Below are positions 1-64,000 of a DNA stretch of 64,000 bases, one piece after another. Position 1 is the first letter of the stretch. The number at the start of each line of letters is the position of its first letter. Made by a program: the position numbers and the translations under genes. Source of the DNA: Naegleria gruberi (lineage: Eukaryota); assembly GCA_000004985.1 (NCBI GenBank), contig GG738908.1; one strand, 5' to 3'. Below the pieces are notes generated by a model, which made no database searches, had not been told where the DNA came from, and saw nothing but the letters and a program-made list of their open reading frames with translations.

Positions 1-477
1 GGCTTGAGCTTGCCTCTTTCGCAATCCAATACTACAATGACCAAAAATATTGGCACTTTTATTTACATGGGACCTGAATCTATCAGTTCAAACACAACAA
101 GTAATTCAGGTGTTGACAAATCTCAAAGAGCTCCCAAAGTTGATGTGTACAGCTTTGCTATTATTATGTGGGAGCTATTCTTTGAGGTATCTCCATATTC
201 TCAATCGGAGAAGGTTAATTATGTATTACAACATTCAATAGGTGATATAATTGCACGAGTTTTACAAGGAGAAAGACCAAGTATTCCATTTCAAAATGAA
301 ATTGAGCTCGAGGAATGGTTACTATTGTATCCAGTACGTGAAAACCTATCAAAAGAAGCACTTGTGAAGAGTATTCTTAAGTATTGTAATATTGTCAGGC
401 AGTGTTGGCATTCAAATCCAATGGAGAGGCCTTCGTTTTCACAAATAATTCAATTATTGAATGGTTTGACGAATTGA
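1..477 (+). CDS. C-terminal fragment of a protein kinase (TKL/receptor-like kinase family); the gene continues upstream of the window
   Basis: ORF 4..477 shows kinase subdomains VIII-XI: GTFIYMGPE, DVYSFAIIMWELF, CWHSNPMERPSF. It is paralogous to the C-terminus of the kinase at 63038..63475 (DVYSFSIIMYELF ... CWSQDPNQRPNF). Stop at 475-477. Confidence 0.7.
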   Translation, partial: GLSLPLSQSNTTMTKNIGTFIYMGPESISSNTTSNSGVDKSQRAPKVDVYSFAIIMWELFFEVSPYSQSEKVNYVLQHSIGDIIARVLQGERPSIPFQNEIELEEWLLLYPVRENLSKEALVKSILKYCNIVRQCWHSNPMERPSFSQIIQLLNGLTN

Positions 478-743
478 TTTATACCGTTACAAAATAAATA
501 TTGTGAAAATTAAAAATCCACCGCAAAAAATAAAACAACAACATAACTTTGATGCAAGCCATTTCATCATCTTCTTTTATAATAACAGTTACTTGGCAAG
601 AAGGAGATAAAAAGAAATAGAATTTGTAGTTCATATTCCATTGTAGTTTGAAAACCGCCTTTTTGAGAAGAGGTTTGGATTCATAGATATGATAACTACA
701 ATCGCCATGAACCTCCAAATACTAATAAGAAAAATTATCGTAA

Positions 744-1327
744 ATGTCTCATGCAATTGGTGTATTGTTATTGTTCATTATTTGTATGATGGTAAGTAGA
801 GTTGCAACCATAAATTAATTTATTCTTCGTGATGATAACAGAGTGTTTTGAGCAATGTTCTCGGCTCAGCCTCATCATCTTCATTATCGGGATGTGTAAC
901 AGATGTCTATTCAATTCCCTATGAAATGTTTGCGAGTCGAATTATTGTTAATAAGGATCAAGATTTGCAATACAAAGTCAAGATTGTAAAGAAGGCTAGT
1001 AATACAAGGAGCAGTAATCTTCTCTCCTCTGATAATACATTGGTAGAGCTCAAGATTGCCTATGATGCTGGATTGAGCGGTGTTGGATCTGTTGGCTATT
1101 CTTTCAATGACACATTAGGATCCATCGTTTTAGAAATCAAATCCAATACTAATGATAATAGTAATAATAATAATAATAATACTGATATCAGCAATCCTAA
1201 CAATTCAACCATTTTCAATTCAACACAACCTGTAAATAATTCATCCAACAATAGTAATTCAACAACAACAACTAATCCTCAAACAAGTACAAATCCAACA
1301 AAACCTTCACCCACCATATTATGGTAA
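744..1327 (+). CDS. Small secreted Asn/Ser/Thr-rich (mucin-like) protein, two exons
   Basis: Proposed structure join(744..791, 842..1327). Exon 1 encodes a signal-peptide-like MSHAIGVLLLFIICMM, followed by a GTAAGT donor at 792. A 50-bp AT-rich intron ends ...ACAG at 841. Exon 2 is the track ORF 848..1327, with poly-N and an S/T/P-rich tail (NDNSNNNNNNTD..NPTKPSPTILW). The splice model is inferred. Confidence 0.45.
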
Positions 1328-1770
1328 AACCGAAAAAGTCTTTGGTTGTTTCATGTGCATCATCGAATAGAGGATTTGTGGAGGGTGTCATTGTTAAATT
1401 GATGAAGAATGGTCTATTCCTTATCTATTCATCAGTTGCATTGTTGTTATTGGGTATTTTCAATTCCATTCATATTACCCAAACAAGAAATGGATTAATA
1501 TTCTCAATGATAGTGTTGGTAATTGCATTTATTGTAATGGGAGGTCAAGTATCACATGCAGTCACAGATCAAGTTTCAGAGATGAAAAGTGGTCTTTCTT
1601 GTGCCATTCCAACTATTACCATCACTGTTCCATCCACATTTGAAATAGATTTAAAACAGGAGGATCCTTCACTTTCACCTGAATTCAAAACAGAAGTGAA
1701 CTTTCTTCCAAAACAAATACAGCTTCATTTCAAAATGGAAGAAATGGATATCAAGGCGAAGAGGCTCTAA
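1321..1770 (+). CDS. Putative small membrane protein (149 aa, two hydrophobic segments)
   Basis: 149-codon ORF with GC content above the flanking intergenic DNA and two TM-like stretches (LFLIYSSVALLLLGIFNSI; LIFSMIVLVIAFIVMGG). No recognisable domain. It cannot be an upstream exon of the 1782 ORF because frame 0 has TAA at 1767 and there is no AG acceptor before 1782. Confidence 0.3.
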   Translation: MVKPKKSLVVSCASSNRGFVEGVIVKLMKNGLFLIYSSVALLLLGIFNSIHITQTRNGLIFSMIVLVIAFIVMGGQVSHAVTDQVSEMKSGLSCAIPTITITVPSTFEIDLKQEDPSLSPEFKTEVNFLPKQIQLHFKMEEMDIKAKRL

Positions 1771-1781
1771 CCATCTCTACT

Positions 1782-4700
1782 ATGTATATTGACAACTGGA
1801 ATGAAATGAATGGACAAACATTCTATGAAGATGATGTTTTATTTGTTGGTTTCTCTGGAACCAGTTTCGAGGGAAGAACGTTAATGAGATTCAGCAACTT
1901 GCAAGGTAAATTACCAGTTGGTGCCTATATTAGCTCTGCATCATTGGATTTGACCTATGTAGCCTGGGTGAAAGGATGTAAGATTAGAGTCAATTATTTG
2001 AATAATACTTGGGTTGTGGCCAAGAAAACAGGTTGGAGATTTAGAAATTACGACCAGAAACTGGAATGGATTAGTGCAGGAGGAGATGTATTATCTAATT
2101 CTTATTCTGTTATGGAAAGTGGAATGAGTGATGATGGAAATCAAATCAAATCCATAGCTCTGGATCCTTATATTGTACAATCGTGGTTTGATGATAATTC
2201 AAAGAATAATGGCGTCATGATTAGCGAGGTTATAGGAACCACCATCAAACCAACAATCTTCGGAGGAAACTCTACTATTAGCTTCAGACCAAGATTAACA
2301 ATAACCTACCAATTACAACCAACCAAGCCTCCACAATACCCAATGGTTTTAGGCTTATTACCACTGAGAATATTTGTACAATCCAAGACTGTTAATTGCT
2401 CACAAATTGATTGTGGCGATGATGATACTGGATCTGGAGCTATCAATGCTCCTTTCAGATCCCTCGCGAAGGCCATCACATTTGCACAACCAAATGATAT
2501 TATTTTGTTGAGAGAGGGTGTTCATGCAGGTAATGTTCAAATTACAAGAAGAAATATTACCATTCAGTCCTACTCAAATGAGAAGGCAATCATTGCTAGC
2601 CCTGTGAATGACCCATCCATTGCAATAGCTCTCTATTTTAGAAGAGATTCTTCGTATTCTACTCTGAGAAATGTAGAACTTGTGGGAGGTTTTGATTATG
2701 CAATCAGATTAGAGTCCAGTATTGATTGGGGTGGAAATAACCTGAAATATGGAGCATCTAATATTGTTATTGAAAATTGTAAGATACACGGTAGTGGCTA
2801 TCACCTAATTAAGATTGACTCTCTTTGTGAGAATGTAAATATTAGAAATAATGAACTTTTTGATGCTGGTAAAAGAGTTAGAACTGGTGGAAGTGCTATT
2901 GTTTGCTATGATACTTTCATGACCAGAATCCAGGATAATTACATTCACCACACTATGGGCGCAGCAGTAATGATCAAGTCAGGTGCCAGAAATTCAATAA
3001 TTGAAAGAAATTATATTAACAAAATTTATGGAGCTGGTATTTTAGTTGGTTTTTATGAGACTGGAGAGTATTTTAGTGATCCAAGCCAGAATCCTCTCTA
3101 TTATCAAGCCGTTAATACCATTGTGAGAAACAATATTCTGAATGATATTTCTGGAGCTGGAATAGGACTTTATTCTGCAAAAAATACACTTATCCTATTC
3201 AACACTATTTGGAAAGCTGCAAAAGATAACCAGGCAGGTATTTTAATTAATGTTGTTCAAACATGGGTCAGTAACAGCTACTCGCCTATTGTACCTTGTA
3301 CCAATGTTACAATCATGAATAATATCATTGGTACAGCTACTGAAAGAATTATAGAGATTCGAACACTCACTAGCTATGTTGATGATTCAGTTGTTGGAGG
3401 ACTAGAGGGTAATATGAATGTATCTTTCAATATTTACTATTCCATGAAGAATGCTAATGGAGTGAATGGTCTCTTTTCTGATCAGAGAAATACTATTGGT
3501 TATGTTGGAGGATTCTCAGGATGGCAAACTAAATATCAGGATTATGGAAGTGTTGAAGGAAATCCTCTAATTGATCCAATAGCTTATTATCCCACCTCAA
3601 CTTCAAATGCTATCGGAAAAGGAATGTATATTCCCTCCACAATCTCAGATTACTTTGGAAGACCAATGAAATCCAAGTTGGTGACTATTGGTGCCTTACA
3701 GTTCCTCAATGATGGTTTCGAAGATGATCCAACCATGAAATATTCCATTACTAACATTATTTACAATCCTTCATTTAATGGAACTGTTCCACCAAAAGAT
3801 GTGCCAACTTGGGCACCTCCAACCACATACAGAACTATTTACGTATCTGCAACCAATGGTAACGACAATTCAGGAAATGGTACCATTGTCAATCCTTTTA
3901 AAACCATCAAAAAGGTTACTGATTCCTCTTTCGCAAAGGATAATGATATTGTAATTGTGAGAGGTGGTATTTATCAAGAAGGAGCCATTCGTATATCTTC
4001 AACCAATTATACTATCAAATCTTATGAGAATGAGATTGTCACGATTGTTAGTGATATTAACAATGGTAATATTTTATGGGGAATTAAAACCTTTTCCAAA
4101 TTTGTAACCATTGAAGGGTTGGAAATTGTTGGTTCATTCTACTATGGACTAATGATTGACTCTTCAGATGTTACCATAAGAAAGGTCAAGATTCATGATA
4201 CAGGTTCAGATTGTATTAAACTTTCTCCTTTCACCAAGAGAATTTCCATTCTCCAGAGCGAAATTTACCATTGTGGAAAGAGAAAAACCTATCAAGCAGG
4301 TAATCCAAATCAAGATTCAGCAAGTGGTGATGGCATTCGATGTGTTAATGTAGATGATGTATTCATTAGTAGAAATTACATTCACGATCTCACTGGAACA
4401 GCCATAAAAACTCAAGGAGGAGGTCTTAGGGCTATAATTGAGAGAAATCTCATTCTTAATATTGGAGGCTTAGGAATTACTTTAGGATTTTATGAAGAAA
4501 CTTCCTATATGGATCCAACACAGAATGTATACTACTATGAAGCTATTGAAGGATTAGTGAGGAATAATATTATAGTCAATGTGCAAGGATGTGGTGTAGG
4601 TCTCTATGCATCGAAAAATTCTAGAGTTTTACACAATACCATTGTGAGTTCAGCCCTTTCGATGCAAGTTCCTATTTTATTGGCTGCTAGTCCTCATACA

Positions 4701-7622
4701 ATCAATAGCGTAGAGATTGCAGGTCAGAGTAATCACAATCCAATGGTTAAGAATAATATTGTGCAAGTTTCAGAATCTGGTATAACTCAGACAATTTATG
4801 AAATCAGAGTTCAGGATGGAGATGCTTTGGATAACTCTAAACTAGATTCAAATTTCAATATTTATTACAGTAATTTCAATAATTACCATGGAAACTCTTT
4901 GGCGAATATCAATTTTATGGATAGAAGATTATCAAGCTACCTGTTTACTTCTGATTTTCATTTATGGAGAGCTCATATTCAATCTGATTACAACTCGTCT
5001 ATAACTGATCCAAAACTTGATTTCAATTTGAACATTGGAGAAGACAGTCCAGCTAGAAATACAGCACCTCTTCTTTCTGAAGTTTCTGAAGATTTCTATG
5101 GTAATTCAAGATCAGAAAACAATAATGACATTGGTGCCCTATTATTCACAACTGATTTGTCAAATTCTTCGTACTATCCTCCTGTAGTTGGAAGTTTATT
5201 ATTGAAGAGTGGTAAAAACGTATGCTCTGGAAATATGAGCTCGTTTGAAACTCCTAGAACCTACTATGTACATAATATTGAGGGTTCGGACACTGATTGT
5301 TTGGGAACTTTTGACATGCCCTTCAAAACTATTCAACAGGCACTCGCGGTAGCTTCTCCCTTCAGTAATATAACGATAAGGTACACTGGAGTGTCCTACA
5401 ATGAATCGTTATCTATCAAGACACCCTATTTGAGAATTTCAACATTTGAGAATGATCCATACGAGGCATTGATTCTTTCTTCAATTTATTCACCATCTAT
5501 TCTTCATACTTTGAGATTTGAATCAACTGCTTTCGGTTGTTCTCTTAGTAGATTACATCTTCAAGGAGGATATTTCTATACTCTTAAAGTAGATGCAGAT
5601 AATATTCAAGTAGATCGCTCAATTATTCACTATTGCGGTACTAAATGTGTGTTTGCCTTAAATGCTGATAATTTCACACTCACCAACAGCGAAGTGTATG
5701 ATTCTGGAATGAGAGATCCAAGCGAAGGTGAAGGAGTTCATGCGGTTGTTTCCCATAACTTTGAATGTAAGGACAACTATGTTCATGACATTACTGCCGA
5801 TGCTATCAAATTAGAAGGAGGGTCATCTCACGCAATAATTGCTGGTAATGCTATTTCTAATGCAGATAGAGGTATTCTAGTTGGTGGAAGAATTGATAAT
5901 TTGGATTTATTTGAAAAATCTAATACTCATCTTTATGAAACGTATAATTCTTCGGTTTATAATAATATTATTTCAAACACATTTGGAGTTGGAATTGCAA
6001 TGTATGGAGCTAAGCAATGTGAAATTTATTTCAATACCATTCTGAATACATGTATTACTAACACACAAGGAGCAGCCATTCATTTGGCTAGTACGAAACA
6101 TAGAAATTTAGTTATTACTCCAGTTGACTCCCTAGTTATTGTAAACAATATTGTTTATAATAGCGATCCAAGCAATGCAGGTGCCATGATTAGAATTGAT
6201 GAAGGTCTTGAGGGTTTTTCAGCATCCATCACTGGATCTGTCGTAATGAACAATAACCTGTATTATTCCAACAAATCATCCGTGTTTGTGGATGGAAGAA
6301 AGGCAACTAAATTTTCAGGAAACTTTAATATTTGGAAAACTCAAATCTCCAACTACTTTGGAAATGGAAACGAAGTCAACAGCTTGAACGTAGCTCCATT
6401 ATTAGATACTGATAATCTTTCTCCAAAGGGCTCTTCACCTGTGATATCTTCTGGACAAATTTCTTCAATAACTCAATCCATAACAAGCGATTTTTATGGC
6501 AATGTCAGAGATTCAATTAATTCTTCTGATATTGGTGCCATAGTGGGTGATGCTCTCATTGTTTCCAAATCAAAGCCAAGAACTATTCCACTGAATATTT
6601 CTAAGATTGCCCTCTCCAAAAGTTCAAACATTGTTAGATATCCTCCAAGCGGAAAGCAATCAACATGGTTTGTTCCTGGCTATACAACAGTTGACGATCC
6701 ATCCCTGTTTGATTTGTCCAATTGTTCTATCTATCCTTCTGATAATCCATGGAATCAAGATATTTCCAATCTACCTGTTCATCCTCGATCTGATGCCTTC
6801 ATTAATAATGTACCAAAGAAGTTTCTTCATGCAGACTTTGGAACGACATACGATGGTGCACTGAATGGTATTCCTTATGTAATTGTAACCAAAGATCAAG
6901 AAAAAGTTGGAATTACTCTGACTTCCTATGCTTCTGAATCTGATCCAGGTCCATATCCATTTCCAGAAGGAGCTCCTATTGAGGGAGGCCCTAATTCTAA
7001 TGGAGATCGACATATAATTGTATTGGAAAAGGATAGTTGTAAGCTGTACGAAACTTGGAGAACTTTCCCTATTTTGAAACAGTATCGTGAATCAGAGGGA
7101 GGAAACTTTTTCACAGCCGAATGTGGAGCTATTTTCGATTTGAAGTCAAACAATTTAAGACCACTTGGATATACTTCATCTGATGCGGCTGGTTTACCTG
7201 TTTATCCAGGACTTGTAAAGTATGACGAAATTGTTGTAAAGAAACAACTCAATCATGCTGTCAGATTCACAGTAATGACAAGTCAGAAAGCTTACATCTT
7301 ACCAGCTACTCACTTTGCCTCCTCAAATACGAATCCAAATATCATGCCAATGGGATTGAGATTGAGAATGAAGGCAACCTATGATTGTTCTCTCTTATCA
7401 GAGGAAATTCAAGTAATTTGCGCAGGATTGAAAAAGTTTGGCATGATTTTGGCAGACAATGGTGGAGATTTTTATGTTTCAGGATCTCCACATCCATTGT
7501 GGGATGATAATCACCTCAATGATATGAAGAAGATTCCATCTCTTGCCTTTGAAGTTGTCTACACTGGAAAGACATGTATTGATCCTAGTTGTAACACATG
7601 GAGAGATGAAATTATCAATTAA
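1782..7622 (+). CDS. Intronless 1946-aa protein with three tandem right-handed parallel beta-helix modules (DUF1565/pectate-lyase-like, PbH1 repeats) plus a C-terminal globular domain of about 430 aa
   Basis: Single 5.8-kb ORF. Three modules each begin with a DUF1565-like signature: G.D..GSG..NAPFRSLAKAI.FAQPNDIILL.EGVH; NGNDNSGNGTIVNPFKTIKKV...DNDIVIVRGGIY; EGSDTDCLGTFDMPFKTIQQALAVASP. These are followed by NxI/NN..I beta-helix rungs (e.g. NIVIENCKIHGSGYHLIKID). There are many NxT/S sites and no N-terminal signal peptide. The internal small ORFs 6607..7153 are alternative-frame noise. Confidence 0.8.
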   Translation: MYIDNWNEMNGQTFYEDDVLFVGFSGTSFEGRTLMRFSNLQGKLPVGAYISSASLDLTYVAWVKGCKIRVNYLNNTWVVAKKTGWRFRNYDQKLEWISAGGDVLSNSYSVMESGMSDDGNQIKSIALDPYIVQSWFDDNSKNNGVMISEVIGTTIKPTIFGGNSTISFRPRLTITYQLQPTKPPQYPMVLGLLPLRIFVQSKTVNCSQIDCGDDDTGSGAINAPFRSLAKAITFAQPNDIILLREGVHAGNVQITRRNITIQSYSNEKAIIASPVNDPSIAIALYFRRDSSYSTLRNVELVGGFDYAIRLESSIDWGGNNLKYGASNIVIENCKIHGSGYHLIKIDSLCENVNIRNNELFDAGKRVRTGGSAIVCYDTFMTRIQDNYIHHTMGAAVMIKSGARNSIIERNYINKIYGAGILVGFYETGEYFSDPSQNPLYYQAVNTIVRNNILNDISGAGIGLYSAKNTLILFNTIWKAAKDNQAGILINVVQTWVSNSYSPIVPCTNVTIMNNIIGTATERIIEIRTLTSYVDDSVVGGLEGNMNVSFNIYYSMKNANGVNGLFSDQRNTIGYVGGFSGWQTKYQDYGSVEGNPLIDPIAYYPTSTSNAIGKGMYIPSTISDYFGRPMKSKLVTIGALQFLNDGFEDDPTMKYSITNIIYNPSFNGTVPPKDVPTWAPPTTYRTIYVSATNGNDNSGNGTIVNPFKTIKKVTDSSFAKDNDIVIVRGGIYQEGAIRISSTNYTIKSYENEIVTIVSDINNGNILWGIKTFSKFVTIEGLEIVGSFYYGLMIDSSDVTIRKVKIHDTGSDCIKLSPFTKRISILQSEIYHCGKRKTYQAGNPNQDSASGDGIRCVNVDDVFISRNYIHDLTGTAIKTQGGGLRAIIERNLILNIGGLGITLGFYEETSYMDPTQNVYYYEAIEGLVRNNIIVNVQGCGVGLYASKNSRVLHNTIVSSALSMQVPILLAASPHTINSVEIAGQSNHNPMVKNNIVQVSESGITQTIYEIRVQDGDALDNSKLDSNFNIYYSNFNNYHGNSLANINFMDRRLSSYLFTSDFHLWRAHIQSDYNSSITDPKLDFNLNIGEDSPARNTAPLLSEVSEDFYGNSRSENNNDIGALLFTTDLSNSSYYPPVVGSLLLKSGKNVCSGNMSSFETPRTYYVHNIEGSDTDCLGTFDMPFKTIQQALAVASPFSNITIRYTGVSYNESLSIKTPYLRISTFENDPYEALILSSIYSPSILHTLRFESTAFGCSLSRLHLQGGYFYTLKVDADNIQVDRSIIHYCGTKCVFALNADNFTLTNSEVYDSGMRDPSEGEGVHAVVSHNFECKDNYVHDITADAIKLEGGSSHAIIAGNAISNADRGILVGGRIDNLDLFEKSNTHLYETYNSSVYNNIISNTFGVGIAMYGAKQCEIYFNTILNTCITNTQGAAIHLASTKHRNLVITPVDSLVIVNNIVYNSDPSNAGAMIRIDEGLEGFSASITGSVVMNNNLYYSNKSSVFVDGRKATKFSGNFNIWKTQISNYFGNGNEVNSLNVAPLLDTDNLSPKGSSPVISSGQISSITQSITSDFYGNVRDSINSSDIGAIVGDALIVSKSKPRTIPLNISKIALSKSSNIVRYPPSGKQSTWFVPGYTTVDDPSLFDLSNCSIYPSDNPWNQDISNLPVHPRSDAFINNVPKKFLHADFGTTYDGALNGIPYVIVTKDQEKVGITLTSYASESDPGPYPFPEGAPIEGGPNSNGDRHIIVLEKDSCKLYETWRTFPILKQYRESEGGNFFTAECGAIFDLKSNNLRPLGYTSSDAAGLPVYPGLVKYDEIVVKKQLNHAVRFTVMTSQKAYILPATHFASSNTNPNIMPMGLRLRMKATYDCSLLSEEIQVICAGLKKFGMILADNGGDFYVSGSPHPLWDDNHLNDMKKIPSLAFEVVYTGKTCIDPSCNTWRDEIIN

Positions 7623-8150
7623 AAGTTTCTTTTTAAGATGAAAAAAGGTGACAGAAGGATCAGGTCGATCTCTTTTCACAGCAATCCAATCTTCCTGACT
7701 TCTGCCACCCATATAGTATATTGGTATATTTCTTTTGCTGAATAGATTGCTGATAATCTTGTTGAAGCAAATGATTTACAATCATGACAACAACAGTAGA
7801 GATTGAACCATTTTGGTTTTCCTTTAATTTGTTTTTGAAAATATCCAAATTGAACTTTCATTAAGGTTGGTTTATAATCTTTCCAACCATTACAACAGGA
7901 TTCCTTGTCTGGTTCATCTTTTACATCCCAAATAAATTGACTTTGTGTTCATTACATTCCTGTAACATGAACAGGTTGCAATAGTTTCAAAGTTGTGTAA
8001 CAAATGAAACGTTGAGATTTTATTAAGGACCTTATTTCATTTCTAATTGAAAACTGATATTTGAGGAGATAAAATGGATCTTATTTGATGTTTCTTATCG
8101 GTGTTATTCTTTACAAAAATATAATACCATAAGAGCGATTATAGCGCAAC

Positions 8151-9791
8151 ATGAAACTAAAGGATCGAGATTCTAATAACCAATCGGACAACCAGGAGTG
8201 TGAAAAGAATGAATTCGAAAAAATGTCGCAAGAGAATGAAGAGGAGATTGTTATTGTTGGTAGTAGTAGCTTGGAGCAGGAGGAAAACGGCATGAAGAGA
8301 ATATTTAGTTGGATTTCGTCTCGTTTAAAATCTGAAAAAACTAACAATGGACCAAAACTTTATTCCAAACGATGGGGAATTTTATTAATTTATGGCTTGA
8401 CTTTATTAATTTCCATCATGTACCAATCCACATTTTCGTCCATAAGGTATTTAGTCAACTTTCTAATAGAAATTACAACTAACTGAATAATAATTAGCAC
8501 CATAGCAATGCAATATTACAAAATTCCAAACCAAAACTGGAAAATCAACATGATGACCCTCATTTACATGATCCTAAACATTCCCGCCTCAATCACAGGT
8601 TCCTTCCTCACCAAAAAGTTTGGCCTCAGATTTGGCATGATTCTCGTGGCGTGGTTAAATTTCATTGGTGGTTGCATTCGATGTTTAGGATACAAAAAGG
8701 GAAACGAAACATTCTTTTGGATTGCATTTGGTGGTCAGATTTTCTGTGCCCTAGCTCAACCATTGGCCTTAAATAGTGCAACACTTTTGGCATTTAATTG
8801 GTTTGGTGAGAAGGAGAGAACTGTTGTGTCTGTGGTTAGTGTATTGATGGCCATATTTGGAGGTGGTGCTTCTTTTGCAATTGGTCCAAGTTTACTAACT
8901 GCTGGATCGACGGATATGTCAGGTTCTGAATTTGGAATGTTGACTTTTTTGGGAGCTCAGGTTTTGATTGCCACGATGAATTTATTGTTGGTTGTAGTAT
9001 TTTTCAAAGCAAATCCTCCAACGCCACCTATTCTACTCAAGAGCTCAAAATCAGAAGAAACCATTGCTTCCATCAATAGTGAGCCAGCAATGGAGGACGA
9101 AAGTAGTCGAAAGAATGACGAAACTTTATCACTAATTGACATTGGCACAAAACAAACATTCTTTGAAGGTGTCAAATCAATCATCACAGACATTCATTTC
9201 ATCAACTTGGCTCTTGCCTTTACCTTTGTCAATTCTGTATTTAGCTCATTCGCCTCAATTCTAAATCAAGTAATTCAATCGAAAGGATACACACCATTCG
9301 ATGGTTCCAAATTCAACATAATCATGATGGTTTGCAGTGTGATTGGATCCATCGTCATGGGAATTCTCTTTGACAAGACGAAACGTTACAAACTCATTGC
9401 CATGATGAGCAGTTTATTAGCAACTTTTGGATTTGCATGTTTTGCAACTGTCATGATTTGGAATCGATCTGATTTTCTATTTGGAATGGGTTTATTTTCT
9501 CATTTGTTTATTGGGCTATTTGCCATTCCAACACTTCCTCTCATTGCACAAATGATTGCTGACGTGACCTTTCCAGTCTTACCTTCCACTTCGGCTGCTC
9601 TTGCTGGAGGTTTTGGAACTGTTTGTGCTGGAATTTATTTGATTATTATTAATTTTATTCAGGAATATGTTTCGAATGAAACTTCTTCGATTGTGATATT
9701 GTGGATGGATGTTGGAATGATGCTAATGTGTTTTATCATGTTGAGTTTATTTAGAGGAAAATTCAAAAGAACACTTTCAGAAAAATCCTAA
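8151..9791 (+). CDS. Major facilitator superfamily transporter (FLVCR/MFSD7-like), two exons
   Basis: Proposed structure join(8151..8446, 8498..9791). Exon 1 ends ...RWGILLIYGLTLLISIMYQSTFSSI at a GTATTT donor (8447). A 51-bp in-frame intron removes the TGA at 8484 and ends at AG 8496-8497. Exon 2 encodes 12-TM-like segments (GMILVAWLNFIGGCIRCLG; GGGASFAIGPSLL; AGGFGTVCAGIYLIII). Confidence 0.75.
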
Positions 9792-9908
9792 TTCTTAATT
9801 TCCTAAAATAGTAATAGTTTCAAATTTATTGAAAATTGAACTAATTGTAAATTAATTGTAATATATTATAAATGGATGCTTGACCATCAATATTGCTAAA
9901 ATTGCGAA

Positions 9909-10205
9909 TTATTTCCTTATCTTCCTATTATATTCAATTATGAAATCTTGAATTTTAATGTAAATATTATCCTGAACTGCATAATCATGAACCTCTTCAA
10001 ATCCCTCAACATAATCTGATTCATCATATTTGCTGGGATTTACTTGAGAAAGACCCATTTCTTCGACTAGATCTTCAATTTGCTTTACAATGCAATTGAT
10101 TTTGTAAAATTCCAAGTCGAGTGGGAGAGAATTTCTCTCTGTCAGGTGATTTAAAACTTGGTTTAGAACCCTTTCGACTGCCTTGTCGCCGGCACTGCTG
10201 AACAT
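9909..10205 (-). CDS. Hypothetical small acidic protein (98 aa)
   Basis: ATG-initiated ORF lying between the MFS gene and the 3' end of the PARP gene. It has coding-like composition but no domain I can recognise. Confidence 0.35.
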   Translation of the reverse strand: MFSSAGDKAVERVLNQVLNHLTERNSLPLDLEFYKINCIVKQIEDLVEEMGLSQVNPSKYDESDYVEGFEEVHDYAVQDNIYIKIQDFIIEYNRKIRK

Positions 10206-10465
10206 GGCGAAACATTTTTTTGAATCGTTTCAATTGTTGTTCTTCTTGATTAGTAGAAATTTATGGTAAAATTACAAATATGGATAATTTCTTTTTTAGA
10301 TATTTTCAAAAAACATAATTTAATAATAAATTGAACTAGTAGGAATGTAAATTATTGGTCATCTGAAATGATCTTGTTGATAAGATTTGATATTTATTTT
10401 GTGTTGAGATGTGAACTAATTCTCTCACATCGTGAAGTGAAATCAATAATTCTTTGATTGCTTCC

Positions 10466-13400
10466 TTATTGTCTCTTATATTTAATAATAAATTCAGGAT
10501 AACATTGACATTTATCATAGACAATGAATTCTCTATATGAATTAGTTGAAGTATTTGATTGACCAATAACACTATCATAAACTCTATTGTTACTTCCTGA
10601 AATTTCAGGTGGTCTTCTCTGATTATTCATCACTTGTTTTGTGAAATGAATTTGTCTTCCCATTACAACTCTACATAATAATAGAGTATATTCATTGGAA
10701 TGATCAGGTGTACAATATTGATCACTCTTTGAACAATATTCTGCAAAATAAATACCTGCTCCAAATAATCCATTTAAATTTGCAACTCTTTCATCAAATC
10801 CATGTTCTGCAATTGTATTCACAAATTCAGGTTTTGTTCCATGCCATAAATATTTTTCATTCATATTAGAATTTAATCCAATTGTTTTCATCCATTCAAA
10901 TGATTTTGATGTTTTTGAAATATTTTCAGTTTGAACTTGAAGTGAATTAATTGAATCTTGATATGAAATTAAATGATTCATTCTTGATTTGAATGAAGTG
11001 AAAAGTGTTGAATTTTCAATTCTTGAAACACTTGAAACAATTAATTTAGAATAATTAATTCTTGATAATTGATCTCTTCCAGATCCAAGTGTTGCAGAAT
11101 TACACGATACATTCATAATTTCTTGCATTGTATCTTTTAAATATTGTGTAACATCAACAGTGTAATATCTTTTCGAATAAGTTTGGAATGTGTTTCTTTT
11201 CCAATAACTTGGAAGTGAAATTGTTAATTGTTTGGATTTTGATTCTTTAATTTCCTTTTCCATCTTCTCAATTTCAATTTCTTTTTGTTTCAAATTTTGT
11301 AATTTCTTTGAAATTTCTTCACTTTTCTTTGACTTTGAATTTGAAAATTGTTTCTTTTCCTTTTCTAGATTTAAAATTTCAATTTTCAAATTTTCATGAT
11401 TTTTTTTCATTTTCAATTCAAATTCATTCAATTGATTCTGATAATCTTTCAATTCCTTTGATTGATTTTCCATTAATTGAACATGTTTCTGAATTTTAAC
11501 TTCATCTAATAATGTTCCTTTCAAAAAGAATTCATTTGCAAGTGCATCAGATGCAAATGGTCTCAAATTTACATCTGAATTCAAACATTCATCACATAAA
11601 TTATTCAATGATTTGAATTGTTTCAATTCTTGTTCTTTCATACAATTTTTAATTGTTTTACCAAATGCAAACATGTCAGATTTAAATGTTGCTGATGTTT
11701 TTCCATTCACTAATTCAGGTGCTAAATAATCCAATGTACCAGCAATTCCACTTGTTCTTGTGAATAAATTCATTGTTCTACTTGTTATATCTAAACTAAT
11801 ATCAAAATCACCTAAAATAATTGGATAATATTCTGTGATCATNNNNNNNNNNNNNNNNNNNNNNNNNNNNNNNNNNNNNNNNNNNNNNNNNNNNNNNNNN
11901 NNNNNNNNNNNNNNNNNNNNNNNNNNNNNNNNNNNNNNNNNNNNNNNNNNNNNNNNNNNNNNNNNNNNNNNNNNNNNNNNNNNNNNNNNNNNNNNNNNNN
12001 NNNNNNNNNNNNNNNNNNNNNNNNNNNNNNNNNNNNNNNNNNNNNNNNNNNNNNNNNNNNNNNNNNNNNNNNNNNNNNNNNNNNNNNNNNNNNNNNNNNN
12101 NNNNNNNNNNNNNNNNNNNNNNNNNNNNNNNNNNNNNNNNNNNNNNNNNNNNNNNNNNNNNNNNNNNNNNNNNNNNNNNNNNNNNNNNNNNNNNNNNNNN
12201 NNNNNNNNNNNNNNNNNNNNNNNNNNNNNNNNNNNNNNNNNNNNNNNNNNNNNNNNNNNNNNNNNNNNNNNNNNNNNNNNNNNNNNNNNNNNNNNNNNNN
12301 NNNNNNNNNNNNNNNNNNNNNNNNNNNNNNNNNNNNNNNNNNNNNNNNNNNNNNNTGTTATCACTTTCAGTGTAAATTCCTTCAATTTCAATAATATTTG
12401 AATGTTTTAACTTGTTTGTAATTNTCAATTCCTTTTCTAAACCTTCAATTGATTTCTTATCTTTTAAATTATATTGTTTAATTATATGTTTTTTATCATT
12501 TAAATCAATTCCAATAAAAACATTATGATTTCCATTCCAATTTTGAATTGGTTTAATTTCTTTAAACATTTCAGGTGTCATTTCATTAATATTTAAATTA
12601 GATAATAAATCACTTGCCATGTTTGATTTAATATCAAATCCAATTGTCGTTAATTGAAGAAATTTCATTTTAATTTCATTTAATTTTTGAATATTTTCCT
12701 TCAAATTAGATTTTAATTCAATTAAATTAAATTCTTTAATTTGAATTTCATCTTTAATATCATTCATTTCATCTTCATTATTAACATGTTTCAATTCATC
12801 TTTTAATCCTTCAATATCTAGATTTAACATATTTAAATTTCTTGTAATTCTTGTTTTTTGTCTTTGAATGGTTTTAAATTGTTCAGATAAATTTGAATAA
12901 TTATTCATAATATTTATAATATTTTGTAACATTTCATATTTTTCAATTATATATGGAATTGTTTCTTGAATTAATAATTTACAATTTAATTCTTGTTTTT
13001 GATAATAATTATATAATTCTAAAATATTCATTTGATCATTGTCTGAAATTAATACTTTACAATTTGATAATATATTATTTAAATATAATTCTTCTTGTTC
13101 TGATAATTCCATTGCTTTTTGTAAATTATTTGAAAATTGTGTCAAATCAATTTCATTACAATAATTGATAGAGTTTACAATATTTGATAATTGTTTTGTA
13201 ACTTGTTGTAATATTGTTTTAGTTTCATTTCCAAATTTATTATGAGTTGGAACTATATTAATACTGTTTATATTCTTAATAGATTGTTCACTCATTTCAA
13301 TACTGTCAAATAATTCTTGTTTAATAAATTGAGAATTAAATTCATTAAATAATTCTAATTTTTCACTTAATACTTCTAAATAAGATTGTAATTTAAATAA

Positions 13401-14954
13401 ATATTTTTGATTATTAATAAATTCCAATATAGTTCTAATATTATTCATTAAATTATTAATAGTTAATAAATGTTCATTATTTTCAATATTATAATTATTA
13501 CTTGTTAATCTTTCAATTAAATTACAACAATTATTTAAATTATTACAAATTGTTAAATATTCATCTTGAAATTCTTTCTTAATTTGAATAGAAGAAGAAA
13601 ATGATTGAATCGATTCAAATTGTTTTTCAACTTTTCTTCTATTATTATCAACTTGTTGGTTGAGTGAACATAATTTTGAAAATGTTTCAGATGTGATTAT
13701 GAATGATTGTTTTTTCTCTAATTCTTTTCTTTCTCTTTCTATTTTTAGTAAACATTCTTTTTCAATTCTTTCCTTTTCAATTCTTTCCATTTCTAATTTT
13801 TTAATTCTTTCTCTTTCTAATCTTTCCATTTCTAGTTGGTTAAATTTTAATTGTTCCGATTGTTCTTTTAATAGTTGTTGTTCTTTTTCCATGTCACTTT
13901 TAATTGTTTGAATATTAATTCCATTCACTGACCATGTGTAATTTATGTTAATATTTGGATGTTGAAGTAATTGTTTAACAATTTCTAAATGCCCATTTTG
14001 GCAAGCAGTGTATAATGGTGGCTAATATATAAAAATAAAAATTAAATTAAATATTAAATACTTACAAACTAATATTATAAATATAAAAATTAAATTAAAT
14101 ATTAAAATACTTACTTTCTAATATTATAAATAAAATTAAATTAAATATTAAAATACTTACACGCTAATATTATAAATATAAATATAAATTAAATATTAAA
14201 ATACTTACACCCAAATTAACATCAATTGTTTTACATGATAATAATAATTTAACAATTTCTAAATAACCATTTTGGCAAGCAGTGTATAATGGTGTCTAAT
14301 ATTATAAATATAAAATTAAATTAAATATTAAAATACTTACATCCTAATATTATAAATAATATTAAATTAAATATTAAAATACTTACAAACTAATATTATA
14401 AATATAAAATTAAATTAAATATTAAAATACTTACATCCTAATATTATAAATATAAACTAAAATTAAATATTAAAATACTTACAACCTAATATTATAAATA
14501 ATATTAAATTAAATATTAAATTACTTACATCCTAATATTATAAATAATATTAAATTAAATATTAAAATACTTACAAACTAATATTATAAATATAAAATTA
14601 AATTAAATATTAAAATACTTACAACCTAATATTATAAATAATATTAAATTAAATATTAAAATACTTACATCCTAATATTATAAATAATATTAAATTAAAT
14701 ATTAAAATACTTACAAACTAATATTATAAATATAAATTAAATATTAAAATACTTACACCCAAATTAACATCAATTGTTTTACATGATAATAATAATTTAA
14801 CAATTTCTAAATGTCCTTTTTGGCAAGCAATAATTAACATGGTACAACCTTCTGATTTATTATTAACATCTTGTTCATTAAAATAATTATTAAATTCATC
14901 AATTTTGCCGTCTCTCGCAGCATCAAGCGCCTTCTGAAAATCTCGTGTGGCCAT
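10466..14954 (-). CDS. Ankyrin-repeat – long coiled-coil – protein-kinase – PARP-catalytic-domain protein (copy A; interrupted by an assembly gap)
   Basis: Exon 1 (14954..14757) encodes MATRDF..TMLIIACQKGHLEIVKLLLSCKTIDVNLG (ankyrin) and ends at a GTAAGT donor. A 735-bp intron (14756..14022) is built from tandem 47-bp units. Exon 2 starts at 14021 (PPLYTACQNGHLEIVKQLL) and runs through about 430 aa of coiled coil (LEMERLERERIKKLEMERIEKERIEKE...) into a kinase domain: IKQYNLKDKKSIEGLEKEL..KLKHSNIIEIEGIY [N gap 11843..12355] ..ILGDFDIS..GTLDYLAPE. More coiled coil follows, then a PARP catalytic domain (LWHGTKPEFVNTIAEHGFDE..GLFGAGIYFAEYCSKSDQYC..YREFIVYD) with the H-Y-E triad intact. Stop is at 10466. 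Confidence 0.8.
11843..12355. other. Assembly gap (513 N) inside the kinase domain of PARP-gene copy A
   Basis: Run of N characters. The ORFs made of X residues (11835..12401, and parts of 10466..12391 and 11808..13928) are artefacts of this gap. Confidence 0.99.
14022..14756 (-). repeat. Tandem array of about 14 intron-like 46-47-bp units inside intron 1 of PARP-gene copy A, with an embedded 87-nt exon-like ankyrin duplicate (14209..14295)
   Basis: On the gene strand each unit reads GTAAGTATTTTAATATTTAAT(A/T)TT..TATAATATTAG followed by 3 nt. On the plus strand this shows as ACTTAC recurring every 46-47 bp at 14068..14756. The segment 14295..14209 is flanked by ATTAG| and |GTAAGT and encodes an in-frame TPLYTACQNGYLEIVKLLLSCKTIDVNLG (29 codons). 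Confidence 0.85.
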
Positions 14955-15560
14955 TTTTTTAAATTTGTTTTTGTCTACACGTCAAAGGAGAAATGACGAG
15001 TGACTTGACTGAACAATAAATTTGACAGCTCGATCAATGTCAACAATGAAGATCTGTTGGTGATAGAACGAACATAAGACCACTCCACACTGCTAAAACC
15101 CACGAGGGCAATCATTCAGCATGATTAAACAGGAAGATTGGCAACTTCAACAATTGTTGCCATCATTTACTCACAAAAATCTAATAAAAGCGTGAATTCT
15201 TCTCCTTCAATCGCAACAACAATACCACAATATTTAAAAACTCGTGCAATATTCATCAATTTCATTCAATTAAATATTTATATAGTATCGAATCCTTGCG
15301 AGAGAAGACCTTTCTACTACTATTGAATCTTACAACAATCTGATTCAACACTTTAAAACCTTGCTTAAATAAACATAATTTTTTAATAAGATTAAATGGT
15401 GATGGGATTATTTTACACAGTTATTGTGAAGAATTATTTTAGGAGAGTTGTCTCTGTGAAAAGAGATAAAGGTAGAGTAAATTATTGTAAATGATGTCAG
15501 ACGTAACAAGACGAATAAGTGGTGGTGGTGGTGAACAAGTAAGGATTCTCTCATTGTAAA

Positions 15561-17062
15561 TTACAACATGTTCATATCTTTCATATAATCTACGATAATA
15601 CTGTTTTTGACATCATCCAAAACTTTTTTCATTGTACCTGTATCTGTGGCACAAGTTATGTGATGATAAAGTTGACGTCCTGTCTTTGAACTTTGAGATT
15701 TGGCAGCTCCAGCTCGAGAAATGAATTGATCCATAATGTAAGTTCTGGCCTTACCAACATCTCGTCCACCTGTATATTCAGGGAAACACTTGTCCAAATC
15801 CTTAACTTTGATTTTCTCTTCAAACAAGTCATTCTTATTGAAGAAAATAATAAGTGGAGTTGTTTTAAAGTAACGAGATTGACAAATTTCAGTAAAAAGA
15901 GTCAATGATTCAATCATACGATTCATATCCTTATCTTCAAATAAAACTTGATCGTATTCACTCAATGCAGCAACGAAAATAATTGCTGTAACATCATCAA
16001 AACAGTGAATCCTTTTTAAAATAACATCAATTGACATTAATTAACAATGATGATGAATGGTAAATAAACAGTTTTCACACAAGTGACAATAACCATCAAT
16101 AACAATATAGATCAAAGATTTAGCCAAATAGTATGTTAATTAACAAGACACAATAACAAAAACTAACCATTTTCTTCTTTCGTTTCTTTGACCACCAACG
16201 TCAATCATCTTGAATTTGTATCCTTCAATACTAAAATCTGCTTCTACGATACCAACTGTCTTGACTCTTGAACGGAGAACATCTTGTTGGGTTGGTTGAT
16301 AATTGTTACTTGTCAATCTTTCAATATCTCTCAAATAACTATTACAAAATAACATAAAAACATTATATTCGAAACACATTCGAAACCAATAGAAACTTAC
16401 TATTCAGCAGAATCATTCAATTGATATTCACTTCTTCTCCTATAAGCTTCTTGAATACCAGCATCAGACCACAGTAATTTAATATCCTTTCCGAGTTCAG
16501 GTGAAATTATACTTCCAGCATTGAGAATAATTTGTTGTTCTGGAATTCTGGTAAACTTTTCTGCACGTTCGATATTTGATGAATTTGAAAATGAAATTTG
16601 TGGATTCAGAGTTTGCATTGCTTCGATCAAAACTCTGATGGATTGTAAAGTATTTCCATAGATAACATCTTTGAAACGTATACATTCTTCTGGTGTGTAG
16701 CCTTTGTGGTGAATAATTTTCATTTGTTTAAAGATGGTGGATTTCCCTGATTCACCTATTGTTGTTGATATTTAGATTAGTTTCGTCATGTTTAGTTTTG
16801 TTGTTGTTGTTGTTGATATTTAGATATTATACGATAAATAATCATTGGTATTATTCAATTATTGGTATTGTTATTCACAATCGTTCACAAAAAGTATGGA
16901 CGAAACACTTAAGAATATATCACACGAAACTAAACTAAACTTACCAGCTCCTAGTAACAAAAGTTTCAACTCTGACTTTTGTTTTTGATTATCCCTAGTC
17001 AATTTAGCATTAATTTCCTTGTTTTTGGTGGATTCTGCTGATTGTTCTTTAAAGCAAGGCAT
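15561..17062 (-). CDS. Heterotrimeric G-protein alpha subunit, four exons
   Basis: Proposed structure join(17062..16945, 16755..16401, 16338..16168, 16011..15561), giving 364 aa. Exon 1: [16 protein letters not shown]. The G codon is split by a 189-bp intron (GTAAGT..AATAG), and exon 2 continues [27 protein letters not shown] 62-bp intron precedes exon 3 ([20 protein letters not shown]). A 156-bp intron (GTTAGT..AAAAAG) precedes exon 4 ([35 protein letters not shown]..). G1-G5 motifs are present. The C-terminus ...DYMKDMNML is unusual. Confidence 0.85.
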
Positions 17063-17838
17063 CGTTTGATGTGTTAAAAATTTTAGTCTAGATTCGAATA
17101 GTAATAAATTGTTGTTGTAGTAATATTTGATGAGAGATAAAATATTCTTGTTGTTGAGACTGTTGTGGACGTTTTGATTTTTTTTTCTTTCTGCTTGTTC
17201 ACAAGTCACCTGACAGCTGTCAAGGCGAGAAAATTAAACGGGAAAGAGGCAAACAGTCTATCGGCATTCCTGCTGAAAAATATTGCCAATAATTACCCAG
17301 CATGAGATTTACTTTGGAATAATTGTAACGAATTTTTGAATATCTCTCATCTTCTCAGTTGACTAATTTAAATATATTTAAAAAATATTTAATATTTAAA
17401 AATTGGCAAATTGATGATGGTTGGTAATCAAGTGGCAACAAGAGTAAAGGTTGAAAGGTTTCAACAACTATTCTAATTGATAATACTAAACTGAAAATCA
17501 TTTCCTTATTCAAAACCTTCCGCATAGTTTCCATAAATGGGACTTGTTACAATGAGCAAAGAATTATTCCAATAACTGCATTATTCAAGATTCAAAGATG
17601 AAGCTGAAATGTTGAATGTTCTTGTCATTTCCCGCCAAATTACTACAATTCAAAATGAAAAAAAGCAAACAACAACAAGGCTTTGAGTGTTTGATGGTTT
17701 GTTGTCATTAGCCCTTGAGATTTAGATATTGAGACGAAAATCCGCAAAGAAAATAATTATCTAGTTAATTAATTAGTAAAATTGAAAAATTACAAAAATG
17801 TGTGTTTTATATTGGAAGAAGTATTTGTTCAGTGAAAT

Positions 17839-18858
17839 TTAGAAAATTCTGAATTGTAAATTGGTGCTATTAGTCTTTTTGTTGTTGTTATTATTATTAT
17901 TGTTATTGTTATTGTTGTTTGGCAATGGTACGAATTTCATAACAATAGCAAAGATGCAACCACCCAAGATGGCCAAAGCAACTAACAAACACAAAACAGC
18001 ACAACACTTATCAGTTTGAATTCTCCTCATGAAACTGGTAATTTCCTTTTGAGCTCTTTTCACATTGCTTCCGAGAGCATCCATTTCTTCATCAATTCTC
18101 CTCAATTGGTCTCTTTGTTGTCTCAGTAAATCAGCAGAATCAGTTGCCAAAGCAATAGTTTCCTCTGATTTCTTATTCAAACGATCGATAATGTCCAAAC
18201 ATTCCTTCTGAGTTGAAAATACTTCAGAAAATAATTCCTTTTCAATTTCATCGTGCCTTTGACGTTGTTCCTGTGTCAGATTGGCATTTCCCTTGTACAT
18301 ATTTGTCACATCAGCATCACTGTTTCTCTTAACTTCCACAACATCATCTTCTTCAATGGCATTGGATGAATTCTTTCCTTCATTCAATTTGTTTGCAAAT
18401 GTAAAGAAACCTTCCTTTTTACGAACACCACCACTATTTGTTGCTGATGATGATGAATTTGATGTTAAATTGGAATTTGTTGATTCTAAAGCAGAGTTAT
18501 TTGATGATTTACCATCATTCAACCCCTTTGCTTTAGTTTCAATAAATGTTTTTGATTGTTTGTAACTTGCTCTCAACTTGGCAATAATTTCCTTGTGTTT
18601 CTTCTTGGTATCGGATACTTGATTTTCAACGGATGGATCATTCTTTGTCAAGTTATTAATCTTGTTATATAATTTCCTACATTTTTCCAATAATTCTTCA
18701 ATAGTTTCGGATAGTGTGGAAATTTGTGAGGAAATAAAATTTGGATCCGATTGATTGGTAATGTTTAGACGACGAAGAGTGGTGATGTTTTCTTCAATCT
18801 TTGACTCGACACTTTCCAACTCGTGTGTGTAGGTTGAAAGTTTTTCGAGACTGCTCAT
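17839..18858 (-). CDS. Syntaxin-like Q-SNARE (t-SNARE) with a C-terminal TM anchor and a poly-Asn luminal tail
   Basis: 339-aa single-exon ORF. N-terminal helical region, a SNARE heptad motif (IALATDSADLLRQQRDQLRRIDEEMDALGSNVKRAQKEITSFMRRIQ), a TM segment (CCAVLCLLVALAILGGCIFAIVM), then LPNNNNNNNNNNNNNKK. Confidence 0.7.
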   Translation of the reverse strand: MSSLEKLSTYTHELESVESKIEENITTLRRLNITNQSDPNFISSQISTLSETIEELLEKCRKLYNKINNLTKNDPSVENQVSDTKKKHKEIIAKLRASYKQSKTFIETKAKGLNDGKSSNNSALESTNSNLTSNSSSSATNSGGVRKKEGFFTFANKLNEGKNSSNAIEEDDVVEVKRNSDADVTNMYKGNANLTQEQRQRHDEIEKELFSEVFSTQKECLDIIDRLNKKSEETIALATDSADLLRQQRDQLRRIDEEMDALGSNVKRAQKEITSFMRRIQTDKCCAVLCLLVALAILGGCIFAIVMKFVPLPNNNNNNNNNNNNNKKTNSTNLQFRIF

Positions 18859-19037
18859 TTTTTGTTGATTTTTTTGACTGGGATGACAGATGACTTGAAG
18901 CCAAATTTCGAATTGATTTCGAATGAATTATTAGAATTTTAATTATTAAATAAATTATTCTCTACATGGAATTGAAACTTGAAAAATTCAGCTTTGTAAG
19001 AAGGATTGTTAATAATTCTTGTTTTAGTAAAATGAAT

Positions 19038-19156
19038 GGCTACGGCCATATCACGATGAATGCACCTCATCCCGTCCGATTTGAGAAGTTAAGCATCGTC
19101 GAGCCACATCAGTACTGAGGTTGGAGACAACTTGGGAACCTGTGGTGCTGTAGTCT
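19038..19156 (+). rRNA. 5S ribosomal RNA gene (dispersed copy)
   Basis: GGCTACGGCCATATCACGATGAATGCACCTCATCCCGTCCGATTTGAGAAGTTAAGCATCGTCGAGCCACATCAGTACTGAGGTTGGAGACAACTTGGGAACCTGTGGTGCTGTAGTCT matches the universal 5S consensus (GCCATA.C, GAA.GCACC..ATCCCGTC.GA.CT, GAAGTTAAGC, AGTACT, GGGAA). Helix I pairs 5' GGCTACGG with 3' CTGTAGTC. It is followed at once by the Pol III terminator TTTTT (19156-19160). Confidence 0.85.
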
Positions 19157-20472
19157 TTTTCATGCTTCATATCTTTGAATCTCTTTATCTCTTACAGAAT
19201 GGATAAATTGCAGCATTTCTAACGGTGCCAATTAAGGCACTGAAAAAGAGCAAAAATAAAAAAACGAAAAAAAAAGCAAACAATAAGTTGAAGCGATATT
19301 AAGCTGCAACAATAGCGGAGGGAATTTCTTACTGCTTATTATTGTAGGCTATTTTGTTATGGATGGTTTTCCGTTCATGTTTTGAATCATGAAGAAGAAT
19401 ATTTTGTAATAGGTTTTTAAGTGGAACAAGAACAATAATAATGGAGAGACTCGGATGAAGGTTAATGCTGGAGACTCGGATCCAATTCTCTCATCATCGA
19501 TGTTGATTGATTCCCTCCCTATTAATAATAACAATCAATCGTGTTGGGGTAGAGTAATTATTTCAAAATTGTAGAATTGTTGTTGTTCGGAGAAGGAGAG
19601 GGAACATTTGGGTGCAACAATTAAGGACAAGGGATTCTATTGGATTTGGTAAATTTGGAAATCCGAGAAGAGGAAATTTGTTCAGATTGGATTTAGAGAA
19701 GGGCATATATGGATTTTTCAGACAATTCAATTCTTCAATGTGTAAACAACATGGATGTGAGATATTTTCACATACTCGTATGTATATAAAGCTTACAACA
19801 GATTTGGAGTTAATACAAACACAAAAGAGATGGATAGGTGCCACCAAATTACATTTCATTGGGTGGAAGAAATGGAGTATTATTAATGAGCAACTCTATT
19901 AAGTGAATGAAAAACAATACATATGGAATTAGATTTTATTTGGGAATTGAGGAGACAGATAGGGAGGATTATTTTACCTGAACCTTTTTCAAGGGTTCAC
20001 TTCTTTGGAATTGGGGGAAAAACTCATCACAATCTACAAGGGTCCAAGCAATTTCGGAACGTTTGGTTTTCCTATGAAAAATTATTCTTGCAGCTGTTTA
20101 ATGATAGAATGACTTAGAAGACTATTTCAGATTTACAAAATGTGACAGATAGTCTCCAATATCAAAACTCCTTGCAAATTATGCACAGCAATAGCATAAA
20201 AATGAAATTAGCTTGATATTCTCGTTTCAAGATTGGTCTTCAACCATTATTCTAAAAGGTTTCTGCAAACGAATTTCAGAACTTTGTACTTCTCTCGAAC
20301 AAACAACTGCAAATTCTGTGGACCAGAGAAAATGAGCAATCTTCGTGGAACAGTTTCGTAATTTTGTTGTGACCATGTCTGAAAGTGGAGTAGTGCAAAG
20401 ATGTTAGACAAGATTTTGGATTGAACAGAGATTTGAAATGGAAGAGAGAAAAACTGAAACATGTTCGATTTA

Positions 20473-23400
20473 TTAAGCAGTATTTTGAGTTCTTTGATTT
20501 GTTTTCTTGTGGAATAAAACTGTTCCGTAGTGTTGATTACCCATTACAATATTGCCATGATCCATTGGTATTTCATCTTTTCCAGTAAGTGTGGGCACAA
20601 TACTAACCATGCTTGGTATTGTTCTGTGTTTATCACCCCAACCTTTCTTCAGCTTGGTACCTATGTAAAATAAGACAAATATTGCCACCAATATAATCAC
20701 CAAAACAACCACAACAGAAATAACTGCTCCTATGATAATGGAGGCAAATTGAGCGTTTGCATCCACAACAGAACAATCAGATCCCAAAAATCCTGATAAA
20801 CATTGACATACACCATCCAAACAAATTCCATTCAAACTGCAATGATTTGGACAGGTAACATTTGCACAGGAAGCTGGGTTGGATTCACATGCATCAGCAG
20901 CAACTGCATTAGCACTAGCCATTGCAAAGGAAGTGTCACCAGTTGAAATTACATCGAACAAACAAGTCTGATAGAAAGTTCCAGTTAAACCAAGATTTGT
21001 GCAAATCTTTTTAGCAAGTTCGTTCAAGGTTTGATTTTCGGATGTGGCAGAAATAGCTGGTTCAAAATCGACAATGTTAATTGAGTTGTACGTTTCATCT
21101 GCTGTATAAATGAAATAGGATTCGCTTTGTGGCACTCTCCAGCTCTCTCCAAATCGTTTATGAATATCTGTGGCAGATGGATCATTCAATACAAGACCAT
21201 TCCTCAAAGTAAATTCATTGGATGCATTACCATCTAGTGTTCCATATAAACCTCCCTTTTCAGTTCCTGTAAAGTTAGTGTCCTTTGCAGGTGAGAAGGA
21301 GACACTAAGCCACTTGATTCCATCATTTTTCAATCTGAGCTGGCCTGAAAAGATTCCAGAAAACTTGATTAAAATTACTTTGAATGGAATGGAAGTGTCG
21401 TTCACCTTGTAAGAATTCACTGGATCCTTCTCTTCAACAATAGTAGCACCTCCATTCAATACATAGACTGGTTGTGAAGGTGGTTTGTAAGCGAGAGCAG
21501 TTTGTTGAATTTGTGGAATTTCATTAGTATCAGGATCTCTTTGATATTTGATTTGATCATAAAAGTTTTGTAAATCTTTTGGTATTTCAAGTGTTGCATT
21601 ATTTTCCACTGCTTGAACATTAACAACAGTTTCCTTGAGGTCTACAACTTGTCCATTGACATATACTACCACATCATTCGTTCCATCTGAAGAAACTTCA
21701 ACTGTATCAGTTCCACTTTGGAATGAAATAGCTTTCATGCAAGAGGTCTTGGAGTCCTTAGTACATTTAAGCAATCTTCCTTGCATGGTAAATTCAGTTA
21801 GATTTGTACAAGTAAAACTCTCCCAATGAATTGAAAGAGTACAACAGACCATCCACAGTTCTCAAGTGGATATCCCCAAAGGCAAGTACTCTGTTGAAAA
21901 GTTCAAACTCTTCAATCTTGTTGCACTTTGCTCCTGCAAAACCTGGGAAGCAACTGCAGATATTTGGGCCAACACAGGTTCCGTGCTCTGAACACCAGTC
22001 TTTATGAGCACAATGGAATTTAGAACAGTCATCGCCCATCCAGCCCCATCTACAAACACAATCATTCAATCCAACACATTTTCCTCTCTTTGCTCCTCCA
22101 CAATTTGAATAATTTGCACACAGTGAGTTGTCAAAAGTAATACAATCCAACTCTGGTGGAACATATGTAGCATCTTGGACGAAGATTGTTGAATACGAGT
22201 CAACTTTCAAGTACACCATGTTTGATTTGCAATCATACGATGTTTCTCCATCAGTTCTATTGGATGGGGATAGAATATATTCCTTATTTGGGCTAACAAT
22301 GTTAATAGAGATAGGGCCCCATGCACTGAACTTGAATCCCAAACTTATACCATATTTTCCTAACCAAGATATTTCAATCTTCTCTGGGGTACCAACAACT
22401 CCTAGCCATTCAACAGTATAACTGTTTGTGATATTATCCAAATATAGAGCTCTGTACTGCCATTCTCCTCCAGTTGTTAATTCTCCCAACAAATTTTCAG
22501 TTTGAAGATTTGATGTAGAGTTAATTCTTGTTTGATCGACAGAGTTTGTAATAGCTGGTGAGACAAACTCCAACTTGGACCAATTTACAGTCTCGTCACA
22601 CATGTATGCATTCCATGCTGAAACGTAAAAGCACTTATCAAAATCTACCATAATATTGTTTGCTGGAATGACTCTAGAATTGACTCTATTGAATCCGGCA
22701 GGAACAGTAATGTTATAGGATAAGCAACCATCTAGATCGATAATAATAGAGTGTTTGTAATTATCGTGTAGACCATTACTCTTACCAACCAATAGATATA
22801 TGACGTTAGAGTTGTGGAACTTTAAATTCTTGACGAGGTAATCGCCTTGAACCATTCTTGCCATCTTATCATTCTTAATACTAATAGCATTTGCTTTTCT
22901 GTTGCAATTATCAACAAAATTGAAAAACTCAATTCCGTCCAAAGTCATTGGTTTTCCGTCTCTGTGAAATTCTACACCAACAATTGGTTGGGTTCTGTAA
23001 TTTGCATAGGATCTGTGATAGGTAGAATTTGGATTTTTGTAATTACCACAAGAATAACAACCATAAGCACAACTACCAGTATTTCCCTTATTTCCAGACT
23101 CTCCAATGAAAATGCAGTCTTTGGCTGTGAACTTGTCTTGGTTGATCACATTGAAAGTATAACCAATAGGATTATCTGCATAGATACTATCCTTCATGGC
23201 TATTTCTCCTTGCACATAGGCAAATTGTCCTTGTACCTTATTTCTATAAGAGACGAGTTTTGTAAATTCGGCTACGGCCCAAGGATTTTCGGCACTACCA
23301 CACCTAATCTTTTGGAAGATTTCTAATCTAGGATCGGTACAAACAAAGAAATCGTGCCATAAATTGAGACCATGCTGTCTATTACTATGAACTGTGTTGT

Positions 23401-25868
23401 TGTAAAATTTTCCCCAATACCATCTGCTGGGTTGGATGTAAGGAGACATACTTGGACCTAAACTGTAAGGTTCTAATTGATACCAAATTCCATGACCTTC
23501 ACTACCAGCAGCTCTATTGTTGATAAGAGTATTGTGAGGATTAGTCATCCAGAATGTTGCTGGGGAAGCATCATGATTGGTAGGACTTAGAATAGCTCTC
23601 GAGTCTGGGATGGCTTTTGTTACAAGTCCCAAACAATTCTCAATAATATTTCCCTCTTCAACTGCATCTTCCAAAAAGAAAGTATGTCCAAAAACATTGT
23701 AAGCAACAATACCCTCAGCGTGTAAGTTATTCACGCCGTGGAATGTAATTCCTCTCTGATAGGTGTCGTGGATTGATAACTTTTTAACATAGGAAGTTGA
23801 AGCATTGTTAAACAAGTGGAAGTGAACTGGATATCTGAAAAATGTGTAAATAAATTGAATTCAATTTTTGAATAACTTACCTTCCCAAAGTTCCTGCCTG
23901 ACCACATCTCCTAAATTCTGCATTATTCAATCTGATGTACTTGGCTGTTCTCATGTAAATAGTGTGACATCCGAACAAGCTGTTATCACTACTTTCATCT
24001 CCTTGCACCTTAATGTTGTGTGTCAATAAGGCGACTTCAGCTCTCTGGTCAAACTCTACAACCGTACCATCTGCTTTTGTGTAGTATTCAGTTTCAGCGT
24101 AGTGACCATAAACAAGTGGTGAGTGCAATTCAAAAGCTGTTCCACTAATTCTTCTGGTGATAAATCTTCTCTCGGCCTGATACAAGTCATAATCTGTCGA
24201 TGCAATCACAATCTCATCACCCACATCCCACAATGTCTCTTGAGCGAGGTAAATGATGTTATCTCCAACTTTTGATGATTGTTTCAATAAAGTCCAAGTT
24301 ACCTCATGTCTCTTTCCATGCAAACTCAAGACGCCTCCACTCATCACAGCAATATTCTTGTTACCAACACCCTTATCACTCAATGGTGTCTTCTCTCCAT
24401 ACAGAGTGATTGTTGCTTTGTGTTGATATGGTGTTGACTCGTTACCGATTTGGAGAGAACCAGTAACAACCATACTGTTCATTTGTAATTGAAGATCAAG
24501 AGTTTCATTTCCGTAATCATTATTATCAAATATGAGACATCCATAAACCATGACTGTATCCAATTTAGGTGGGCTGACATCTAGAATAATTGTCTTGTCA
24601 GATGGAATTGTCACAAATGAAGCAGATGCAAGAGTTTTACAGGTTGTGTTCTTATAACTTGTTTTACATATTGGATTGTTTTCAACATAGTAGGTTGTTG
24701 AACAATTTTCAGACATTGAATCATTGGAACAATAAACGAAAGAGAAGGAACATGAAGGCATTGTAAAACTTGTAGTATTAAGCCCATTTAGCCCCATCTC
24801 ACATAATGAACAATTTGTTCCACTATCTGTAAAATTGCAAATGTCAGTTAAATTCATAGCCACTCTTTCTGTACAATTTACCTCAGTGTCATTAAATGAA
24901 TCACAAATGGTAAGGGAATAGCTACTTTCGCATTCGACAATTTGCTGAGTTGAAGGACATTTTACAGTTTCATTTGATACGGTGCTATAATTCGAATAGG
25001 TAGAGTTCACTAATTCTGGGAAATATTCTGACCATTTCACAGTCTCTGAAGGACAATTATCACCAATTCCAGTTCCATAAGGATCTGTTGTGGTTTTGGT
25101 AAAAATTATTGCTTGTTTTCCAACTCCATAAGCATTATATCCTTTAAATTTGTTATAGGGAAGAACTCTGAAACTGTATGTTACATTCTGATCCAAATTA
25201 AATCTAGTGTATGTTTCAGCTTGGTGAGTCTTGTACATTACAGTTACATATCCCAAAGAATTGAGAGTTGACATTTGTATTTGATAGTAACAAATAACAT
25301 TTGTCGTATCATTTGATAATTTCCACCTCAGCTCAATACTAAAATAAGTTGGTATTGCCACAAAATTTTCAACAATTGAAATGTTGGCAGCTGTTGAAAA
25401 TCTATTAGTAATATTTCCATCAGATGGATCTGACAAATCCGAGAGTAAATACCTCCTTGGAGCTCCCTGTCCAATCGACCAATAACAACAAGGGTCTCCT
25501 AGTTCATCACCATTTGTTAGACCATCTCCATCTGAGTCCATCAAGCAAAATGTTTCATCCCAAACATACTTATTCTTTGCAAAGTCCTTTGCAAACTTGG
25601 TCATTGTCCCATTCTTGAAGAAGATATTAGTAAAGAGTTGTGAGTCAGGATAGATTGCACCATTTGGTAGTTTTGTGATATCAAAATCTGCATATAAACT
25701 CGATAAGGGTTTTGAATACGTCGAAGGCAATTGGCTCACCAATAGAAGAATATATACAATGATAGAAGAACAATACAAAAACCATGATATCTTATCATAT
25801 CGGCTTGTTCTTATTGAGGAGTAAGATGATGAATAGTCCGAGTAGGACCTCTGTTCTCTCCTCATCAT
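20473..25868 (-). CDS. Giant type-I membrane protein: G8/CEMIP-TMEM2-fibrocystin-like domain, right-handed beta-helix, tenascin-type EGF repeats, VWD domain, EGF, TM and a short cytoplasmic tail
   Basis: Exon 1 (25868..23881) starts MMRREQ with a signal anchor (ISWFLYCSSIIVYILLLVSQL) and ends ...GQAGTLG(R), where the codon is split at a GTAAGT donor. A 46-bp intron spans 23880..23835. Exon 2 begins (R)YPVHFHLFNNAST, the hallmark GRYP(V/I)HFH motif of G8-adjacent domains, then runs through beta-helix and EGF repeats (CVGLNDCVCRWGWMGDDCSKFHC..CSEHGTCVGPNICSCFPGFAGAKC) and the VWD start (AFGDIHLRTVDGLLYSFNSLGEFYLYKSN). The VWD continues in the -1/+1 frame ORF 21852..20473 (..MQGRLLKCTKDSKTSCMKAISFQSGTDTVEVSSDG..VVYVNGQVV), then EGF (CPNHCSLNGICLDGVCQC), a TM and the tail. 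There is a frame discontinuity near 21800-21850. Confidence 0.7.
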
Positions 25869-26209
25869 ATTTTGTTTTTCAATGATAGTTAGTATTATAT
25901 ATTTACTAGATAATTAACAAGTAACAATTTCTCGCGAGCAATAGTTTTCTCTTATTACCCAATGAACAAGATAATCCCTTCCTAGTACTTTTTTTTAATA
26001 ATGTCTATTCATTAATAACCGGCAATTTACGGTTTTTTGATTCTTGTTGATGGTATCTCTTCTAATCATCTGATAAATAGTAATAGATGCAATTGATGAA
26101 ATGAAAAAAATATTCATTGAGCGGGAAGATTGGTTTGAGGCTTTCTGATGAACAGCTTCGGGATGATAATATTTAATTTTTATCAGTTGAATTTGCTGTT
26201 CATTATTTA

Positions 26210-28814
26210 TTAAGCAATATTGATGGAGGATATTTCGATTTTATCGTTCAGATGAGAAATTCCTTTAAGGGATTTTTGAAGAGTGGTATGATAATTGTGG
26301 AGAGCCTGAGCCAAGTTTTGACTCTTCTGATTGGTGAGAGTATCAAGAATAGTAAGCAAACGATTCGTAATAATTTGATCCTCTGGATACTTATTCAAAT
26401 GATCTTGAAGAATATTGACCGATTCTTGGATTCGGTCCAGAACTTGAGAATCAGACATCGAAGAAACAGTCTTTGGATCAAAGATTGCAAAGGCAGCTTC
26501 AAAATCTTTGAACTTTTTGTTTGCTTTTTGCTGTTCCAGTTCATACATCCATTCTGATAGGTATCAATTTGTAATGAATTGAATTAGTGAAATTATTAAT
26601 TACTAACAAACTTACCATCTTTTTCATAACTATTCTCCTTAATGACTTCATAGACAACTGTTGGAGTTTTGCCTTCGCTATTCTCCAAAACAAATCTTTC
26701 GACAGGTCTCACAACAAATGCAGAAGTGGCCTCAGTGCAAACACTCTCACTATCTGCAAGGATCTTACAACCAAGTGAACAACCTAGAATGGAGAGGTTC
26801 TTTGAATTGGTAACCATTGGACCGACGATTGAGTAATATCTCAAATTGTTTGTTCCCAAATTACCCACATTGGCCATTCCAGAGCTAATACCGATAGAAT
26901 AACTTGATAATTTACCAAGGTTGTCCAAAACTTTGGAAACCTTGAGAGCACTTTCCATAGCTGCCAAGTTTTGTTTCTTCTTACAATCAGCAAATGAGAG
27001 TTGGAATTCTTCAACTGATAGGATTTGCAAATCAGCTTGCAAACTCTTTGCCAAAACACTCAATCCTGATGCTACCTTTGCAAATAAATTCGTTACTTCC
27101 AAAGGATTTAACTTTCCAAATTCATTCAAATGAATGTAGACGATACTGACTGGCTTGATGGAAAGACCCAATTTGAATAATCCACCACCAGATTTCAAGT
27201 CATGTTTGGAAGATTTCAGAGAGCTGTGGGCTGAGCTTCTATTAGAGAGTGAATGTCTGCTCTCTTTCATGCTTTCATTATTCTTATCCGTTTGTGATTG
27301 CTCCTGTTCAGCCTTCTCCATATTTCTCAACTGATTGAAAATTGTCTCTGGTAAGAAACTCTTAAATTCATTCAACCAATTCACCATTTCGTGTAAGTCT
27401 TCATAAATTCTATTGACTTCCCTAAATTTACTTGAAATAAAGTTGACATTCTCCAAATCAAACTTCTTAATGAGGAAGAATTGACTTTCCAAATATCTCA
27501 ATGGTTGAGTTATTAAATATCCGATACCAATACTGAGAATCAAACCAACAATCACCACTGCTACTGCCACACCAACAGATATACCAGTGTTAATATTGGT
27601 AGTCTTGGCAATATCACTCTTGTAAACAACAAGGAAAACATTCCATCTGATATTTTCTAAAGAGAAGGATAATCTGGAAATTAGATAATCGACTCCCTTA
27701 CTAGTGAATTCAAAATCTGAGGGAGAAGATGTCAGATTTGAGTACTTGGCAGCTATTCCTGACATGAGAGCTCCAGAATCTTTGGCAATTAGATCAAATA
27801 TCTTGACACGAGACTTGCTGTCAGCTGCTGTGGTGTTAATCGAGCCTCCAATGACGAAGTCATTCGTTTCTGAAACGAGTACATAACCGTCTCCAATTAG
27901 AGTTAATGTTTTAAGGAACTTTTCAATATTCAACAATGACAAGTTGACCTTTGAAATACCAATTGTCTTTTTTGTTCCGTTCAATGCCAGCAAGTATGGA
28001 TCATACAATTTTACAGAATAATAAATACAAGTTGTTGAATTGACAACAGTGTAAGGCAATCCATAAACCCTATCCGTTTGATACAAATCAAAAAAGTTGA
28101 AACTTGTAACCCAATATGCCAATGAAGTAATTACAAAAGGAGTTGTCTGATTGACCACCAAATTAATAAAAGATCCATCAGTTTCATTTGCATACCATTG
28201 TTCAACTCCAATATATCCCTTCGGTTTGACATAATAAGTGAACGATTGTTTTGGTTTTCCATCGGGAAAGATTGTCAAATTGAAATAGGTATTCACCTCA
28301 TCTGGAAAGAACAACCCAACAGCTGATGGATAGAATATCTGATTCTTGGAAAATAAGTAACTCAAATCAGGTTTTCTTCCAATGAGTCCTCTATTGAAAT
28401 CTTCAGCCAAAACTCGAGCCAAGTGAGCTGAAGGAGAAATTTCTCCCTTCAAGAAGGCCATTACATTCTCTCCAACTTTATGGATTAAATCAGTAGAAAG
28501 TGAGTCCAATGCTTGAGTGGAACCAATATACGAAGCTAACCAAATGAAGAAGGAACAGGTAATGAGGAGAATGATCATAATGATAATGATGGTCAATCGC
28601 ATGGAGAACCAACCTTCCATTTTGGTTGGAATTTTTGGTTTGACCTTTTGTCCAGAGACGAGTTCTTCATTTTCATGATTGAGGCCAGCAGAAGAACCCT
28701 ATTGTTGATTTCAGTTTCGAATAGTGCAATTTGTAGTGCATTTAGTCAGTTGCTTTGAAATGTATTGTTACTTACAGAAAACTCTGAAGGTGATGCAGGT
28801 GCAATTTTAGACAT
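26210..28814 (-). CDS. Membrane receptor with an extracellular Cache/CHASE-like domain between two TM segments, a coiled coil, and a C-terminal degenerate class-III nucleotidyl-cyclase homology domain; three exons
   Basis: Proposed structure join(28814..28776, 28698..26616, 26553..26210). Exon 1: MSKIAPASPSEFS. A 77-bp intron precedes exon 2, which encodes GSSAGLNHEN..KMEGWFSMRLTIIIIMIILLITCSFFIWLA (TM1), an extracellular region of about 300 aa, TM2 (ISVGVAVAVVIVGLILSIGIGYLI), a coiled coil, and a cyclase-like core (VSIVYIHLNEFGKL...SIGISSGMANVGNLGTNNLRYYSIVGPMVTNSKNLS). A 62-bp intron (26615..26554, GTAAGT..TATCAG) precedes exon 3 (E)WMYELEQQKANKK.., stop at 26210. Confidence 0.65.
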
Positions 28815-29443
28815 TTCTTTGATATTGAATCTCTAAGACATTAGAACTAAACTTCATCTGCCAAATTGTTAAGTGACAGCAATCACTAACCATCAATACA
28901 GAGATACTTCTCTTACATCATTCAAAATTGCCTTGAACAGTAGTGACAATTTTTGGCGCCAATTCGAATGGCCATTTTCGTTTTGCATCTCGAAATAATG
29001 TGAAGTGAAGTGATGGGAAATATTTACAACTAAGGTTCACCCGCGTCGATACAATCAATATTCGCCTTAGTATGGAGATGAATACATTTTGTTATTGAAT
29101 TGGAGCTCTGGATAAATTGTTTTGTGGGTTACTATTAACATATTTTAATTATTTGTTATTCAATAGTTTCGCGCCAAGCTAAAACCGTTACATAAATGAA
29201 AATCTTTAGATAAAATATTTTGAAAATAAATAAATTTATTATTAAAAGAATAAAAAATAGCATCACAGGACGGACTTAGGCCTTCCTTCGTGAAAGAGGC
29301 AACTCCACGTATGTTTTTGATAACAACAAGACTTTAACATTTCCTTTAACACAACCAATATTCACAATTGGGGAATTTTTATTGTTTAAATTATAGACTA
29401 CTTGATGATGGACTATTTACATGGAAGATATACACTAGGAAAT

Positions 29444-29764
29444 TTAAGGAATGGTGGTGATTGTTGGCTGTCCTATTGATGTCGTATGAATATGATCAAT
29501 TGGATCCTTGGTAAATGAGGATGATTTTCTCATCATGATTGCCAATATCAACATTCCAGCAATACCACTCAAACATACCAGAAAACTACCAATGGCAAAG
29601 ACAATCTCTGCAGCTCCAACATTGTATGAAACTTGAGAGTTTGGTGAATTGGTAATGGTAATCAAACCAAATATCATCAAGCAAATGAAGGCTAAACAAG
29701 TGAGTGATGAAGTTACTCCAAAAGCAATCATCATTAATTTACTACGTTCTGCGTCGAGGGCCAT
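29444..29764 (-). CDS. Hypothetical small membrane protein (106 aa, two TM segments)
   Basis: ATG-initiated ORF with two hydrophobic helices (MMIAFGVTSSLTCLAFICLMIFGLITI; IVFAIGSFLVCLSGIAGMLILAIMM). No domain recognised. Confidence 0.35.
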   Translation of the reverse strand: MALDAERSKLMMIAFGVTSSLTCLAFICLMIFGLITITNSPNSQVSYNVGAAEIVFAIGSFLVCLSGIAGMLILAIMMRKSSSFTKDPIDHIHTTSIGQPTITTIP

Positions 29765-29931
29765 TTTTTAATATTGGGTTTGAAGGATATTTCATTGAGG
29801 ATGTAGTTGGATTTATCCAAAATTGCATTGTTGCAATTTGGAAAGTATCCATTTATTGATTCTTCTCATTTCTGTGGATGTCACGAAATCGTCATCTGGT
29901 AAATTTCCAATTTTGGTACATGATTTTCAAG

Positions 29932-31817
29932 TTATTGATCTTTCACATAGGCGACCCAATTGGTGTTGTAATCGTTCCAATTAGATTTGTTGTTATGTTT
30001 TCTTATTAATCTGCCATATGCTCTATCATACATGTCCCACAAAACTTCATGCTTTTTGGCATCCAACTTGTCATAATTCATAGATTTGATAAATTCCTCA
30101 AATTCAATCTTTCCCACACGGTAATATTTTGGTTTGAGTCCCAATTTGAATAGCAAGTATCTGGACAACTTCATTTCACCAATGGCAGTACACAACTTAC
30201 AAGGCGACTTGATGACATTGGCCAAGTGAAATTTGAGCGACATATCCTGAATACCCTTCTTGGTTTCATCTGACATTCTCTGTTTGAAATATTCGTTAAA
30301 CTTTTGATCGTCATCACAATAAGGTTTGATATGTTGTGCCATCTCTGTTGGTGATTTAAAATCATGAATGCTAATGAAACTATCTTTTGGAAAACCATAC
30401 TCATTGATATTGGGAGCACCTCGATAGATTGACACTAGCTTTCCACCCAATCCCAAAGGAGTGAAACCTTCAAAGAACTTTTCAGTAATGTAATCATCCA
30501 ACATGCTATTTTCAAATGCTAGATAGAATTTGCAACTTCTTGCCAATTCTGCAACCTTTCCTCCTTGTTCATGAGCATTTCTTCCACATCCTTTCCAAAA
30601 CAGCAGAATATTAGCACTTGATTCAGGTATTTGAAAATCAAAGTCAACTTACCACCATATTGTCTAACTGGAAGGACATTGCTAATTTCCTTCACAACAT
30701 CCATTCTCTCCTTGACACAATTACTGATGAATGCACAAATGCAATGTGGAGGAATTCTAGAACTATCTCTAAATTCAAAATCCATTTTCGTATAGAAATA
30801 GGTTGTCCAAATACTACACTGTGCACTCCAACACATTGTCATGTCCATGTGAGATTGGTCATTTCTGGCATGTGGTTCAATTTCTCTAAGAGCATTAGGT
30901 TCGTTACAGAGAAATACATTGATTGGTCGCATGGCCAACCAAGTTTTCAAAGCAAATTCCTTATCAAATTGTTGTGACAATTCAACACTTGACAAATCTG
31001 AATTTGATTTTACAAAATTGTCAATTTCCTCTTGGACTTTTCTTTCCTCCTCAACTTTTTCCAATCCAAGACCTCTATCTCTATATTCCAAATGTTCAAT
31101 ATTGGCATCGAGACTAATTCCTTCTGCCTTTCCACTTGTGAAATAACTTCTCGAGTCTTCATATGGAAAAACTTGACATGCAGTTTGTTTACAGTGAGCT
31201 TGATTGTACTTTCTAAAGAAACCAAACCAATTCGGTCTCGTAGTCTGCTCCTCACCGAAACCATATTGAATTAACTGGGTTTTTACACTTGGATCGAATT
31301 TGTAGCCACCTATGGATTGAGTATTGGTCAACTTGTCCAAATACCAACCATAGGTTCCTTCCTTTGACTGTTCATAGGACAACATGTTTTGTGCCAATCT
31401 AAAGAATGGAGAATGGCTCTCTAGTAGTGGATTCTCACTTAACTCTTCTAATTCAGTTATTTTCAATGAAGGTTGTTGTTCGAGTGAAACTTTCTCTGGA
31501 TGAATCGAAGTCGAATCCACTCTACTCTTTCTACTCAATATGAATACGATGAAAACAACGTAGAAAGATGAAAAGATGAATAGAGAGGCTTTCCAAGGTG
31601 TAATTTTCATTTTTTTGTTTCGATAAGTGATAAGGTTAATGTTCCAACCTCCATGGAGGATTGTAAACAGTTGAAAATAGGGAATGTTATTCTGGATTTT
31701 TGACTTTTGTTCTATGGAGGATACATGGTCAGAAACAGACTCGTCTATTGAGAGTTTGGATTCCAAAGAGGTCTTGGAAAGTTTTGGTAAGTTCTTATTC
31801 GAGTTGAGTTCTGTCAT
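29932..31817 (-). CDS. Alpha-1,3/4-fucosyltransferase (glycosyltransferase family 10), type-II membrane topology, two exons
   Basis: Proposed structure join(31817..30653, 30590..29932). Exon 1: MTELNSNK.., a signal anchor (ASLFIFSSFYVVFIVFIL), a stem and the catalytic domain, ending ..PVRQYG(G) at a GTAAGT donor. A 62-bp intron spans 30652..30591. Exon 2 begins GCGRNAHEQGGKVAELARSCKFYLAFENSMLDDYITEKFFEG, the GT10 signature motif. Confidence 0.8.
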
Positions 31818-32046
31818 TTGAACAAACAATCAAAATAAACTTTGTGCGAAACAATTCAACAAAAAATCAAGATGAGTGATTCTAATCCTTCACACTTTAA
31901 GTTTTGGGGAACAGATTGGGGAATTTGCTTTAAAGTTCTTAGAGGTCAAACAGATGATACGAATATTAATCCTGAAGATAAACTTTACAAAATATAAGCT
32001 ATTCATCAACGGTATTGTTTAATATTTTGTAAATGAATTCCATCAT

Positions 32047-33094
32047 TTAAAAGAGAAAATAAAACAATATGGCAAATATCCAATAAATATTGACAACTGA
32101 CATTCCAGTTGTGGATGCATCATTTCGTGCAGTAATATTCATGGTGGTAAATGTTGAGAATGCATATGGTTGATTAATGAACACAACTGAACAATTCTTG
32201 CAATTAGCTCTATTACTATCCAACCAAGAAAGGAAAGTGACAGCATTATAAACGACAGCATGTACTTTCTTATCAAGGATTAATTTCCATTGAGTTTCTG
32301 GAGTTCCAAAGGAAATGTACTGAGCTGCTGGTAAATTAGTTTTGACATCGATTTCATAAGTAGTTCCTGCGTATGTGGCAACAATGACATTTGACTGATT
32401 GAGACTCTTGTAGGTCGATAATTCAAGTTGTGGATCAAGTTCTGTTCTAAGGAATGCTTTACTAGTTGTTCCCCAAGGACATTGAAAATGAACTGCTTTT
32501 CTTCTGGCATCATTTTGTTCAACATTGACACTAATCACGTCACCTGCCAAAATTCAAGTTCAACAAAGATCCAAATTACTTACAAATTCCAGAATTGACA
32601 GCATTCTTCATTGTGTCAAAGAATCCAAGAGCTGTGGTATTCACATATTTGACATAGGTCTGTAATTTACTTCCGTAATGATTGTTAATTTTCTTGACAA
32701 GTGTGTTGGCAACTAAAAGTCTGGCATCTTGGAATGGATAACCCAGACCACCTAGATCGATGCACATGACTAGTCCAGTACGGTCAGTGAATGGATTTTT
32801 GGTTGGCCAAGAAACTGGAGTATAGGTACACTGTCAGGTGTCAAATCGAATATTTAGTTTCAATATTTTGACATTTGTACTTACTTGTGGCACTTGGAAA
32901 TACATCAGTTTGAAGAAGGCATCCATGAAGGTTGTATCTGTTATCATTTCTTGAGTGGCAGCGTCAATAGCATCAGAATAATCTTGAGTGACAGGTACAG
33001 CGTGTGTTTCGTATTCCTGCCCAATAGTTACTTGGCAGTTTAGCAATAAAACACTGCATAGAATAAGTAAAGATAGCAATATTGAATATTTCAT
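32047..33094 (-). CDS. Secreted protein with an N-terminal signal peptide and a C-terminal hydrophobic GPI-anchor-like tail, three exons; function unknown
   Basis: Proposed structure join(33094..32885, 32830..32584, 32543..32047). Exon 1: MKYSILLSLLILCSVLLLNCQ (signal) ...FQVPQ, then GTAAGT. A 54-bp intron precedes exon 2 (CTYTPVSWPTKNPFTDRTGLVMCIDLGGLGYPFQDARLL...NSGIC), a 40-bp intron precedes exon 3 (DVISVNVEQNDARRKAVHFQCPWG...NDASTTGMSVVNIYWIFAILFYFLF*). Confidence 0.5.
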
Positions 33095-34340
33095 TGTTAT
33101 AATGTTGTTGTTTTTTATGATTTTTATTTCAATTGACAGCTTTTGAATTTTGACAGGCCAAGCTCTTAGTAGTGAATATTCTTAATGTTTCTTAAAAGAA
33201 CTAAATACCGCTCTGCATTTCGTTATAAGAGTTCCTTAACTGTCGTTGCTAAAGTAATCAATTACCAAATTTGTATAATTATAAATGTCAGCAATCATTG
33301 ATAAGAAAGTGAGCGGATCATTAAATTGTCTTTCTCGTTGTGATACGACCAGCTTGGTATGGTGTTGATATCTTTAAAAACGCAAGTACATTGTTATTTC
33401 GTCCACTTTCCAATAACATTATGCAAGTCAATGAACCAAACGAGTTGTAATTAATGCATTAAAGTGTTGATACTATGGCTATAAGGCAACATTTATATCA
33501 TGATTGCAAATGATGTGAAAAAATAAACATTGACATTTGTGAAAATTTCGGACGAAAGTGGTTTACTAGCACAAAATGTTCAATGAAACATTTATAAACC
33601 TTCAGTTCCAAAAATATTGAATCATTTTCAAATTGTAAAGAAATTTGAAATTTATTCTTGTAAAATTTGTGTCTGCCTTCTCGATTAGTTGTTTGAATGG
33701 TTTCTTCCTCCTTCTTTGATGTTTCTCGACAAGTTAAAATACATGTATTCATTTAATCTTTTGCCTTTCATATAAACTCTATATCAATTTGATTCGCATA
33801 TTCAATGCATCTATTGCTTCAATCATGTGAATTGGCGCCAAAATTGATGATGATGAAAACCTTAATCAAAAAAAAATACTCAAACAAGATCACACCATGC
33901 GATTTATTCTCTCTAGTTGTCAACAGCCGACGGAGAAGATGAATTTGTATTATTTAAAAAATTAGCAATAGTAGTAGTAGTGGATCTTGGACTGATGGTT
34001 TTGTGAAGAAAATAGTATCATGATTTCAATCCTAAGGGAAAAGAAGAACAGGAGAGACAATGGTCCGAAGTGTGCACCGATCCAAACATAACTTTCTTGT
34101 TCTCTCCTAAATTTCAAAAAACATTCCTCCTCGCTTGACAAAAGTCTTGGTTCTGCTTTTTCATTATATTTTAATGATTGCAATAATATTATTATTATTT
34201 AAACACCTGATTGCTTGGTGACCTTACGGAAAGGAATTTGGTGGGAATTCTAATAATCATTACTTTGGTTAAATAATGGTCATCATTTTCAATGTTGGCA
34301 TTGATAGAGCTGTCAAATTATTAAAGTCAAATCAAAAAAA

Positions 34341-37070
34341 ATGGCAGGAGATTTTCGGAAGGCGTTTTATGCTGCGGAAAAAGGCAAAATTGATGAATTT
34401 AATAATTATTTTAATGAACAAGACGTTAATAAATCACAGAGAGGTGTTACCATGTTATATATTGCTTGCCAAAATGGACATTTAGAAATTGTTAAATTAT
34501 TATTATCATGTAAAACAATTGATGTTAATTTGAGTGTAAGTATTTTAATATTTAATTTAATTTTATATTTATAATATTAGACTGTAAGTATTTCAATGTT
34601 TAATATTTTTTATATTTAAAATATACATTAGACTGTAAGTATTTGATATTTAATATTATTTTATATTTTTAATATTAGTATGTAAGTATTTTAATATTTA
34701 ATATTTTTTATATTTTTAATATTAGTATGTAAGTATTTAATATTTAATATTATTTTATATTTATAATATTAGACCGTAAGTAATTAATATTTAATTTGAT
34801 ATTATTTATGTTTATAATATTAGTTTGTAAGTATTTAATTTTATTTATATTAATAATATTAGATGGTAAGTATTTTAATATTTAATATTATTTTATTTTT
34901 AATATTAGACACCATTATACATTGCGTGCCACTATGGACATTTAGAAATTGTTAAAGAATTACTTCAACATCCAAATATTGAAATAGATAGCGAATTGTC
35001 AGTGAATGGAATTAATATTCAAACAATTAAAAGTGACATGGAAAAGGAACAACAAATATTACAAGAACAAATAGAACAAAAAAAGTTGAAACAACTAGAA
35101 ATGGAAAGATTAGAAAGAAAAAGAATTACAAAATTAGAAATGGAAAGAATTGAAAAAGAACGTTTATTAAAAATAGAAAGAGAAAGAAAAGAATTTGAGA
35201 AAAAGCAACCATTCATAATCACATCTGAAACACTTTCAAAATTATGTTCACTCAACCAACAAGTAGATAATAATAGAAGAAAAGTTGAAAAACAATTTGA
35301 ATCAATTCAATCATTTTCTTCTTCTATTCAAATTGAGAAAGAATTTCAAGATGAATATTTAAGAATTTGTGATAATTTAAATAATTGTTGTAATTTAATT
35401 GAAAAATTAACAAGTAATAATTATAATATTGAAAATAATGAACATTTGTCAACTATTAATAATTTAATGAATAATATTAGAACTATATTGGAATTTATTA
35501 ATAATCAAAAATATTTATTTAAATTACAATCTTATTCAGAAGTATTAAATGAAAAATTAGAATTATTTAATGAATTTAATTCTCAATTTATTAAACAAGA
35601 ATTATTTGACAATATTGAAATGAGTGAACAATCTATTAAGAATATAAAAAGTATTAATATTGTTCCAACTCATAATAAATTTGGAAATGAAACTAAAACA
35701 ATATTACAACAAGTTACAAAACAATTATCAAATATTGTAAACTCTATCAATAATTGTAATGAAATTGATTTGACACAATTTTCAAATAATTTACAAAAAG
35801 CAATGGAATTATCAGAACAAGAAGAATTATATTTAAATAATATATTGTCAAATTGTAAAATATTAATTTCAGACAATGATCAAATGAATATTTTACAATT
35901 ATATAATTATTATCAAAAACAAGAATTAAATTGTAAATTATTAATTCAAGAAACAATTCCATATATAATTGAAAAATATGAAATGTTACAAAATATTATA
36001 AATATTATGAATAATTATTCAAATTTATCTGAACAATTTAAAACTATTCAAAGACAAAAAACAAGAATTNAAGAAATTTAATTGTGANNNNNNNNNNNNN
36101 NNNNNNNNNNNNNNNNNNNNNNNNNNNNNNNNNNNNNCATGAAAATTTGAAAATTGAAATTTTAAATCTAGAAAAGGAAAAGAAACAATTTTCAAATTCA
36201 AAGTCAAAGAAAAGTGAAGAAATTTCAAAGAAATTACAAAATTTGAAACAAAAAGAAATTGAAATTGAGAAGATGGAAAAGGAAATTAAAGAATCAAAAT
36301 CCAAACAATTAACAATTTCACTTCCAAGTTATTGGAAAAGAAACACATTCCAAACTTATTCGAAAAGATATTACATTATTGATGTTACACAATATTTAAA
36401 AGATACAATGCAAGAAATTATGAATGTATCGTGTAATTCTGCAACACTTGGATCTGGAAGAGATCAATTATTAAGAATTAATTATTCTAAATTAATTGTT
36501 TCAAGTGTTTCAAGAATTGAAAATTCAACACTTTTCACTTCATTCAAATCAAGAATGAATCATTTAATTTCATATCAAGATTCAATTAATTCACTTCAAG
36601 TTCAAACTGAAAATATTTCAAAAACATCAAAAACATTTGAATGGATGAAAACAATTGGATTAAATTCTAATATGAATGAAAAATATTTATGGCATGGAAC
36701 AAAACCTGAATTTGTGAATACAATTGCAGAACATGGATTTGATGAAAGAGTTGCAAATTTAAATGGATTATTTGGAGCAGGTATTTATTTTGCAGAATAT
36801 TGTTCAAAGAGTGATCAATATTGTACACCTGATCATTCAAATGAATATACTCTTTTATTATGTAGAGTTGTAATGGGAAGACAAATTCATTTCACAAAAC
36901 AAGTGATGAATAATCAGAGAAGACCACCTGAAATTTCAGGAAGTAATAATAGAGTTTATGATAGTGTTATTGGTCAATCAAATACTTCAACTAATTCATA
37001 TAGAGAATTCATTGTCTATGATAAATGTCAATGTTATCCTGAATTTATTATTAAATACAAGAGACAATAA
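34341..37070 (+). CDS. Ankyrin-repeat – coiled-coil – (kinase region missing or in gap) – PARP-catalytic-domain protein (copy B, inverted paralog of 10466..14954)
   Basis: Exon 1 (34341..34535): MAGDFRKAFYAAEKGKIDEFNNYFNEQDVN..TMLYIACQNGHLEIVKLLLSCKTIDVNLS, then GTAAGT. A 373-bp intron (34536..34908) is made of eight 47-bp intron-like units. Exon 2 from 34909: TPLYIACHYGHLEIVKELLQHPNIEID, then coiled coil that is near-identical to copy A. After ..TIQRQKTRI comes a 50-N gap (36088..36137), then HENLKIEILNLEKEKK.. and the PARP domain, which differs from copy A at only a few residues (e.g. SKTFEWMK against SKSFEWMK). Stop at 37070. About 80 bp of 3' flank are also shared with copy A. Confidence 0.8.
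34536..34908 (+). repeat. Tandem array of eight 46-47-bp intron-like units forming intron 1 of PARP-gene copy B
   Basis: Units read GTAAGTATTT(T/C/G)A(A/T)(T/G)TTTAATATT(A/T)TTTTATATTT(A/T)TAATATTAG, each followed by exactly 3 nt (ACT, ACT, TAT, TAT, ACC, TTT, ATG). The first exon-2 codon is ACA. Confidence 0.85.
36088..36137. other. Assembly gap (50 N) at the position where copy A carries its kinase domain
   Basis: Run of N characters. The adjacent base at 36070 is also N. Whether copy B lacks the roughly 1.5-kb kinase region cannot be decided from this sequence. Confidence 0.99.
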
Positions 37071-37705
37071 GGAATCAATCAAAGAATTATTAATTTCACT
37101 TCACTCCCTGATGTGAGAGAATTACATCTCAACACAAAATAAATATCAACAAATTTATAAAGTTATGGATCGTGAATTTGGTGAAAAGAATTAAGGAAGG
37201 CTGCAATTAGTTCTCTGATGGAGTAAAACTCTCCGTATGGAAGTACAACGCTTTGTTGTAATTTGACTTTAAATTTCTACTAATTAATTGCATTGTAAAA
37301 CTAATCGATCTCAAATAAATCCTACAAATAGGATGAATCAGATTCGAATTGAGGGTGTTGAAGACGTTCCTGATTACAGTTTCAGTGAAATTTCAATCAA
37401 AACATTTCGTTGCTGATTAGGAAATGCTTTTCTTAGTCATTTCGAATATTTCTTTACTAATGGCCAATGAAAGAAACACAACAGAAGTAGGAGAAACAAA
37501 GTACTACCCAAGAGGTGGTATCTTTAAGCCATCAACGTAATATCCGACTTTACCCGCTCTTGATGGGATGAAAGTAAGAAAAAATGTCGAAACGAAATGA
37601 GACGAAACTCTCGCTCATTCAACACAACAAATCATCAGACGAAACTTATCAAGTTCATATAAAATCATCATCAACGGAGAAAGGAAACATTTCAAGATTT
37701 TTCTT

Positions 37706-39703
37706 TTGGATTCGGAAGAAATTAATTCGAATAAGAAAATTTGGATTTCGTTTATAATAGTTTCGATTATGTTCGGAGGATTAGTTTTATTATTAATGAA
37801 TGATTCATTCATTACGAACGGATCAGATTTTATTCGAAAGGATTCGTTTGAAATTTCTACATCCAATCACGAACTGAAATTAATAGAAATTTATTCCAAT
37901 ACCACTTCTTCTACTGAAATACGAAACGATTCATCAATTTGTCATCCAATTTTATTAGAAATGGGAGCCGAAAGTTCTTTAGGTCTTTGTGATGATCAAG
38001 TTTCGTCCAAAACCATCGCAGCAATCTTTCTCTTTGCCCACACCATCCTCGTTATTGTCACTCTCTCTGGCCTTCTCTACAAATTATGGAAATTACGAAA
38101 CGACATTTCGAATAGAGAAGCCAACTTTCTAACCATTACCAGAAATCCACTTTTAATGACATTAGGCTCCTTAATTGGATGGAGCTATAGTCTTGTAATG
38201 ATGGGAAGAGTACTCATTGGACGAAAGGTTTATCCATGTTTCTTATTCATGTTTGTTTTCTATATGGCAGTTCCTGGATTGGCAAGTACGATCATTATCA
38301 GATGTTTGAGATTGATAATTTTATCGAGGATGAATGAATTGAAAGTCAAGATTGGGAATAGAGAGATGAAGAGTGTGCCGAATCAAGTGAATGATAAATT
38401 GGAAAGGAAATATTCGAATGTTGTTGTGGATGGTGGAGTGGTGGTTGAAAGTGAATTGAAAGTTGTGAGCTCTGTAACGAGTACGAGTACTCAGCAAGAT
38501 GCAATTAATTCTTCTCTTGACAATGTGTCAGAAAGTGAGAGTGCTTGCACAATTTCAGCAATTCCACCAAGTATAGAGCCACAATCAATGAATATTACAT
38601 TGGAAGATTCTGTGAGTGTAAATCAACCTGGATATTCGAAATGGGAATCATTTGAAAGAAGATGGCTCATGAAAATGTACAAATTTCTAATTAGTTCCAA
38701 ATTCATAGCCATCTGGTATGCATCCATTGCAATTATACATATTGGAATTTACATTATCATTGGAGCATTTGATTATTTCAATTTCGAGAATGGTGTTAAC
38801 AATTTTTCCATTGAAGAACGACGATCCATGTCATTTGTGTACGATACTCGAATTTTCTCAGTTGGAGGATGTGGAATTAGTTTCAATTCAGTTTTAATTT
38901 TTGTCATTTATTTGGCAGTTTATGGAATTGTGGCCATTGTCATGTCCATTTATAGTTTTCTGGTCAAGAAGGATATTTGGAAAGTTAAAACAGAGCTCAT
39001 CCTCATTACACTCAATTGGTTAATCTTTTCAATTCTGTACGGAGTTTTTTCAATCATTGAAGTGTTGAGCATTCTCGTTGATTATTTCTTTCCAACAGTT
39101 GCTTTTATTTTACTGGCATGTGTCATTGACACGTTTGTTTCATGCACCATTCCAGTATTTTTCTATCAACGTTCCAAGAACTCTAAAGTAGCCAACACTC
39201 GACAAGTTTCCACCTCCAACATGCTTTCTAAAATACTATTTGATAAGAAATGGAATGAGGAATTCTTAATCTTTTCAGAGAAGAGTTATTGTCCAGAAAA
39301 TTTAATGTGTTGGAATTCTATTGAGATTTTTAGAGAATCTTCTGAGAAATTGAGAAGGAAACATATAATTAGTATTCTGGAAACTTATTTATTGGAAGGA
39401 TCTCCTTTGGAACTCAATGTTCAACGTCAAATATTTAATAATTTTGAAAATATCACGTCAATTGTCAGATCAATCAAAGCTCAAGAAGCAGAATTGAAAC
39501 GCTTAGCAGAGGAGAATAATAAGGTTGTGGGAACAGCTGTGGTAGCTCTGCAACGTAGAAAGTCAATGAAAATCATTCAAATTCCAACAAATTTATTCGA
39601 TTCCATTCAGAAACATTGTGAAATTAATATGGCTGATTGTTTTGATAGATTTTATGTGCAACATTGGCAGAAATTATGCATGGAATTGGATGTAGAGGAG
39701 TGA
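37706..39703 (+). CDS. Seven-transmembrane receptor with a C-terminal RGS domain (7TM-RGS, AtRGS1/GprK-like), paralog 1, intronless as far as visible
   Basis: Signal/TM (IWISFIIVSIMFGGLVLLLM); a Cys-containing ectodomain (NDSSICHPILLEMGAESSLGLCDDQ); seven hydrophobic helices (IAAIFLFAHTILVIVTLSGLL ... FFPTVAFILLACVIDTFVSCTIPVFFY); then an RGS domain (EFLIFSEKSYCPENLMCWNSIEIFRESSEKLRRKHIISILETYLLEGSPLELNV). The true start is uncertain because the first in-frame codon in the track is TTG. Confidence 0.75.
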   Translation: MDSEEINSNKKIWISFIIVSIMFGGLVLLLMNDSFITNGSDFIRKDSFEISTSNHELKLIEIYSNTTSSTEIRNDSSICHPILLEMGAESSLGLCDDQVSSKTIAAIFLFAHTILVIVTLSGLLYKLWKLRNDISNREANFLTITRNPLLMTLGSLIGWSYSLVMMGRVLIGRKVYPCFLFMFVFYMAVPGLASTIIIRCLRLIILSRMNELKVKIGNREMKSVPNQVNDKLERKYSNVVVDGGVVVESELKVVSSVTSTSTQQDAINSSLDNVSESESACTISAIPPSIEPQSMNITLEDSVSVNQPGYSKWESFERRWLMKMYKFLISSKFIAIWYASIAIIHIGIYIIIGAFDYFNFENGVNNFSIEERRSMSFVYDTRIFSVGGCGISFNSVLIFVIYLAVYGIVAIVMSIYSFLVKKDIWKVKTELILITLNWLIFSILYGVFSIIEVLSILVDYFFPTVAFILLACVIDTFVSCTIPVFFYQRSKNSKVANTRQVSTSNMLSKILFDKKWNEEFLIFSEKSYCPENLMCWNSIEIFRESSEKLRRKHIISILETYLLEGSPLELNVQRQIFNNFENITSIVRSIKAQEAELKRLAEENNKVVGTAVVALQRRKSMKIIQIPTNLFDSIQKHCEINMADCFDRFYVQHWQKLCMELDVEE

Positions 39704-39870
39704 GGAGGAGAGGACTAGAGTTTGTTTTTATGAATTACCCCATTAAGATGACTTGTGGCCATAGCTGTCACTTGTCCATATTTGTAATTTATTAATATGC
39801 ACTTTGCGAAGACGAACGAAGAATAAGGTGGAAGATCTGATGCGCCAAGTCCGTCAAAATATTGAAAAAA

Positions 39871-41792
39871 ATGCCCAACTGCCATTCACTTGGCAGCTGC
39901 CACACGTCACTTGACATTCAAAAACCAAAAACAAGATTTTTCATCTCTCTATCTCTTCTCATCATGATGACGATGAATTTTCCAACAAACGCATCAATTT
40001 TGAATACAACCATCATCAACACTGAATTACGAAATGATTCGTCAGTTTGTCATCCAATTTTATTAGAAATGGGAGCCGAAAGTCAGTACGGATTATGTGA
40101 TGACCAAACACCTTCAAAAGCACTTGCTGGAATCTTTCTCGGATTGCACACAATTTTGGAAATAGTTTCGTTTATTGGACTTTCGTATAAATTATGGAAA
40201 GTAAAAAGGTCAACCAGCAATGAAGCCAATTTTCTGACCATTACCAGAAATCCACTTCTCATGATTTTGGGCTCATTGGTCGGATATATCTATAGCATTA
40301 TCATGATGGTTAGAATTTTAATTGGACGAAAGATTTTTCCATGTTTCTTATTCATGTTTTGTTTTTATATGGCAGTTCCAGGATTGGCAAGTACGATCAT
40401 TGTCAGATGTTTGAGAACTATTACATTATCGAGGATGAATGAATTGAAAATCAAGATTGGTAATCGAGAAATGAAAGATTTGAAAAATGTCGAGTTGAGT
40501 GTGATGAGTTCTGTACAGATTGATGCAGTTTCGTCTAGTACGGAAACTTCTGAGAGTAATGTTTCACAAACTAATGTTTCATTTTCGGTTGAAAGTAATG
40601 CTACTGGATCACATTCTGGAACTTTGGAAAGTGGAAATCAAATGGTCAACCAGCAAGTTACTTTGGAAGATTCTGTCAGTGTGAATCAACCAGGAATTAC
40701 CAAATGGGAGAATTTTGAAAAGAAGGTCTTGATGAAGGTTTACAAATTCCTGATCAGTACCAAATTTGTAGTATTGTGGTATTCAATGATTGCCATCGTT
40801 CACATTGGAATTTATATCATTATTGGCGCAGTTGACTATGTGAATTATGATAAGAATATTGCACTTTCGTATGCTGAAAAAAAGTCCTCGTCCTTTGTTT
40901 ACGATACCAGAATATTCACAACCAATGGATGTGGTATCAGTTTCAATAGTGTTCTCATTATTATTGCCTATTTGGTGTTTTATGGAAGTTTTGCAATTGT
41001 GATTATTGGATATAGTTTTTTAATTAAGAGAGATATTTGGAGAGTCAAGATTGAGTTGTATATTATTGTGATTTGTTGGATTTTATTGATTATTCTGTAT
41101 GCTGTCTTTTCAGTTATTGACATTTTGAGTACCTTGTAAGTAATATAGTAGTAGTAGTAGAATGATTAACATTTGACAGGGTTGATTATTATTTTCCAAC
41201 CTTTTTGTTTATTTTGATTGGCTGTATGATTGATACATTCATGAGCGTGACAGTTCCTGTCTTTTTCTATCAAAAGGCAACAATAGATAATAGATATTCT
41301 CAATCTTCTAGAACTAACATACTTGTCAAGTGTCTATTCAATAAGAAGTGGAATGATGAATTTTTACTCTTCTCTGAAAAGAGCTATTGTCCAGAAAATT
41401 TGATGTGTTGGAATGCCGTTGAGCAATTTAAGAGAGCTCCTGAAAAACTGAGAAGAAAACTCATTAAGGTCATTATGGAGACCTATCTTATCGAAGGTTC
41501 TCCACTCGAACTCAATATTCAACGAAATATGTTCAATAATTTTGAAGATATTTCAGCCATCACTGATTCTATTAAGAGACAAGAGAATGAAATGAAAAGA
41601 CTTGTCGCAGAGAATAATATCGTGGTTGGAACGATCAAAAAGAGAAGATCTATGAAAATGATTTCAATTCAACCAAATATTTTGGATAGAGTTCAGAAAC
41701 AATGTGAAGTGAACATGGTTGACTGTTTTGATAGATTTTATATTCAGTATTGGCAAGATATGTGTAAAGATTTGGAATCTGATGAGAATTAA
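39871..41792 (+). CDS. Seven-transmembrane receptor with a C-terminal RGS domain, paralog 2, two exons
   Basis: Proposed structure join(39871..41135, 41180..41792). ATG at 39871 (MPNCHSLGSC..) with the same ectodomain motif (NDSSVCHPILLEMGAESQYGLCDDQ). Exon 1 ends ..DILST(L) at a GTAAGT donor (41136). A 44-bp intron (gtaagtaatatagtagtagtagtagaatgattaacatttgacag) has no counterpart in paralog 1. Exon 2: VDYYFPTFLFILIGCMIDTF..FSEKSYCPENLMCWNAVEQFKRAPEKLRRK (RGS). Confidence 0.75.
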
Positions 41793-42097
41793 TGTTGTGA
41801 TGAAATATGAAGAGGAAAATAGGATTTAAAATTTGGTGAAAATACGTTCGAAGTGATTGACAAGCTAACGAGCTCCAAATATTTATTTGAAATATAAGGT
41901 AATTGAATTACATCATTGGCTTGTGGTCTTTCTGTGGAATTCTTATTCAAAATGAGAGAACAATTTAATTAATTCTTTCGAATAGAGGTTAGGTTCTTCC
42001 ATTCTTTCAGTAAGCCATTGTTGAACGTGTTCTGGATCTTTGGTAAGATATTGTTCACTAGTAGAGACAAAAATAAATAAAAATATTTTTATACCTT

Positions 42098-45000
42098 TTA
42101 CATATTTGTTTCATGATCATCTAGCCATTGATAATTGAGTTCCTTTTCCTGTTCCATAATTTGAATCATTTCGGTACTGCTGATTCTTCCATTCTCTCCA
42201 GCAGAAGATCTTCCACTTCTTCTGTACATTTCCAAATCAATTAAATAGCATTGCAATACTGTATCAATAACAGTTTGGAAAATTGTAATAAACAATGAGC
42301 TGACAAGTACACTCATAGCAAAAACAATAACCAGCAACATAAAGCTATGATTCACATCAAGCCATTCCTTTCCTGAAAAGACAATTTCAAACAAGCCATA
42401 ATTACCTTGTTCATTGTAGGCATTGGTTATCTTTCCAACAACACTTGTGAATTCCTCAAGTGATTTATCTTGGGCATGAATGATAATATAAGCCACAGCA
42501 ACACTAATAATGGCGACTAACATTTTCATACAAAACATGATCCAATCGGTAATCCATTCCAGAACTGCAATAAATGTAATATTCTTACGCATCAGCTTGG
42601 TAGAACTGAGTGAGGAGTGGAAGAATGTTGTACCAAAAATGGCACAGTGAATCAAACTGTTTCTAGCAAAGAATTCCATGAATTTTTCAATGTACTTGAG
42701 AATAACAAATAGAATTCTATGGATAAATCTTGTTAAGAAATTATTTCTAAAATTGTTAATAAATCTAACAATAAAGAATTGACTCTCAACTGCTTGTTCA
42801 ACAGTGCTCTTTTCACTTTGATATCCCATCAAGGAAAGGGATGTCTTGATAACCAGTATCAAATATTTCACAAGTCCAACAAATAAACTAGCAAGTGCAA
42901 TACTTCCTGCATTGTAGTACATGACAAATAATGAAGCTTGAAGAACTGGAAGCTTTAGACACATGAGCGTCTTTTCATAGCTGTCAAATATTGCAGAGCT
43001 TGATTCACCTCTTCTTGCTGCTGTTATAGTTCCAGAAACGTTTCCAAACTTGAAATAGAAGGTAGAGGTAACACGAGCAACAACAATAGTAACAAAACTC
43101 AACAAGAATTGAGTAATCCAGAAGAAACCAAGCAAGTAGTATGCAAACCATCCTTTCAAGAGATGGGACTGCAAAGTTAAAATAAAGCTTGTTGGATTGG
43201 AGAGTGATTGCATCTTTTCAGTAAGGGTATTACCTGTGGCAATATTACTTGTAACTTTTCCAGCCAAAGATGAAGCATCTGTAATTCCAGCGGCTGTCAG
43301 TTCATTGGTGAGCAAGAGGGCAACAACACAGAACCACCAAACACAGAAAATAATGCCTCCAATAAAGATTGCAATAGGCAGTACTGTAAACATTTGAGGC
43401 ACTGTCGTAATAATCATGGCACTCTCCTTAATGATAGAAACTGATCTGGATAATGTCTTTTTCCAATAATTCCAGAAAATAAATGTGAACAACAAATTTG
43501 TAAAGAGTAAGAATAAACCACTGCCCAAGTAGAGAGAATTTTCCCAAGTTAAATCAGCAATAGTGGAAGAGAATTTCTGGGACCATCTTGATGAGCCAGA
43601 TACATTGAAATGTAGATCAGATCCTCCTTCAACAAGTAACATGATGGACAAGGAGAACCATGCAAGAATGAGTAGGGCAACGGTACCATAAATCAAAGGC
43701 TTGGCCAATACCCTCAACAAGACAACTGTAATAAATGATACAGCAGCAGTAATTGTAACTGAGATGAGAATAATTTTCCAACTATTATACAACATGGTAA
43801 CACTCTTAATGATAAACTTTTCCAAGAAGGAAGGCATCAAACCAGATAATTCTTGAATATTAATTTCCTTTCCAATATTTGAAATGGTTGGTAAATTATC
43901 AATATAAGGACCAATAGTTGCACTGAAATATGAAGCAGGTGATATAGTAGTAATATGTCGTATCAAATTGGAGAGGGCTGACTTTTGTTGTTCAAACATT
44001 TCTTCAGTCATTTCGAAACCTGAAATTGTTTGAAGACTGGACTTGGTATTCAAATTGTTTTGCAATTTAGCCAAATTAGCTGCTTGTTCAAAGAATGCAA
44101 ATGAAGACGGTGTAGGAATGCAACGTCCCATCACTGAAAAGTAGGTTTGATCTTGAGGAACTTCGAAATAGACAGGTTCTGCTTTCTTTTCCTTGGAGAG
44201 GAAGAAACGTTTAGCAGCACACAAGTTCTTCTTTTTGATAATGACTTTGGTGACATTTTCTGTAATGGTTTCATTTCCTACAATCTTTTTAACTTGTTCG
44301 GTAATTTCAGTCTTATCGAACCAGGTTTTTCTCAAGGAGAGAGGGCATTCATCCGATACAAATGACAAACTTTCTGTTGATTGAGATGAGAATTCATCAC
44401 GAACATCAAGGTCCTTATTGTTCAAATTCTTTGAATTATCAATAGTCTTGACAGCACTTGGGCAACTCTCCACACAAATACCTCCATGTTTAATCCAAGT
44501 TTCAAATGGTACTGTTGATTTGGCAAGGTCATACTTTTCCTTTCCAAAGAATGCATCCTTTTCATTCATAATCCACAAATATTTACGTGATGAAAGATCT
44601 TCCTTCCAATAGTTTTTATCAACCATAGAATCAGCAAATTGAAGTGCTCTATTTTGAATAGATAAACTATCGAGAGATCCATCATCTTTAGAATAATCAA
44701 CACCACAAGCTCTTCCCAAATAATCAATCGGATAGAAGAAACGTGTCATTTCCCTCTTTGATGGAATAAAGTAATTAAAGAATGAAATATTGTCGTCTAA
44801 TGATGATGGATTGTTGTTGTTACTATTTACAGAGGAAGTAAGAAGGTCGGCAACACTGGCTTTTAAAAGATTCATCTCTGCCCCTTGATTATGTTCCTTC
44901 AATTGTGCTGAAATGTACTCTCTTCTCTTTACTATAGCCTCCAAAGCAATAGCAATCATACCAATACAGAAGAGGATAAACACAATAAGGAAGAGAATAT

Positions 45001-45370
45001 CTCTACATGGACGATTTTGATGGAATTCATAAGTGTACTTTTTAACGAGGAGACTATTACTCTTTCTATTGTTATTACCAAGAAGTGATTCTTCATCAGA
45101 GTCTGAATCAAAGTCTAGTGATGGTTTAGGAATGGTAGCAGAAGGTCTTCCGCCATTGTTATTATTATGAGATGATGTGTTATTGTTATTATTTGCAGAG
45201 TTTGTAGTTTTGTTAGTTGTATGATTGTTATTAGTTGAAGTTTGTTGTTGTTGGTTTGTTTGATTAATCTTTGTATTGACCAATTCAACTTCCCTCGATA
45301 GATATTCTAACAACTCTTCTGGAGAAGGAGTTGGATATAAATTGTTATTATTATTGCCTTGTTGACTCAT
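42098..45370 (-). CDS. Choline-transporter-like (CTL/SLC44/Pns1 family) membrane protein with a long poly-Asn/Gln N-terminal extension
   Basis: 1090-aa single ORF. N-terminus MSQQGNNNNNLYP..QQQTSTNNNHTTNKTTNSANNNNN. A first TM (ILFLIVFILFCIGMIAIAL), a large extracellular loop, then a multi-TM core with CTL-conserved blocks (WFAYYLLGFFWITQFLLSFVTIVVARVTSTFYF; RNSLIHCAIFGTTFFHSSLSSTKLMRKN). Confidence 0.7.
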   Translation of the reverse strand: MSQQGNNNNNLYPTPSPEELLEYLSREVELVNTKINQTNQQQQTSTNNNHTTNKTTNSANNNNNTSSHNNNNGGRPSATIPKPSLDFDSDSDEESLLGNNNRKSNSLLVKKYTYEFHQNRPCRDILFLIVFILFCIGMIAIALEAIVKRREYISAQLKEHNQGAEMNLLKASVADLLTSSVNSNNNNPSSLDDNISFFNYFIPSKREMTRFFYPIDYLGRACGVDYSKDDGSLDSLSIQNRALQFADSMVDKNYWKEDLSSRKYLWIMNEKDAFFGKEKYDLAKSTVPFETWIKHGGICVESCPSAVKTIDNSKNLNNKDLDVRDEFSSQSTESLSFVSDECPLSLRKTWFDKTEITEQVKKIVGNETITENVTKVIIKKKNLCAAKRFFLSKEKKAEPVYFEVPQDQTYFSVMGRCIPTPSSFAFFEQAANLAKLQNNLNTKSSLQTISGFEMTEEMFEQQKSALSNLIRHITTISPASYFSATIGPYIDNLPTISNIGKEINIQELSGLMPSFLEKFIIKSVTMLYNSWKIILISVTITAAVSFITVVLLRVLAKPLIYGTVALLILAWFSLSIMLLVEGGSDLHFNVSGSSRWSQKFSSTIADLTWENSLYLGSGLFLLFTNLLFTFIFWNYWKKTLSRSVSIIKESAMIITTVPQMFTVLPIAIFIGGIIFCVWWFCVVALLLTNELTAAGITDASSLAGKVTSNIATGNTLTEKMQSLSNPTSFILTLQSHLLKGWFAYYLLGFFWITQFLLSFVTIVVARVTSTFYFKFGNVSGTITAARRGESSSAIFDSYEKTLMCLKLPVLQASLFVMYYNAGSIALASLFVGLVKYLILVIKTSLSLMGYQSEKSTVEQAVESQFFIVRFINNFRNNFLTRFIHRILFVILKYIEKFMEFFARNSLIHCAIFGTTFFHSSLSSTKLMRKNITFIAVLEWITDWIMFCMKMLVAIISVAVAYIIIHAQDKSLEEFTSVVGKITNAYNEQGNYGLFEIVFSGKEWLDVNHSFMLLVIVFAMSVLVSSLFITIFQTVIDTVLQCYLIDLEMYRRSGRSSAGENGRISSTEMIQIMEQEKELNYQWLDDHETNM

Positions 45371-46013
45371 ATTATATAATTATTATTATTTACAAAGTAA
45401 TATGTACAGATTCATAAATTTACAAATTGTAGCTTCTTGTTGAAATCTTCTCAGAGTACAAGTCTTTGCTTATTATTATTTAGCTTGTTGAAGAAGAGGT
45501 CAAACCAGCTTGGTCCACGTTTGTTGTACAATTTTGATGAAGATAATCGGAACGCTGGAGAGATGATGAACAATGAAGAAGGCAAATTTTATTAAAAATA
45601 AAAAAAATAACGTGATGATGTTGTTCTATTAATAAAACATTCTATTTTTTGCTTTGGTATGAAGTTTGATGATGAAAATTTAAAAAGATTACATTAGTGT
45701 TTTTGTTTCCGGAATAATAATATTTATTTGAATCTTATTGTGAGTCTATTTAATGATTAATATTGAATTTTTGTAGACAAAAGATTAAGAATGGCATATT
45801 TGTGATATTCTTAGTTAAATATTGCTTTGTTAGGTATCTGGTCGAGTATTCTCTTTTCTTTGGAATATTGGGACCAGTTGGAGGTATCATATTTTCCTGA
45901 TGGATTAACTTTTTTCAATCCAAAATGAAATTTTGATTTGTACAATTTACTTTTTTATAATTATTCTAGCTCAAATTAGTAATTTGGTTGATGACACATT
46001 AATGGTAAATAGA

Positions 46014-47294
46014 TTAATTAATCACTGTTAGTTTCAAGTCAGCAAAGTAATGACATGTTGTGGCACAAATTATTTTCAAATTTTCATTGAAATATACTAG
46101 ACACTTGCTTGCAATTTTCCTATTGTAAATCACATAATACGAACTGCCACAATCCACACTCATTTCATAACTTTGTGGACTAGCTCTTCCAAATGAGTAG
46201 TACCAACACTCTTGTGGTTCACTGTTAAACTTGTACTTTCTTCCAAAATTGGAACCTCCAATACCAAGAAATCCAAATTCATTGACAAAAGTTGTTGAAC
46301 TTCCACCACACAAAATACTTTTCGGTTTAAATACATGATTACTTGATAGGTTTCCTTCATATACAATTGGAGAAACTGAATCATTCAATGGTTGTAAGGG
46401 AAATGATGGAAAATTCAATTTGGTCAAAAATTTCTCTATAAAATTATAATCGAATCCACATTGAGAATATAAATTAAAACCACACGTATAGACTTGACCA
46501 TTCTCTAATAGGATACACGTATGAAAAATTCCACATTTCATTTGCTTAATTCGTTCGCCCTTAAATGGCGTATCCATTTCAGAGAAACGGTCCTTTGATA
46601 TTTGACCATTTTGAACACTGAATGTATCATCACCATGAGTGAGAATATGATGAGAGCCATCCTCTTTCTCATACACAACAAATGTGGAATATCCACTCAG
46701 TGCAGATGTTACATATTTCTTATCTGTGAAATCCAATCTCAAGTCAACTTGCTCAATTATACCATTCGAGGTTGTTCTGAAATAATAAATCATGGAATCA
46801 TTTCCGTACACAATCATGTGAGAAGATGAAGGTCCACATACAATTTCCCTAATTTCAATTCCATCATCCATAAATTTCTTACAACTATTCGAATATCCAA
46901 TTGAAGTTTCGAATGTCAAAATTAAATTATTCTTCATTTGTAAAACAATAAATTCGAGATTGGAATAAACATTTTCCACTTGATAGCAATTTCCTAACTC
47001 CATCATTTCCATAGCAAGTTTATAATTCAATAAATAGAAATCTTGATTATTGACACATTGATTGAAATATTCGGAACAACAGATTGAGCTTGAAAACTTG
47101 ACAAAAAGATCTTCTTCCATCAAGGTAGTATGATGTTTCGGCCACAATCTCACAACAAAGCAAGTTCCTCCACAAATAACACTCCGAATATCTTTCGAAT
47201 AATTATTAGAAACCGGTCCGAGATGACAAGGTTCAAAATCATGAGCATCAGGATTTCTAATTCCCAATGTCAGTAGTGGTATTGTATTTTGCAT
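46014..47294 (-). CDS. RCC1-repeat (beta-propeller) protein
   Basis: 426-aa single ORF with repeated RCC1-like blades (ICGGTCFVV; IVCGPSSSHMIVYGNDSMIYYF; KCGIFHTCILLENGQVYTCGFNLYSQCG; ILCGGSSTTFVNEFGFLGIGGSNFG). Confidence 0.55.
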   Translation of the reverse strand: MQNTIPLLTLGIRNPDAHDFEPCHLGPVSNNYSKDIRSVICGGTCFVVRLWPKHHTTLMEEDLFVKFSSSICCSEYFNQCVNNQDFYLLNYKLAMEMMELGNCYQVENVYSNLEFIVLQMKNNLILTFETSIGYSNSCKKFMDDGIEIREIVCGPSSSHMIVYGNDSMIYYFRTTSNGIIEQVDLRLDFTDKKYVTSALSGYSTFVVYEKEDGSHHILTHGDDTFSVQNGQISKDRFSEMDTPFKGERIKQMKCGIFHTCILLENGQVYTCGFNLYSQCGFDYNFIEKFLTKLNFPSFPLQPLNDSVSPIVYEGNLSSNHVFKPKSILCGGSSTTFVNEFGFLGIGGSNFGRKYKFNSEPQECWYYSFGRASPQSYEMSVDCGSSYYVIYNRKIASKCLVYFNENLKIICATTCHYFADLKLTVIN

Positions 47295-47502
47295 GATCGC
47301 AGAAGTGATATTTTTTATATTTAAATATTTTGAAAATGGCCAAAATTATTCTTGTGAAATTGAGAGAAGGAAATGTTGTGCTAATACCAAATCAATTTTG
47401 CTTTCATTGCTAGATGTATCAAGGTTATGTTTTTCTTCATCTGAAGATTGGTCAGACGAATTATTGATATATTGGAATATTCCTGTAGAACTATCAGACT
47501 GT

Positions 47503-50500
47503 TTATTGAATGAAAATGAAAGCAAGAATCAATGAAAACAATACAATGAAATAGAATTTGGAGGAAGATGCTTGGTTGACTGATTGTTGAGCTAAAGTTG
47601 GTGAAATGGCAAAATCAGTCAAGTGAACAGTTCTACATTTGACTCTGGTATTACTAATCTTGATAGATTCCAATCCAATTGATGAGAATTGTGATGATTG
47701 AGTATTGTAGAATTGACACAAACCCATCATTGTAGAATTCATTAAAGAAATGTCAACTTCAAACTCAATTGGGGAAGTGAGGTCTGAAATTTCGAGTTCA
47801 GTACCATTAGAAAGAATGTTAATTGAAATAATGGAAGAAACCAAATCAGTCTTGATGTGAGAGTAAATATTTTGTGAAATGATTGATAAGGAAATTGAAA
47901 CAGAAGCACTGGAATCTAATTGATATTTGGAAGAAAGCAACTTTTTCAAAGAATCCTTTGGTAAGCTCAAGGAAGAAAGTCCAATTTGAGAAGGTGAGAA
48001 ATTAAAGTTGTCAATTGTGCTCTTTACAACAGCTGTCTTGACAAGATTTGAAACTGAGACGCTCGATTGTCCATCAACCAATGACATGGCTGCTCCAACT
48101 TGACTAGCATCAATGACCTTCTTTAATTGAGAAGCAAAATTAGAATTTGATGTGGAAACAGTTGAAACCAATTGAGAAACTGTCTTGACAATGGAAGTTC
48201 TATCAGTAGATTGTAAGTTTTGCTTCAAAGATGTAGAAATACTCGACAATAAATTCAAAGTCTTTTGAGCTGTGTCTGATGTAATTTCTGATGGTTGATT
48301 GGTTAATCTTTCCAAAAGTCCAATCTTTGCGGTGTCAGAATCAGTTGAAGCAATAATTTGAGTCAAAATGTTACTTCTGATTGATGTCTTTTCAGTAGTT
48401 GTAAGCTTGGAATTGAGTAATGAATTGGCAATTTCCAAAGAACTCAATGAAGTGCTGCTAATCAAAGAGTTGACAAGTGAGCTAACTTCTTGAGCTGACA
48501 TGGTAGTAGTTGGATCTTGAATGGTCAAAACTTTAGTTTTTTCAACTGTTGTAAAAGCAGCATCTCTGACTGCAAAGAAAATTGTCACTTGTCCAGAGCT
48601 GAAAGTAGGAAGAGTAAATGTTGGGGATGTTGAGCTAGCACTCAATTCAGCAACATAAACTTTGCTATTTTCTTGAGTATAATAACCAAATGAATAGAGC
48701 ATGGTAAATGATTCTGGATCCGTGGCAACCAAACTAGCTCTTAAACTTGTCTTGACAGCAAGTGCAGAACTAATTTCCAATCCACTAGTAGCATTGACAA
48801 CCTTGAATGATGAAATAGTTGGTGATCTGTTAATGGTAATCTTTAAATCTTTTGAAACGGATACAGATCCAGTAGCAGAAACACGAGTAGCATTCAATCT
48901 GAAAGTATAAGTTGCTCCTTCTGTTAAACTATTTGCCTTAATGGCTAAATCTTTCTTGTCAGTTCCAGCAACTGAAATAGTTTCCAAATTGACTGCAGTT
49001 CCAGAAACTTGAGTCCACTTGTAGCTCAATGAAGAATACGCACTCAATGATGAAATTGTAGATTTGAAAACAATGTCCATCGATCCAGGAGTATAAACAG
49101 TTTGTCCAGAGGTGAAAGTTGGTGAACTGATAACAGCATCGAATGACAAATCACAACTTCCATAAACATAATTGGCTGGACAGGTACAAATATTTGGACC
49201 AGTACATTGTCCAAATCCACAACCACCCTTAGAGGAACAATCAAATACGTTACAATCACTTCCAGTATATCCTGACTTGCAAGTACAAACATTAGGTGAA
49301 GTACATGTACCATTTCCATTACAATTATTGAGAGTGGTACAAGTTGGAGTGTTACAACTAGCTCCTGTATATCCAGATTGACAAGTACAGACATTAGGAC
49401 CAGTACATTGACCACGATTCATGCAATTCGAAACCAAATTACAACTATATTGATTACAGGTACTTCCCTTATAACCAGCTTTACATAAACAAGTATTAAT
49501 GGCAAGACAATCACCATTTCCATTACAATTATTCACTCCAGCACATGATGGAGTTTCTCCAGGACGAACAGCTCTCAAGTAATTGCTAGTACATGCAGAG
49601 TTTTCACCCTGAGTGAGAAGATAGCCAACCGATGGATAATAATACTTGTATCCATTTGAATCTACTGCCTTAATATAATATTTTCTACAAGCAGTTCCAG
49701 AAGAAAGTCTAGTAGTATTATATTCGAAAGTTCCTGCATTCAAAGACGAATCAGTATACATACTCGATGTTGGAATACTCATTGGATATTCCACATCATT
49801 AATAAAAATGGAAACATTCAATGGAGCTACTCCCTTTCCCAAATCTGCCTTATGATAATAATTAGCAAGGAATGTAACTGTATCTGTGGCAAACGTAATA
49901 TGTGTAGCAGCAACGATTGGATTTGAAATACCATGTGAACCTGAGGCAAAATTCTGTGTCCAATAATCACTGAAACCTGTGGCTGCAACCTTTGGATAAT
50001 GTCCAACTCCAAGAAGGGTATATGAGCTTCCAAGAATGTTGGCTCTGTGTCCATCAGAATTAATCCAAGCCATGGTTACAGAAAGAGGACTTGTCTGTCC
50101 AGCTGCAATATTTTCAGCCATTGCTGCTGGTTTAGTGTAAAAAGTAGCAACTCTGGTGAAGGTTAGAGTTCCATCACATGAATTATGTTGAAAACAAGGT
50201 ACAGTTGCCATGTCTTTCGAATGGAATCGTCCAGATTCTACCAAATTGAAATGTTCGAAAAGTGGAGGCAAACCAGTGGTTTCCAATGACTTTTCTGCTT
50301 GGAATAAATTCAAGAATCTGGTCTTGAATCCTGAAGGAGACATTCTAGCCCAATTTGTTAAAACATGGACCGTCTTTTCGACATATCTCGAATAAGTGTA
50401 AACTAAATCAGAAAGTGCATTCACACCAACTTGATCACCAATTCCATAAAATTCCCAATTACCATTATCTGTGCTGCCATTGTTGGTTGAAGCACCACCA

Positions 50501-50685
50501 TCATTAGCAAAAGTGGCCATGACAGCACGTTTGTTTTTGGCAAATTTCAAATTGCTGTCAAATGCCATCGAAGGAGGATTTTGTGAAATGACAGATAGAG
50601 GTTCATGTTCTGCCAACACCAGAAAGAGGGAGGATAATACCAACACTACCAAGAGTGCATAATGCAACCTGTTACTCAACAACAT
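47503..50685 (-). CDS. Secreted/type-I membrane protein: CAP (SCP/PR-1-like) domain, 4-5 tenascin-type EGF repeats, a long Ser/Thr-rich mucin-like stalk, and a C-terminal TM
   Basis: Signal peptide (MLLSNRLHYALLVVLVLSSLFLVLA). CAP-like block (GQTSPLSVTMAWINSDGHRANILGSSYTLLGVGHY...YWTQNFA). EGF repeats (CNGNGDCLAINTCLCKAGYKGSTCNQYSC..CMNRGQCTGPNVCTCQSGYTGASCNTPTC..CNGNGTCTSPNVCTCKSGYTGSDCNVFDC). An S/T-rich region of about 500 aa, then a C-terminal TM (FYFIVLFSLILAFIFIQ). Confidence 0.75.
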   Translation of the reverse strand: MLLSNRLHYALLVVLVLSSLFLVLAEHEPLSVISQNPPSMAFDSNLKFAKNKRAVMATFANDGGASTNNGSTDNGNWEFYGIGDQVGVNALSDLVYTYSRYVEKTVHVLTNWARMSPSGFKTRFLNLFQAEKSLETTGLPPLFEHFNLVESGRFHSKDMATVPCFQHNSCDGTLTFTRVATFYTKPAAMAENIAAGQTSPLSVTMAWINSDGHRANILGSSYTLLGVGHYPKVAATGFSDYWTQNFASGSHGISNPIVAATHITFATDTVTFLANYYHKADLGKGVAPLNVSIFINDVEYPMSIPTSSMYTDSSLNAGTFEYNTTRLSSGTACRKYYIKAVDSNGYKYYYPSVGYLLTQGENSACTSNYLRAVRPGETPSCAGVNNCNGNGDCLAINTCLCKAGYKGSTCNQYSCNLVSNCMNRGQCTGPNVCTCQSGYTGASCNTPTCTTLNNCNGNGTCTSPNVCTCKSGYTGSDCNVFDCSSKGGCGFGQCTGPNICTCPANYVYGSCDLSFDAVISSPTFTSGQTVYTPGSMDIVFKSTISSLSAYSSLSYKWTQVSGTAVNLETISVAGTDKKDLAIKANSLTEGATYTFRLNATRVSATGSVSVSKDLKITINRSPTISSFKVVNATSGLEISSALAVKTSLRASLVATDPESFTMLYSFGYYTQENSKVYVAELSASSTSPTFTLPTFSSGQVTIFFAVRDAAFTTVEKTKVLTIQDPTTTMSAQEVSSLVNSLISSTSLSSLEIANSLLNSKLTTTEKTSIRSNILTQIIASTDSDTAKIGLLERLTNQPSEITSDTAQKTLNLLSSISTSLKQNLQSTDRTSIVKTVSQLVSTVSTSNSNFASQLKKVIDASQVGAAMSLVDGQSSVSVSNLVKTAVVKSTIDNFNFSPSQIGLSSLSLPKDSLKKLLSSKYQLDSSASVSISLSIISQNIYSHIKTDLVSSIISINILSNGTELEISDLTSPIEFEVDISLMNSTMMGLCQFYNTQSSQFSSIGLESIKISNTRVKCRTVHLTDFAISPTLAQQSVNQASSSKFYFIVLFSLILAFIFIQ

Positions 50686-51084
50686 GTTTGCCCTTCAGAT
50701 GTCGTTATTTTTTTTGAATGATTTTAAAGCTGTCACCAATATCGCAGGGTTGTTGGCCAAAAACAAGTGAAAAGGATGATTTTGCGGGGTCAACACTCAC
50801 CTTTCATAGAGTTTACAATTGTTGATCCATGACAAATCATTAAACTCTATAAATGGAAAGTGAAAAAATTACAAAACGATTTCAAAACGTTAAATATTCA
50901 ATTCTTAAGTAAGTGGCAATTTAATTTGCATTTTATTTAATAACCTTATTAAACTTTCTCTAATATTTACTCTCCCTACAATAAAATCCCAATTTTTGAC
51001 AGAACGATCAATCACATCAAATAATTCTTCTAATTCATCTTTTCTAATTAAACTCTCCAATTTGTAGGCATAAATTGGTCGAAA

Positions 51085-51222
51085 TCAATGAGAACATTGT
51101 TGAGTGAAACCTTCCCAGGAATTCCCACTTTCCCAATGTCTGTTACAATCGGTGCAGTGATAATAGCCGTATTTTCTTGTTGGATTTGAGTTATTGTAAG
51201 TTTTCTTGAATTTGTGAGTCAT
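51085..51222 (-). CDS. Tiny ORF (45 aa) resembling the first half of a 3CxxC/ZAR1-type zinc finger; possibly a gene fragment or pseudogene
   Basis: MTHKFKKTYNNSNPTRKYGYYHCTDCNRHWESGNSWEGFTQQCSH* matches the start of the zf-3CxxC pattern (KYGYYHC.DC...WES...W). It stops before the second CxxC pair. The same frame is open again downstream of the TGA. A TATAAAAAAAA box lies about 40 bp upstream. Confidence 0.25.
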   Translation of the reverse strand: MTHKFKKTYNNSNPTRKYGYYHCTDCNRHWESGNSWEGFTQQCSH

Positions 51223-51497
51223 TGTGCTTTTTAATTTGTTTTTGAAAATTGTTTTTTTTATAGAAAATTTCACAATTCCTAACCTTAATTAGGTTCATGC
51301 TTTTTTATGAAAACTGATCAATTCAAGTCCATTGTAAACAGCAATACAATTTTTTTGTAATCTTGAACAACCCCTCTCAAATCCTCAACAAGCATTCACA
51401 ACTCCTCTTCACCGCACTCCTCAGAATTGGCGGCAATTAACAAGCAATAAAAAGCAAATTCCTTCGAAAAATTAACCGCCCAACACTTTGAAAAAAA

Positions 51498-53143
51498 ATG
51501 CAAACCATCTTGATGGTGTTATTGGCTGTGGTGGTATTGATTGCTACCTTTGTGGTGAGGCGATTGTTTTCCCTCCATAAAATCCACTCGAAAATTAAGC
51601 ACATTCCGGGGGTGATGCAAGTATTCGAACTTTCTCCGATAAGAATTCCCTTCTTGTCCACTCATCTCTATCTAACAAGTGATGAGGATTTGGATAAGGC
51701 TTGTTTGTTGTATGGAGATGCAGAAACTCAAACTTTGAGTATTGCTACTTCTACTACACCACTCGTTTTTATTAGTGATCCGAAAATGTTGAAGGAATAT
51801 TTCATTACTAAGGGTCATTTGTTTGAGAAACCAGGATATGAGGTGGTGAATTTCTTTGGAGAGGATAATATTTTGACAGCTACTAATACTGAAAAATGGA
51901 AGAAACATTACAAGATTTGTTCGGCAGCTTTCACACCAAAGAATTTAATGTATGTGTGTAAGGTTGCTGACAAGTCTTGTGATTTATTGTTTGAAATTTG
52001 GAATGAGAGATTGAAAGAGAATGGATCTATGATTTTGGATGTAAATGAATATTCGAATCTTACATTGGGTAAGTAATTTCGTAGCTCAATGAGTTACTGA
52101 TCTGAGTCGATCTGTTATATCATAACACAACCTTGGTTGAATAGACGTTTTGGGAAAAGCTGCTTTTAACATTGATTTTGGTTTTTATTCCAATAATGAA
52201 GAGGGTAGATACTTTAGACAAAGTATGGAGAAACTAATTTCACCGCAAGCTGTTCTTTCTTTTGCTTTCTTTGGGAATATTCCTTTCTTATTCAAGTTAG
52301 CAAACAGAGTGATGGGTGTTCAAGCAGCCACTGATCATTGCAGCGATTATTTAGACAAGATAATTGAGCAGAGAAAGAAGCTATTGTCTACTGGTGAAAT
52401 TTTGGATACTGATGAAGGAAGTGATTTACTGACACTACTTGTTGGAGCTAATGTAAAGGAAGAAACCATTACAAATAATCAATTGAAGAGTAATACACTG
52501 TTGCTATCAACGGCTGGACACGAAACAACTGCTAAAACATTGTCTTGGTAAGTTTTAAAGATGCTATTGAAATTTCATTAACCAAATTAGGGTTTCTTAT
52601 CGTTTATCTAAACATCCAGAAATTCAAAGTAAATTATGGAAAGAAGTTGATGAAGTATTGCAAGGTAGAAATCCAACCTATGCCGATCTTCCATCTTTGC
52701 CATATGTCAATGCGATTATCACTGAATCTTTAAGATTGAATCCACCTGTATATCACTTGGGAAGAATTGCCACTAAAAATCTCACCCTTGGAAAGTATGA
52801 TATTCCAAAAGGAACTATGGTTCAAGCTTTCATGTCACGAGTTCAACAGAGAGAAGATATTTGGGAAAATGCCAAAGAATTCATACCAGAAAGATTCCTC
52901 GATCCAAAAGTGAAAGACAGTTATCAGCACAACTTTACGTATGCTGCATTTAGTTTGGGAAATAGACAATGTTTAGGAAAGCATTTTGCCATTTTGGAGG
53001 CTGCCACTATTTTGTGTAAATTAGCTCAAAAGTATGAATTCAAATTGTTGAATGATGAGAGTGTTGATCCAGTGGGTGTTTTCAAATTGCCAGTTGCCAA
53101 ACCAACATCAAACATGAAGGTTCAAGTCTCTTTGAGAAAGTAA
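51498..53143 (+). CDS. Cytochrome P450 monooxygenase, three exons
   Basis: Proposed structure join(51498..52068, 52145..52547, 52591..53143), giving 508 aa. N-terminal membrane anchor (MQTILMVLLAVVVLIATFVV). A 76-bp intron (GTAAGT..GAATAG) and a 43-bp intron (GTAAGTTTTAAAG..AAATTAG). I-helix AGHETT, ExxR (ESLRL), and the heme-binding loop FSLGNRQCLGKHFA. Confidence 0.85.
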
Positions 53144-53290
53144 ATAATTAAATATTATTAAACATTATTCATTGAAAGTTTTTGGACAATTTCATCTACA
53201 GATATTCTCTCTTTAAAACTTGAAAAAGAGTTATATTCCCTCATCATAATATTTCGTCTTACAATTTTATTATAATATATGTACACATAC

Positions 53291-54841
53291 TCAAGCAGCA
53301 CTGACTATTTCAGGAGTAACTCTTCTTGTGATTCTAACCTTTAAATTAGGGGAAGGTTTATGGACAGGACTTTGGATTGCAACAATTGGATCCTTCTCCA
53401 AATCATTCAACAATTCAAATTCGAATCTCTGAATCATTTTGGTCAATATCATGCAAGATTCCAATAGAGAAAACTTCTTTCCCAAACAAGCACGATTTCC
53501 CATACTGAATGGAACAAATGTAAAGTTGTGGAATGACGATTCTCTGAATTGTGGATCCACAAATCGATCAGCAATGAATTCGGTTGGTTTCTCCCAAACA
53601 TCAGGTCGTTTCATCAAGTATCCAAATAGGGTAGCTACATGAGTTCCCTTAGGAATTGAAAAATTACCCAATGTCGTATTCTTGACTGCAACACGAGATA
53701 GAATTTGAACTGCTGGATGAAGTCTGAAAGATTCCATAAGGACAGAGTTGACCAAATGAAGATTTGGAAAATCATCAATTGTTGGATCTCTTCTTCCAAT
53801 CGTTTTGGAAATTTCATTATAGAGCTCTTGTTGAATTGTTGGATTTTTGGAAATTTCAAAGGTTGTCCATTGTAAAAGTGTGGAAGTCGTATCATGACCT
53901 GCAAAACTCATTATTACACTGTTACTCTTCAGCTCATCATCAGTAATTAGCTTTTCTGTCATGTTTGCCTTCACCAATAATGTCAAAATGTCATTCATGT
54001 CATTAATCAATGGTTTGTCTTCCAACAATTTTTTTCTACTTTGAATCATTTCATCCAAAGATTTGCTACAGGTTTCCAAATGTCCATGAATGCCAACTAT
54101 CTTTGACATGATTGTTTGTAATTTTCCATTTCCAAATAGACGACGAATTGCCAAAGCTTTCATTGAGAATGTTTGTTGTAAACTTGTCTTGAAAGCTTTT
54201 CCTTCTTGATTGGAGGAGAATATTCCAAAATCGAGATTGAAACCTGCCTTACCAAGTACATCCAAAGTAATATCTGAAAAGTCATCATTCGAAAGCATGA
54301 CACCACTTTCGTCCTTGCTCCATCTTTCGAATAATAATTCTGCAGATTGACAAGCAACTTGACAAACATAGATTAAATTCTGAGGTGAGAATGCTGGACT
54401 GCAAACTTTAAAGTGTCTTTTCCATCTTTCGTTATTCACAGCACTCACAATATTTTCACCAAACATGGTAATAAATTTAAAATCAGGTTTTTCATAGCAA
54501 TTTGCTTTTAGAATGAAGAATTCCTTGAATAGTTTCGGATCACTGATTAAAACTATTGGAGCATCCTTTGTAACGATTCGAGCAGTTTTAGTTTCATCAT
54601 TCGAATAAGAATCGACTACATTTTCAATTTCCTTGACTGAACCAAAGTAATAGTAGGGAGAAAGAAGAGGAATTCTGAATGGAGAAAGTTCCAATAATTG
54701 GAAAACTCCTGGAATGTTCGATACCTTGCTGTATTGCTTGTACAATCTGAAAGCAAAATACGAAACCAAACTAATGACTGTTAGCAACAAGATTAAACCA
54801 AATGATTGCCAACTGTTTAAACTATAAAGGTATGTTAGCAT
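53291..54841 (-). CDS. Cytochrome P450 monooxygenase, intronless paralog of 51498..53143, convergent with it
   Basis: 516-aa single ORF. Anchor (GLILLLTVISLVSYFAF), AGHDTT, ESFRL, FSMGNRACLGKKFS. It is collinear with the plus-strand P450 across both of that gene's intron positions, with no interruption. Confidence 0.85.
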   Translation of the reverse strand: MLTYLYSLNSWQSFGLILLLTVISLVSYFAFRLYKQYSKVSNIPGVFQLLELSPFRIPLLSPYYYFGSVKEIENVVDSYSNDETKTARIVTKDAPIVLISDPKLFKEFFILKANCYEKPDFKFITMFGENIVSAVNNERWKRHFKVCSPAFSPQNLIYVCQVACQSAELLFERWSKDESGVMLSNDDFSDITLDVLGKAGFNLDFGIFSSNQEGKAFKTSLQQTFSMKALAIRRLFGNGKLQTIMSKIVGIHGHLETCSKSLDEMIQSRKKLLEDKPLINDMNDILTLLVKANMTEKLITDDELKSNSVIMSFAGHDTTSTLLQWTTFEISKNPTIQQELYNEISKTIGRRDPTIDDFPNLHLVNSVLMESFRLHPAVQILSRVAVKNTTLGNFSIPKGTHVATLFGYLMKRPDVWEKPTEFIADRFVDPQFRESSFHNFTFVPFSMGNRACLGKKFSLLESCMILTKMIQRFEFELLNDLEKDPIVAIQSPVHKPSPNLKVRITRRVTPEIVSAA

Positions 54842-56074
54842 TTTTTATATTAATTCTATTCTAATCTTTCATGCTAATCAAAATCTTTTAAGAAAAATGT
54901 CGGCGGACAATTTTCAAAGTCCTCTTTGATTGAATTTCAGTTGAGGACTAAGAATCGTAATGTAGATAGTAAATTTCTAAATAAAGTACATATTATTGTT
55001 GGAAATGAGATAACCAGTGTATATTCAATCTAAATCCTAGGTCTTTTGTTGAAGTTTCGAATAGAAATCAATTACAGATCTGGACGAATCAAGTTGATTC
55101 AAATGAGAAAAGTACCAAGTTTACAATTCTCATAATTGAACGTTTAATATTCCAAAAGACCTTTTCCATTCCCAAATGAGTAAACTTCCCCTTTCGTCTA
55201 TTTTACAATATTTATGAAAATTAAATAGTGGTCGATTGAAGAAAAAACTCTCATAAAAAAACAAAACAACTCATCTCTTACAATTACCATGATTACTGTT
55301 GGTCAACCTTGCTTTTTCACCAAGTGTGTAAGTTTCGTATATCACTTTCCAGTAAAGAAATATTTTCACACAGGTCAATTAGGAGAATTACAACAAATCA
55401 TCATCTACAGTTTCAAGATTACCTACCAATATGTGTGTTTCGTCTACAGTAAGAAGATTTAACCTTCAATCTTTCTAATTTTCCTGTAAATCATCACCTC
55501 AGGAAACACTCAAGTGCCAGATGTTTTAAACGAGAAATATTTCGAATAGGAAACAATCTCCATGCGCTATCTTTCAATTATCTGGCTAGACTATTGCATG
55601 CCTGTACCTACACGTTGAATTTGCATACTTTCCTTTACAATCGAATAGTTTTTTACTTTCCTCTAGTTTCGAACATGATAAAACTTCCTTAATCATTCTC
55701 TTTCCAATAACTATGTCTATCCAATATCAGTAATATGCATTAATAGAAAGCATGTTAATGTAGAAACCATTCGAATATGTGAAAATTGTCTCCTCGCTCA
55801 CTACCTTACTAAGAAAGATGAACAATTTCGAATAGAATCAATTTATCGAACAGGCAAAATAAACGAAAATCATGAAGCGCATTGTGAAGAGACAATAAAG
55901 TTTCGTTCAAATTAATTTTTTCAACTTACTTTTATAGTATTAAACAACGTCCAAAAATAGTTACCCCACAAATTTGGGAGGAACCAAAATTTGGAAAAAA
56001 AATTTGGTGAGCTTTAAAAAGTGGTGGACAATCCCAGCAAAAACTATTCGATTGTACTTTAAAAAAACAAACAA

Positions 56075-57151
56075 ATGCCTTCTAACAACAATTTCTCTCT
56101 AATTTCACTTCTTTCCTTTACAATTTTACTTTCTCTCGCCAATTTCACCCTTTCGAATAACAATAACTTAAAGATTGCTTCCTTTAATACTGCTCTAGTA
56201 CCTGGCACACCAGTCAATGTCAAGAAAATCATAGAAACCATACCAAAAGACCTCGATGTAGTCTTTCTCCAAGAAGTTTGGCTCCAATCTCATTCCCACC
56301 TAATTGCTGAAGAGCTGAAATCCTCATATCCATACTCCTTCCATGGACACAAGGAAGTTTTGAATGAAGCATCTTGTACGGATGATTCATTCCATAGATT
56401 CGCTCTTCCTTTCCTTCATTGTGTCCGTGAAAATAATTTGACACTTTCGTGGACAACTTTGGGACCATGTGCTGAATTTTTGAGTCGAGCTGCCTATGGA
56501 AATTTTAAATGTATATCCTGTGTCCTGACATCTATCGTTGAGAATAAGAATATGGCCAATTGTTACACTCCTGGACACACAGGTCAGGAATTTCTCTATG
56601 ACGGCTCCAATGGATTGATGGTTCTGAGTAAGACACCAATCTCACGTGCCAATTACACTTCCTATCCTTCATTTTTATTGAGTAGAGGATTATTAGAGAT
56701 GTGTATCAATGGTTTATATATTATGGAATCACACTTTCCTTTTAATTTTGGGATTGACTTGCCAGTAATGTATCAACCAGAGTTTTCTAGGATGGTTATC
56801 ATGAAGAGACCTAATATCTTGGTTGGCGATTTGAATAGTGGACCAATGACGCAACCAGAAGGTTATGAGACACTTGCTGGATATGGATATCAGTCAATTG
56901 ATCCAAATAAGGCAACTTTTTGTGTGAATGGATTAAATTGGGAAAGTGGCGATTGTTCTGATGATCCAGAAAGAAATACTGGAATGGATCATATCATGGT
57001 TGATAAATTTAGTAGAATTTTGGAATGGAATTTCAATAATTCCTTCAAACTCCAATTATTTGGAGACTCAACTCCAACTCCGAGTGATCATTTGGGTATC
57101 ACAACTGAGCTGAATTATAATATGGCTAGAAAACATCCATATTGTGTCTAA
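56075..57151 (+). CDS. Secreted endonuclease/exonuclease/phosphatase (EEP) family protein (sphingomyelinase/nuclease-like)
   Basis: Signal peptide (MPSNNNFSLISLLSFTILLSLANFTLS). EEP motifs VVFLQEVW, GDLNSGP and SDHLG. Cys-rich. Single exon. Confidence 0.65.
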   Translation: MPSNNNFSLISLLSFTILLSLANFTLSNNNNLKIASFNTALVPGTPVNVKKIIETIPKDLDVVFLQEVWLQSHSHLIAEELKSSYPYSFHGHKEVLNEASCTDDSFHRFALPFLHCVRENNLTLSWTTLGPCAEFLSRAAYGNFKCISCVLTSIVENKNMANCYTPGHTGQEFLYDGSNGLMVLSKTPISRANYTSYPSFLLSRGLLEMCINGLYIMESHFPFNFGIDLPVMYQPEFSRMVIMKRPNILVGDLNSGPMTQPEGYETLAGYGYQSIDPNKATFCVNGLNWESGDCSDDPERNTGMDHIMVDKFSRILEWNFNNSFKLQLFGDSTPTPSDHLGITTELNYNMARKHPYCV

Positions 57152-57201
57152 ATAAACTAAAATAACACCTAGGTTTCTTTGAAATTCATTTACTTCTGAA
57201 A

Positions 57202-57269
57202 GTTTGTTGTAATTCGAAACTGAAAACAGTTTCTTCCTAAATTTTGTTGTAATTCGAAACTGAAAAGAT
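57202..57269 (+). repeat. Direct repeat of a 21-23-bp motif, TTTGTTGTAATTCGAAACTGAAAA, two copies 40 bp apart; a third variant copy at 57910..57935
   Basis: Copy 1 at 57202-57229 and copy 2 at 57242-57269 are identical over 23 nt. 57910-57935 reads TTTTGTTGTAATACGAAACTGAAAC. The copies lie 5' and 3' of the F-box gene 57323..57781. Confidence 0.6.
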
Positions 57270-57322
57270 TAAATTCAAACACTGATGAACTTTGCATGAT
57301 CTAAATTAAATCAAAAAAAAAA

Positions 57323-57781
57323 ATGTCATCATTTAGTGATTTGCCTCCAGAGGTGCTCATTGAGATTTTCAACTTTCTCTCCATAAAACACCTCGGAACG
57401 ATATTACAAATCGATCGGTCAACTCATAATATTGTAATGAATTCCAGAATTTTTTGGAGAAATTTATGGAATGAATATTACAATCGTCTTTTAATTCCAA
57501 ATATGATGCTGGAGATTTTGGAGAAGAAATTTGATGAAAATACAAATTCACCACAACAATTTATTGACTTGATAGAAATGAAGAAGGAAATGAAAGATGG
57601 AATTCTCAAGATTTTATCAGATTTGGAATTGGATCGAAAAGAGTGTGAAAAATCGAGGGAAGAACATGAGCAAGAGTATGGATATGATGAAACCTCATTG
57701 TGGTGGATGGAAATTATTAATGGAATTGAAAGGGATATGGAGCACTATGAGAATTTATTGAAATTGTTACAAGTTGACTAA
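57323..57781 (+). CDS. Small F-box protein (152 aa)
   Basis: F-box consensus at the N-terminus (DLPPEVLIEIFNFLSIKHL). A-rich start context (AAAAAAAAAAATG). Confidence 0.6.
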   Translation: MSSFSDLPPEVLIEIFNFLSIKHLGTILQIDRSTHNIVMNSRIFWRNLWNEYYNRLLIPNMMLEILEKKFDENTNSPQQFIDLIEMKKEMKDGILKILSDLELDRKECEKSREEHEQEYGYDETSLWWMEIINGIERDMEHYENLLKLLQVD

Positions 57782-57895
57782 ATATATATTTAATATTTTA
57801 CAATGCAATTAATTTTTCCCCTGTACTCAAATATATATCATCATACTGATATTTAATTGTAACAGAGTAAGAAATTGAAATTGTTGTTTATTCAA

Positions 57896-58825
57896 TTAAA
57901 TGTAATTATTTTTGTTGTAATACGAAACTGAAACATTCATTCCAAATCTAACATTTGCATACAATATATGAATATGATCGAGTTTTACACTTCTCAACTC
58001 TTTCATTTCACTAATTGCCTTGGAACCTTCCCTTTCAATATTTTCATTTCCATGAATGTATAAAGTTTTCAAGTTGACCAAGTTACTGAGATACTTTGCA
58101 CCCTGAGTTTGAATTTGATTGTGATCAATGGTGAGGAGAGTTAGATTTTGCATTTTTCCAATAAATTTGGCGCCTTCATCTCCAATTTCGTTTAGTCTAA
58201 TGTTTAGGTTTGTTAATTGGTTCAATTGACTAAGTGATTTGGCTCCTTCATCATTAATTCGATTGCAACTAATATTAAGAATAGTTAATTTTTGCAGTTG
58301 ACTAATTGATTTTTCGCCTTCAAAATCACCAAGTAAATTATTGGAAATGTCTAGCTCTGTTAAATTTTTCAGTTGACCAATAAATTCTGCTCCTTGATAA
58401 ATGCCATTTATAGAAATATTTAACGATGTTAAATGTTCCAATTGACTAATTGATTTGGCTCCTTGAATTCCAATATTGTTATGATTTAGAGTAAGTTTTG
58501 TTACATTTTTCATCTTTCGTAAACTTTCGACTAGTTTCTTCCTTTCGAATAAAACTTGTTCAGCAAACTTGACCATTTCAAAACAATTTAAAAATTCGCT
58601 GTTATCAATCAACGTTTCCATCTCATCACTGATCACATTAAATTCAATGGAAAATTTCGAATAGTTTCGGATAACATTCATCCATTGTTTGGAGACGAGT
58701 ATACAATTCAACAAGACAAATTTATAATCATCAGATAAATAGGAAAATATTTCTGTGCAAATTTCATCAGGAAATAATTTGTGGCTGTCTTGTTTTTCCA
58801 TTTTTTTTAAAGTTTCTAATAACAT
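57896..58825 (-). CDS. F-box / leucine-rich-repeat (RNI-like LRR) protein
   Basis: N-terminal F-box-like (LFPDEICTEIFSYLSDDYKFVLLNCILVSKQW), followed by eight or more 24-residue LRRs (LTLNHNNIGIQGAKSISQLEHLTSLNISINGIYQGAEFIGQLKNLTELDISNN...). Confidence 0.65.
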   Translation of the reverse strand: MLLETLKKMEKQDSHKLFPDEICTEIFSYLSDDYKFVLLNCILVSKQWMNVIRNYSKFSIEFNVISDEMETLIDNSEFLNCFEMVKFAEQVLFERKKLVESLRKMKNVTKLTLNHNNIGIQGAKSISQLEHLTSLNISINGIYQGAEFIGQLKNLTELDISNNLLGDFEGEKSISQLQKLTILNISCNRINDEGAKSLSQLNQLTNLNIRLNEIGDEGAKFIGKMQNLTLLTIDHNQIQTQGAKYLSNLVNLKTLYIHGNENIEREGSKAISEMKELRSVKLDHIHILYANVRFGMNVSVSYYNKNNYI

Positions 58826-59227
58826 TTTTAAACTAATTTCCTGTGACCTAGTTCATAAAAATAATATCTGATGAGAAATGAGAAAATCAAGGCACCAAAT
58901 GCGAGAAAAGTAATTTGGTTGAATTTCGAAGAAATTAAGGAAAAGGGCCGACTTTTGGCGGGAGAATCATGTGCTTCGTACACCATTATCAATGTCCTTA
59001 GTTGACCATTTTTGAATAATTTCGAAGGATTAAAAGTAATATCGATTAGCGAACTATCAATAATTTAAACAATTTCTGTGCTAAATGCAAGTTTTCACAC
59101 TCGGTATGCGAAACTGTGTGAAAATGCAATAATTGAGCAAAAATTGAATTAATTGGTTGAGAATTAATAGAAAAAAATAAGAACACTTGAAAGATAGAAA
59201 AAGTGATATTGAAAGTTTTTAAAAAGT

Positions 59228-60239
59228 GTGAAAATGAATGAGATTTTGCAGTTGACTCACGAATCGATCAAACATTTGGATGTTTTCATGTCGAATTATG
59301 TTCCTTACATGAAATCTAATATATCAACAGATTATCCAGATGATAAATTATCAGAATTGAATTTCTTTGATGGTGGAATGGTGAAATTGTGGATTTTCAT
59401 GTTGGAGAATTATTCACTCACGATGGTGACAATTGTCTTGCCATTTGTCATTTTGTTTTTGAATTATTTCATTCCTAGTGGATTGATGTGGTTGGTAGAG
59501 TGGTGCGACTTTGATTTTCTGAGGAAATATAAGATTCAACCTGTAAGTAGTTAAATTTTTATTGGAAACCTTGACGAAACTATTTCAGAAAAGGAAAAAT
59601 AGTGGAATGAAGATTGTTAAGGCAACATTCTATTTGTTATTCATTTACTTTTTGGTGATTCTTCCAATGTATGCAGTTGCTTTTCACTTTCTTACTCAAA
59701 TTGACTACTTTAGTCTCGAAGTTTCGAATATCCCAAATTGGAAAGTTCTTCTCCTTCAATTAGCTTTCTGTTTCTTCATGGAAGACACAGCTCACTACTG
59801 GTTCCATAGGTGGCTTCACACACCATGGGCCTATCACGTCATCCACAAAATCCATCACGAATTCGAATCTCCAACCATACTTTCCACTAGTTTCGCTCAT
59901 CCCTTAGAAATCTTAATACTTGGATTCGCCACCTTTCTAGGACCTCTTCTTCTCCGTCCACATTTCCTTACCCTTTTAATCTTTGTCAACCTTAGACAAT
60001 TGGCAGCTTGTGAAACTCATTCGGGCTTTGATTTCCCATTTTCTCCGAATAATTTGGCGCCAAACTTAATTGGAGGTGCAGATTTTCATGATTTTCATCA
60101 TCGTAGATGTAGTGGAGTATTTTCATCGAATTTCATGTGGTGGGATATTTGGTGTGGAACTTGTGGTGGATTCTTTGAGTGGAAACTCAAACAACAAAAG
60201 AAGAAACTAGCCGAATCGAATAAAATTCATCAAGAATAA
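59228..60239 (+). CDS. Fatty-acid-hydroxylase-superfamily enzyme, ERG25/SC4MOL-like sterol C4-methyl oxidase (sterol desaturase family), two exons
   Basis: Proposed structure join(59228..59542, 59589..60239). A 46-bp phase-0 intron (GTAAGTAGTT..TATTTCAG). Three histidine boxes (HRWLH, HKIHHE, HDFHH), plus HYWFHRWLHTPWAYHVIHKIHH. Confidence 0.8.
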
Positions 60240-60352
60240 CCTTGTAAGCATCAGTGTTCAATACTAAACACTTGACAAATATGGAACTTTATAGTTCAAT
60301 CCGGAGTTGTACTATTTCGGAGTTCACTTCCGTTAGCCACAAATTAAAAAAA

Positions 60353-63300
60353 ATGTCATCACCACAACATGCAACCCTGCTTCTCGCCTTTTTNNNNNNN
60401 NNNNNNNNNNNNNNNNNNNNNNNNNNNNNNNNNNNNNNNNNNNNNNNNNNNNNNNNNNNNNNNNNNNNNNNNNNNNNNNNNNNNNNNNNNNNNNNNNNNN
60501 NNNNNNNNNNNNNNNNNNNNNNNNNNNNNNNNNNNNNNNNNNNNNNNNNNNNNNNNNNNNNNNNNNNNNNNNNNNNNNNNNNNNNNNNNNNNNNNNNNNN
60601 NNNNNNNNNNNNNNNNNNNNNNNNNNNNNNNNNNNNNNNNNNNNNNNNNNNNNNNNNNNNNNNNNNNNNNNNNNNNNNNNNNNNNNNNNNNNNNNNNNNN
60701 NNNNNNNNNNNNNNNNNNNNNNNNNNNNNNNNNNNNNNNNNNNNNNNNNNNNNNNNNNNNNNNNNNNNNNNNNNNNNNNNNNNNNNNNNNNNNNNNNNNN
60801 NNNNNNNNNNNNNNNNNNNNNNNNNNNNNNNNNNNNNNNNNNNNNNNNNNNNNNNNNNNNNNNNNNNNNNNNNNNNNNNNNNNNNNNNNNNNNNNNNNNN
60901 NNNNNNNNNNNNNNNNNNNNNNNNNNNNNNNNNNNNNNNNNNNNNNNNNNNNNNNNNNNNNNNNNNNNNNNNNNNNNNNNNNNNNNNNNNNNNNNNNNNN
61001 NNNNNNNNNNNNNNNNNNNNNNNNNNNNNNNNNNNNNNNNNNNNNNNNNNNNNNNNNNNNNNNNNNNNNNNNNNNNNNNNNNNNNNNNNNNNNNNNNNNN
61101 NNNNNNNNNNNNNNNNNNNNNNNNNNNNNNNNNNTATTGATGGTATCAATTCTTTCACAATTACTGGCTCTACATTTGCAAACAATTCCAAATTACACAT
61201 GACAACTGTTTTCAGCTCTACCTTGAGAGGTTTGACTTTTGAGGGAAATGAAAATGTTCTTTCTGCGAAAGGAATTGGTTCTTTTACATTGGAGCATTCA
61301 AATTTTACTCGCAATGGTAATCCAATTTATATTTCAGGAAATCAATTGACAAATCAATTTAGAAAAATTAGTTTTTGTTTATTTGAGGACAATTGGTCAA
61401 CCAGCAATGGTCTTATAACATTGGAACAGTTTCCCACACATGTGGAATTTAACAATTTCAGAAATAATTGGGCAGTGAATGGAGGAATAATTTATGCAAC
61501 TAGTTCCATAATTACTTTGGATAAAAATCAGTTTGTGGATACTTATGCAAGATTCATTGAAGGTTGTTTAGTTGATAATTGTGGAAATGGAGGAATTGCC
61601 TATATTTCTAATACTATTTTGTACATGTCCAATCTCATTATTCAAAATACTCAAGCAATTAGAGGAGGAATTGTTTATTCTGAGGGAAATTCTCGAATTC
61701 AAACCCAAAATTGTGATATTTCAGATAATATTGCTTCTTTGGCTGGTAATTTATTTTACTTTGGAGATGTTATTGATTTTAATGCCCAAAATTATTCGAA
61801 ATCTGACCTGAGTTCGAGGAAAACAACTCGAGCACTTTGGAGAACGGAATCTAGTCAACCTTACGATAATCAACGAATTGCCATCCAACCCGGGCAAACA
61901 ATACAATTGGATTTTGAGTATTTTGACATGTTTGACAACAGATTCAATAGAACAAATTCTGCTCCAATTATTAAGGCAAGTGATTCATCCAACATTCTTG
62001 TATCCCTCGTTTCAATTGATCCACTTTCCAATACTGACTTTAAATTCTTCTTGCAAGTGTCAGAAACTTCAAAAAGCTCAAATATTTCAGTATATCTCCC
62101 ATTCCATGACTTTACATTTGAGATTGATATTGATATTATTGGATGCCCTTTTGATTATGGTTTATCACCACTTTTAAATTCACACTACAACGTGTGTGTC
62201 TATAGAGGTTATATTATAATTGTATTCTCCTCTATTGGCATTGCAATCATTCTACTGGTTGCAATTTATTTATTGATCTATGTTGTTAAGAGATTACTCA
62301 AATTGAGAAAGAAGGAAATGACTGAAAAGGAAATTGCACAAAAGATTATTGATAAGAATTTTGTTTTTTCTATCAATACTGATAATGAGCACACTCCATT
62401 ATTATCAAAACTGGAAGTTGCCAAGATTAGTAATATCTTAATTCCAATTGAGGATATTGAAATCATCAAAAGAATTGGAGAAGGAGCTAATGGTACTGTA
62501 TACTTAGCTAAATGGCAAGGAAATCGTGTAGCTCTAAAAAGTTTAAAATTCGAAAGGGATAGCACTGACTTTGAAAATGAAGCATCTCTCCTTAATAATT
62601 TGAGACATCCTTCTATTGTGAGATTTTATGGAATTGTAGTGTCTTCTTCAGTTAAATACATGGTTACAGAGTTTGTGGAAAATGGAAGTTTGGATGCAGC
62701 CATTCATAATTCCAAAATTGGAAAGAAGAAACTTGATTTACAAACAAAATTACAAATTTTGAGAGGAATTGCAAATGGAATGAACTATCTTCATAATTTG
62801 AAAACTCCATGTCTTCACAGAGATTTGAAATGTCAAAATATTCTTCTCAATTCCAACATGGAACCAAAGGTTACAGATTTTGGATTGTCAAAATTGACTT
62901 TAAATTCAATGACATTGACTTGCAATATTGGAACAGCTCTTTACATGGTAAGTTTTCAAATTTAAGAGAGTTAAACCGAGTCAATCATTGTAAAGTCTCC
63001 TGAATTATTTGGAAGTGGTTACAAAATTTCATACAAATTGGACGTTTACAGTTTCTCCATCATCATGTACGAATTATTCTTTGAGGAAACTCCATTCTTT
63101 AGCTCATCAGCCAAGATGAGAAAATTTATCATTTCATCCACTGAACAATCACCAGAAGATGATCATGATACAATGAATTTTGGTTTTGCAATTCCAGTAA
63201 AAGTTTCGAAAGGAGAACGGCCAATGCTTCCCTGGACTAATGATGAGGAATGTGAAATGTGGATTAAGGAATTTATAGAACCCTATGAAGGAGGAGGAGG

Positions 63301-63475
63301 AGGAAATAATAGTAGTAGCAAAAGATCTTCATCCCTATTGAAAGTATTGCAAGTTAGCTTACAATATATTAACTTGATGAAGGAATGTTGGAGTCAGGAT
63401 CCAAATCAAAGACCGAACTTTTCCCAAATTGAGACGGAATTATTCAACATGATCAATGAAATTTCCAACCAATAA
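60353..63475 (+). CDS. Receptor-like TKL protein kinase with a PMP-like/right-handed beta-helix ectodomain, a single TM and a C-terminal kinase domain; two exons, ectodomain interrupted by an assembly gap
   Basis: Proposed structure join(60353..62947, 62996..63475), with N gap 60394..61134. Likely start MSSPQHATLLLAF (signal) in an AAAAAAAATG context; the track ORF begins further upstream at 60254. The ectodomain has PMP/GGA(I/L)-type repeats (NGGIIYATSSIITLDKNQF; GNGGIAYISNTILYMSNLIIQNTQAIRGGIVYSEGNS). TM: IIIVFSSIGIAIILLVAIYLLIYVV. Kinase: IGEGANGTVYLAKW..VALKSL...HRDLKCQNILL..KVTDFGLSKL..GTALYM, then a 48-bp intron (GTAAGT..GTAAAG, 62948..62995), then SPELFGS..DVYSFSIIMYELF..CWSQDPNQRPNF. 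Confidence 0.75.
60394..61134. other. Assembly gap (741 N) inside the ectodomain of the receptor kinase gene
   Basis: Run of N characters. The X-only ORFs 60289..61314 and 60369..61202 are gap artefacts. Confidence 0.99.
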
Positions 63476-63549
63476 ATTATTCTCCTTCAACTATTTAATA
63501 TATTTAATATATTTAAAATTTAATACTTAATATTTAATTATTAAAAAAA

Positions 63550-64000
63550 ATGTTTAAACAACAAATAGTGAAAAGAACATTATCAAGCAGACTGCTTTGT
63601 ACCCTCATTAAACAATCCAAATCATCATCATCTCTAGTTATTAATCCTTCCCTTTCATTCCGTAATTTTTCTCTCATCAACAATAAGAATACAACACAAA
63701 CAACAACATCAACATCAAACTCTAAAAACGAACCTCCACAAACAACATCAAACAACACTAACACTACTACTGGTGAGGATAAACAAGTCTTTCTATCACT
63801 TGATCCGGAAACTAGAACTCTCACACTTGCCAATGAAAGAAATTTAAAAGTAGCCTTGAAGGAAACTCAAGAAAAGGTTTCAAAGGTTACGCAAACTTTT
63901 AGAACATTATTGCAGAATGCTTGGATTTTCAAGGCTTTTTCTATAATTTGTGTGTTGGGATTGTTGGTTTTGGAGGAGTACTTTAAATTGTCTCGTGTTG
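63550..64000 (+). CDS. 5' part of a gene running off the window end: N-terminal presequence-like region, S/T/N-rich linker and one TM segment; function unknown
   Basis: ATG in an AAAAAAAATG context. About 150 stop-free codons to the window edge, which is very unlikely by chance at this AT content. MFKQQIVKRTLSSRLLCTLIKQSK looks like a mitochondrial-type presequence. A hydrophobic helix WIFKAFSIICVLGLLVL follows. The antisense ORF 63534..63833 is rejected. Confidence 0.4.
   Translation, partial: MFKQQIVKRTLSSRLLCTLIKQSKSSSSLVINPSLSFRNFSLINNKNTTQTTTSTSNSKNEPPQTTSNNTNTTTGEDKQVFLSLDPETRTLTLANERNLKVALKETQEKVSKVTQTFRTLLQNAWIFKAFSIICVLGLLVLEEYFKLSRV

What the first reader, a model, noticed from the sequence alone, without database searches (positions are those of the whole stretch)
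26210..28814. Receptor with a Cache/CHASE-like ectodomain and a degenerate (probably inactive) class-III cyclase homology domain
The C-terminal roughly 150 aa align to the adenylyl/guanylyl cyclase catalytic fold (…IGISSGMANVGNLGTNNLRYYSIVGPMVTNSKNLS… corresponds to GIHSGPVVAGVIG…RYDVWGDTVNxASRME). The first metal-binding Asp of the FADIVGFT motif is replaced by His (VYIHLNEFG), and the second Asp motif is not evident. That predicts a pseudo-cyclase or an obligate heterodimer partner. The N-terminal region lies between two TM helices, consistent with an extracellular ligand-binding sensor. Sensor-linked pseudo-cyclases in protists are little studied.
Basis: partly seen in the sequence, partly recalled or inferred. 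Interest (0 to 1): 0.6.

Follow-up and report, generated by a model that had tools for sequence, protein, structure and literature searches.

The report
Naegleria Cache receptor with dead cyclase domain
This Naegleria gruberi gene encodes a membrane receptor whose outside part is a bacterial-type double-Cache ligand sensor and whose inside part has the adenylyl/guanylyl cyclase fold but lacks nearly every catalytic residue; it belongs to a large, apparently undescribed protist family of such "pseudo-cyclase" receptors, so published counts of Naegleria cyclases may include non-enzymes.

Summary
Positions 26210-28814 (minus strand) are exactly one three-exon gene of 821 aa from Naegleria gruberi.

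The protein reads: TM1, a 315-aa double-Cache ectodomain (not CHASE), TM2, a HAMP-like juxtamembrane helix pair, a disordered 41-aa linker, a class III cyclase homology domain (CHD, residues 518-707), a DEWMYE motif and a 114-aa helical tail.

The CHD is invisible to Pfam from the single sequence. It is secure from three other results:
- family profiles against PDB (E = 2e-5 and 2e-22);
- Foldseek on an AlphaFold model (E = 4e-11);

At the canonical catalytic positions the protein has H536, I572, E576, S636, T643 and N647, in place of Asp, Lys/Glu, Asp, Thr/Asp/Cys, Asn and Arg. Both half-sites are therefore broken. That favours a true pseudo-cyclase over a complementing heterodimer subunit.

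The degeneracy is family-wide. Of 132 CHDs taken from the 150 best database representatives (Naegleria, Willaertia, Peranema, Colponema, metagenomes), one keeps the first Asp and none keeps more than four of six residues. The domain is nevertheless as conserved as the sensor.

The Cache-HAMP-cyclase architecture is already published; I found no report of the dead catalytic site. The output mechanism is inferred, not shown.

The parts
26210..28814 (-). Whole coding region of the receptor gene (821 aa; 3 exons, stop codon included)
   Evidence: Identical to residues 520-1272 of NCBI N. gruberi protein P0001.
28776..28814 (-). Exon 1 (residues 1-13, MSKIAPASPSEFS)
   Evidence: ATG at 28814, followed by GTAAGT at 28775. 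The MxK(I/V)xP start is shared by orthologues P0003-P0007.
28699..28775 (-). Intron 1 (GT..AG, phase 0)
   Evidence: Supported by the orthologue N-termini only, not by transcript data.
26616..28698 (-). Exon 2 (residues 14-707 plus the first base of codon 708)
26554..26615 (-). Intron 2 (GTAAGT..CAG). It splits the conserved D|EWMYE motif.
   Evidence: The junction is confirmed by the exact match to P0001 and by DEWMYE in paralogues.
26210..26553 (-). Exon 3: EWMYE motif, a 114-aa helical and possibly TPR-like C-terminal tail (residues 708-821), and the stop codon
   Evidence: Weak TPR_21/TPR_1 Pfam hits fall in the equivalent tail of distant relatives P0077 and P0158. No structure model was made.
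28531..28599 (-). Transmembrane helix 1 (residues 47-69)
   Evidence: Kyte-Doolittle scan, peak 2.99.
27586..28530 (-). Extracellular double-Cache (dCache) sensor domain (residues 70-384)
   Evidence: AlphaFold model m7cf3420b536d has pLDDT 86.4 and pTM 0.81: a long helix followed by two alpha/beta modules. Foldseek against PDB returns dCache ligand-binding domains, best E = 2e-9. Pfam dCache_1 is weak for this protein (E = 0.44) and reaches 3e-6 in paralogues.
27511..27585 (-). Transmembrane helix 2 (residues 385-409)
27310..27510 (-). HAMP-like juxtamembrane module plus signalling helix ending in LPETIFNQLRN (residues 410-476). This is the most conserved segment of the protein.
   Evidence: 71% mean identity to paralogues. 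Helix-loop-helix in the AlphaFold model, but at pLDDT 42-62. No HAMP profile hit, so the HAMP label is unconfirmed.
27187..27309 (-). Ser/Lys/His-rich low-complexity linker (residues 477-517), variable in sequence and length among paralogues
   Evidence: pLDDT below 50. 18% identity, and 36-73 aa long in paralogues.
26617..27186 (-). Degenerate class III cyclase homology domain (residues 518-707)
27130..27132 (-). His536 codon, at the position of metal-binding Asp 1
   Evidence: Alignment of the family profile to CyaB 3r5g. Family tabulation: Asp in 1 of 132.
27022..27024 (-). Ile572 codon, at the position of the base-specifying Lys/Glu
27010..27012 (-). Glu576 codon, at the position of metal-binding Asp 2
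   Evidence: Asp or Glu in 36 of 49 close relatives.
26854..26865 (-). GNLG motif (residues 625-628), near-invariant in the whole family. It corresponds to GNFG of the active cyclase CyaB.
26830..26832 (-). Ser636 codon, at the position of the substrate-specifying Asp/Thr/Cys
   Evidence: Alignments to RhGC 6sir/5oyh and to CyaB.
26809..26811 (-). Thr643 codon, at the position of the transition-state Asn
26797..26799 (-). Asn647 codon, at the position of the transition-state Arg

Best explanation
The gene encodes a type of receptor that looks like a bacterial-type Cache-HAMP-cyclase but no longer makes cyclic nucleotide.

Shown:
- A glycosylatable double-Cache domain lies outside the cell between two TM helices.
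- Inside come a very conserved helix-loop-helix, a floppy linker, a domain with the full class III cyclase fold, a DEWMYE motif and a helical tail.
- Five of the six canonical catalytic positions are non-functional residues, and so is the aligned phosphate-binding Lys.
- The same is true across the whole family.
- The dead domain is nevertheless as conserved as the sensor.

Inferred:
- Ligand binding in the Cache domain moves TM2 and the HAMP-like module.
- The cyclase-fold domain, which in all known relatives works as a head-to-tail dimer, serves as a dimerisation and conformational-switch scaffold, and possibly as a nucleotide-binding module.
- The signal leaves through protein-protein contacts of this domain and its DEWMYE/TPR-like tail, not through cAMP or cGMP synthesis.
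For: Architecture.

CHD fold and homology:
- PDB profile hits are only class III cyclases, E = 2e-5 and E = 2e-22.
- Foldseek E = 4e-11.

Catalytic positions. Residue-level alignments to CyaB and RhGC give H536, I572, E576, S636, T643 and N647. The Lys of the CyaB 'VKGF' motif aligns to Glu in 'LENSEGK'.

Family-wide loss. Among 132 CHDs from the best 150 representatives, Asp at the first metal site occurs once. The Lys/Glu position is mostly Ile or Val. None has more than 4 of 6 canonical residues.

Purifying selection. CHD identity to paralogues is 52%, against 50% for the sensor and 18% for the linker. GNxG, [RK]633 and G639 are near-invariant.

A family-specific DEWMYE motif follows the CHD in 117 of 160 sequences.

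The variable, disordered 36-73-aa linker interrupts the normally rigid helix-to-CHD connection.

Against: - No biochemical data exist; inactivity is predicted from residues only.
- Glu576 and His536 could in principle bind a metal.
- Ser636 is compatible with the Thr/Ser seen in class IIIb cyclases.
- Some class III cyclases tolerate unusual substrate-binding residues (own knowledge).
- The HAMP assignment failed every profile test, and that part of the model has low confidence.
- The tail was not modelled, and its TPR-like nature rests on weak hits in distant relatives.
- No interaction partner is known.
- Residue mapping rests on sequence-profile alignments, because model coordinates could not be inspected.
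Confidence: 0.62

Rival explanations
1. Regulatory subunit of a heterodimeric cyclase. The dead CHD pairs with the CHD of an active Naegleria cyclase paralogue. It either poisons it (dominant negative) or creates one catalytic and one allosteric site, so that the Cache sensor controls cNMP synthesis by another protein.
For: - Class III CHDs function as dimers, and heterodimers with one degenerate site are well known: tmAC, sGC and chytrid NeoR/RGC, where both partners alone are inactive (PMC12264004).
- Naegleria encodes many cyclases; 'at least 81' are reported in PMC9928731.
- The fold, and presumably the interface strands around GNLG..R..YSIVG, are strongly conserved.
Against: - A productive heterodimer needs one intact half-site from each partner. 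This protein lacks both the Asp pair (H536, E576) and the Lys/Asn/Arg set (I572, T643, N647). With a normal homodimer-type partner both composite sites would be defective.
- No other CHD lies in the 64-kb window.
- All 150 best relatives are degenerate too, so no obviously complementary subfamily was seen.
Confidence: 0.22
2. It is still an enzyme. It would be a cyclase, or another nucleotidyl transferase, with a non-canonical active site that uses His536/Glu576 and other residues.
For: - His and Glu can ligate metals.
- Ser636 fits the class IIIb Thr/Ser position, and the domain is under purifying selection.
Against: - The residue at the first metal site is not conserved even among the closest relatives. 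It is H, E, K, Q or R in N. fowleri and N. lovaniensis homologues.
- Asn, Arg and Lys are all lost, and the replacing residues vary.
- A conserved new catalytic constellation is not visible in the alignment.
Confidence: 0.08
3. Decaying paralogue or annotation artefact with no function.
For: - Naegleria has very large paralogue families.
- The reference annotation of this locus is wrong, being a fused model.
- There are no expression data here.
Against: - The reading frame is intact over 821 codons, with canonical splice sites.
- Orthologues or paralogues at 51-55% identity over full length exist in N. fowleri and N. lovaniensis.
- Conservation is domain-specific, high in the folded domains and low only in the linker.
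Confidence: 0.03

Closest known systems
TM-Cache1-HAMP-class III cyclase receptors of Discoba (Euglena gracilis, Bodo, Naegleria 'NCIII' subfamily; Ebenezer et al. 2019, PMC6366073) and the N. gruberi 'bacterial-type adenylate cyclase' with a Cache domain (Upadhyay et al. 2016, PMC4822843)
   Same: Same domain order: TM, Cache ectodomain, TM, HAMP(-like), single class III cyclase-fold domain. Same organism group. This gene very probably belongs to the group those papers drew.
   Different: Those papers treat the proteins as cyclases and do not discuss catalytic residues. Upadhyay et al. report a single Cache protein in Naegleria, whereas the AlphaFold model of this protein's ectodomain and weak dCache_1 Pfam hits in 8 of 14 family members indicate dCache in a whole paralogue family that mostly scores below Pfam thresholds. 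The DEWMYE motif and helical tail are not mentioned there.
Active bacterial class IIIb cyclases, e.g. P. aeruginosa CyaB (PDB 3r5g) and cyanobacterial Cya2 (2w01)
   Different: CyaB has Asp, Lys, Asp, Thr, Asn and Arg where this protein has His, Ile, Glu, Ser, Thr and Asn. CyaB has no Cache sensor and no DEWMYE tail.
P. aeruginosa class III adenylyl cyclase-like ATP-binding protein (PDB 6yii, deposited as 'transcriptional regulator')
   Different: It is a soluble bacterial protein without Cache, TM or HAMP modules, and similarity is much lower than to active cyclases. Whether this Naegleria domain binds nucleotide is untested.
Heterodimeric cyclases with one degenerate site: mammalian tmAC C1/C2, soluble guanylyl cyclase alpha/beta, chytrid NeoR/RGC1-2 (PMC12264004)
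   Same: Same fold. They show that a catalytically incompetent CHD can be retained for regulation.
   Different: In those systems each subunit keeps one complete half-site, so that one composite site works. Here both half-sites are defective, and no partner gene is adjacent.
Degenerate GGDEF/EAL receptors of bacteria such as LapD (PDB 3pjx, 6pwj)
   Different: It is a different domain family (GGDEF/EAL, not the class III CHD), with a different messenger, and is bacterial.

Membership tests
Class III nucleotidyl cyclase homology domain (fold-level membership) | Cyclase palm fold detectable by structure comparison | tested here: met
Class III nucleotidyl cyclase homology domain (fold-level membership) | Significant sequence-profile match to Guanylate_cyc (PF00211) or to solved cyclases | tested here: met
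   The single sequence gives no Pfam hit. The family profile hits PDB cyclases at E = 2e-5, and the wider profile at E = 2e-22. Six of 14 relatives give weak PF00211 hits. Distant relatives exceed the Pfam gathering score.
Catalytically competent class III cyclase | First metal-binding Asp (FxDIxGFT, beta1) | tested here: not met
   His536 (VYIHLNEF) aligns to the CyaB Asp. Asp occurs in 1 of 132 family CHDs.
Catalytically competent class III cyclase | Second metal-binding Asp (GD, beta2-beta3) | tested here: not met
   Glu576 (SVEEF) aligns to the CyaB 'GD' Asp. The substitution is conservative, and the position is Asp in 24 of 49 close relatives.
Catalytically competent class III cyclase | Base-specifying Lys (AC) or Glu (GC), four residues before Asp 2 | tested here: not met
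   Ile572. Ile or Val in 43 of 49 close relatives.
Catalytically competent class III cyclase | Second substrate-specifying residue (Asp in AC, Cys in GC, Thr/Ser in class IIIb) | tested here: inconclusive
   Ser636 aligns to Thr of CyaB and to Cys/Asp566 of RhGC. This is compatible with class IIIb but not diagnostic of activity.
Catalytically competent class III cyclase | Transition-state Asn and Arg (xxVNxAxR, alpha4) | tested here: not met
   Thr643 and Asn647 (GPMVTNSKNL against GREVNLASRL). Both positions vary across the family.
Catalytically competent class III cyclase | Measured cAMP/cGMP synthesis | not testable with these tools
   Needs an enzyme assay.
dCache_1 extracellular sensor | Long N-terminal helix followed by two PAS-like (PDC) alpha/beta modules | tested here: met
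   AlphaFold pLDDT 86.4 and pTM 0.81, with matching secondary structure. Foldseek hits are dCache ligand-binding domains (PacA, PctA/B/C, Mlp24, Tlp3, mmHK1S), E = 2e-9 to 3e-7.
dCache_1 extracellular sensor | Pfam PF02743 match above the gathering score | tested here: not met
   10.5 bits against a cut-off of 45, E = 0.44. Eight of 14 relatives hit weakly, best E = 3e-6.
dCache_1 extracellular sensor | Extracytoplasmic location between two TM helices | tested here: met
   TM 47-69 and 385-409. Several NxS/T sequons lie in between (read from the sequence).
CHASE domain | CHASE fold or profile | tested here: not met
   No CHASE family in the Pfam output. Structural matches are dCache.
HAMP domain | About 50-aa helix-connector-helix directly after the last TM helix | tested here: inconclusive
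   Position and pattern fit (P412-L..L, then a second amphipathic helix). AlphaFold gives helices 3-17 and 36-56 of the model, but at pLDDT 42-62.
HAMP domain | Profile match to HAMP (PF00672) or to solved HAMP domains | tested here: not met
   No hit in Pfam at E up to 10. The PDB profile search of residues 405-477 gives only chance hits, best E = 0.096.
Complementing subunit of a heterodimeric cyclase (C1/alpha-like or C2/beta-like) | One complete half-site retained: either both Asp, or Lys/Glu + Asp/Cys/Thr + Asn + Arg | tested here: not met
   Both sets are incomplete.
Complementing subunit of a heterodimeric cyclase (C1/alpha-like or C2/beta-like) | Partner CHD gene nearby or a demonstrable physical partner | tested here: not met
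   A six-frame HMM scan of the 64-kb window finds only this CHD. Physical partners are not testable here.
TPR-like C-terminal domain | Profile match to TPR families | tested here: inconclusive
   Nothing for this protein. Weak TPR_21 (E = 0.004) and TPR_1 (E = 0.001) hits occur in the equivalent tails of P0077 and P0158.

The most novel reading that the evidence does not exclude
This gene is one member of a large superfamily of receptor pseudo-cyclases, possibly ancient. It is found in Heterolobosea, euglenids and at least one alveolate. Members carry diverse ectodomains (dCache, PnrA-like binding protein, ankyrin and others) joined to a catalytically dead cyclase-fold domain with a signature DEWMYE motif and a TPR-like tail. 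The family would signal by a non-enzymatic route, such as nucleotide sensing or scaffold switching. If so, a substantial share of the famous 'cyclase expansions' of free-living protists would not be cyclases at all.
Probability: 0.45. Interest if true: 0.72.

Novelty: new variant of a known kind. Interest (0 to 1): 0.55.

Why it matters
Naegleria and other free-living protists are cited for very large repertoires of membrane adenylyl/guanylyl cyclases. That is taken as evidence for cyclic-nucleotide-centred environmental sensing ('at least 81 cyclases', PMC9928731; 'NCIII' expansions, PMC6366073).

If whole subfamilies have lost the catalytic machinery yet remain under selection, two things follow. 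The counts overstate cNMP-synthesising capacity. And a second, unknown output mechanism for Cache-type receptors exists in eukaryotes.

The family gives a defined test case. It has a clear signature (GNxG plus DEWMYE), many paralogues, and an organism in which differentiation and chemotaxis can be assayed. It also flags an annotation problem: the reference N. gruberi model for this locus is fused to the neighbouring fucosyltransferase gene and lacks the first TM helix.

Tried and rejected
- **Single-sequence searches.** Pfam on the 821-aa protein gave only dCache_1 at E = 0.44 and no cyclase hit. The PDB phmmer search gave nothing relevant.
- I rebuilt the alignment with the contiguous exon 2 translation.
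- **Unproductive homologue searches.** Two of the three homologous-protein searches, using the CHD profiles A2 and A6, returned only 2-3 fragments.
- **HAMP.** The PDB profile search of residues 405-477 gave chance hits only. The HAMP label is kept as 'HAMP-like'.
- **CHASE.** Rejected in favour of dCache.
- **Neighbouring partner.** A six-frame scan found no second CHD. The neighbours are unrelated: a G8/temptin/CEMIP-like gene, a GT10 fucosyltransferase, RGS receptors, a choline-transporter-like gene and an MFS transporter.
- **Literature.** The Naegleria genome paper (Cell 2010) is not held. The search for 'DEWMYE' found nothing. Searches for pseudo-cyclase or inactive-CHD papers found no description of this family.
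- **dN/dS.** Considered and not attempted, because at about 55% amino-acid identity synonymous sites would be saturated. Per-domain identity was used instead.
- **Amino-acid-binding dCache motif.** The Arg of the RxWY-type motif appears replaced here ('LAYW'), while some paralogues have 'RDYW'. This rests on my recollection of the motif and was not tested further.
Full report
**Locus and gene model**

The interval 26210-28814 is one minus-strand gene. The ATG is at 28814. Exon 1 is 39 nt and ends before GTAAGT. Exon 2 is 2083 nt. A 62-nt GTAAGT..CAG intron follows, then exon 3, which ends with TAA at 26212-26210. The product is 821 aa.

The sequence is from Naegleria gruberi. NCBI protein P0001 is 100% identical over residues 69-821, including the exon 2/3 junction. 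P0001 is a 1272-aa model that fuses the upstream GT10 fucosyltransferase gene to this one and skips the first 68 residues. Homologues in N. fowleri and N. lovaniensis start with the same MxK(I/V)xP N-terminus and contain TM1. The three-exon model used here is therefore the better one.

**Architecture**

- Hydropathy gives two TM helices, 47-69 and 385-409.
- The 315 residues between them carry several NxS/T sequons (read from the sequence). AlphaFold models this region at pLDDT 86 and pTM 0.81 as a long helix followed by two alpha/beta modules.
- Foldseek against PDB returns, almost exclusively, dCache ligand-binding domains of bacterial chemoreceptors and histidine kinases, with E from 2e-9 to 3e-7. 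Pfam dCache_1 is sub-threshold for this protein (E = 0.44) but reaches 3e-6 in paralogues. The ectodomain is dCache, not CHASE.
- After TM2 comes the most conserved stretch of the protein, residues 410-476, at 71% identity to paralogues. It has a HAMP-like pattern (P-L..L, connector, second amphipathic helix) and then 'LPETIFNQLRN'. AlphaFold draws helix-loop-helix plus a long helix here, but with low confidence.
- No HAMP profile matches this stretch. I therefore call it HAMP-like only.
- A Ser/Lys/His-rich segment, 477-517, is disordered in the model. It is 18% conserved and 36-73 aa long in paralogues.
- Residues 518-707 are the cyclase-fold domain.
- Residues 707-712 are a DEWMYE motif, split by intron 2.
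- A 114-aa predicted-helical tail follows.

**Is it really a cyclase homology domain?**

The single sequence does not reach any Pfam threshold for Guanylate_cyc. The higher-sensitivity tests all agree:

- A profile of 12 family CHDs hits 22 PDB sequences, all class III cyclases, best E = 2e-5.
- A profile of 26 more diverse family CHDs hits 55 PDB sequences, again all class III cyclases or cyclase-like proteins. CyaB scores E = 2e-22 across the whole domain.
- The AlphaFold model of residues 404-707 has pLDDT 82-94 over the CHD.
- Foldseek's first 50 matches are all class III cyclases, best E = 4e-11, with target-normalised TM up to 0.77.

The fold assignment is secure.

**Catalytic residues**

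The HMMER alignments to CyaB (3r5g) and to the rhodopsin-guanylyl-cyclase domains 6sir and 5oyh fix the equivalences.

| Canonical role | Reference residue | This protein |
|---|---|---|
| Metal Asp 1 | Asp of CyaB 'FFSDIRGF' | His536 ('VYIHLNEF') |
| Base-specifying Lys | Lys of CyaB 'DKFVGD' | Ile572 |
| Metal Asp 2 | Asp of CyaB 'DKFVGD' | Glu576 ('QILSVEE') |
| Substrate-specifying | Thr of CyaB 'YTIIG'; Cys/Asp566 of RhGC | Ser636 |
| Transition-state Asn | Asn of 'VNLASR' | Thr643 ('VTNSKN') |
| Transition-state Arg | Arg of 'VNLASR' | Asn647 |
| Phosphate-binding Lys | Lys of CyaB 'VKGF' | a Glu in 'LENSEGK' |

Only the Ser (Thr-like, as in class IIIb enzymes) and the conservative Asp-to-Glu change remain.

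In a class III dimer each active site takes the two Asp from one subunit and the Lys, Thr/Asp, Asn and Arg from the other (established knowledge; see also PMC12264004). This protein can supply neither half.

**The family**

A profile of the full-length family was searched against 1.84 billion representatives. It found 4778 proteins at E up to 1e-3, 1104 at up to 1e-10 and 95 at up to 1e-30.

- The roughly 65 best representatives match over the full length. Those I looked up are from N. gruberi (at least eight paralogues identified by name), N. fowleri, N. lovaniensis, Willaertia magna and metagenomes.
- A second tier (E from 1e-38 to 1e-25) matches only from TM2 or the HAMP-like region through the CHD and into the tail. 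It includes another N. fowleri subfamily, the euglenid Peranema, the alveolate Colponema, a transcriptome labelled 'Hpha', and eukaryote-like metagenome contigs.
- Several second-tier members pass Pfam's Guanylate_cyc gathering score. They carry other sensors, including PnrA/Bmp-like binding protein, ankyrin repeats and a PDC module, plus weak TPR hits in the tail.

I aligned 132 CHDs from these 150 proteins to the family HMM:

- Asp at the first metal site occurs once. Arg, Lys and Thr dominate in tier 1, and Asn, Arg and Lys in tier 2.
- The Lys/Glu position is Ile or Val in 43 of 49 close relatives.
- The Asn and Arg positions are variable.
- No sequence has more than 4 of the 6 canonical residues.
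- Structural positions are nearly invariant: G625 (131 of 132), N626 (118 of 132), G628 (130 of 132), Arg/Lys633 (130 of 132) and G639 (111 of 132).
- A [D/E]EW[M/L]YE motif directly after the CHD is present in 117 of 160 sequences.

The CHD is as conserved among paralogues (52%) as the sensor domain (50%). The linker is not (18%). This is the signature of a retained, non-catalytic domain rather than of decay.

**Mechanism: shown versus inferred**

Shown are the topology, the dCache fold, the cyclase fold, the loss of catalytic residues in this protein and its family, the selective conservation, and the family-specific DEWMYE tail.

Inferred is the signalling route. Ligand binding to the distal Cache module would be relayed through TM2 and the HAMP-like helices, as in bacterial Cache receptors. 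The dead CHD, presumably a head-to-tail dimer like all relatives, would act as the switch or scaffold, possibly binding nucleotide as the cyclase-like protein 6yii is reported to do. The DEWMYE/TPR-like tail would contact downstream proteins.

The long, variable, disordered linker between the signalling helix and the CHD is unusual. By my own knowledge, active HAMP- or S-helix-coupled cyclases have a short, rigid connection there. This fits an output that does not depend on precise mechanical control of a catalytic dimer.

The rivals are:
- a regulatory or dominant-negative subunit for an active paralogue, plausible by analogy to NeoR/RGC, tmAC and sGC, but with both half-sites broken and no partner in the window;
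- residual non-canonical catalysis, unlikely because the replacing residues are not conserved even among the closest homologues;
- a decaying gene, contradicted.

**Comparison with the literature**

Upadhyay et al. 2016 noted a single Cache-containing 'bacterial-type adenylate cyclase' in Naegleria (PMC4822843). Ebenezer et al. [quoted passage not shown] A Naegleria pangenome paper counts 'at least 81 cyclases' (PMC9928731). UniRef labels the fowleri and lovaniensis homologues 'Guanylate cyclase domain-containing protein'.

The architecture is therefore known. None of the papers I could search mentions that the catalytic residues are missing, and the DEWMYE motif is not in the searchable literature. 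The library is incomplete: the 2010 Naegleria genome paper is not held. Prior description cannot be excluded.

**Verdict**

Two refinements apply: the ectodomain is dCache rather than CHASE, and the protein is better read as a true pseudo-cyclase than as a complementing heterodimer subunit. The gene itself is an ordinary member of a Naegleria paralogue family. The interest lies in the family-wide and apparently taxonomically broad loss of catalysis in a conserved receptor scaffold. I rate it a new variant of a known kind, with interest about 0.55.

Noticed in passing
window 26210-31829 (minus strand): The NCBI/UniProt N. gruberi model P0001 (1272 aa, named 'Fucosyltransferase') fuses the upstream GT10 fucosyltransferase gene (ORFs 29932-30546 and 30519-31829, PF00852) to the receptor. 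It joins at receptor residue 69, so it drops exon 1 and TM1. This is probably a mis-annotation.
   Followed up: partly
window 29444-29764 (minus strand): A 106-aa ORF with strongly hydrophobic stretches (apparently two or more TM segments) lies between the fucosyltransferase and the receptor gene, inside the region spanned by the fused reference model. It was not analysed.
   Followed up: no
window 11843-12355, 36088-36137, 60394-61134: Three runs of N (513, 50 and 741 bases) are assembly gaps. They explain the apparent very low GC in these bins and the artificially long ORFs across them. One example is 11808-13928 (minus), a coiled-coil protein whose kinase-like C-terminal part is cut by the gap.
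   Followed up: yes
window 14022-14764: An AT-rich tandem repeat with a 46-bp unit (also scored as 94 bp) in about 16 copies at about 81% match, in an intergenic low-GC region.
   Followed up: no
window 37706-39703 and 39862-41139 (plus strand): Two adjacent multi-TM genes are 58% identical over about 410 aa, i.e. a tandem duplication. The first carries a C-terminal RGS domain (PF00615, E = 4e-6). They look like receptor-RGS fusion proteins. The second ORF probably continues in a further exon.
   Followed up: partly
window 20473-25868 (minus strand): Three consecutive ORFs directly downstream of the receptor gene carry Temptin_C + fn3 + G8, then CEMIP beta-helix + EGF, then VWD/RGM_C + EGF + a TM segment. 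This is probably one large multi-exon gene for a CEMIP/fibrocystin-like surface protein.
   Followed up: partly
window 1782-7622 (plus strand): A 1946-aa ORF with repeated right-handed beta-helix regions (PF13229, E = 2e-35) and DUF1565, a large secreted or surface carbohydrate-binding or lyase-like protein.
   Followed up: no
related proteins P0139, P0140, P0146, P0121, P0136, P0149, P0153 and others (second-tier relatives): A subgroup of distant relatives has Asn in place of the first metal Asp but keeps a canonical 'GD' at the second site (e.g. 'VFVSNLCGF ... FSGDR'). This pattern differs from the Naegleria family and may mark a separate route, or an earlier stage, of inactivation.
   Followed up: no

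What the first reader, a model, noticed from the sequence alone, without database searches (positions are those of the whole stretch)
37706..41792. Tandem 7TM-RGS receptor pair with intron presence/absence difference, located about 20 kb from a G-alpha gene
Both genes encode a seven-helix receptor fused to an RGS (GTPase-accelerating) domain. This architecture is known from plant AtRGS1 and some fungal or protist receptors, and it implies self-contained regulation of G-alpha. The paralogs share the ectodomain motif NDSS(I/V)CHPILLEMGAES..GLCDDQ. Paralog 2 has a 44-bp intron between TM6 and TM7 (41136..41179) at a site where paralog 1 is uninterrupted. That marks a recent intron gain or loss. 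A G-alpha subunit with an atypical C-terminus lies nearby (15561..17062).
Basis: partly seen in the sequence, partly recalled or inferred. Interest (0 to 1): 0.5.

Follow-up and report, generated by a model that had tools for sequence, protein, structure and literature searches.

The report
Tandem Naegleria 7TM-RGS receptor genes
Two neighbouring Naegleria gruberi genes each encode a seven-helix membrane receptor fused to a G-protein "off-switch" (RGS) domain; both belong to a large, already published Naegleria family, and the intron difference is an old intron loss in the first copy, so the finding is real but ordinary.

Summary
The window is Naegleria gruberi. Two head-to-tail genes on the + strand, 167 bp apart, encode 62%-identical proteins. 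Each has a short Cys-motif ectodomain, a GPCR-fold seven-helix domain and a C-terminal RGS domain that scores above Pfam's cut-off. Paralog 2 carries a 44-bp GT..AG, phase-2 intron at 41136..41179. Retaining it gives immediate stops.

The interpretation needs three corrections.
- 7TM-RGS proteins are a known, expanded Naegleria family. N. fowleri has 28, and three isolated RGS domains were shown to be Gα GAPs (PMC9283941).
- The intron is ancestral. It sits at the same codon and phase in six mapped homologous genes from N. lovaniensis and environmental relatives. Paralog 1 therefore lost it precisely. The duplication is old (dS about 1.3).
- The Gα gene about 20 kb away is canonical, separated by several unrelated genes, and its proximity is about what chance predicts in a genome with about 44 Gα genes.

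The RGS residues that contact Gα are retained. The Glu and the Asn of the α5-α6 loop are invariant across 50 family representatives, so GAP function is likely.

Minor points: paralog 2 is absent from a 5.8-billion-protein database and appears unannotated. A third N. gruberi paralog's model stops at this intron site.

The parts
37769..39703 (+). Paralog 1 coding sequence (644 aa, intronless), as in the public N. gruberi model. The frame is open upstream to 37601 without an ATG.
   Evidence: (100% identical to P0001).
37925..37999 (+). Paralog 1 ectodomain motif NDSSICHPILLEMGAESSLGLCDDQ. It contains the family-conserved Cys58 and Cys74, just before TM1.
   Evidence: C58, H59, P60, C74 and D76 nearly invariant.
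37997..39193 (+). Paralog 1 seven-helix GPCR-fold domain (residues 77-475). It has a roughly 85-residue disordered Ser/Thr-rich loop between TM3 and TM4 (residues 204-287).
39203..39688 (+). Paralog 1 RGS domain (residues about 479-640). A variable insert separates the N-terminal two-thirds from the last helices. Contact residues are E510, N511, N550, D623 and R627.
   Evidence: (RGS9/RGS1 structural matches, TM about 0.6).
39871..41135 (+). Paralog 2 exon 1: signal-peptide-like N-terminus, ectodomain motif (40033..40107) and TM1-TM6.
41136..41179 (+). Paralog 2 intron: 44 bp, GTAAGT...GACAG, phase 2 inside a Leu codon, in the TM6-TM7 turn.
   Evidence: The same site and phase occur in six mapped homologous genes.
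41180..41792 (+). Paralog 2 exon 2: TM7 plus the RGS domain (about 41301..41777). The stop codon is at 41790..41792.
   Evidence: (PF00615, 36.8 bits).
15561..17062 (-). It is a canonical Gα, and no link to the receptor pair was shown.

Best explanation
These are two members of the heterolobosean (Naegleria/Willaertia) 7TM-RGS receptor family. They arose by an old tandem duplication.

Each protein has four parts:
- a short glycosylatable ectodomain with a conserved CHPxLL...GLCDD motif;
- a divergent seven-helix domain with a GPCR fold;
- a long disordered cytoplasmic TM3-TM4 loop;
- a cytoplasmic C-terminal RGS domain.

The most likely mechanism follows N. fowleri 7TM RGS2-4 and plant AtRGS1. 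The membrane-anchored RGS domain binds the transition state of one or more Naegleria Gα subunits and accelerates GTP hydrolysis. An extracellular cue sensed by the 7TM/ectodomain would modulate that GAP activity or its location.

Shown here: the architecture, the fold, family membership, conservation of the Gα-contact residues, and purifying selection. Inferred: GAP activity, the ligand, the partner Gα and the membrane topology.

The 44-bp intron of paralog 2 is an ancestral family intron. Paralog 1 lost it by a precise deletion, most simply through recombination with a reverse-transcribed mRNA.
For: Organism and identity: P0001 is 100% identical and is N. gruberi.

RGS domain:
- Pfam RGS scores above the curated cut-off in both paralogs.
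- A profile of the family's RGS region hits RGS10 at E 1e-7, and also RGS17, RGS16, RGS2 and RGS7.
- In those alignments p1 E510/N511 fall on the 'SEEN' motif and N550 on the 'xVNV/INL' Asn. D623 and R627 fall on 'DSYSRF', but only in a weak, non-significant second stretch.
- E510 and N550 are invariant, and D623 and R627 at least 90% conserved, in 50 diverse family representatives. All 50 match PF00615.

Family size: 108 cluster representatives at E<1e-30. All eight named ones, among the ten looked up, are N. gruberi, N. lovaniensis or Willaertia magna.

Selection: dN/dS is 0.25 overall and 0.19 for the TM7+RGS part.

Function of relatives: isolated RGS domains of Nf 7TM RGS2-4 accelerate GTP hydrolysis on Nf Gα2, 3, 5 and 7 (PMC9283941).

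Intron:
- The same site and phase occur in Nlov P0004 (129 bp), Nlov gene A, P0005 (58 bp), P0006 (129 bp), env L003 (47 bp) and env L002 (55 bp).
- In the NJ tree p1 and p2 are sisters with 100% bootstrap, inside intron-bearing relatives.
Against: - No transcript data were available, so splicing and expression of either gene are unconfirmed.
- The Pfam RGS match covers only profile positions about 2-79 of 117. The last helices lie after a variable insert and were aligned only weakly (second stretch not significant). The Foldseek RGS matches have E>0.1.
- The model's overall pLDDT is 62.5 and it was built from only 10 sequences.
- The N. fowleri proteins that were tested biochemically carry large EGF/lectin/GPS ectodomains. 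They are not close relatives of this short-ectodomain subfamily, so their GAP activity is an extrapolation.
- Deep nodes of the NJ tree are unsupported (bootstrap 0-22%). The environmental sister L001 also lacks the intron, so either two independent losses occurred or gene conversion between the tandem copies has blurred the tree.
Confidence: 0.8

Rival explanations
1. Paralog 2 is a decaying pseudogene. On this view the 44-bp segment is an insertion that disrupts the frame, not an intron.
For: No protein matching paralog 2 exists in the 5.8-billion-protein database, although paralog 1 and a third paralog do. No transcript evidence is available.
Against: - The boundaries are canonical GTAAGT...AG, and removal restores the frame exactly.
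- Six mapped homologous genes carry an intron at the same codon and phase.
- Both exons are open, and all conserved family residues and RGS contact residues are present.
- dN/dS is 0.19 in the part downstream of the intron.
Confidence: 0.04
2. The intron was gained in paralog 2 after the duplication, rather than lost in paralog 1.
For: The two closest sequences, paralog 1 and environmental L001/P0002, both lack it. So does the most distant member examined, N. fowleri P0010. On the p1/p2/L001 clade alone, a single gain is as parsimonious as two losses.
Against: A gain would have had to hit exactly the same nucleotide position and phase as the intron in N. lovaniensis P0004, gene A, P0005 and P0006 and in environmental L002 and L003. 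Parallel insertion at an identical site is far less likely than loss.
Confidence: 0.06
3. The RGS domains do not act as GAP switches modulated by a ligand. Either they are scaffolds, or the 7TM domain is a conventional GEF-type GPCR with the RGS as a built-in terminator.
For: Some RGS domains have lost GAP activity and act as scaffolds (PMC3971589). The 7TM has a true GPCR fold. Naegleria has both slow-exchanging and self-activating Gα subunits (PMC9283941), so GEF-type receptors are plausible there.
Against: The residues equivalent to RGS4 E87, N128, D163 and R167 are invariant or nearly so across the family, which is the pattern expected for catalytically engaged RGS domains. Related Naegleria 7TM-RGS domains are GAPs in vitro.
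Confidence: 0.12
4. The receptor pair and the Gα gene at 15561..17062 form a functional, co-inherited signalling module.
For: The Gα gene is real and looks catalytically competent: P-loop GAGESGKST, switch I RVKTVG with the Gly that RGS sensitivity requires, DVGGQR and NKND. It lies about 20.6 kb from paralog 1.
Against: - ORFs of at least 200 aa for about seven unrelated proteins lie between them, including EGF/G8/beta-helix proteins and a PARP-domain gene.
- The Gα gene is on the opposite strand.
- With about 44 Gα genes in a genome of about 41 Mb (my recollection of Fritz-Laylin 2010), my arithmetic gives about a 5% chance of a Gα within +/-22 kb of any one locus. With dozens of 7TM-RGS loci, one or more such cases are expected by chance.
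- No conserved synteny was found, because the N. lovaniensis and N. fowleri relatives are not orthologs of this pair.
Confidence: 0.05

Closest known systems
Naegleria fowleri 7TM RGS proteins (28 genes; Nf 7TM RGS1-4 studied by Bosch, Jeck & Siderovski 2022, PMC9283941)
   Same: Same genus and same architecture, with seven TM helices followed by a C-terminal RGS domain. N. fowleri homologs of this very subfamily exist (P0008 and P0010). The RGS contact residues are conserved.
   Different: The proteins tested biochemically have large ectodomains with EGF repeats, lectin domains and GPS motifs. The window genes have only a roughly 75-residue ectodomain with a CHPxLL..GLCDD motif. No member of this subfamily has been assayed.
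Arabidopsis AtRGS1
   Same: A 7TM domain fused to a C-terminal RGS box. AtRGS1 is a GAP for a self-activating Gα and is regulated by an extracellular cue (glucose) and by endocytosis, as summarised in PMC9283941 and PMC8584482. It is the working model for how these proteins act.
   Different: Homology between the two 7TM domains was not tested here. The Naegleria 7TM gave no sequence match to any Pfam 7TM family or to any solved GPCR. The fusion may therefore be independent. The Naegleria proteins also have a long disordered TM3-TM4 loop.
Human GPR158/GPR179-RGS7-Gβ5 complex (class C orphan receptors that recruit an RGS protein)
   Different: In GPR158 the RGS is a separate polypeptide recruited non-covalently, whereas here it is fused. 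Sequence identity is 7-9%. Pfam 7tm_3 does not match p1 or p2, and matched only one of 50 family representatives.

Membership tests
7TM-RGS receptor architecture (AtRGS1 / Naegleria 7TM RGS class) | N-terminal domain of seven transmembrane helices with a GPCR-like fold | tested here: met
7TM-RGS receptor architecture (AtRGS1 / Naegleria 7TM RGS class) | C-terminal RGS domain detectable by profile above the curated threshold | tested here: met
   PF00615 scores 27.7 bits (p1) and 36.8 bits (p2) against a cut-off of 23.9. The family RGS profile hits RGS10 at E 1e-7. All 50 of 50 family representatives match PF00615.
7TM-RGS receptor architecture (AtRGS1 / Naegleria 7TM RGS class) | Retention of the Gα switch-contact residues (RGS4 E87, N88, N128, D163, R167) | tested here: met
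   p1 has E510, N511, N550, D623 and R627. p2 has the same residues in the motifs CPEN, LELN and DCFDRF. E510 and N550 are invariant, and D623 and R627 at least 90% conserved, in 50 representatives. The N88 position is Asp in several other family members. The mapping of D623 and R627 rests on a weak alignment stretch.
7TM-RGS receptor architecture (AtRGS1 / Naegleria 7TM RGS class) | Topology with the N-terminus outside and the RGS domain in the cytoplasm | tested here: inconclusive
   The evidence is consistent with this topology but is not direct. There is an odd number of TM helices. p2 has a signal-peptide-like N-terminus. N-x-S/T sequons and conserved Cys lie in the N-terminal segment, and conserved Cys157 (start of TM3) and Cys368 (TM4-TM5 loop) sit where GPCRs have their extracellular disulfide. 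No topology predictor or experiment was available.
7TM-RGS receptor architecture (AtRGS1 / Naegleria 7TM RGS class) | GTPase-accelerating activity on a cognate Gα | not testable with these tools
   This has been shown only for N. fowleri 7TM RGS2-4 (PMC9283941).
7TM-RGS receptor architecture (AtRGS1 / Naegleria 7TM RGS class) | Common descent of the 7TM domain with that of AtRGS1 | not tested
Class C GPCR 7TM (Pfam 7tm_3) | Sequence-profile match to 7tm_3 or to solved class C receptors | tested here: not met
Spliceosomal intron | GT..AG boundaries, frame restoration, and a position conserved in homologs | tested here: met
   Confirmation by transcripts is not possible with these tools.

The most novel reading that the evidence does not exclude
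The short-ectodomain CHPxLL..GLCDD subfamily could be a distinct, heterolobosean-specific class of small-ligand sensors. On this reading its 7TM domain descends from class C-like GPCRs and was fused to RGS independently of plants. The tandem pair would have diverged in ligand or Gα specificity, possibly serving the neighbouring Gα. That would make it a tractable minimal model for how a 7TM domain controls a fused GAP.
Probability: 0.1. Interest if true: 0.45.

Novelty: new member of a known kind. Interest (0 to 1): 0.15.

Why it matters
The finding matters little beyond curation.

It confirms that N. gruberi shares the expanded 7TM-RGS repertoire already described for N. fowleri. That repertoire bears on the 'self-activating Gα plus receptor-GAP' mode of G-protein signalling in non-opisthokont eukaryotes.

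Practical value:
- Paralog 2 appears to lack a gene model.
- At least one other N. gruberi family member (P0003) has a model that stops at the conserved intron site.
- The conserved phase-2 intron is a handy marker for repairing such models.
- The pair gives a clean, datable example of precise intron loss in a tandem duplicate in an intron-poor excavate.

Tried and rejected
- Fold search against afdb50, to compare with AtRGS1: the library was not available.
- Foldseek against PDB with the whole model: GPCRs and RGS domains were listed, but nothing reached E<=0.001.
- A 7TM-only family profile against PDB sequences: only spurious low-complexity matches to MotB and ATP synthase b. No sequence-level link to any solved GPCR.
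- Exact look-ups of the N. gruberi proteins P0001 and P0003, to obtain their scaffolds and gene tables: not on record. I therefore could not read the annotation around paralog 2, nor recover the missing second exon of P0003.
- Search for an upstream exon of paralog 1: the only frame-compatible options use ATG 37584 and a weak GTTCAT donor at 37653, with acceptors at 37696 or 37735. This is unresolved.
- The N. lovaniensis tandem pair as an ortholog of this pair: rejected. The two N. lovaniensis genes are each other's closest relatives (98% bootstrap) in a different clade, so they come from an independent duplication.
- The 'atypical C-terminus' of the Gα: rejected. It aligns end-to-end with Gαi1.
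Full report
**Source and gene structure**

The best database hit of the first ORF is a 644-aa 'predicted protein [Naegleria gruberi]' at 100% identity (P0001), so the window is N. gruberi. The ORF tool's start at TTG 37706 is mechanical. The public model starts at ATG 37769 and ends at 39703.

The second gene starts at ATG 39871, which is 167 bp after the first gene's stop. Its frame closes at 41137-41139. A second ORF in another frame runs to 41792.

The segment 41136..41179 reads GTAAGTAATATAGTAGTAGTAGTAGAATGATTAACATTTGACAG. It is 44 bp, has GT..AG ends, and interrupts a Leu codon after its second base. Removing it joins ..AVFSVIDILSTL to VDYYFPTFLF... This aligns residue for residue with ..GVFSIIEVLSILVDYFFPTVAF.. 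in paralog 1. Reading through gives 'STL*VI*****'.

The spliced product has 625 aa. BLASTP against paralog 1 gives 694 bits and 59% identity. A global alignment gives 62% identity over 593 aligned codons.

**Domain content**

RGS domain:
- Pfam RGS (PF00615) scores above the gathering cut-off in both proteins: 27.7 and 36.8 bits against 23.9.
- The match covers only the first two-thirds of the profile. A variable, partly disordered insert of about 35 to more than 100 residues across the family separates it from the last helices.
- A profile of the family's RGS region finds RGS10 (E 1e-7) and also RGS17, RGS16, RGS2, RGS6/7 and GAIP among PDB sequences.
- In those alignments, p1 ..SYCPENLMCW.. 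lies on ..EFSEENVLFW.. and ..PLELNV.. on ..SSQVNV... In a weak second stretch..MADCFDRF.. lies on ..KYDSYSRF...
- By my knowledge of the RGS4-Gαi1 structure (Tesmer et al. 1997), these are the equivalents of E87, N88, N128, D163 and R167.
- Across 50 diverse cluster representatives, E510 and N550 (p1 numbering) are invariant, and D623 and R627 are at least 90% conserved. All 50 match PF00615.

7TM domain:
- An AlphaFold2 model of paralog 1 was built from a 10-sequence alignment. Mean pLDDT is 62.5, pTM is 0.60, and the helices score 70-89.
- It shows helices at 77-111, 127-150, 157-201, 310-341, 372-398, 404-437 and 441-475, with a disordered Ser/Thr-rich loop at 204-287. A helical C-terminal domain follows.
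- Foldseek lists RGS9, RGS1 and SNX25 RGS domains for the C-terminal part (target TM about 0.6), but at non-significant E-values.

The '7TM + RGS' reading is therefore supported by independent sequence and structure evidence.

**The family**

An exhaustive profile search found 1526 cluster representatives at E<=0.001 and 108 at E<1e-30. Many span the whole 7TM-RGS profile. Ten were looked up. The eight that carry names are from N. gruberi, N. lovaniensis or Willaertia magna, and the other two are unnamed metagenome proteins.

The literature already describes this:
- Bosch, Jeck and Siderovski (2022) counted 28 7TM-RGS genes, 79 other RGS proteins and 13 Gα genes in N. fowleri. They showed that the isolated RGS domains of three 7TM-RGS proteins accelerate GTP hydrolysis on Nf Gα2, 3, 5 and 7, some of which are self-activating (PMC9283941).
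- de Mendoza et al. (2014) reported 7TM-RGS architectures in many bikonts and in some opisthokonts (PMC3971589).

The kind is therefore known. What distinguishes this subfamily is its short ectodomain with the CHPxLL...GLCDD motif. The N. fowleri proteins that were assayed have EGF/lectin/GPS ectodomains.

**Intron history**

I recovered genomic DNA for several homologs and mapped their introns.

An intron in phase 2, inside the Leu codon of ..L|VDY(Y/F).P.., is present in:
- N. lovaniensis P0004 (129 bp);
- its upstream tandem neighbour;
- N. lovaniensis P0005 (58 bp);
- N. lovaniensis P0006 (129 bp);
- two environmental contigs (L003, 47 bp; L002, 55 bp).

The third N. gruberi paralog, P0003, has a public model that stops at ..IITT, exactly at this site. 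This suggests a model truncated at the same intron. In the representative search, at least eight proteins end at profile position 415-416 and four start at 415-418, as gene callers would produce at an intron.

The intron is absent from paralog 1, from the environmental sister P0002/L001 (an uninterrupted 651-codon ORF) and from the distant N. fowleri P0010.

In a neighbour-joining tree, p1 and p2 are sisters (100% bootstrap) and L001 is their sister (100%). Deeper nodes are unresolved.

The simplest reading is an ancestral intron lost precisely in paralog 1, and independently in L001. Alternatively it was lost once, with later gene conversion between the tandem copies. A gain in paralog 2 would need insertion at an identical nucleotide and phase.

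The event is not recent in any absolute sense:
- dS between the paralogs is about 1.3;
- 4-fold sites are 49% identical against 30% expected from composition;
- dN/dS is 0.25 overall and 0.19 downstream of the intron.

Both copies have therefore been kept under purifying selection.

**The Gα gene**

The gene at 15561..17062 is on the minus strand and has four exons. The three larger exons match PF00503 strongly and the short first exon only weakly (17.1 bits).

Spliced, it has [33 protein letters not shown] and TCATD. Its length is therefore canonical. It lacks Gly2 (MPCF..) and the Gi-specific Cys at position -4. The position equivalent to Gαi1 Thr182 is Val.

ORFs of at least 200 aa for about seven unrelated proteins lie between it and the receptor pair. 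N. gruberi is reported to have about 44 Gα genes (PMC8584482). With a genome of about 41 Mb (my recollection), my arithmetic gives about a 5% chance that a Gα lies within +/-22 kb of any one locus. With dozens of 7TM-RGS loci, that amounts to an expected one or more such cases. I found no evidence of a functional link.

**Verdict**

The genes are ordinary members of a published family. Small new points:
- Paralog 2 is absent from a 5.8-billion-protein collection, in both searches, and seems unannotated.
- The P0003 model ends at the intron site and looks truncated there.
- The annotated start of paralog 1 cuts a hydrophobic signal-like segment.

Interest is low.

Noticed in passing
window 37584..37769: The annotated start of paralog 1 (ATG 37769, MFGGLVLLLM..) cuts into a 20-residue hydrophobic, signal-like segment (KKIWISFIIVSIMFGGLVLLLM). 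That segment is open in frame back to 37601 but has no ATG. The only frame-compatible upstream exon uses ATG 37584 with a weak GTTCAT donor at 37653 and an AG at 37696 (44 bp) or 37735 (83 bp). The true 5' end is unresolved.
   Followed up: partly
P0003 (N. gruberi, other scaffold): The public model of a third N. gruberi paralog (428 aa) ends at ..SLFTIITT, exactly at the conserved intron site, and lacks TM7 and the RGS domain. It is probably a truncated gene model. Its DNA could not be fetched.
   Followed up: partly
L004 814..5277 (N. lovaniensis PYSW02000015.1): N. lovaniensis also has a head-to-tail tandem pair of family members, 175 bp apart. The two are each other's closest relatives (98% bootstrap), so this is an independent tandem duplication. 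Both carry a second, phase-1 intron after ..GCGT|G.. that the N. gruberi pair lacks.
   Followed up: yes
one search hit table (profile positions about 484-493 and about 339-346): Many environmental family fragments end near profile position 484-493 or start near 339-346. This suggests further conserved intron positions (or domain boundaries) in other subfamilies.
   Followed up: no
window 20473..25868 (-): Three adjacent minus-strand ORFs carry G8, Temptin_C, fn3, CEMIP beta-helix, teneurin-type EGF, VWD and RGM_C domains. They are probably exons of one large secreted or adhesion-type protein.
   Followed up: no
window 11843..12355, 36088..36137, 60394..61134: These are runs of N (assembly gaps). 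The second lies inside the PARP-catalytic-domain gene just upstream of paralog 1 (36138..37070, PF00644). The gaps contribute to the low-GC bins in the composition profile.
   Followed up: yes
window 15561..17062 (-): The Gα has Val where Gαi1 has Thr182, the switch I residue that inserts into the RGS4 pocket (from memory of the Tesmer 1997 structure). It begins MPCF.., so it has no Gly2 for myristoylation. Whether this affects RGS coupling or membrane anchoring is unknown.
   Followed up: no
window 42098..45370 (-): The gene immediately downstream encodes a 1090-aa choline-transporter-like (PF04515) membrane protein with an Asn-rich N-terminus. It is unrelated to the receptor pair.
   Followed up: no

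What the first reader, a model, noticed from the sequence alone, without database searches (positions are those of the whole stretch)
60353..63475. Receptor-like TKL kinase with beta-helix (PMP-like) ectodomain; a paralog fragment at the window start indicates a dispersed or tandem family
The architecture signal peptide – beta-helix repeats (GGIIYA, GGIAYIS, GGIVYSEG) – TM – TKL kinase is a receptor-kinase design that arose independently of animal RTKs and plant RLKs. The kinase C-terminus at 1..477 is a paralog; compare DVYSFAIIMWELFFE with DVYSFSIIMYELFFE, and CWHSNPMERPSF with CWSQDPNQRPNF. The end-of-window gene has an intron inside subdomain VIII (between ALYM and SPELF) that the first paralog lacks.
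Basis: partly seen in the sequence, partly recalled or inferred. Interest (0 to 1): 0.5.

Follow-up and report, generated by a model that had tools for sequence, protein, structure and literature searches.

The report
Naegleria receptor kinase with beta-helix ectodomain
This is a real gene of the amoeba Naegleria gruberi for a single-pass membrane protein that joins a beta-helix plus Ig-like outer domain to an intact TKL-type protein kinase; it belongs to a small family found here only in Naegleria and is a lineage-specific form of the receptor-kinase design rather than a new kind of system.

Summary
The window is Naegleria gruberi NEG-M: three window ORFs are exact matches to its proteins. 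After a 741-N assembly gap, one uninterrupted ORF (61136-62947) encodes a PMP-like right-handed beta-helix, an Ig-like sandwich, a two-Cys loop, one TM helix, a conserved juxtamembrane segment and a kinase up to subdomain VIII. A 48-nt GTAAGT..AG intron (62948-62995) with in-frame stops is followed by the rest of the kinase (62996-63475). All catalytic motifs are present, and the best solved-structure match is the TKL kinase CTR1. The ectodomain and kinase cannot be separate genes.

Only three proteins in 1.84 billion representatives match the whole ectodomain: two from N. gruberi, on other scaffolds, and one from N. fowleri. All have the same architecture. The fragment at 1-477 is a kinase paralog that shares an unusual insertion and lacks the intron. 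Its ectodomain lies outside the window and is unknown.

The gap could not be filled and the signal peptide is unverified. The ligand and the location of the protein are inferred only. The closest analogues are the Dictyostelium DRK/VSK and GDT receptor TKLs, the Entamoeba TMKs and plant RLKs. I rate it a new variant of a known kind, of moderate interest.

The parts
60353..60393 (+). Putative start codon and first 13 codons (MSSPQHATLLLAF), probably the beginning of a signal peptide. It is cut off by the assembly gap.
   Evidence: An A-rich leader precedes the ATG and the upstream gene stops at 60239. The relative P0069 has an N-terminal hydrophobic signal-like segment. The link to the rest of the gene is not verifiable.
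60394..61134 (.). Assembly gap of 741 N. It hides about 250 or more codons of the N-terminal ectodomain.
   Evidence: In the relatives P0069 and P0072, 320-350 residues precede the position that aligns with the first post-gap residue.
61136..61795 (+). PMP-like right-handed parallel beta-helix (post-gap residues 1-220), with FxxN and GG[I][IAV]Y repeat motifs.
61823..62140 (+). Membrane-proximal Ig-like beta-sandwich (residues about 230-335).
62144..62197 (+). Two-cysteine stalk loop (CPFDYGLSPLLNSHYNVC) directly before the membrane.
   Evidence: C337, P338 and C354 are invariant in all family members.
62210..62284 (+). Single transmembrane helix (YIIIVFSSIGIAIILLVAIYLLIYV), followed by the basic stop-transfer sequence KRLLKLRKK.
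   Evidence: Hydropathy maximum of the protein, 2.9. Modelled as a helix.
62285..62440 (+). Conserved cytoplasmic juxtamembrane segment (..LRKKEMTEKEIAQKIIDKNFVFS..PLL..).
   Evidence: L387, L390, E394, E397, K398, D406, K407, F411, L422 and L423 are invariant between the N. gruberi and N. fowleri relatives.
62441..62947 (+). Kinase domain, first part: IPIEDIEI lead-in, Gly loop GEGANG, VALK, HRDLKCQN, DFG, up to GTALYM in subdomain VIII.
   Evidence: Pfam Pkinase 2.2e-52. Best solved-structure match CTR1, 7.3e-38.
62948..62995 (+). 48-nt intron, GTAAGT...AAAG, phase 0, with in-frame stops at 62963 and 62972.
   Evidence: Splicing restores the subdomain VIII motif, and the Pfam match is a single stretch across the junction. 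A similar 50-nt GTAAGT..CAG intron lies at 792-841 in a neighbouring gene.
62996..63475 (+). Last exon: SPE, DVYSFS, GERPMLP, an insertion of about 45 residues (with a Gly/Asn/Ser-rich stretch), CWSQDPNQRPNF and stop TAA at 63473-63475.
   Evidence: The insertion is shared with the paralog fragment.
1..477 (+). 3' end (kinase C-lobe, subdomains VIII-XI, stop at 475-477) of a paralogous TKL kinase gene that begins upstream of the window. There is no intron at the YM|xPE position.
   Evidence: (Pkinase 4.8e-12).

Best explanation
The locus is a functional N. gruberi gene for a type-I, single-pass receptor-like kinase.

Shown by sequence and models:
- The outside part is a PMP-like right-handed beta-helix, followed by an Ig-like sandwich and a short two-cysteine stalk.
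- One TM helix and a conserved juxtamembrane segment follow.
- The inside part is a TKL-group kinase with every catalytic motif intact and a family-specific insertion between subdomains X and XI.
- It belongs to a small family found here only in Naegleria, with the same architecture in two other N. gruberi genes and one N. fowleri gene.

Inferred mechanism:
- The ectodomain faces the medium, or the lumen of a phagosome or endosome.
- The long beta-helix face binds a repetitive ligand, most likely a glycan or a surface polymer of prey bacteria or the substrate. It may instead act as an adhesin, as chlamydial Pmps do.
- Ligand-driven clustering or dimerisation brings the kinase domains together for trans-phosphorylation, with the juxtamembrane segment acting as a regulator. 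This would couple contact or feeding cues to cytoskeletal or trafficking responses.
For: - Organism: three window ORFs are exact matches to N. gruberi proteins XP_002671151 to XP_002671153.
- One gene: a continuous 604-codon ORF spans the beta-helix, the TM helix and the kinase N-lobe. The spliced product gives a complete Pkinase match at 2.2e-52.
- Active kinase: GxGxxG, VALK, E, HRDLKxxN, DFG, SPE, DVYSF and RP.F are all present.
- TKL: the best solved-structure hits are CTR1 at 7e-38, then a mix of TKL (CERK1, TNNI3K, RIPK2, MLT, TAK1) and TK kinases (EGFR, Eph receptors).
- Family: a full HMMER scan of 1.84 billion representatives finds only P0061, P0069 and P0072 covering the whole ectodomain (7.5e-25, 4.8e-7, 2.3e-6). 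All three carry TM, juxtamembrane segment and kinase. They come from N. gruberi (two scaffolds) and N. fowleri. In N. fowleri the whole N-terminal region, helix, TM and kinase start form a single 900-codon ORF on a gap-free contig.
- Precedent for the mechanism: the Dictyostelium TKL receptor kinase VSK3 is an active kinase with a luminal Ig-like (TIG) domain and is needed for phagosome maturation (PMC2064856; PMC1420674). The Entamoeba kinase PATMK takes part in phagocytosis (PMC2211552).
Against: - The N-terminal quarter or so of the gene is hidden by the gap, so the signal peptide, and hence the topology, rests on 13 residues plus one relative (P0069).
- No transcript or protein evidence was available.
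- No gene model containing this ectodomain is in the protein collection (best hit 33% identity; ten guessed models absent), so expression is unproven.
- The window protein itself does not reach any Pfam threshold in its ectodomain.
- Nothing here bears on the ligand, on the location (surface versus endomembrane) or on dimerisation. The beta-helix fold does not by itself say glycan rather than protein ligand.
- Both structure models rest on a four-sequence alignment.
Confidence: 0.8

Rival explanations
1. The architecture is the same, but the protein is not a plasma-membrane sensor. It sits on phagosomes or late endosomes with the beta-helix in the lumen, and it regulates phagosome maturation or trafficking, as Dictyostelium VSK3 does.
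Against: No sorting signal was examined and there are no localisation data. Orthology to DRK/VSK was not tested, and the VSK3 ectodomain is not described as containing a beta-helix. This rival concerns location only and is compatible with the gene model.
Confidence: 0.3
2. The beta-helix is a tethered carbohydrate-active enzyme (lyase, hydrolase or epimerase) rather than a binding module, and the kinase reports on or regulates that activity.
Against: Sequence identity to those enzymes is 6-18% with no family-level sequence hit (no Pfam match). All sequence-level relatives are PMP-type repeat proteins, whose known members are adhesins. No catalytic residues were identified.
Confidence: 0.08
3. 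The locus is a pseudogene or an assembly artefact. The 5' exon, the gap and the downstream ORF do not form one expressed gene, or the 5' part is disrupted.
For: The gap is 741 N. No annotated protein containing this ectodomain is in the collection. Exact look-ups failed.
Against: 763 codons downstream of the gap are open apart from one canonical intron. Every catalytic motif is intact and positions are conserved with a different species. Missing annotation is expected next to a scaffold gap, and the models of the paralogs are also truncated.
Confidence: 0.07
4. The ectodomain and the kinase are separate genes.
For: None was found.
Against: A single ORF, 61136-62947, contains the helix repeats, the TM helix and the kinase N-lobe. 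The same fusion is seen in P0061, P0069 and in one 900-codon N. fowleri ORF.
Confidence: 0.01

Closest known systems
Dictyostelium discoideum TKL receptor kinases (DRK family rk1-3 = VSK1-3; GDT family)
   Same: They come from a free-living phagotrophic amoeba and have the same layout: signal peptide, lineage-specific ectodomain, one TM helix and a TKL-group kinase. rk3/VSK3 carries an Ig-like (TIG) domain next to the membrane and is an active kinase involved in phagosome maturation (PMC1420674, PMC2064856).
   Different: They belong to a different supergroup (Amoebozoa, not Heterolobosea). No beta-helix or PMP-like repeats are described in their ectodomains. Kinase orthology was not tested here. 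The X-XI insertion and the juxtamembrane motif of the Naegleria family have no described counterpart.
Entamoeba histolytica transmembrane kinases (TMKs, e.g. PATMK, TMKB1-9)
   Same: This is a multigene family of single-pass receptor-like kinases in an amoeboid protist, with members implicated in phagocytosis and growth responses (PMC2211552, PMC2880585).
   Different: From my own knowledge, TMK ectodomains are Cys-rich with CXXC or CXC repeats. The Naegleria ectodomain has only 6 Cys in 358 residues and is a beta-helix plus an Ig-like domain. The TMK family is far larger.
Plant RLK/Pelle receptor kinases that sense glycans (LysM-CERK1, WAK, malectin-like)
   Same: They have a single-pass ectodomain-TM-Ser/Thr kinase layout. 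Their kinases fall in the TKL group, and CERK1 and LysM kinases are among the better solved-structure matches (3e-32). Sensing of polysaccharide ligands is a plausible functional parallel.
   Different: The ectodomain folds are different (LysM, EGF/GUB, malectin, LRR). The window kinase scores higher to the Raf-like CTR1 than to any RLK/Pelle kinase. No evidence of common descent of the receptor architecture was obtained.
Chlamydial polymorphic membrane proteins (Pmp; Pfam PF02415 Chlam_PMP repeats)
   Same: They share the repeat chemistry (FxxN and GG[AI][ILV] in successive beta-helix coils). The profile-profile match to a PMP-repeat protein is 97%, and two paralogs pass the Pfam cut-off.
   Different: Pmps are bacterial autotransporters with a C-terminal beta-barrel. 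Here the helix is followed by an Ig-like domain, a TM helix and a eukaryotic kinase. The window protein itself does not reach the Pfam threshold.
Animal insulin and EGF receptor family (L domains)
   Same: They are receptor kinases whose ligand-binding L domains are also right-handed beta-helical solenoids (from my own knowledge; compare PMC2577065).
   Different: L domains are short, LRR-like and paired with Cys-rich regions. The kinases belong to the TK group and are unrelated in sequence to PMP repeats. EGFR appears only as a general kinase-domain match.

Membership tests
Receptor-like kinase architecture (type-I single-pass) | N-terminal signal peptide | tested here: inconclusive
   Only MSSPQHATLLLAF is visible before the gap. 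The relative P0069 starts MSLQIKALTRSLHVLMMLCLIMMIIVMEG. No signal-peptide predictor was available.
Receptor-like kinase architecture (type-I single-pass) | One TM helix between a folded ectodomain and a cytoplasmic kinase, all in one gene | tested here: met
   There is a single hydropathy peak at post-gap residues 359-383 followed by KRLLKLRKK. The ORF is continuous. The ectodomain is modelled as a beta-helix plus an Ig-like domain.
Receptor-like kinase architecture (type-I single-pass) | Catalytically competent ePK domain | tested here: met
   Pkinase 2.2e-52 over profile positions 2-258 of 263. GEGANG, VALK, E, HRDLKCQN, DFG, SPE, DVYSF and RPNF are all present. Enzyme activity itself cannot be tested with these tools.
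TKL kinase group | Closest similarity is to TKL kinases, with a Ser/Thr-type catalytic loop HRDLKxxN and the TK/TKL-type subdomain XI motif CW..DP..RP.F | tested here: met
   The best solved-structure hit is CTR1 (7.3e-38), followed by a mix of TKL kinases (CERK1, TNNI3K, RIPK2, MLT, TAK1, DLK) and TK kinases (EGFR, Eph receptors). The motifs were read from the sequence.
TKL kinase group | Placement inside TKL by phylogeny or kinome-specific HMMs, and assignment to a TKL family | not tested
   No kinome classification library or tree was run.
Chlam_PMP repeat proteins (PF02415) / PMP-like beta-helix | Reaches the Pfam gathering score for Chlam_PMP | tested here: not met
   The window ectodomain matched no family at E <= 1. 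The relatives P0069 (22.7 bits) and P0072 (28.6 bits) pass the 20.6-bit cut-off.
Chlam_PMP repeat proteins (PF02415) / PMP-like beta-helix | Alternating FxxN and GGA[ILV]-type motifs in a right-handed parallel beta-helix | tested here: met
Chlamydial Pmp autotransporters | C-terminal autotransporter beta-barrel | tested here: not met
   The helix is followed by an Ig-like domain, a TM helix and a kinase, and no autotransporter family was hit. The locus is not filed as a Pmp.
Naegleria beta-helix receptor kinase family (defined here: P0061, P0069, P0072/P0110) | Full-length ectodomain homology, plus the invariant CP...C stalk, the juxtamembrane motif (K/R)E(K/M)xEK..(I/V)DK..(I/V)FS and the IPI(E/D)xI(E/D) lead-in to the kinase | tested here: met
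   phmmer 7.5e-25, 4.8e-7 and 2.3e-6 over query residues 3-357, 8-344 and 48-348. The invariant columns are listed. Overall identity is 39, 35 and 30-32%.
Naegleria beta-helix receptor kinase family: membership of the fragment at 1-477 | Same ectodomain, TM helix and juxtamembrane segment | not testable with these tools
   The 5' part of that gene is outside the window and no tool could reach the rest of the scaffold. Only kinase-level paralogy and the shared X-XI insertion are shown.
Plant RLK/Pelle (IRAK) family | Kinase domain falls inside the monophyletic RLK/Pelle clade | not tested
   No tree was built. Solved-structure scores to CERK1 and LysM RLKs (about 3e-32) are lower than to CTR1 (7e-38), which does not suggest membership.
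Entamoeba TMK family | Cys-rich (CXXC/CXC) ectodomain | tested here: not met
   There are 6 Cys in 358 ectodomain residues and no CXXC repeats.
Dictyostelium DRK/VSK family | Orthologous kinase and drk-type or TIG ectodomain | tested here: inconclusive

The most novel reading that the evidence does not exclude
The family could be a Naegleria-specific pattern-recognition system. In this reading a tailspike-like or PMP-like beta-helix reads out bacterial or environmental polysaccharides (capsule, EPS, cell wall) and signals directly through a TKL kinase. That would be a glycan-sensing receptor kinase assembled independently of plant PRRs and animal RTKs, by fusing a repeat module best known from chlamydial adhesins to a eukaryotic kinase in a lineage that hosts chlamydial symbionts.
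Probability: 0.15. Interest if true: 0.65.

Novelty: new variant of a known kind. Interest (0 to 1): 0.38.

Why it matters
Receptor kinases have been assembled repeatedly in eukaryotes: in animals, plants, Dictyostelium, Entamoeba and oomycetes. This adds a case from Heterolobosea, a distant and little-studied supergroup, with an ectodomain type (PMP-like beta-helix plus Ig-like domain) that I could not find described for any receptor kinase.

It gives a concrete candidate for how Naegleria senses prey, substrate or host surfaces. That includes the pathogen N. fowleri, which has a homolog.

It also flags defects in the N. gruberi annotation. No model containing this gene's ectodomain is in the protein collection, and the paralog models are truncated. 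A family-aware re-annotation is therefore needed before Naegleria kinome counts can be trusted.

Tried and rejected
1. Word-index protein searches. The full protein gave only generic kinase hits, the ectodomain gave nothing, and a family profile returned only the N. fowleri member. The index evidently does not return N. gruberi proteins, even ones that were in the query alignment, so absence there is not evidence.
2. Filling the gap. I looked up both possible prokaryote-style products of the last exon, ran a profile scan of JGI metagenome contigs and scanned them for an exact 26-mer. All were empty.
3. Finding the annotated model. Ten guessed models, starting at internal Met codons, spliced or unspliced, are all absent. 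P0061 and P0069 are not in the gene-position index, so N. gruberi DNA for the paralogs could not be fetched and their introns could not be checked.
4. A shared module in other eukaryotic PMP-like surface proteins. I suspected that the Ig-like domain plus Cys stalk also occurs in P0063 and P0073. hhalign gives 0.8% and 2% probability, so this is not supported.
5. The neighbouring 1946-aa Beta_helix ORF (1782-7622) as a source or relative of the ectodomain. tblastn gives E 2.9, so it is not detectably related.
6. The afdb50 fold library was unavailable, so the family could not be enumerated by structure.
7. Literature. Full-text searches for Naegleria with PMP, receptor kinase or TKL found nothing on this family.
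8. Source of the nearest PMP-repeat protein (P0062). It comes from an unnamed metagenome scaffold, so a bacterial versus eukaryotic origin of the repeat module could not be addressed.
Full report
**Source and context.** The window is Naegleria gruberi NEG-M. Three window ORFs are exact matches to XP_002671151, XP_002671152 and XP_002671153, all on a 259,034-bp scaffold: 42101-45370(-), 47506-50685(-) and 53294-54841(-). GC content is about 34% and genes are dense with few introns. The window has five N runs, and one of them (60394-61134, 741 N) lies inside the finding.

**Checking the observation.** An ATG at 60353, preceded by an A-rich leader and lying 114 nt after the stop of a fatty-acid hydroxylase gene, opens MSSPQHATLLLAF and then runs into the gap.
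- The sequence resumes at 61135, and from 61136 there is one uninterrupted reading frame of 604 codons to 62947.
- It has a single strongly hydrophobic segment, YIIIVFSSIGIAIILLVAIYLLIYV (62210-62284; hydropathy maximum 2.9), followed by KRLLKLRKK.
- It then encodes a protein kinase as far as GTALYM.
- At 62948 the sequence reads GTAAGT, stops appear in frame at 62963 and 62972, and AAAG ends at 62995.
- From 62996 the same protein continues SPELFG...DVYSFS...CWSQDPNQRPNF to a TAA at 63473-63475.

The spliced product matches Pfam Pkinase at 2.2e-52 as a single stretch across the junction, covering profile positions 2-258 of 263. The 48-nt intron is therefore real in the sense that only its removal yields a complete kinase. 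A neighbouring gene has a very similar 50-nt GTAAGT..CAG intron at 792-841.

At the window start, bases 1-477 translate to a kinase C-lobe ending in a stop. FIYMGPES is uninterrupted there, so it has no intron at that site.

**The ectodomain and kinase are one gene.** The beta-helix repeats, the TM helix and the kinase N-lobe lie in one ORF downstream of the gap. The gap affects only the link to the first 13 codons and hides the N-terminal part of the ectodomain.

**What the ectodomain is.**
- Pfam finds nothing in the 358 visible ectodomain residues, even at E <= 1.
- A full HMMER scan of 1.84 billion representative proteins gives 49 hits. Only three cover the whole ectodomain: P0061 (7.5e-25, query 3-357), P0069 (4.8e-7, 8-344) and P0072 (2.3e-6, 48-348).
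- The other hits match only the repeat region. Of seven of them scanned against Pfam, five are Chlam_PMP repeat proteins, P0065 also carries Beta_helix, and P0063 had no Pfam hit; P0066 was not scanned.
- A profile of the family aligns to one such protein with 97% probability (E 9e-11) over window residues 25-212. P0069 and P0072 themselves pass Pfam's Chlam_PMP cut-off.
- An invariant C-P...C loop sits directly before the membrane.

"PMP-like beta-helix" is therefore supported at the profile and fold level. The protein is not a Pmp autotransporter, because the helix is followed by an Ig-like domain, a TM helix and a kinase.

**The kinase.** All catalytic motifs are present: GEGANG, VALK, the alpha-C Glu, HRDLKCQN, DFG, SPE, DVYSF and RPNF. 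The best solved-structure match is Arabidopsis CTR1 (7.3e-38). It is followed by a mixture of TKL kinases (CERK1, LysM RLKs, TNNI3K, RIPK2, MLT, TAK1, DLK) and TK kinases (EGFR, Eph). Together with the Ser/Thr-type HRDLKxxN loop and the CW..DP..RP.F motif, this supports a TKL assignment. No phylogeny was made. An insertion of about 45 residues lies between GERPMLP and CW.

**The family.**
- P0061 (XP_002670975, NAEGRDRAFT_73913) and P0069 (XP_002679420, NAEGRDRAFT_65139) are N. gruberi proteins on scaffolds of 250,472 and 573,072 bp.
- P0072/P0110 (CAG4708412) is from N. fowleri.
- All share the order helix, Ig-like domain, CP..C loop, TM helix, (K/R)E(K/M)xEK..(I/V)DK..(I/V)FS, IPI(E/D)xI(E/D), kinase. 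Identity to the window protein is 39, 35 and 30-32%, with many invariant juxtamembrane positions.
- P0069 begins with a signal-peptide-like hydrophobic segment, and 320-350 residues precede the point where the window sequence resumes. That fits a gap hiding about 250 or more codons.
- In N. fowleri the N-terminal region, helix, TM helix and kinase start form one 900-codon ORF on a gap-free contig (L001).

The family is thus small and dispersed and, as far as a single-sequence HMMER scan and one metagenome scan can tell, confined to Naegleria. Within the window there are only two kinase loci, 60 kb apart, so it is not a tandem array.

The best library hit to the window ectodomain is only 33% identical, and ten guessed models are absent. 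The public N. gruberi proteome therefore seems to lack a model containing this ectodomain. The paralog models are themselves truncated: P0061 ends at HR, and P0069 ends at ...LFYM+R, the position equivalent to the window intron.

**The fragment at 1-477.** It aligns end to end with the target C-lobe (80.5 bits, 33% identity), against at most 35.6 bits, in split pieces, to any solved kinase. It also shares an extended segment between GERPxxP and CW, including an E..E(M)W motif. It is therefore a paralog within the same TKL subfamily. Whether its gene has the beta-helix ectodomain cannot be determined, because the 5' part lies outside the window.

**Introns.**
- The window gene has one intron, in subdomain VIII (phase 0).
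- The fragment lacks it.
- The N. fowleri homolog has introns at other sites: after GEGAN, splitting the next Gly codon, and after ANILL. Neither site is interrupted in the window gene.
- Intron positions therefore vary within the family. The truncation of the P0069 model at the same YM suggests, but does not prove, a shared intron there.

**Mechanism (inferred).** The topology implied is type I, with the helix and Ig-like domain outside or in a lumen and the kinase in the cytosol. The extended face of a beta-helix typically binds repetitive ligands: glycans in tailspikes and lyases, host surface proteins in Pmp adhesins. I therefore propose ligand- or contact-driven clustering that activates the kinase in trans, with the conserved juxtamembrane segment acting as a regulator. 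This would couple prey or substrate contact to cytoskeletal or trafficking responses.

The nearest experimentally studied analogues are Dictyostelium VSK3/rk3 and Entamoeba PATMK. VSK3 is a TKL kinase with a luminal TIG domain, sits on late endosomes and is needed for phagosome maturation (PMC2064856, PMC1420674). PATMK takes part in phagocytosis (PMC2211552). A phagosomal location is therefore a serious rival to a surface-sensor role. An enzymatic ectodomain and a pseudogene are less likely. Separate genes are excluded.

**Comparison and novelty.** The design (lineage-specific ectodomain, one TM helix, TKL kinase) is well known from Dictyostelium, which has nine TKL receptor kinases (PMC1420674), from Entamoeba and from plants. 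What differs here is the supergroup (Heterolobosea), the ectodomain composition (PMP-like beta-helix plus Ig-like domain), and the family-specific juxtamembrane motif and kinase insertion. Full-text searches found no description of this family. The paralogs sit in databases as "predicted protein". I rate it a new variant of a known kind, with moderate interest. It is a good lead for Naegleria sensing and for re-annotation, but it is not surprising in principle.

**Limits.**
- The gap could not be filled.
- There are no expression data.
- The structure models rest on four sequences.
- Family enumeration is limited to one single-sequence HMMER scan, because the word-index search does not return N. 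gruberi proteins and the AFDB fold library was unavailable.

Noticed in passing
window 10432-14947 and 34345-37104: A large near-perfect inverted repeat. Blocks of 967 nt (99% complementary) and 1022 nt (94%) plus smaller blocks flank about 19.4 kb. The inner ends carry AT-rich 46-47-nt tandem arrays (14022-14764 and 34528-34909) that are reverse complements of each other. Both arms are interrupted by N gaps and contain ORFs (10466-12391(-), 11808-13928(-), 34996-36081(+), 36084-37070(+)). It could be a large TIR element, an inverted segmental duplication or an assembly artefact.
   Followed up: partly
window 1782-7622 (+): A 1946-aa single ORF with three Pfam Beta_helix (PF13229) stretches (2.1e-35) and a weak DUF1565 match lies immediately downstream of the kinase fragment. 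It is not detectably related to the receptor ectodomain (tblastn E 2.9). Its exact sequence is absent from the protein collection, although neighbouring N. gruberi genes are present.
   Followed up: partly
P0061 (XP_002670975) and P0069 (XP_002679420), N. gruberi, other scaffolds: The annotated models of both paralogs are truncated inside the kinase domain. P0061 ends at ...LIHR and also lacks an N-terminal signal. P0069 ends at ...GTLFYM+R, exactly where the window gene has its intron. This suggests systematic mis-annotation of this family.
   Followed up: partly
L001 10350-10964 (N. fowleri, ENA ERZ2098899 NODE_113): The N. fowleri homolog has introns at positions different from the window gene: after GEGAN and after ANILL. 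It also has an apparent frameshift after HPSIV, next to a poly-A run, in a contig of about 1.6x coverage. The NCBI model CAG4708412 skips part of the kinase there.
   Followed up: partly
window 744-1327 (+): A small gene whose first exon (744-791, MSHAIGVLLLFIICMM, signal-peptide-like) is followed by a 50-nt GTAAGT..CAG intron (792-841) and a Ser/Asn/Thr-rich product. It is useful as a local example of N. gruberi intron form.
   Followed up: partly
window 23880-25868(-), 47506-50685(-), 37706-39700(+): Other putative surface or signalling genes lie in the same window: G8 + Temptin_C + fn3 (23880-25868), CAP + teneurin-type EGF repeats (47506-50685, XP_002671152) and an RGS-domain protein (37706-39700).
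   Followed up: no
tool behaviour (versus 22, 25): The word-index protein search never returned the N. gruberi proteins P0061 and P0069, even when they were rows of the query alignment. The full HMMER representative search found them. Negative results from the word index should not be read as absence for this organism.
   Followed up: yes
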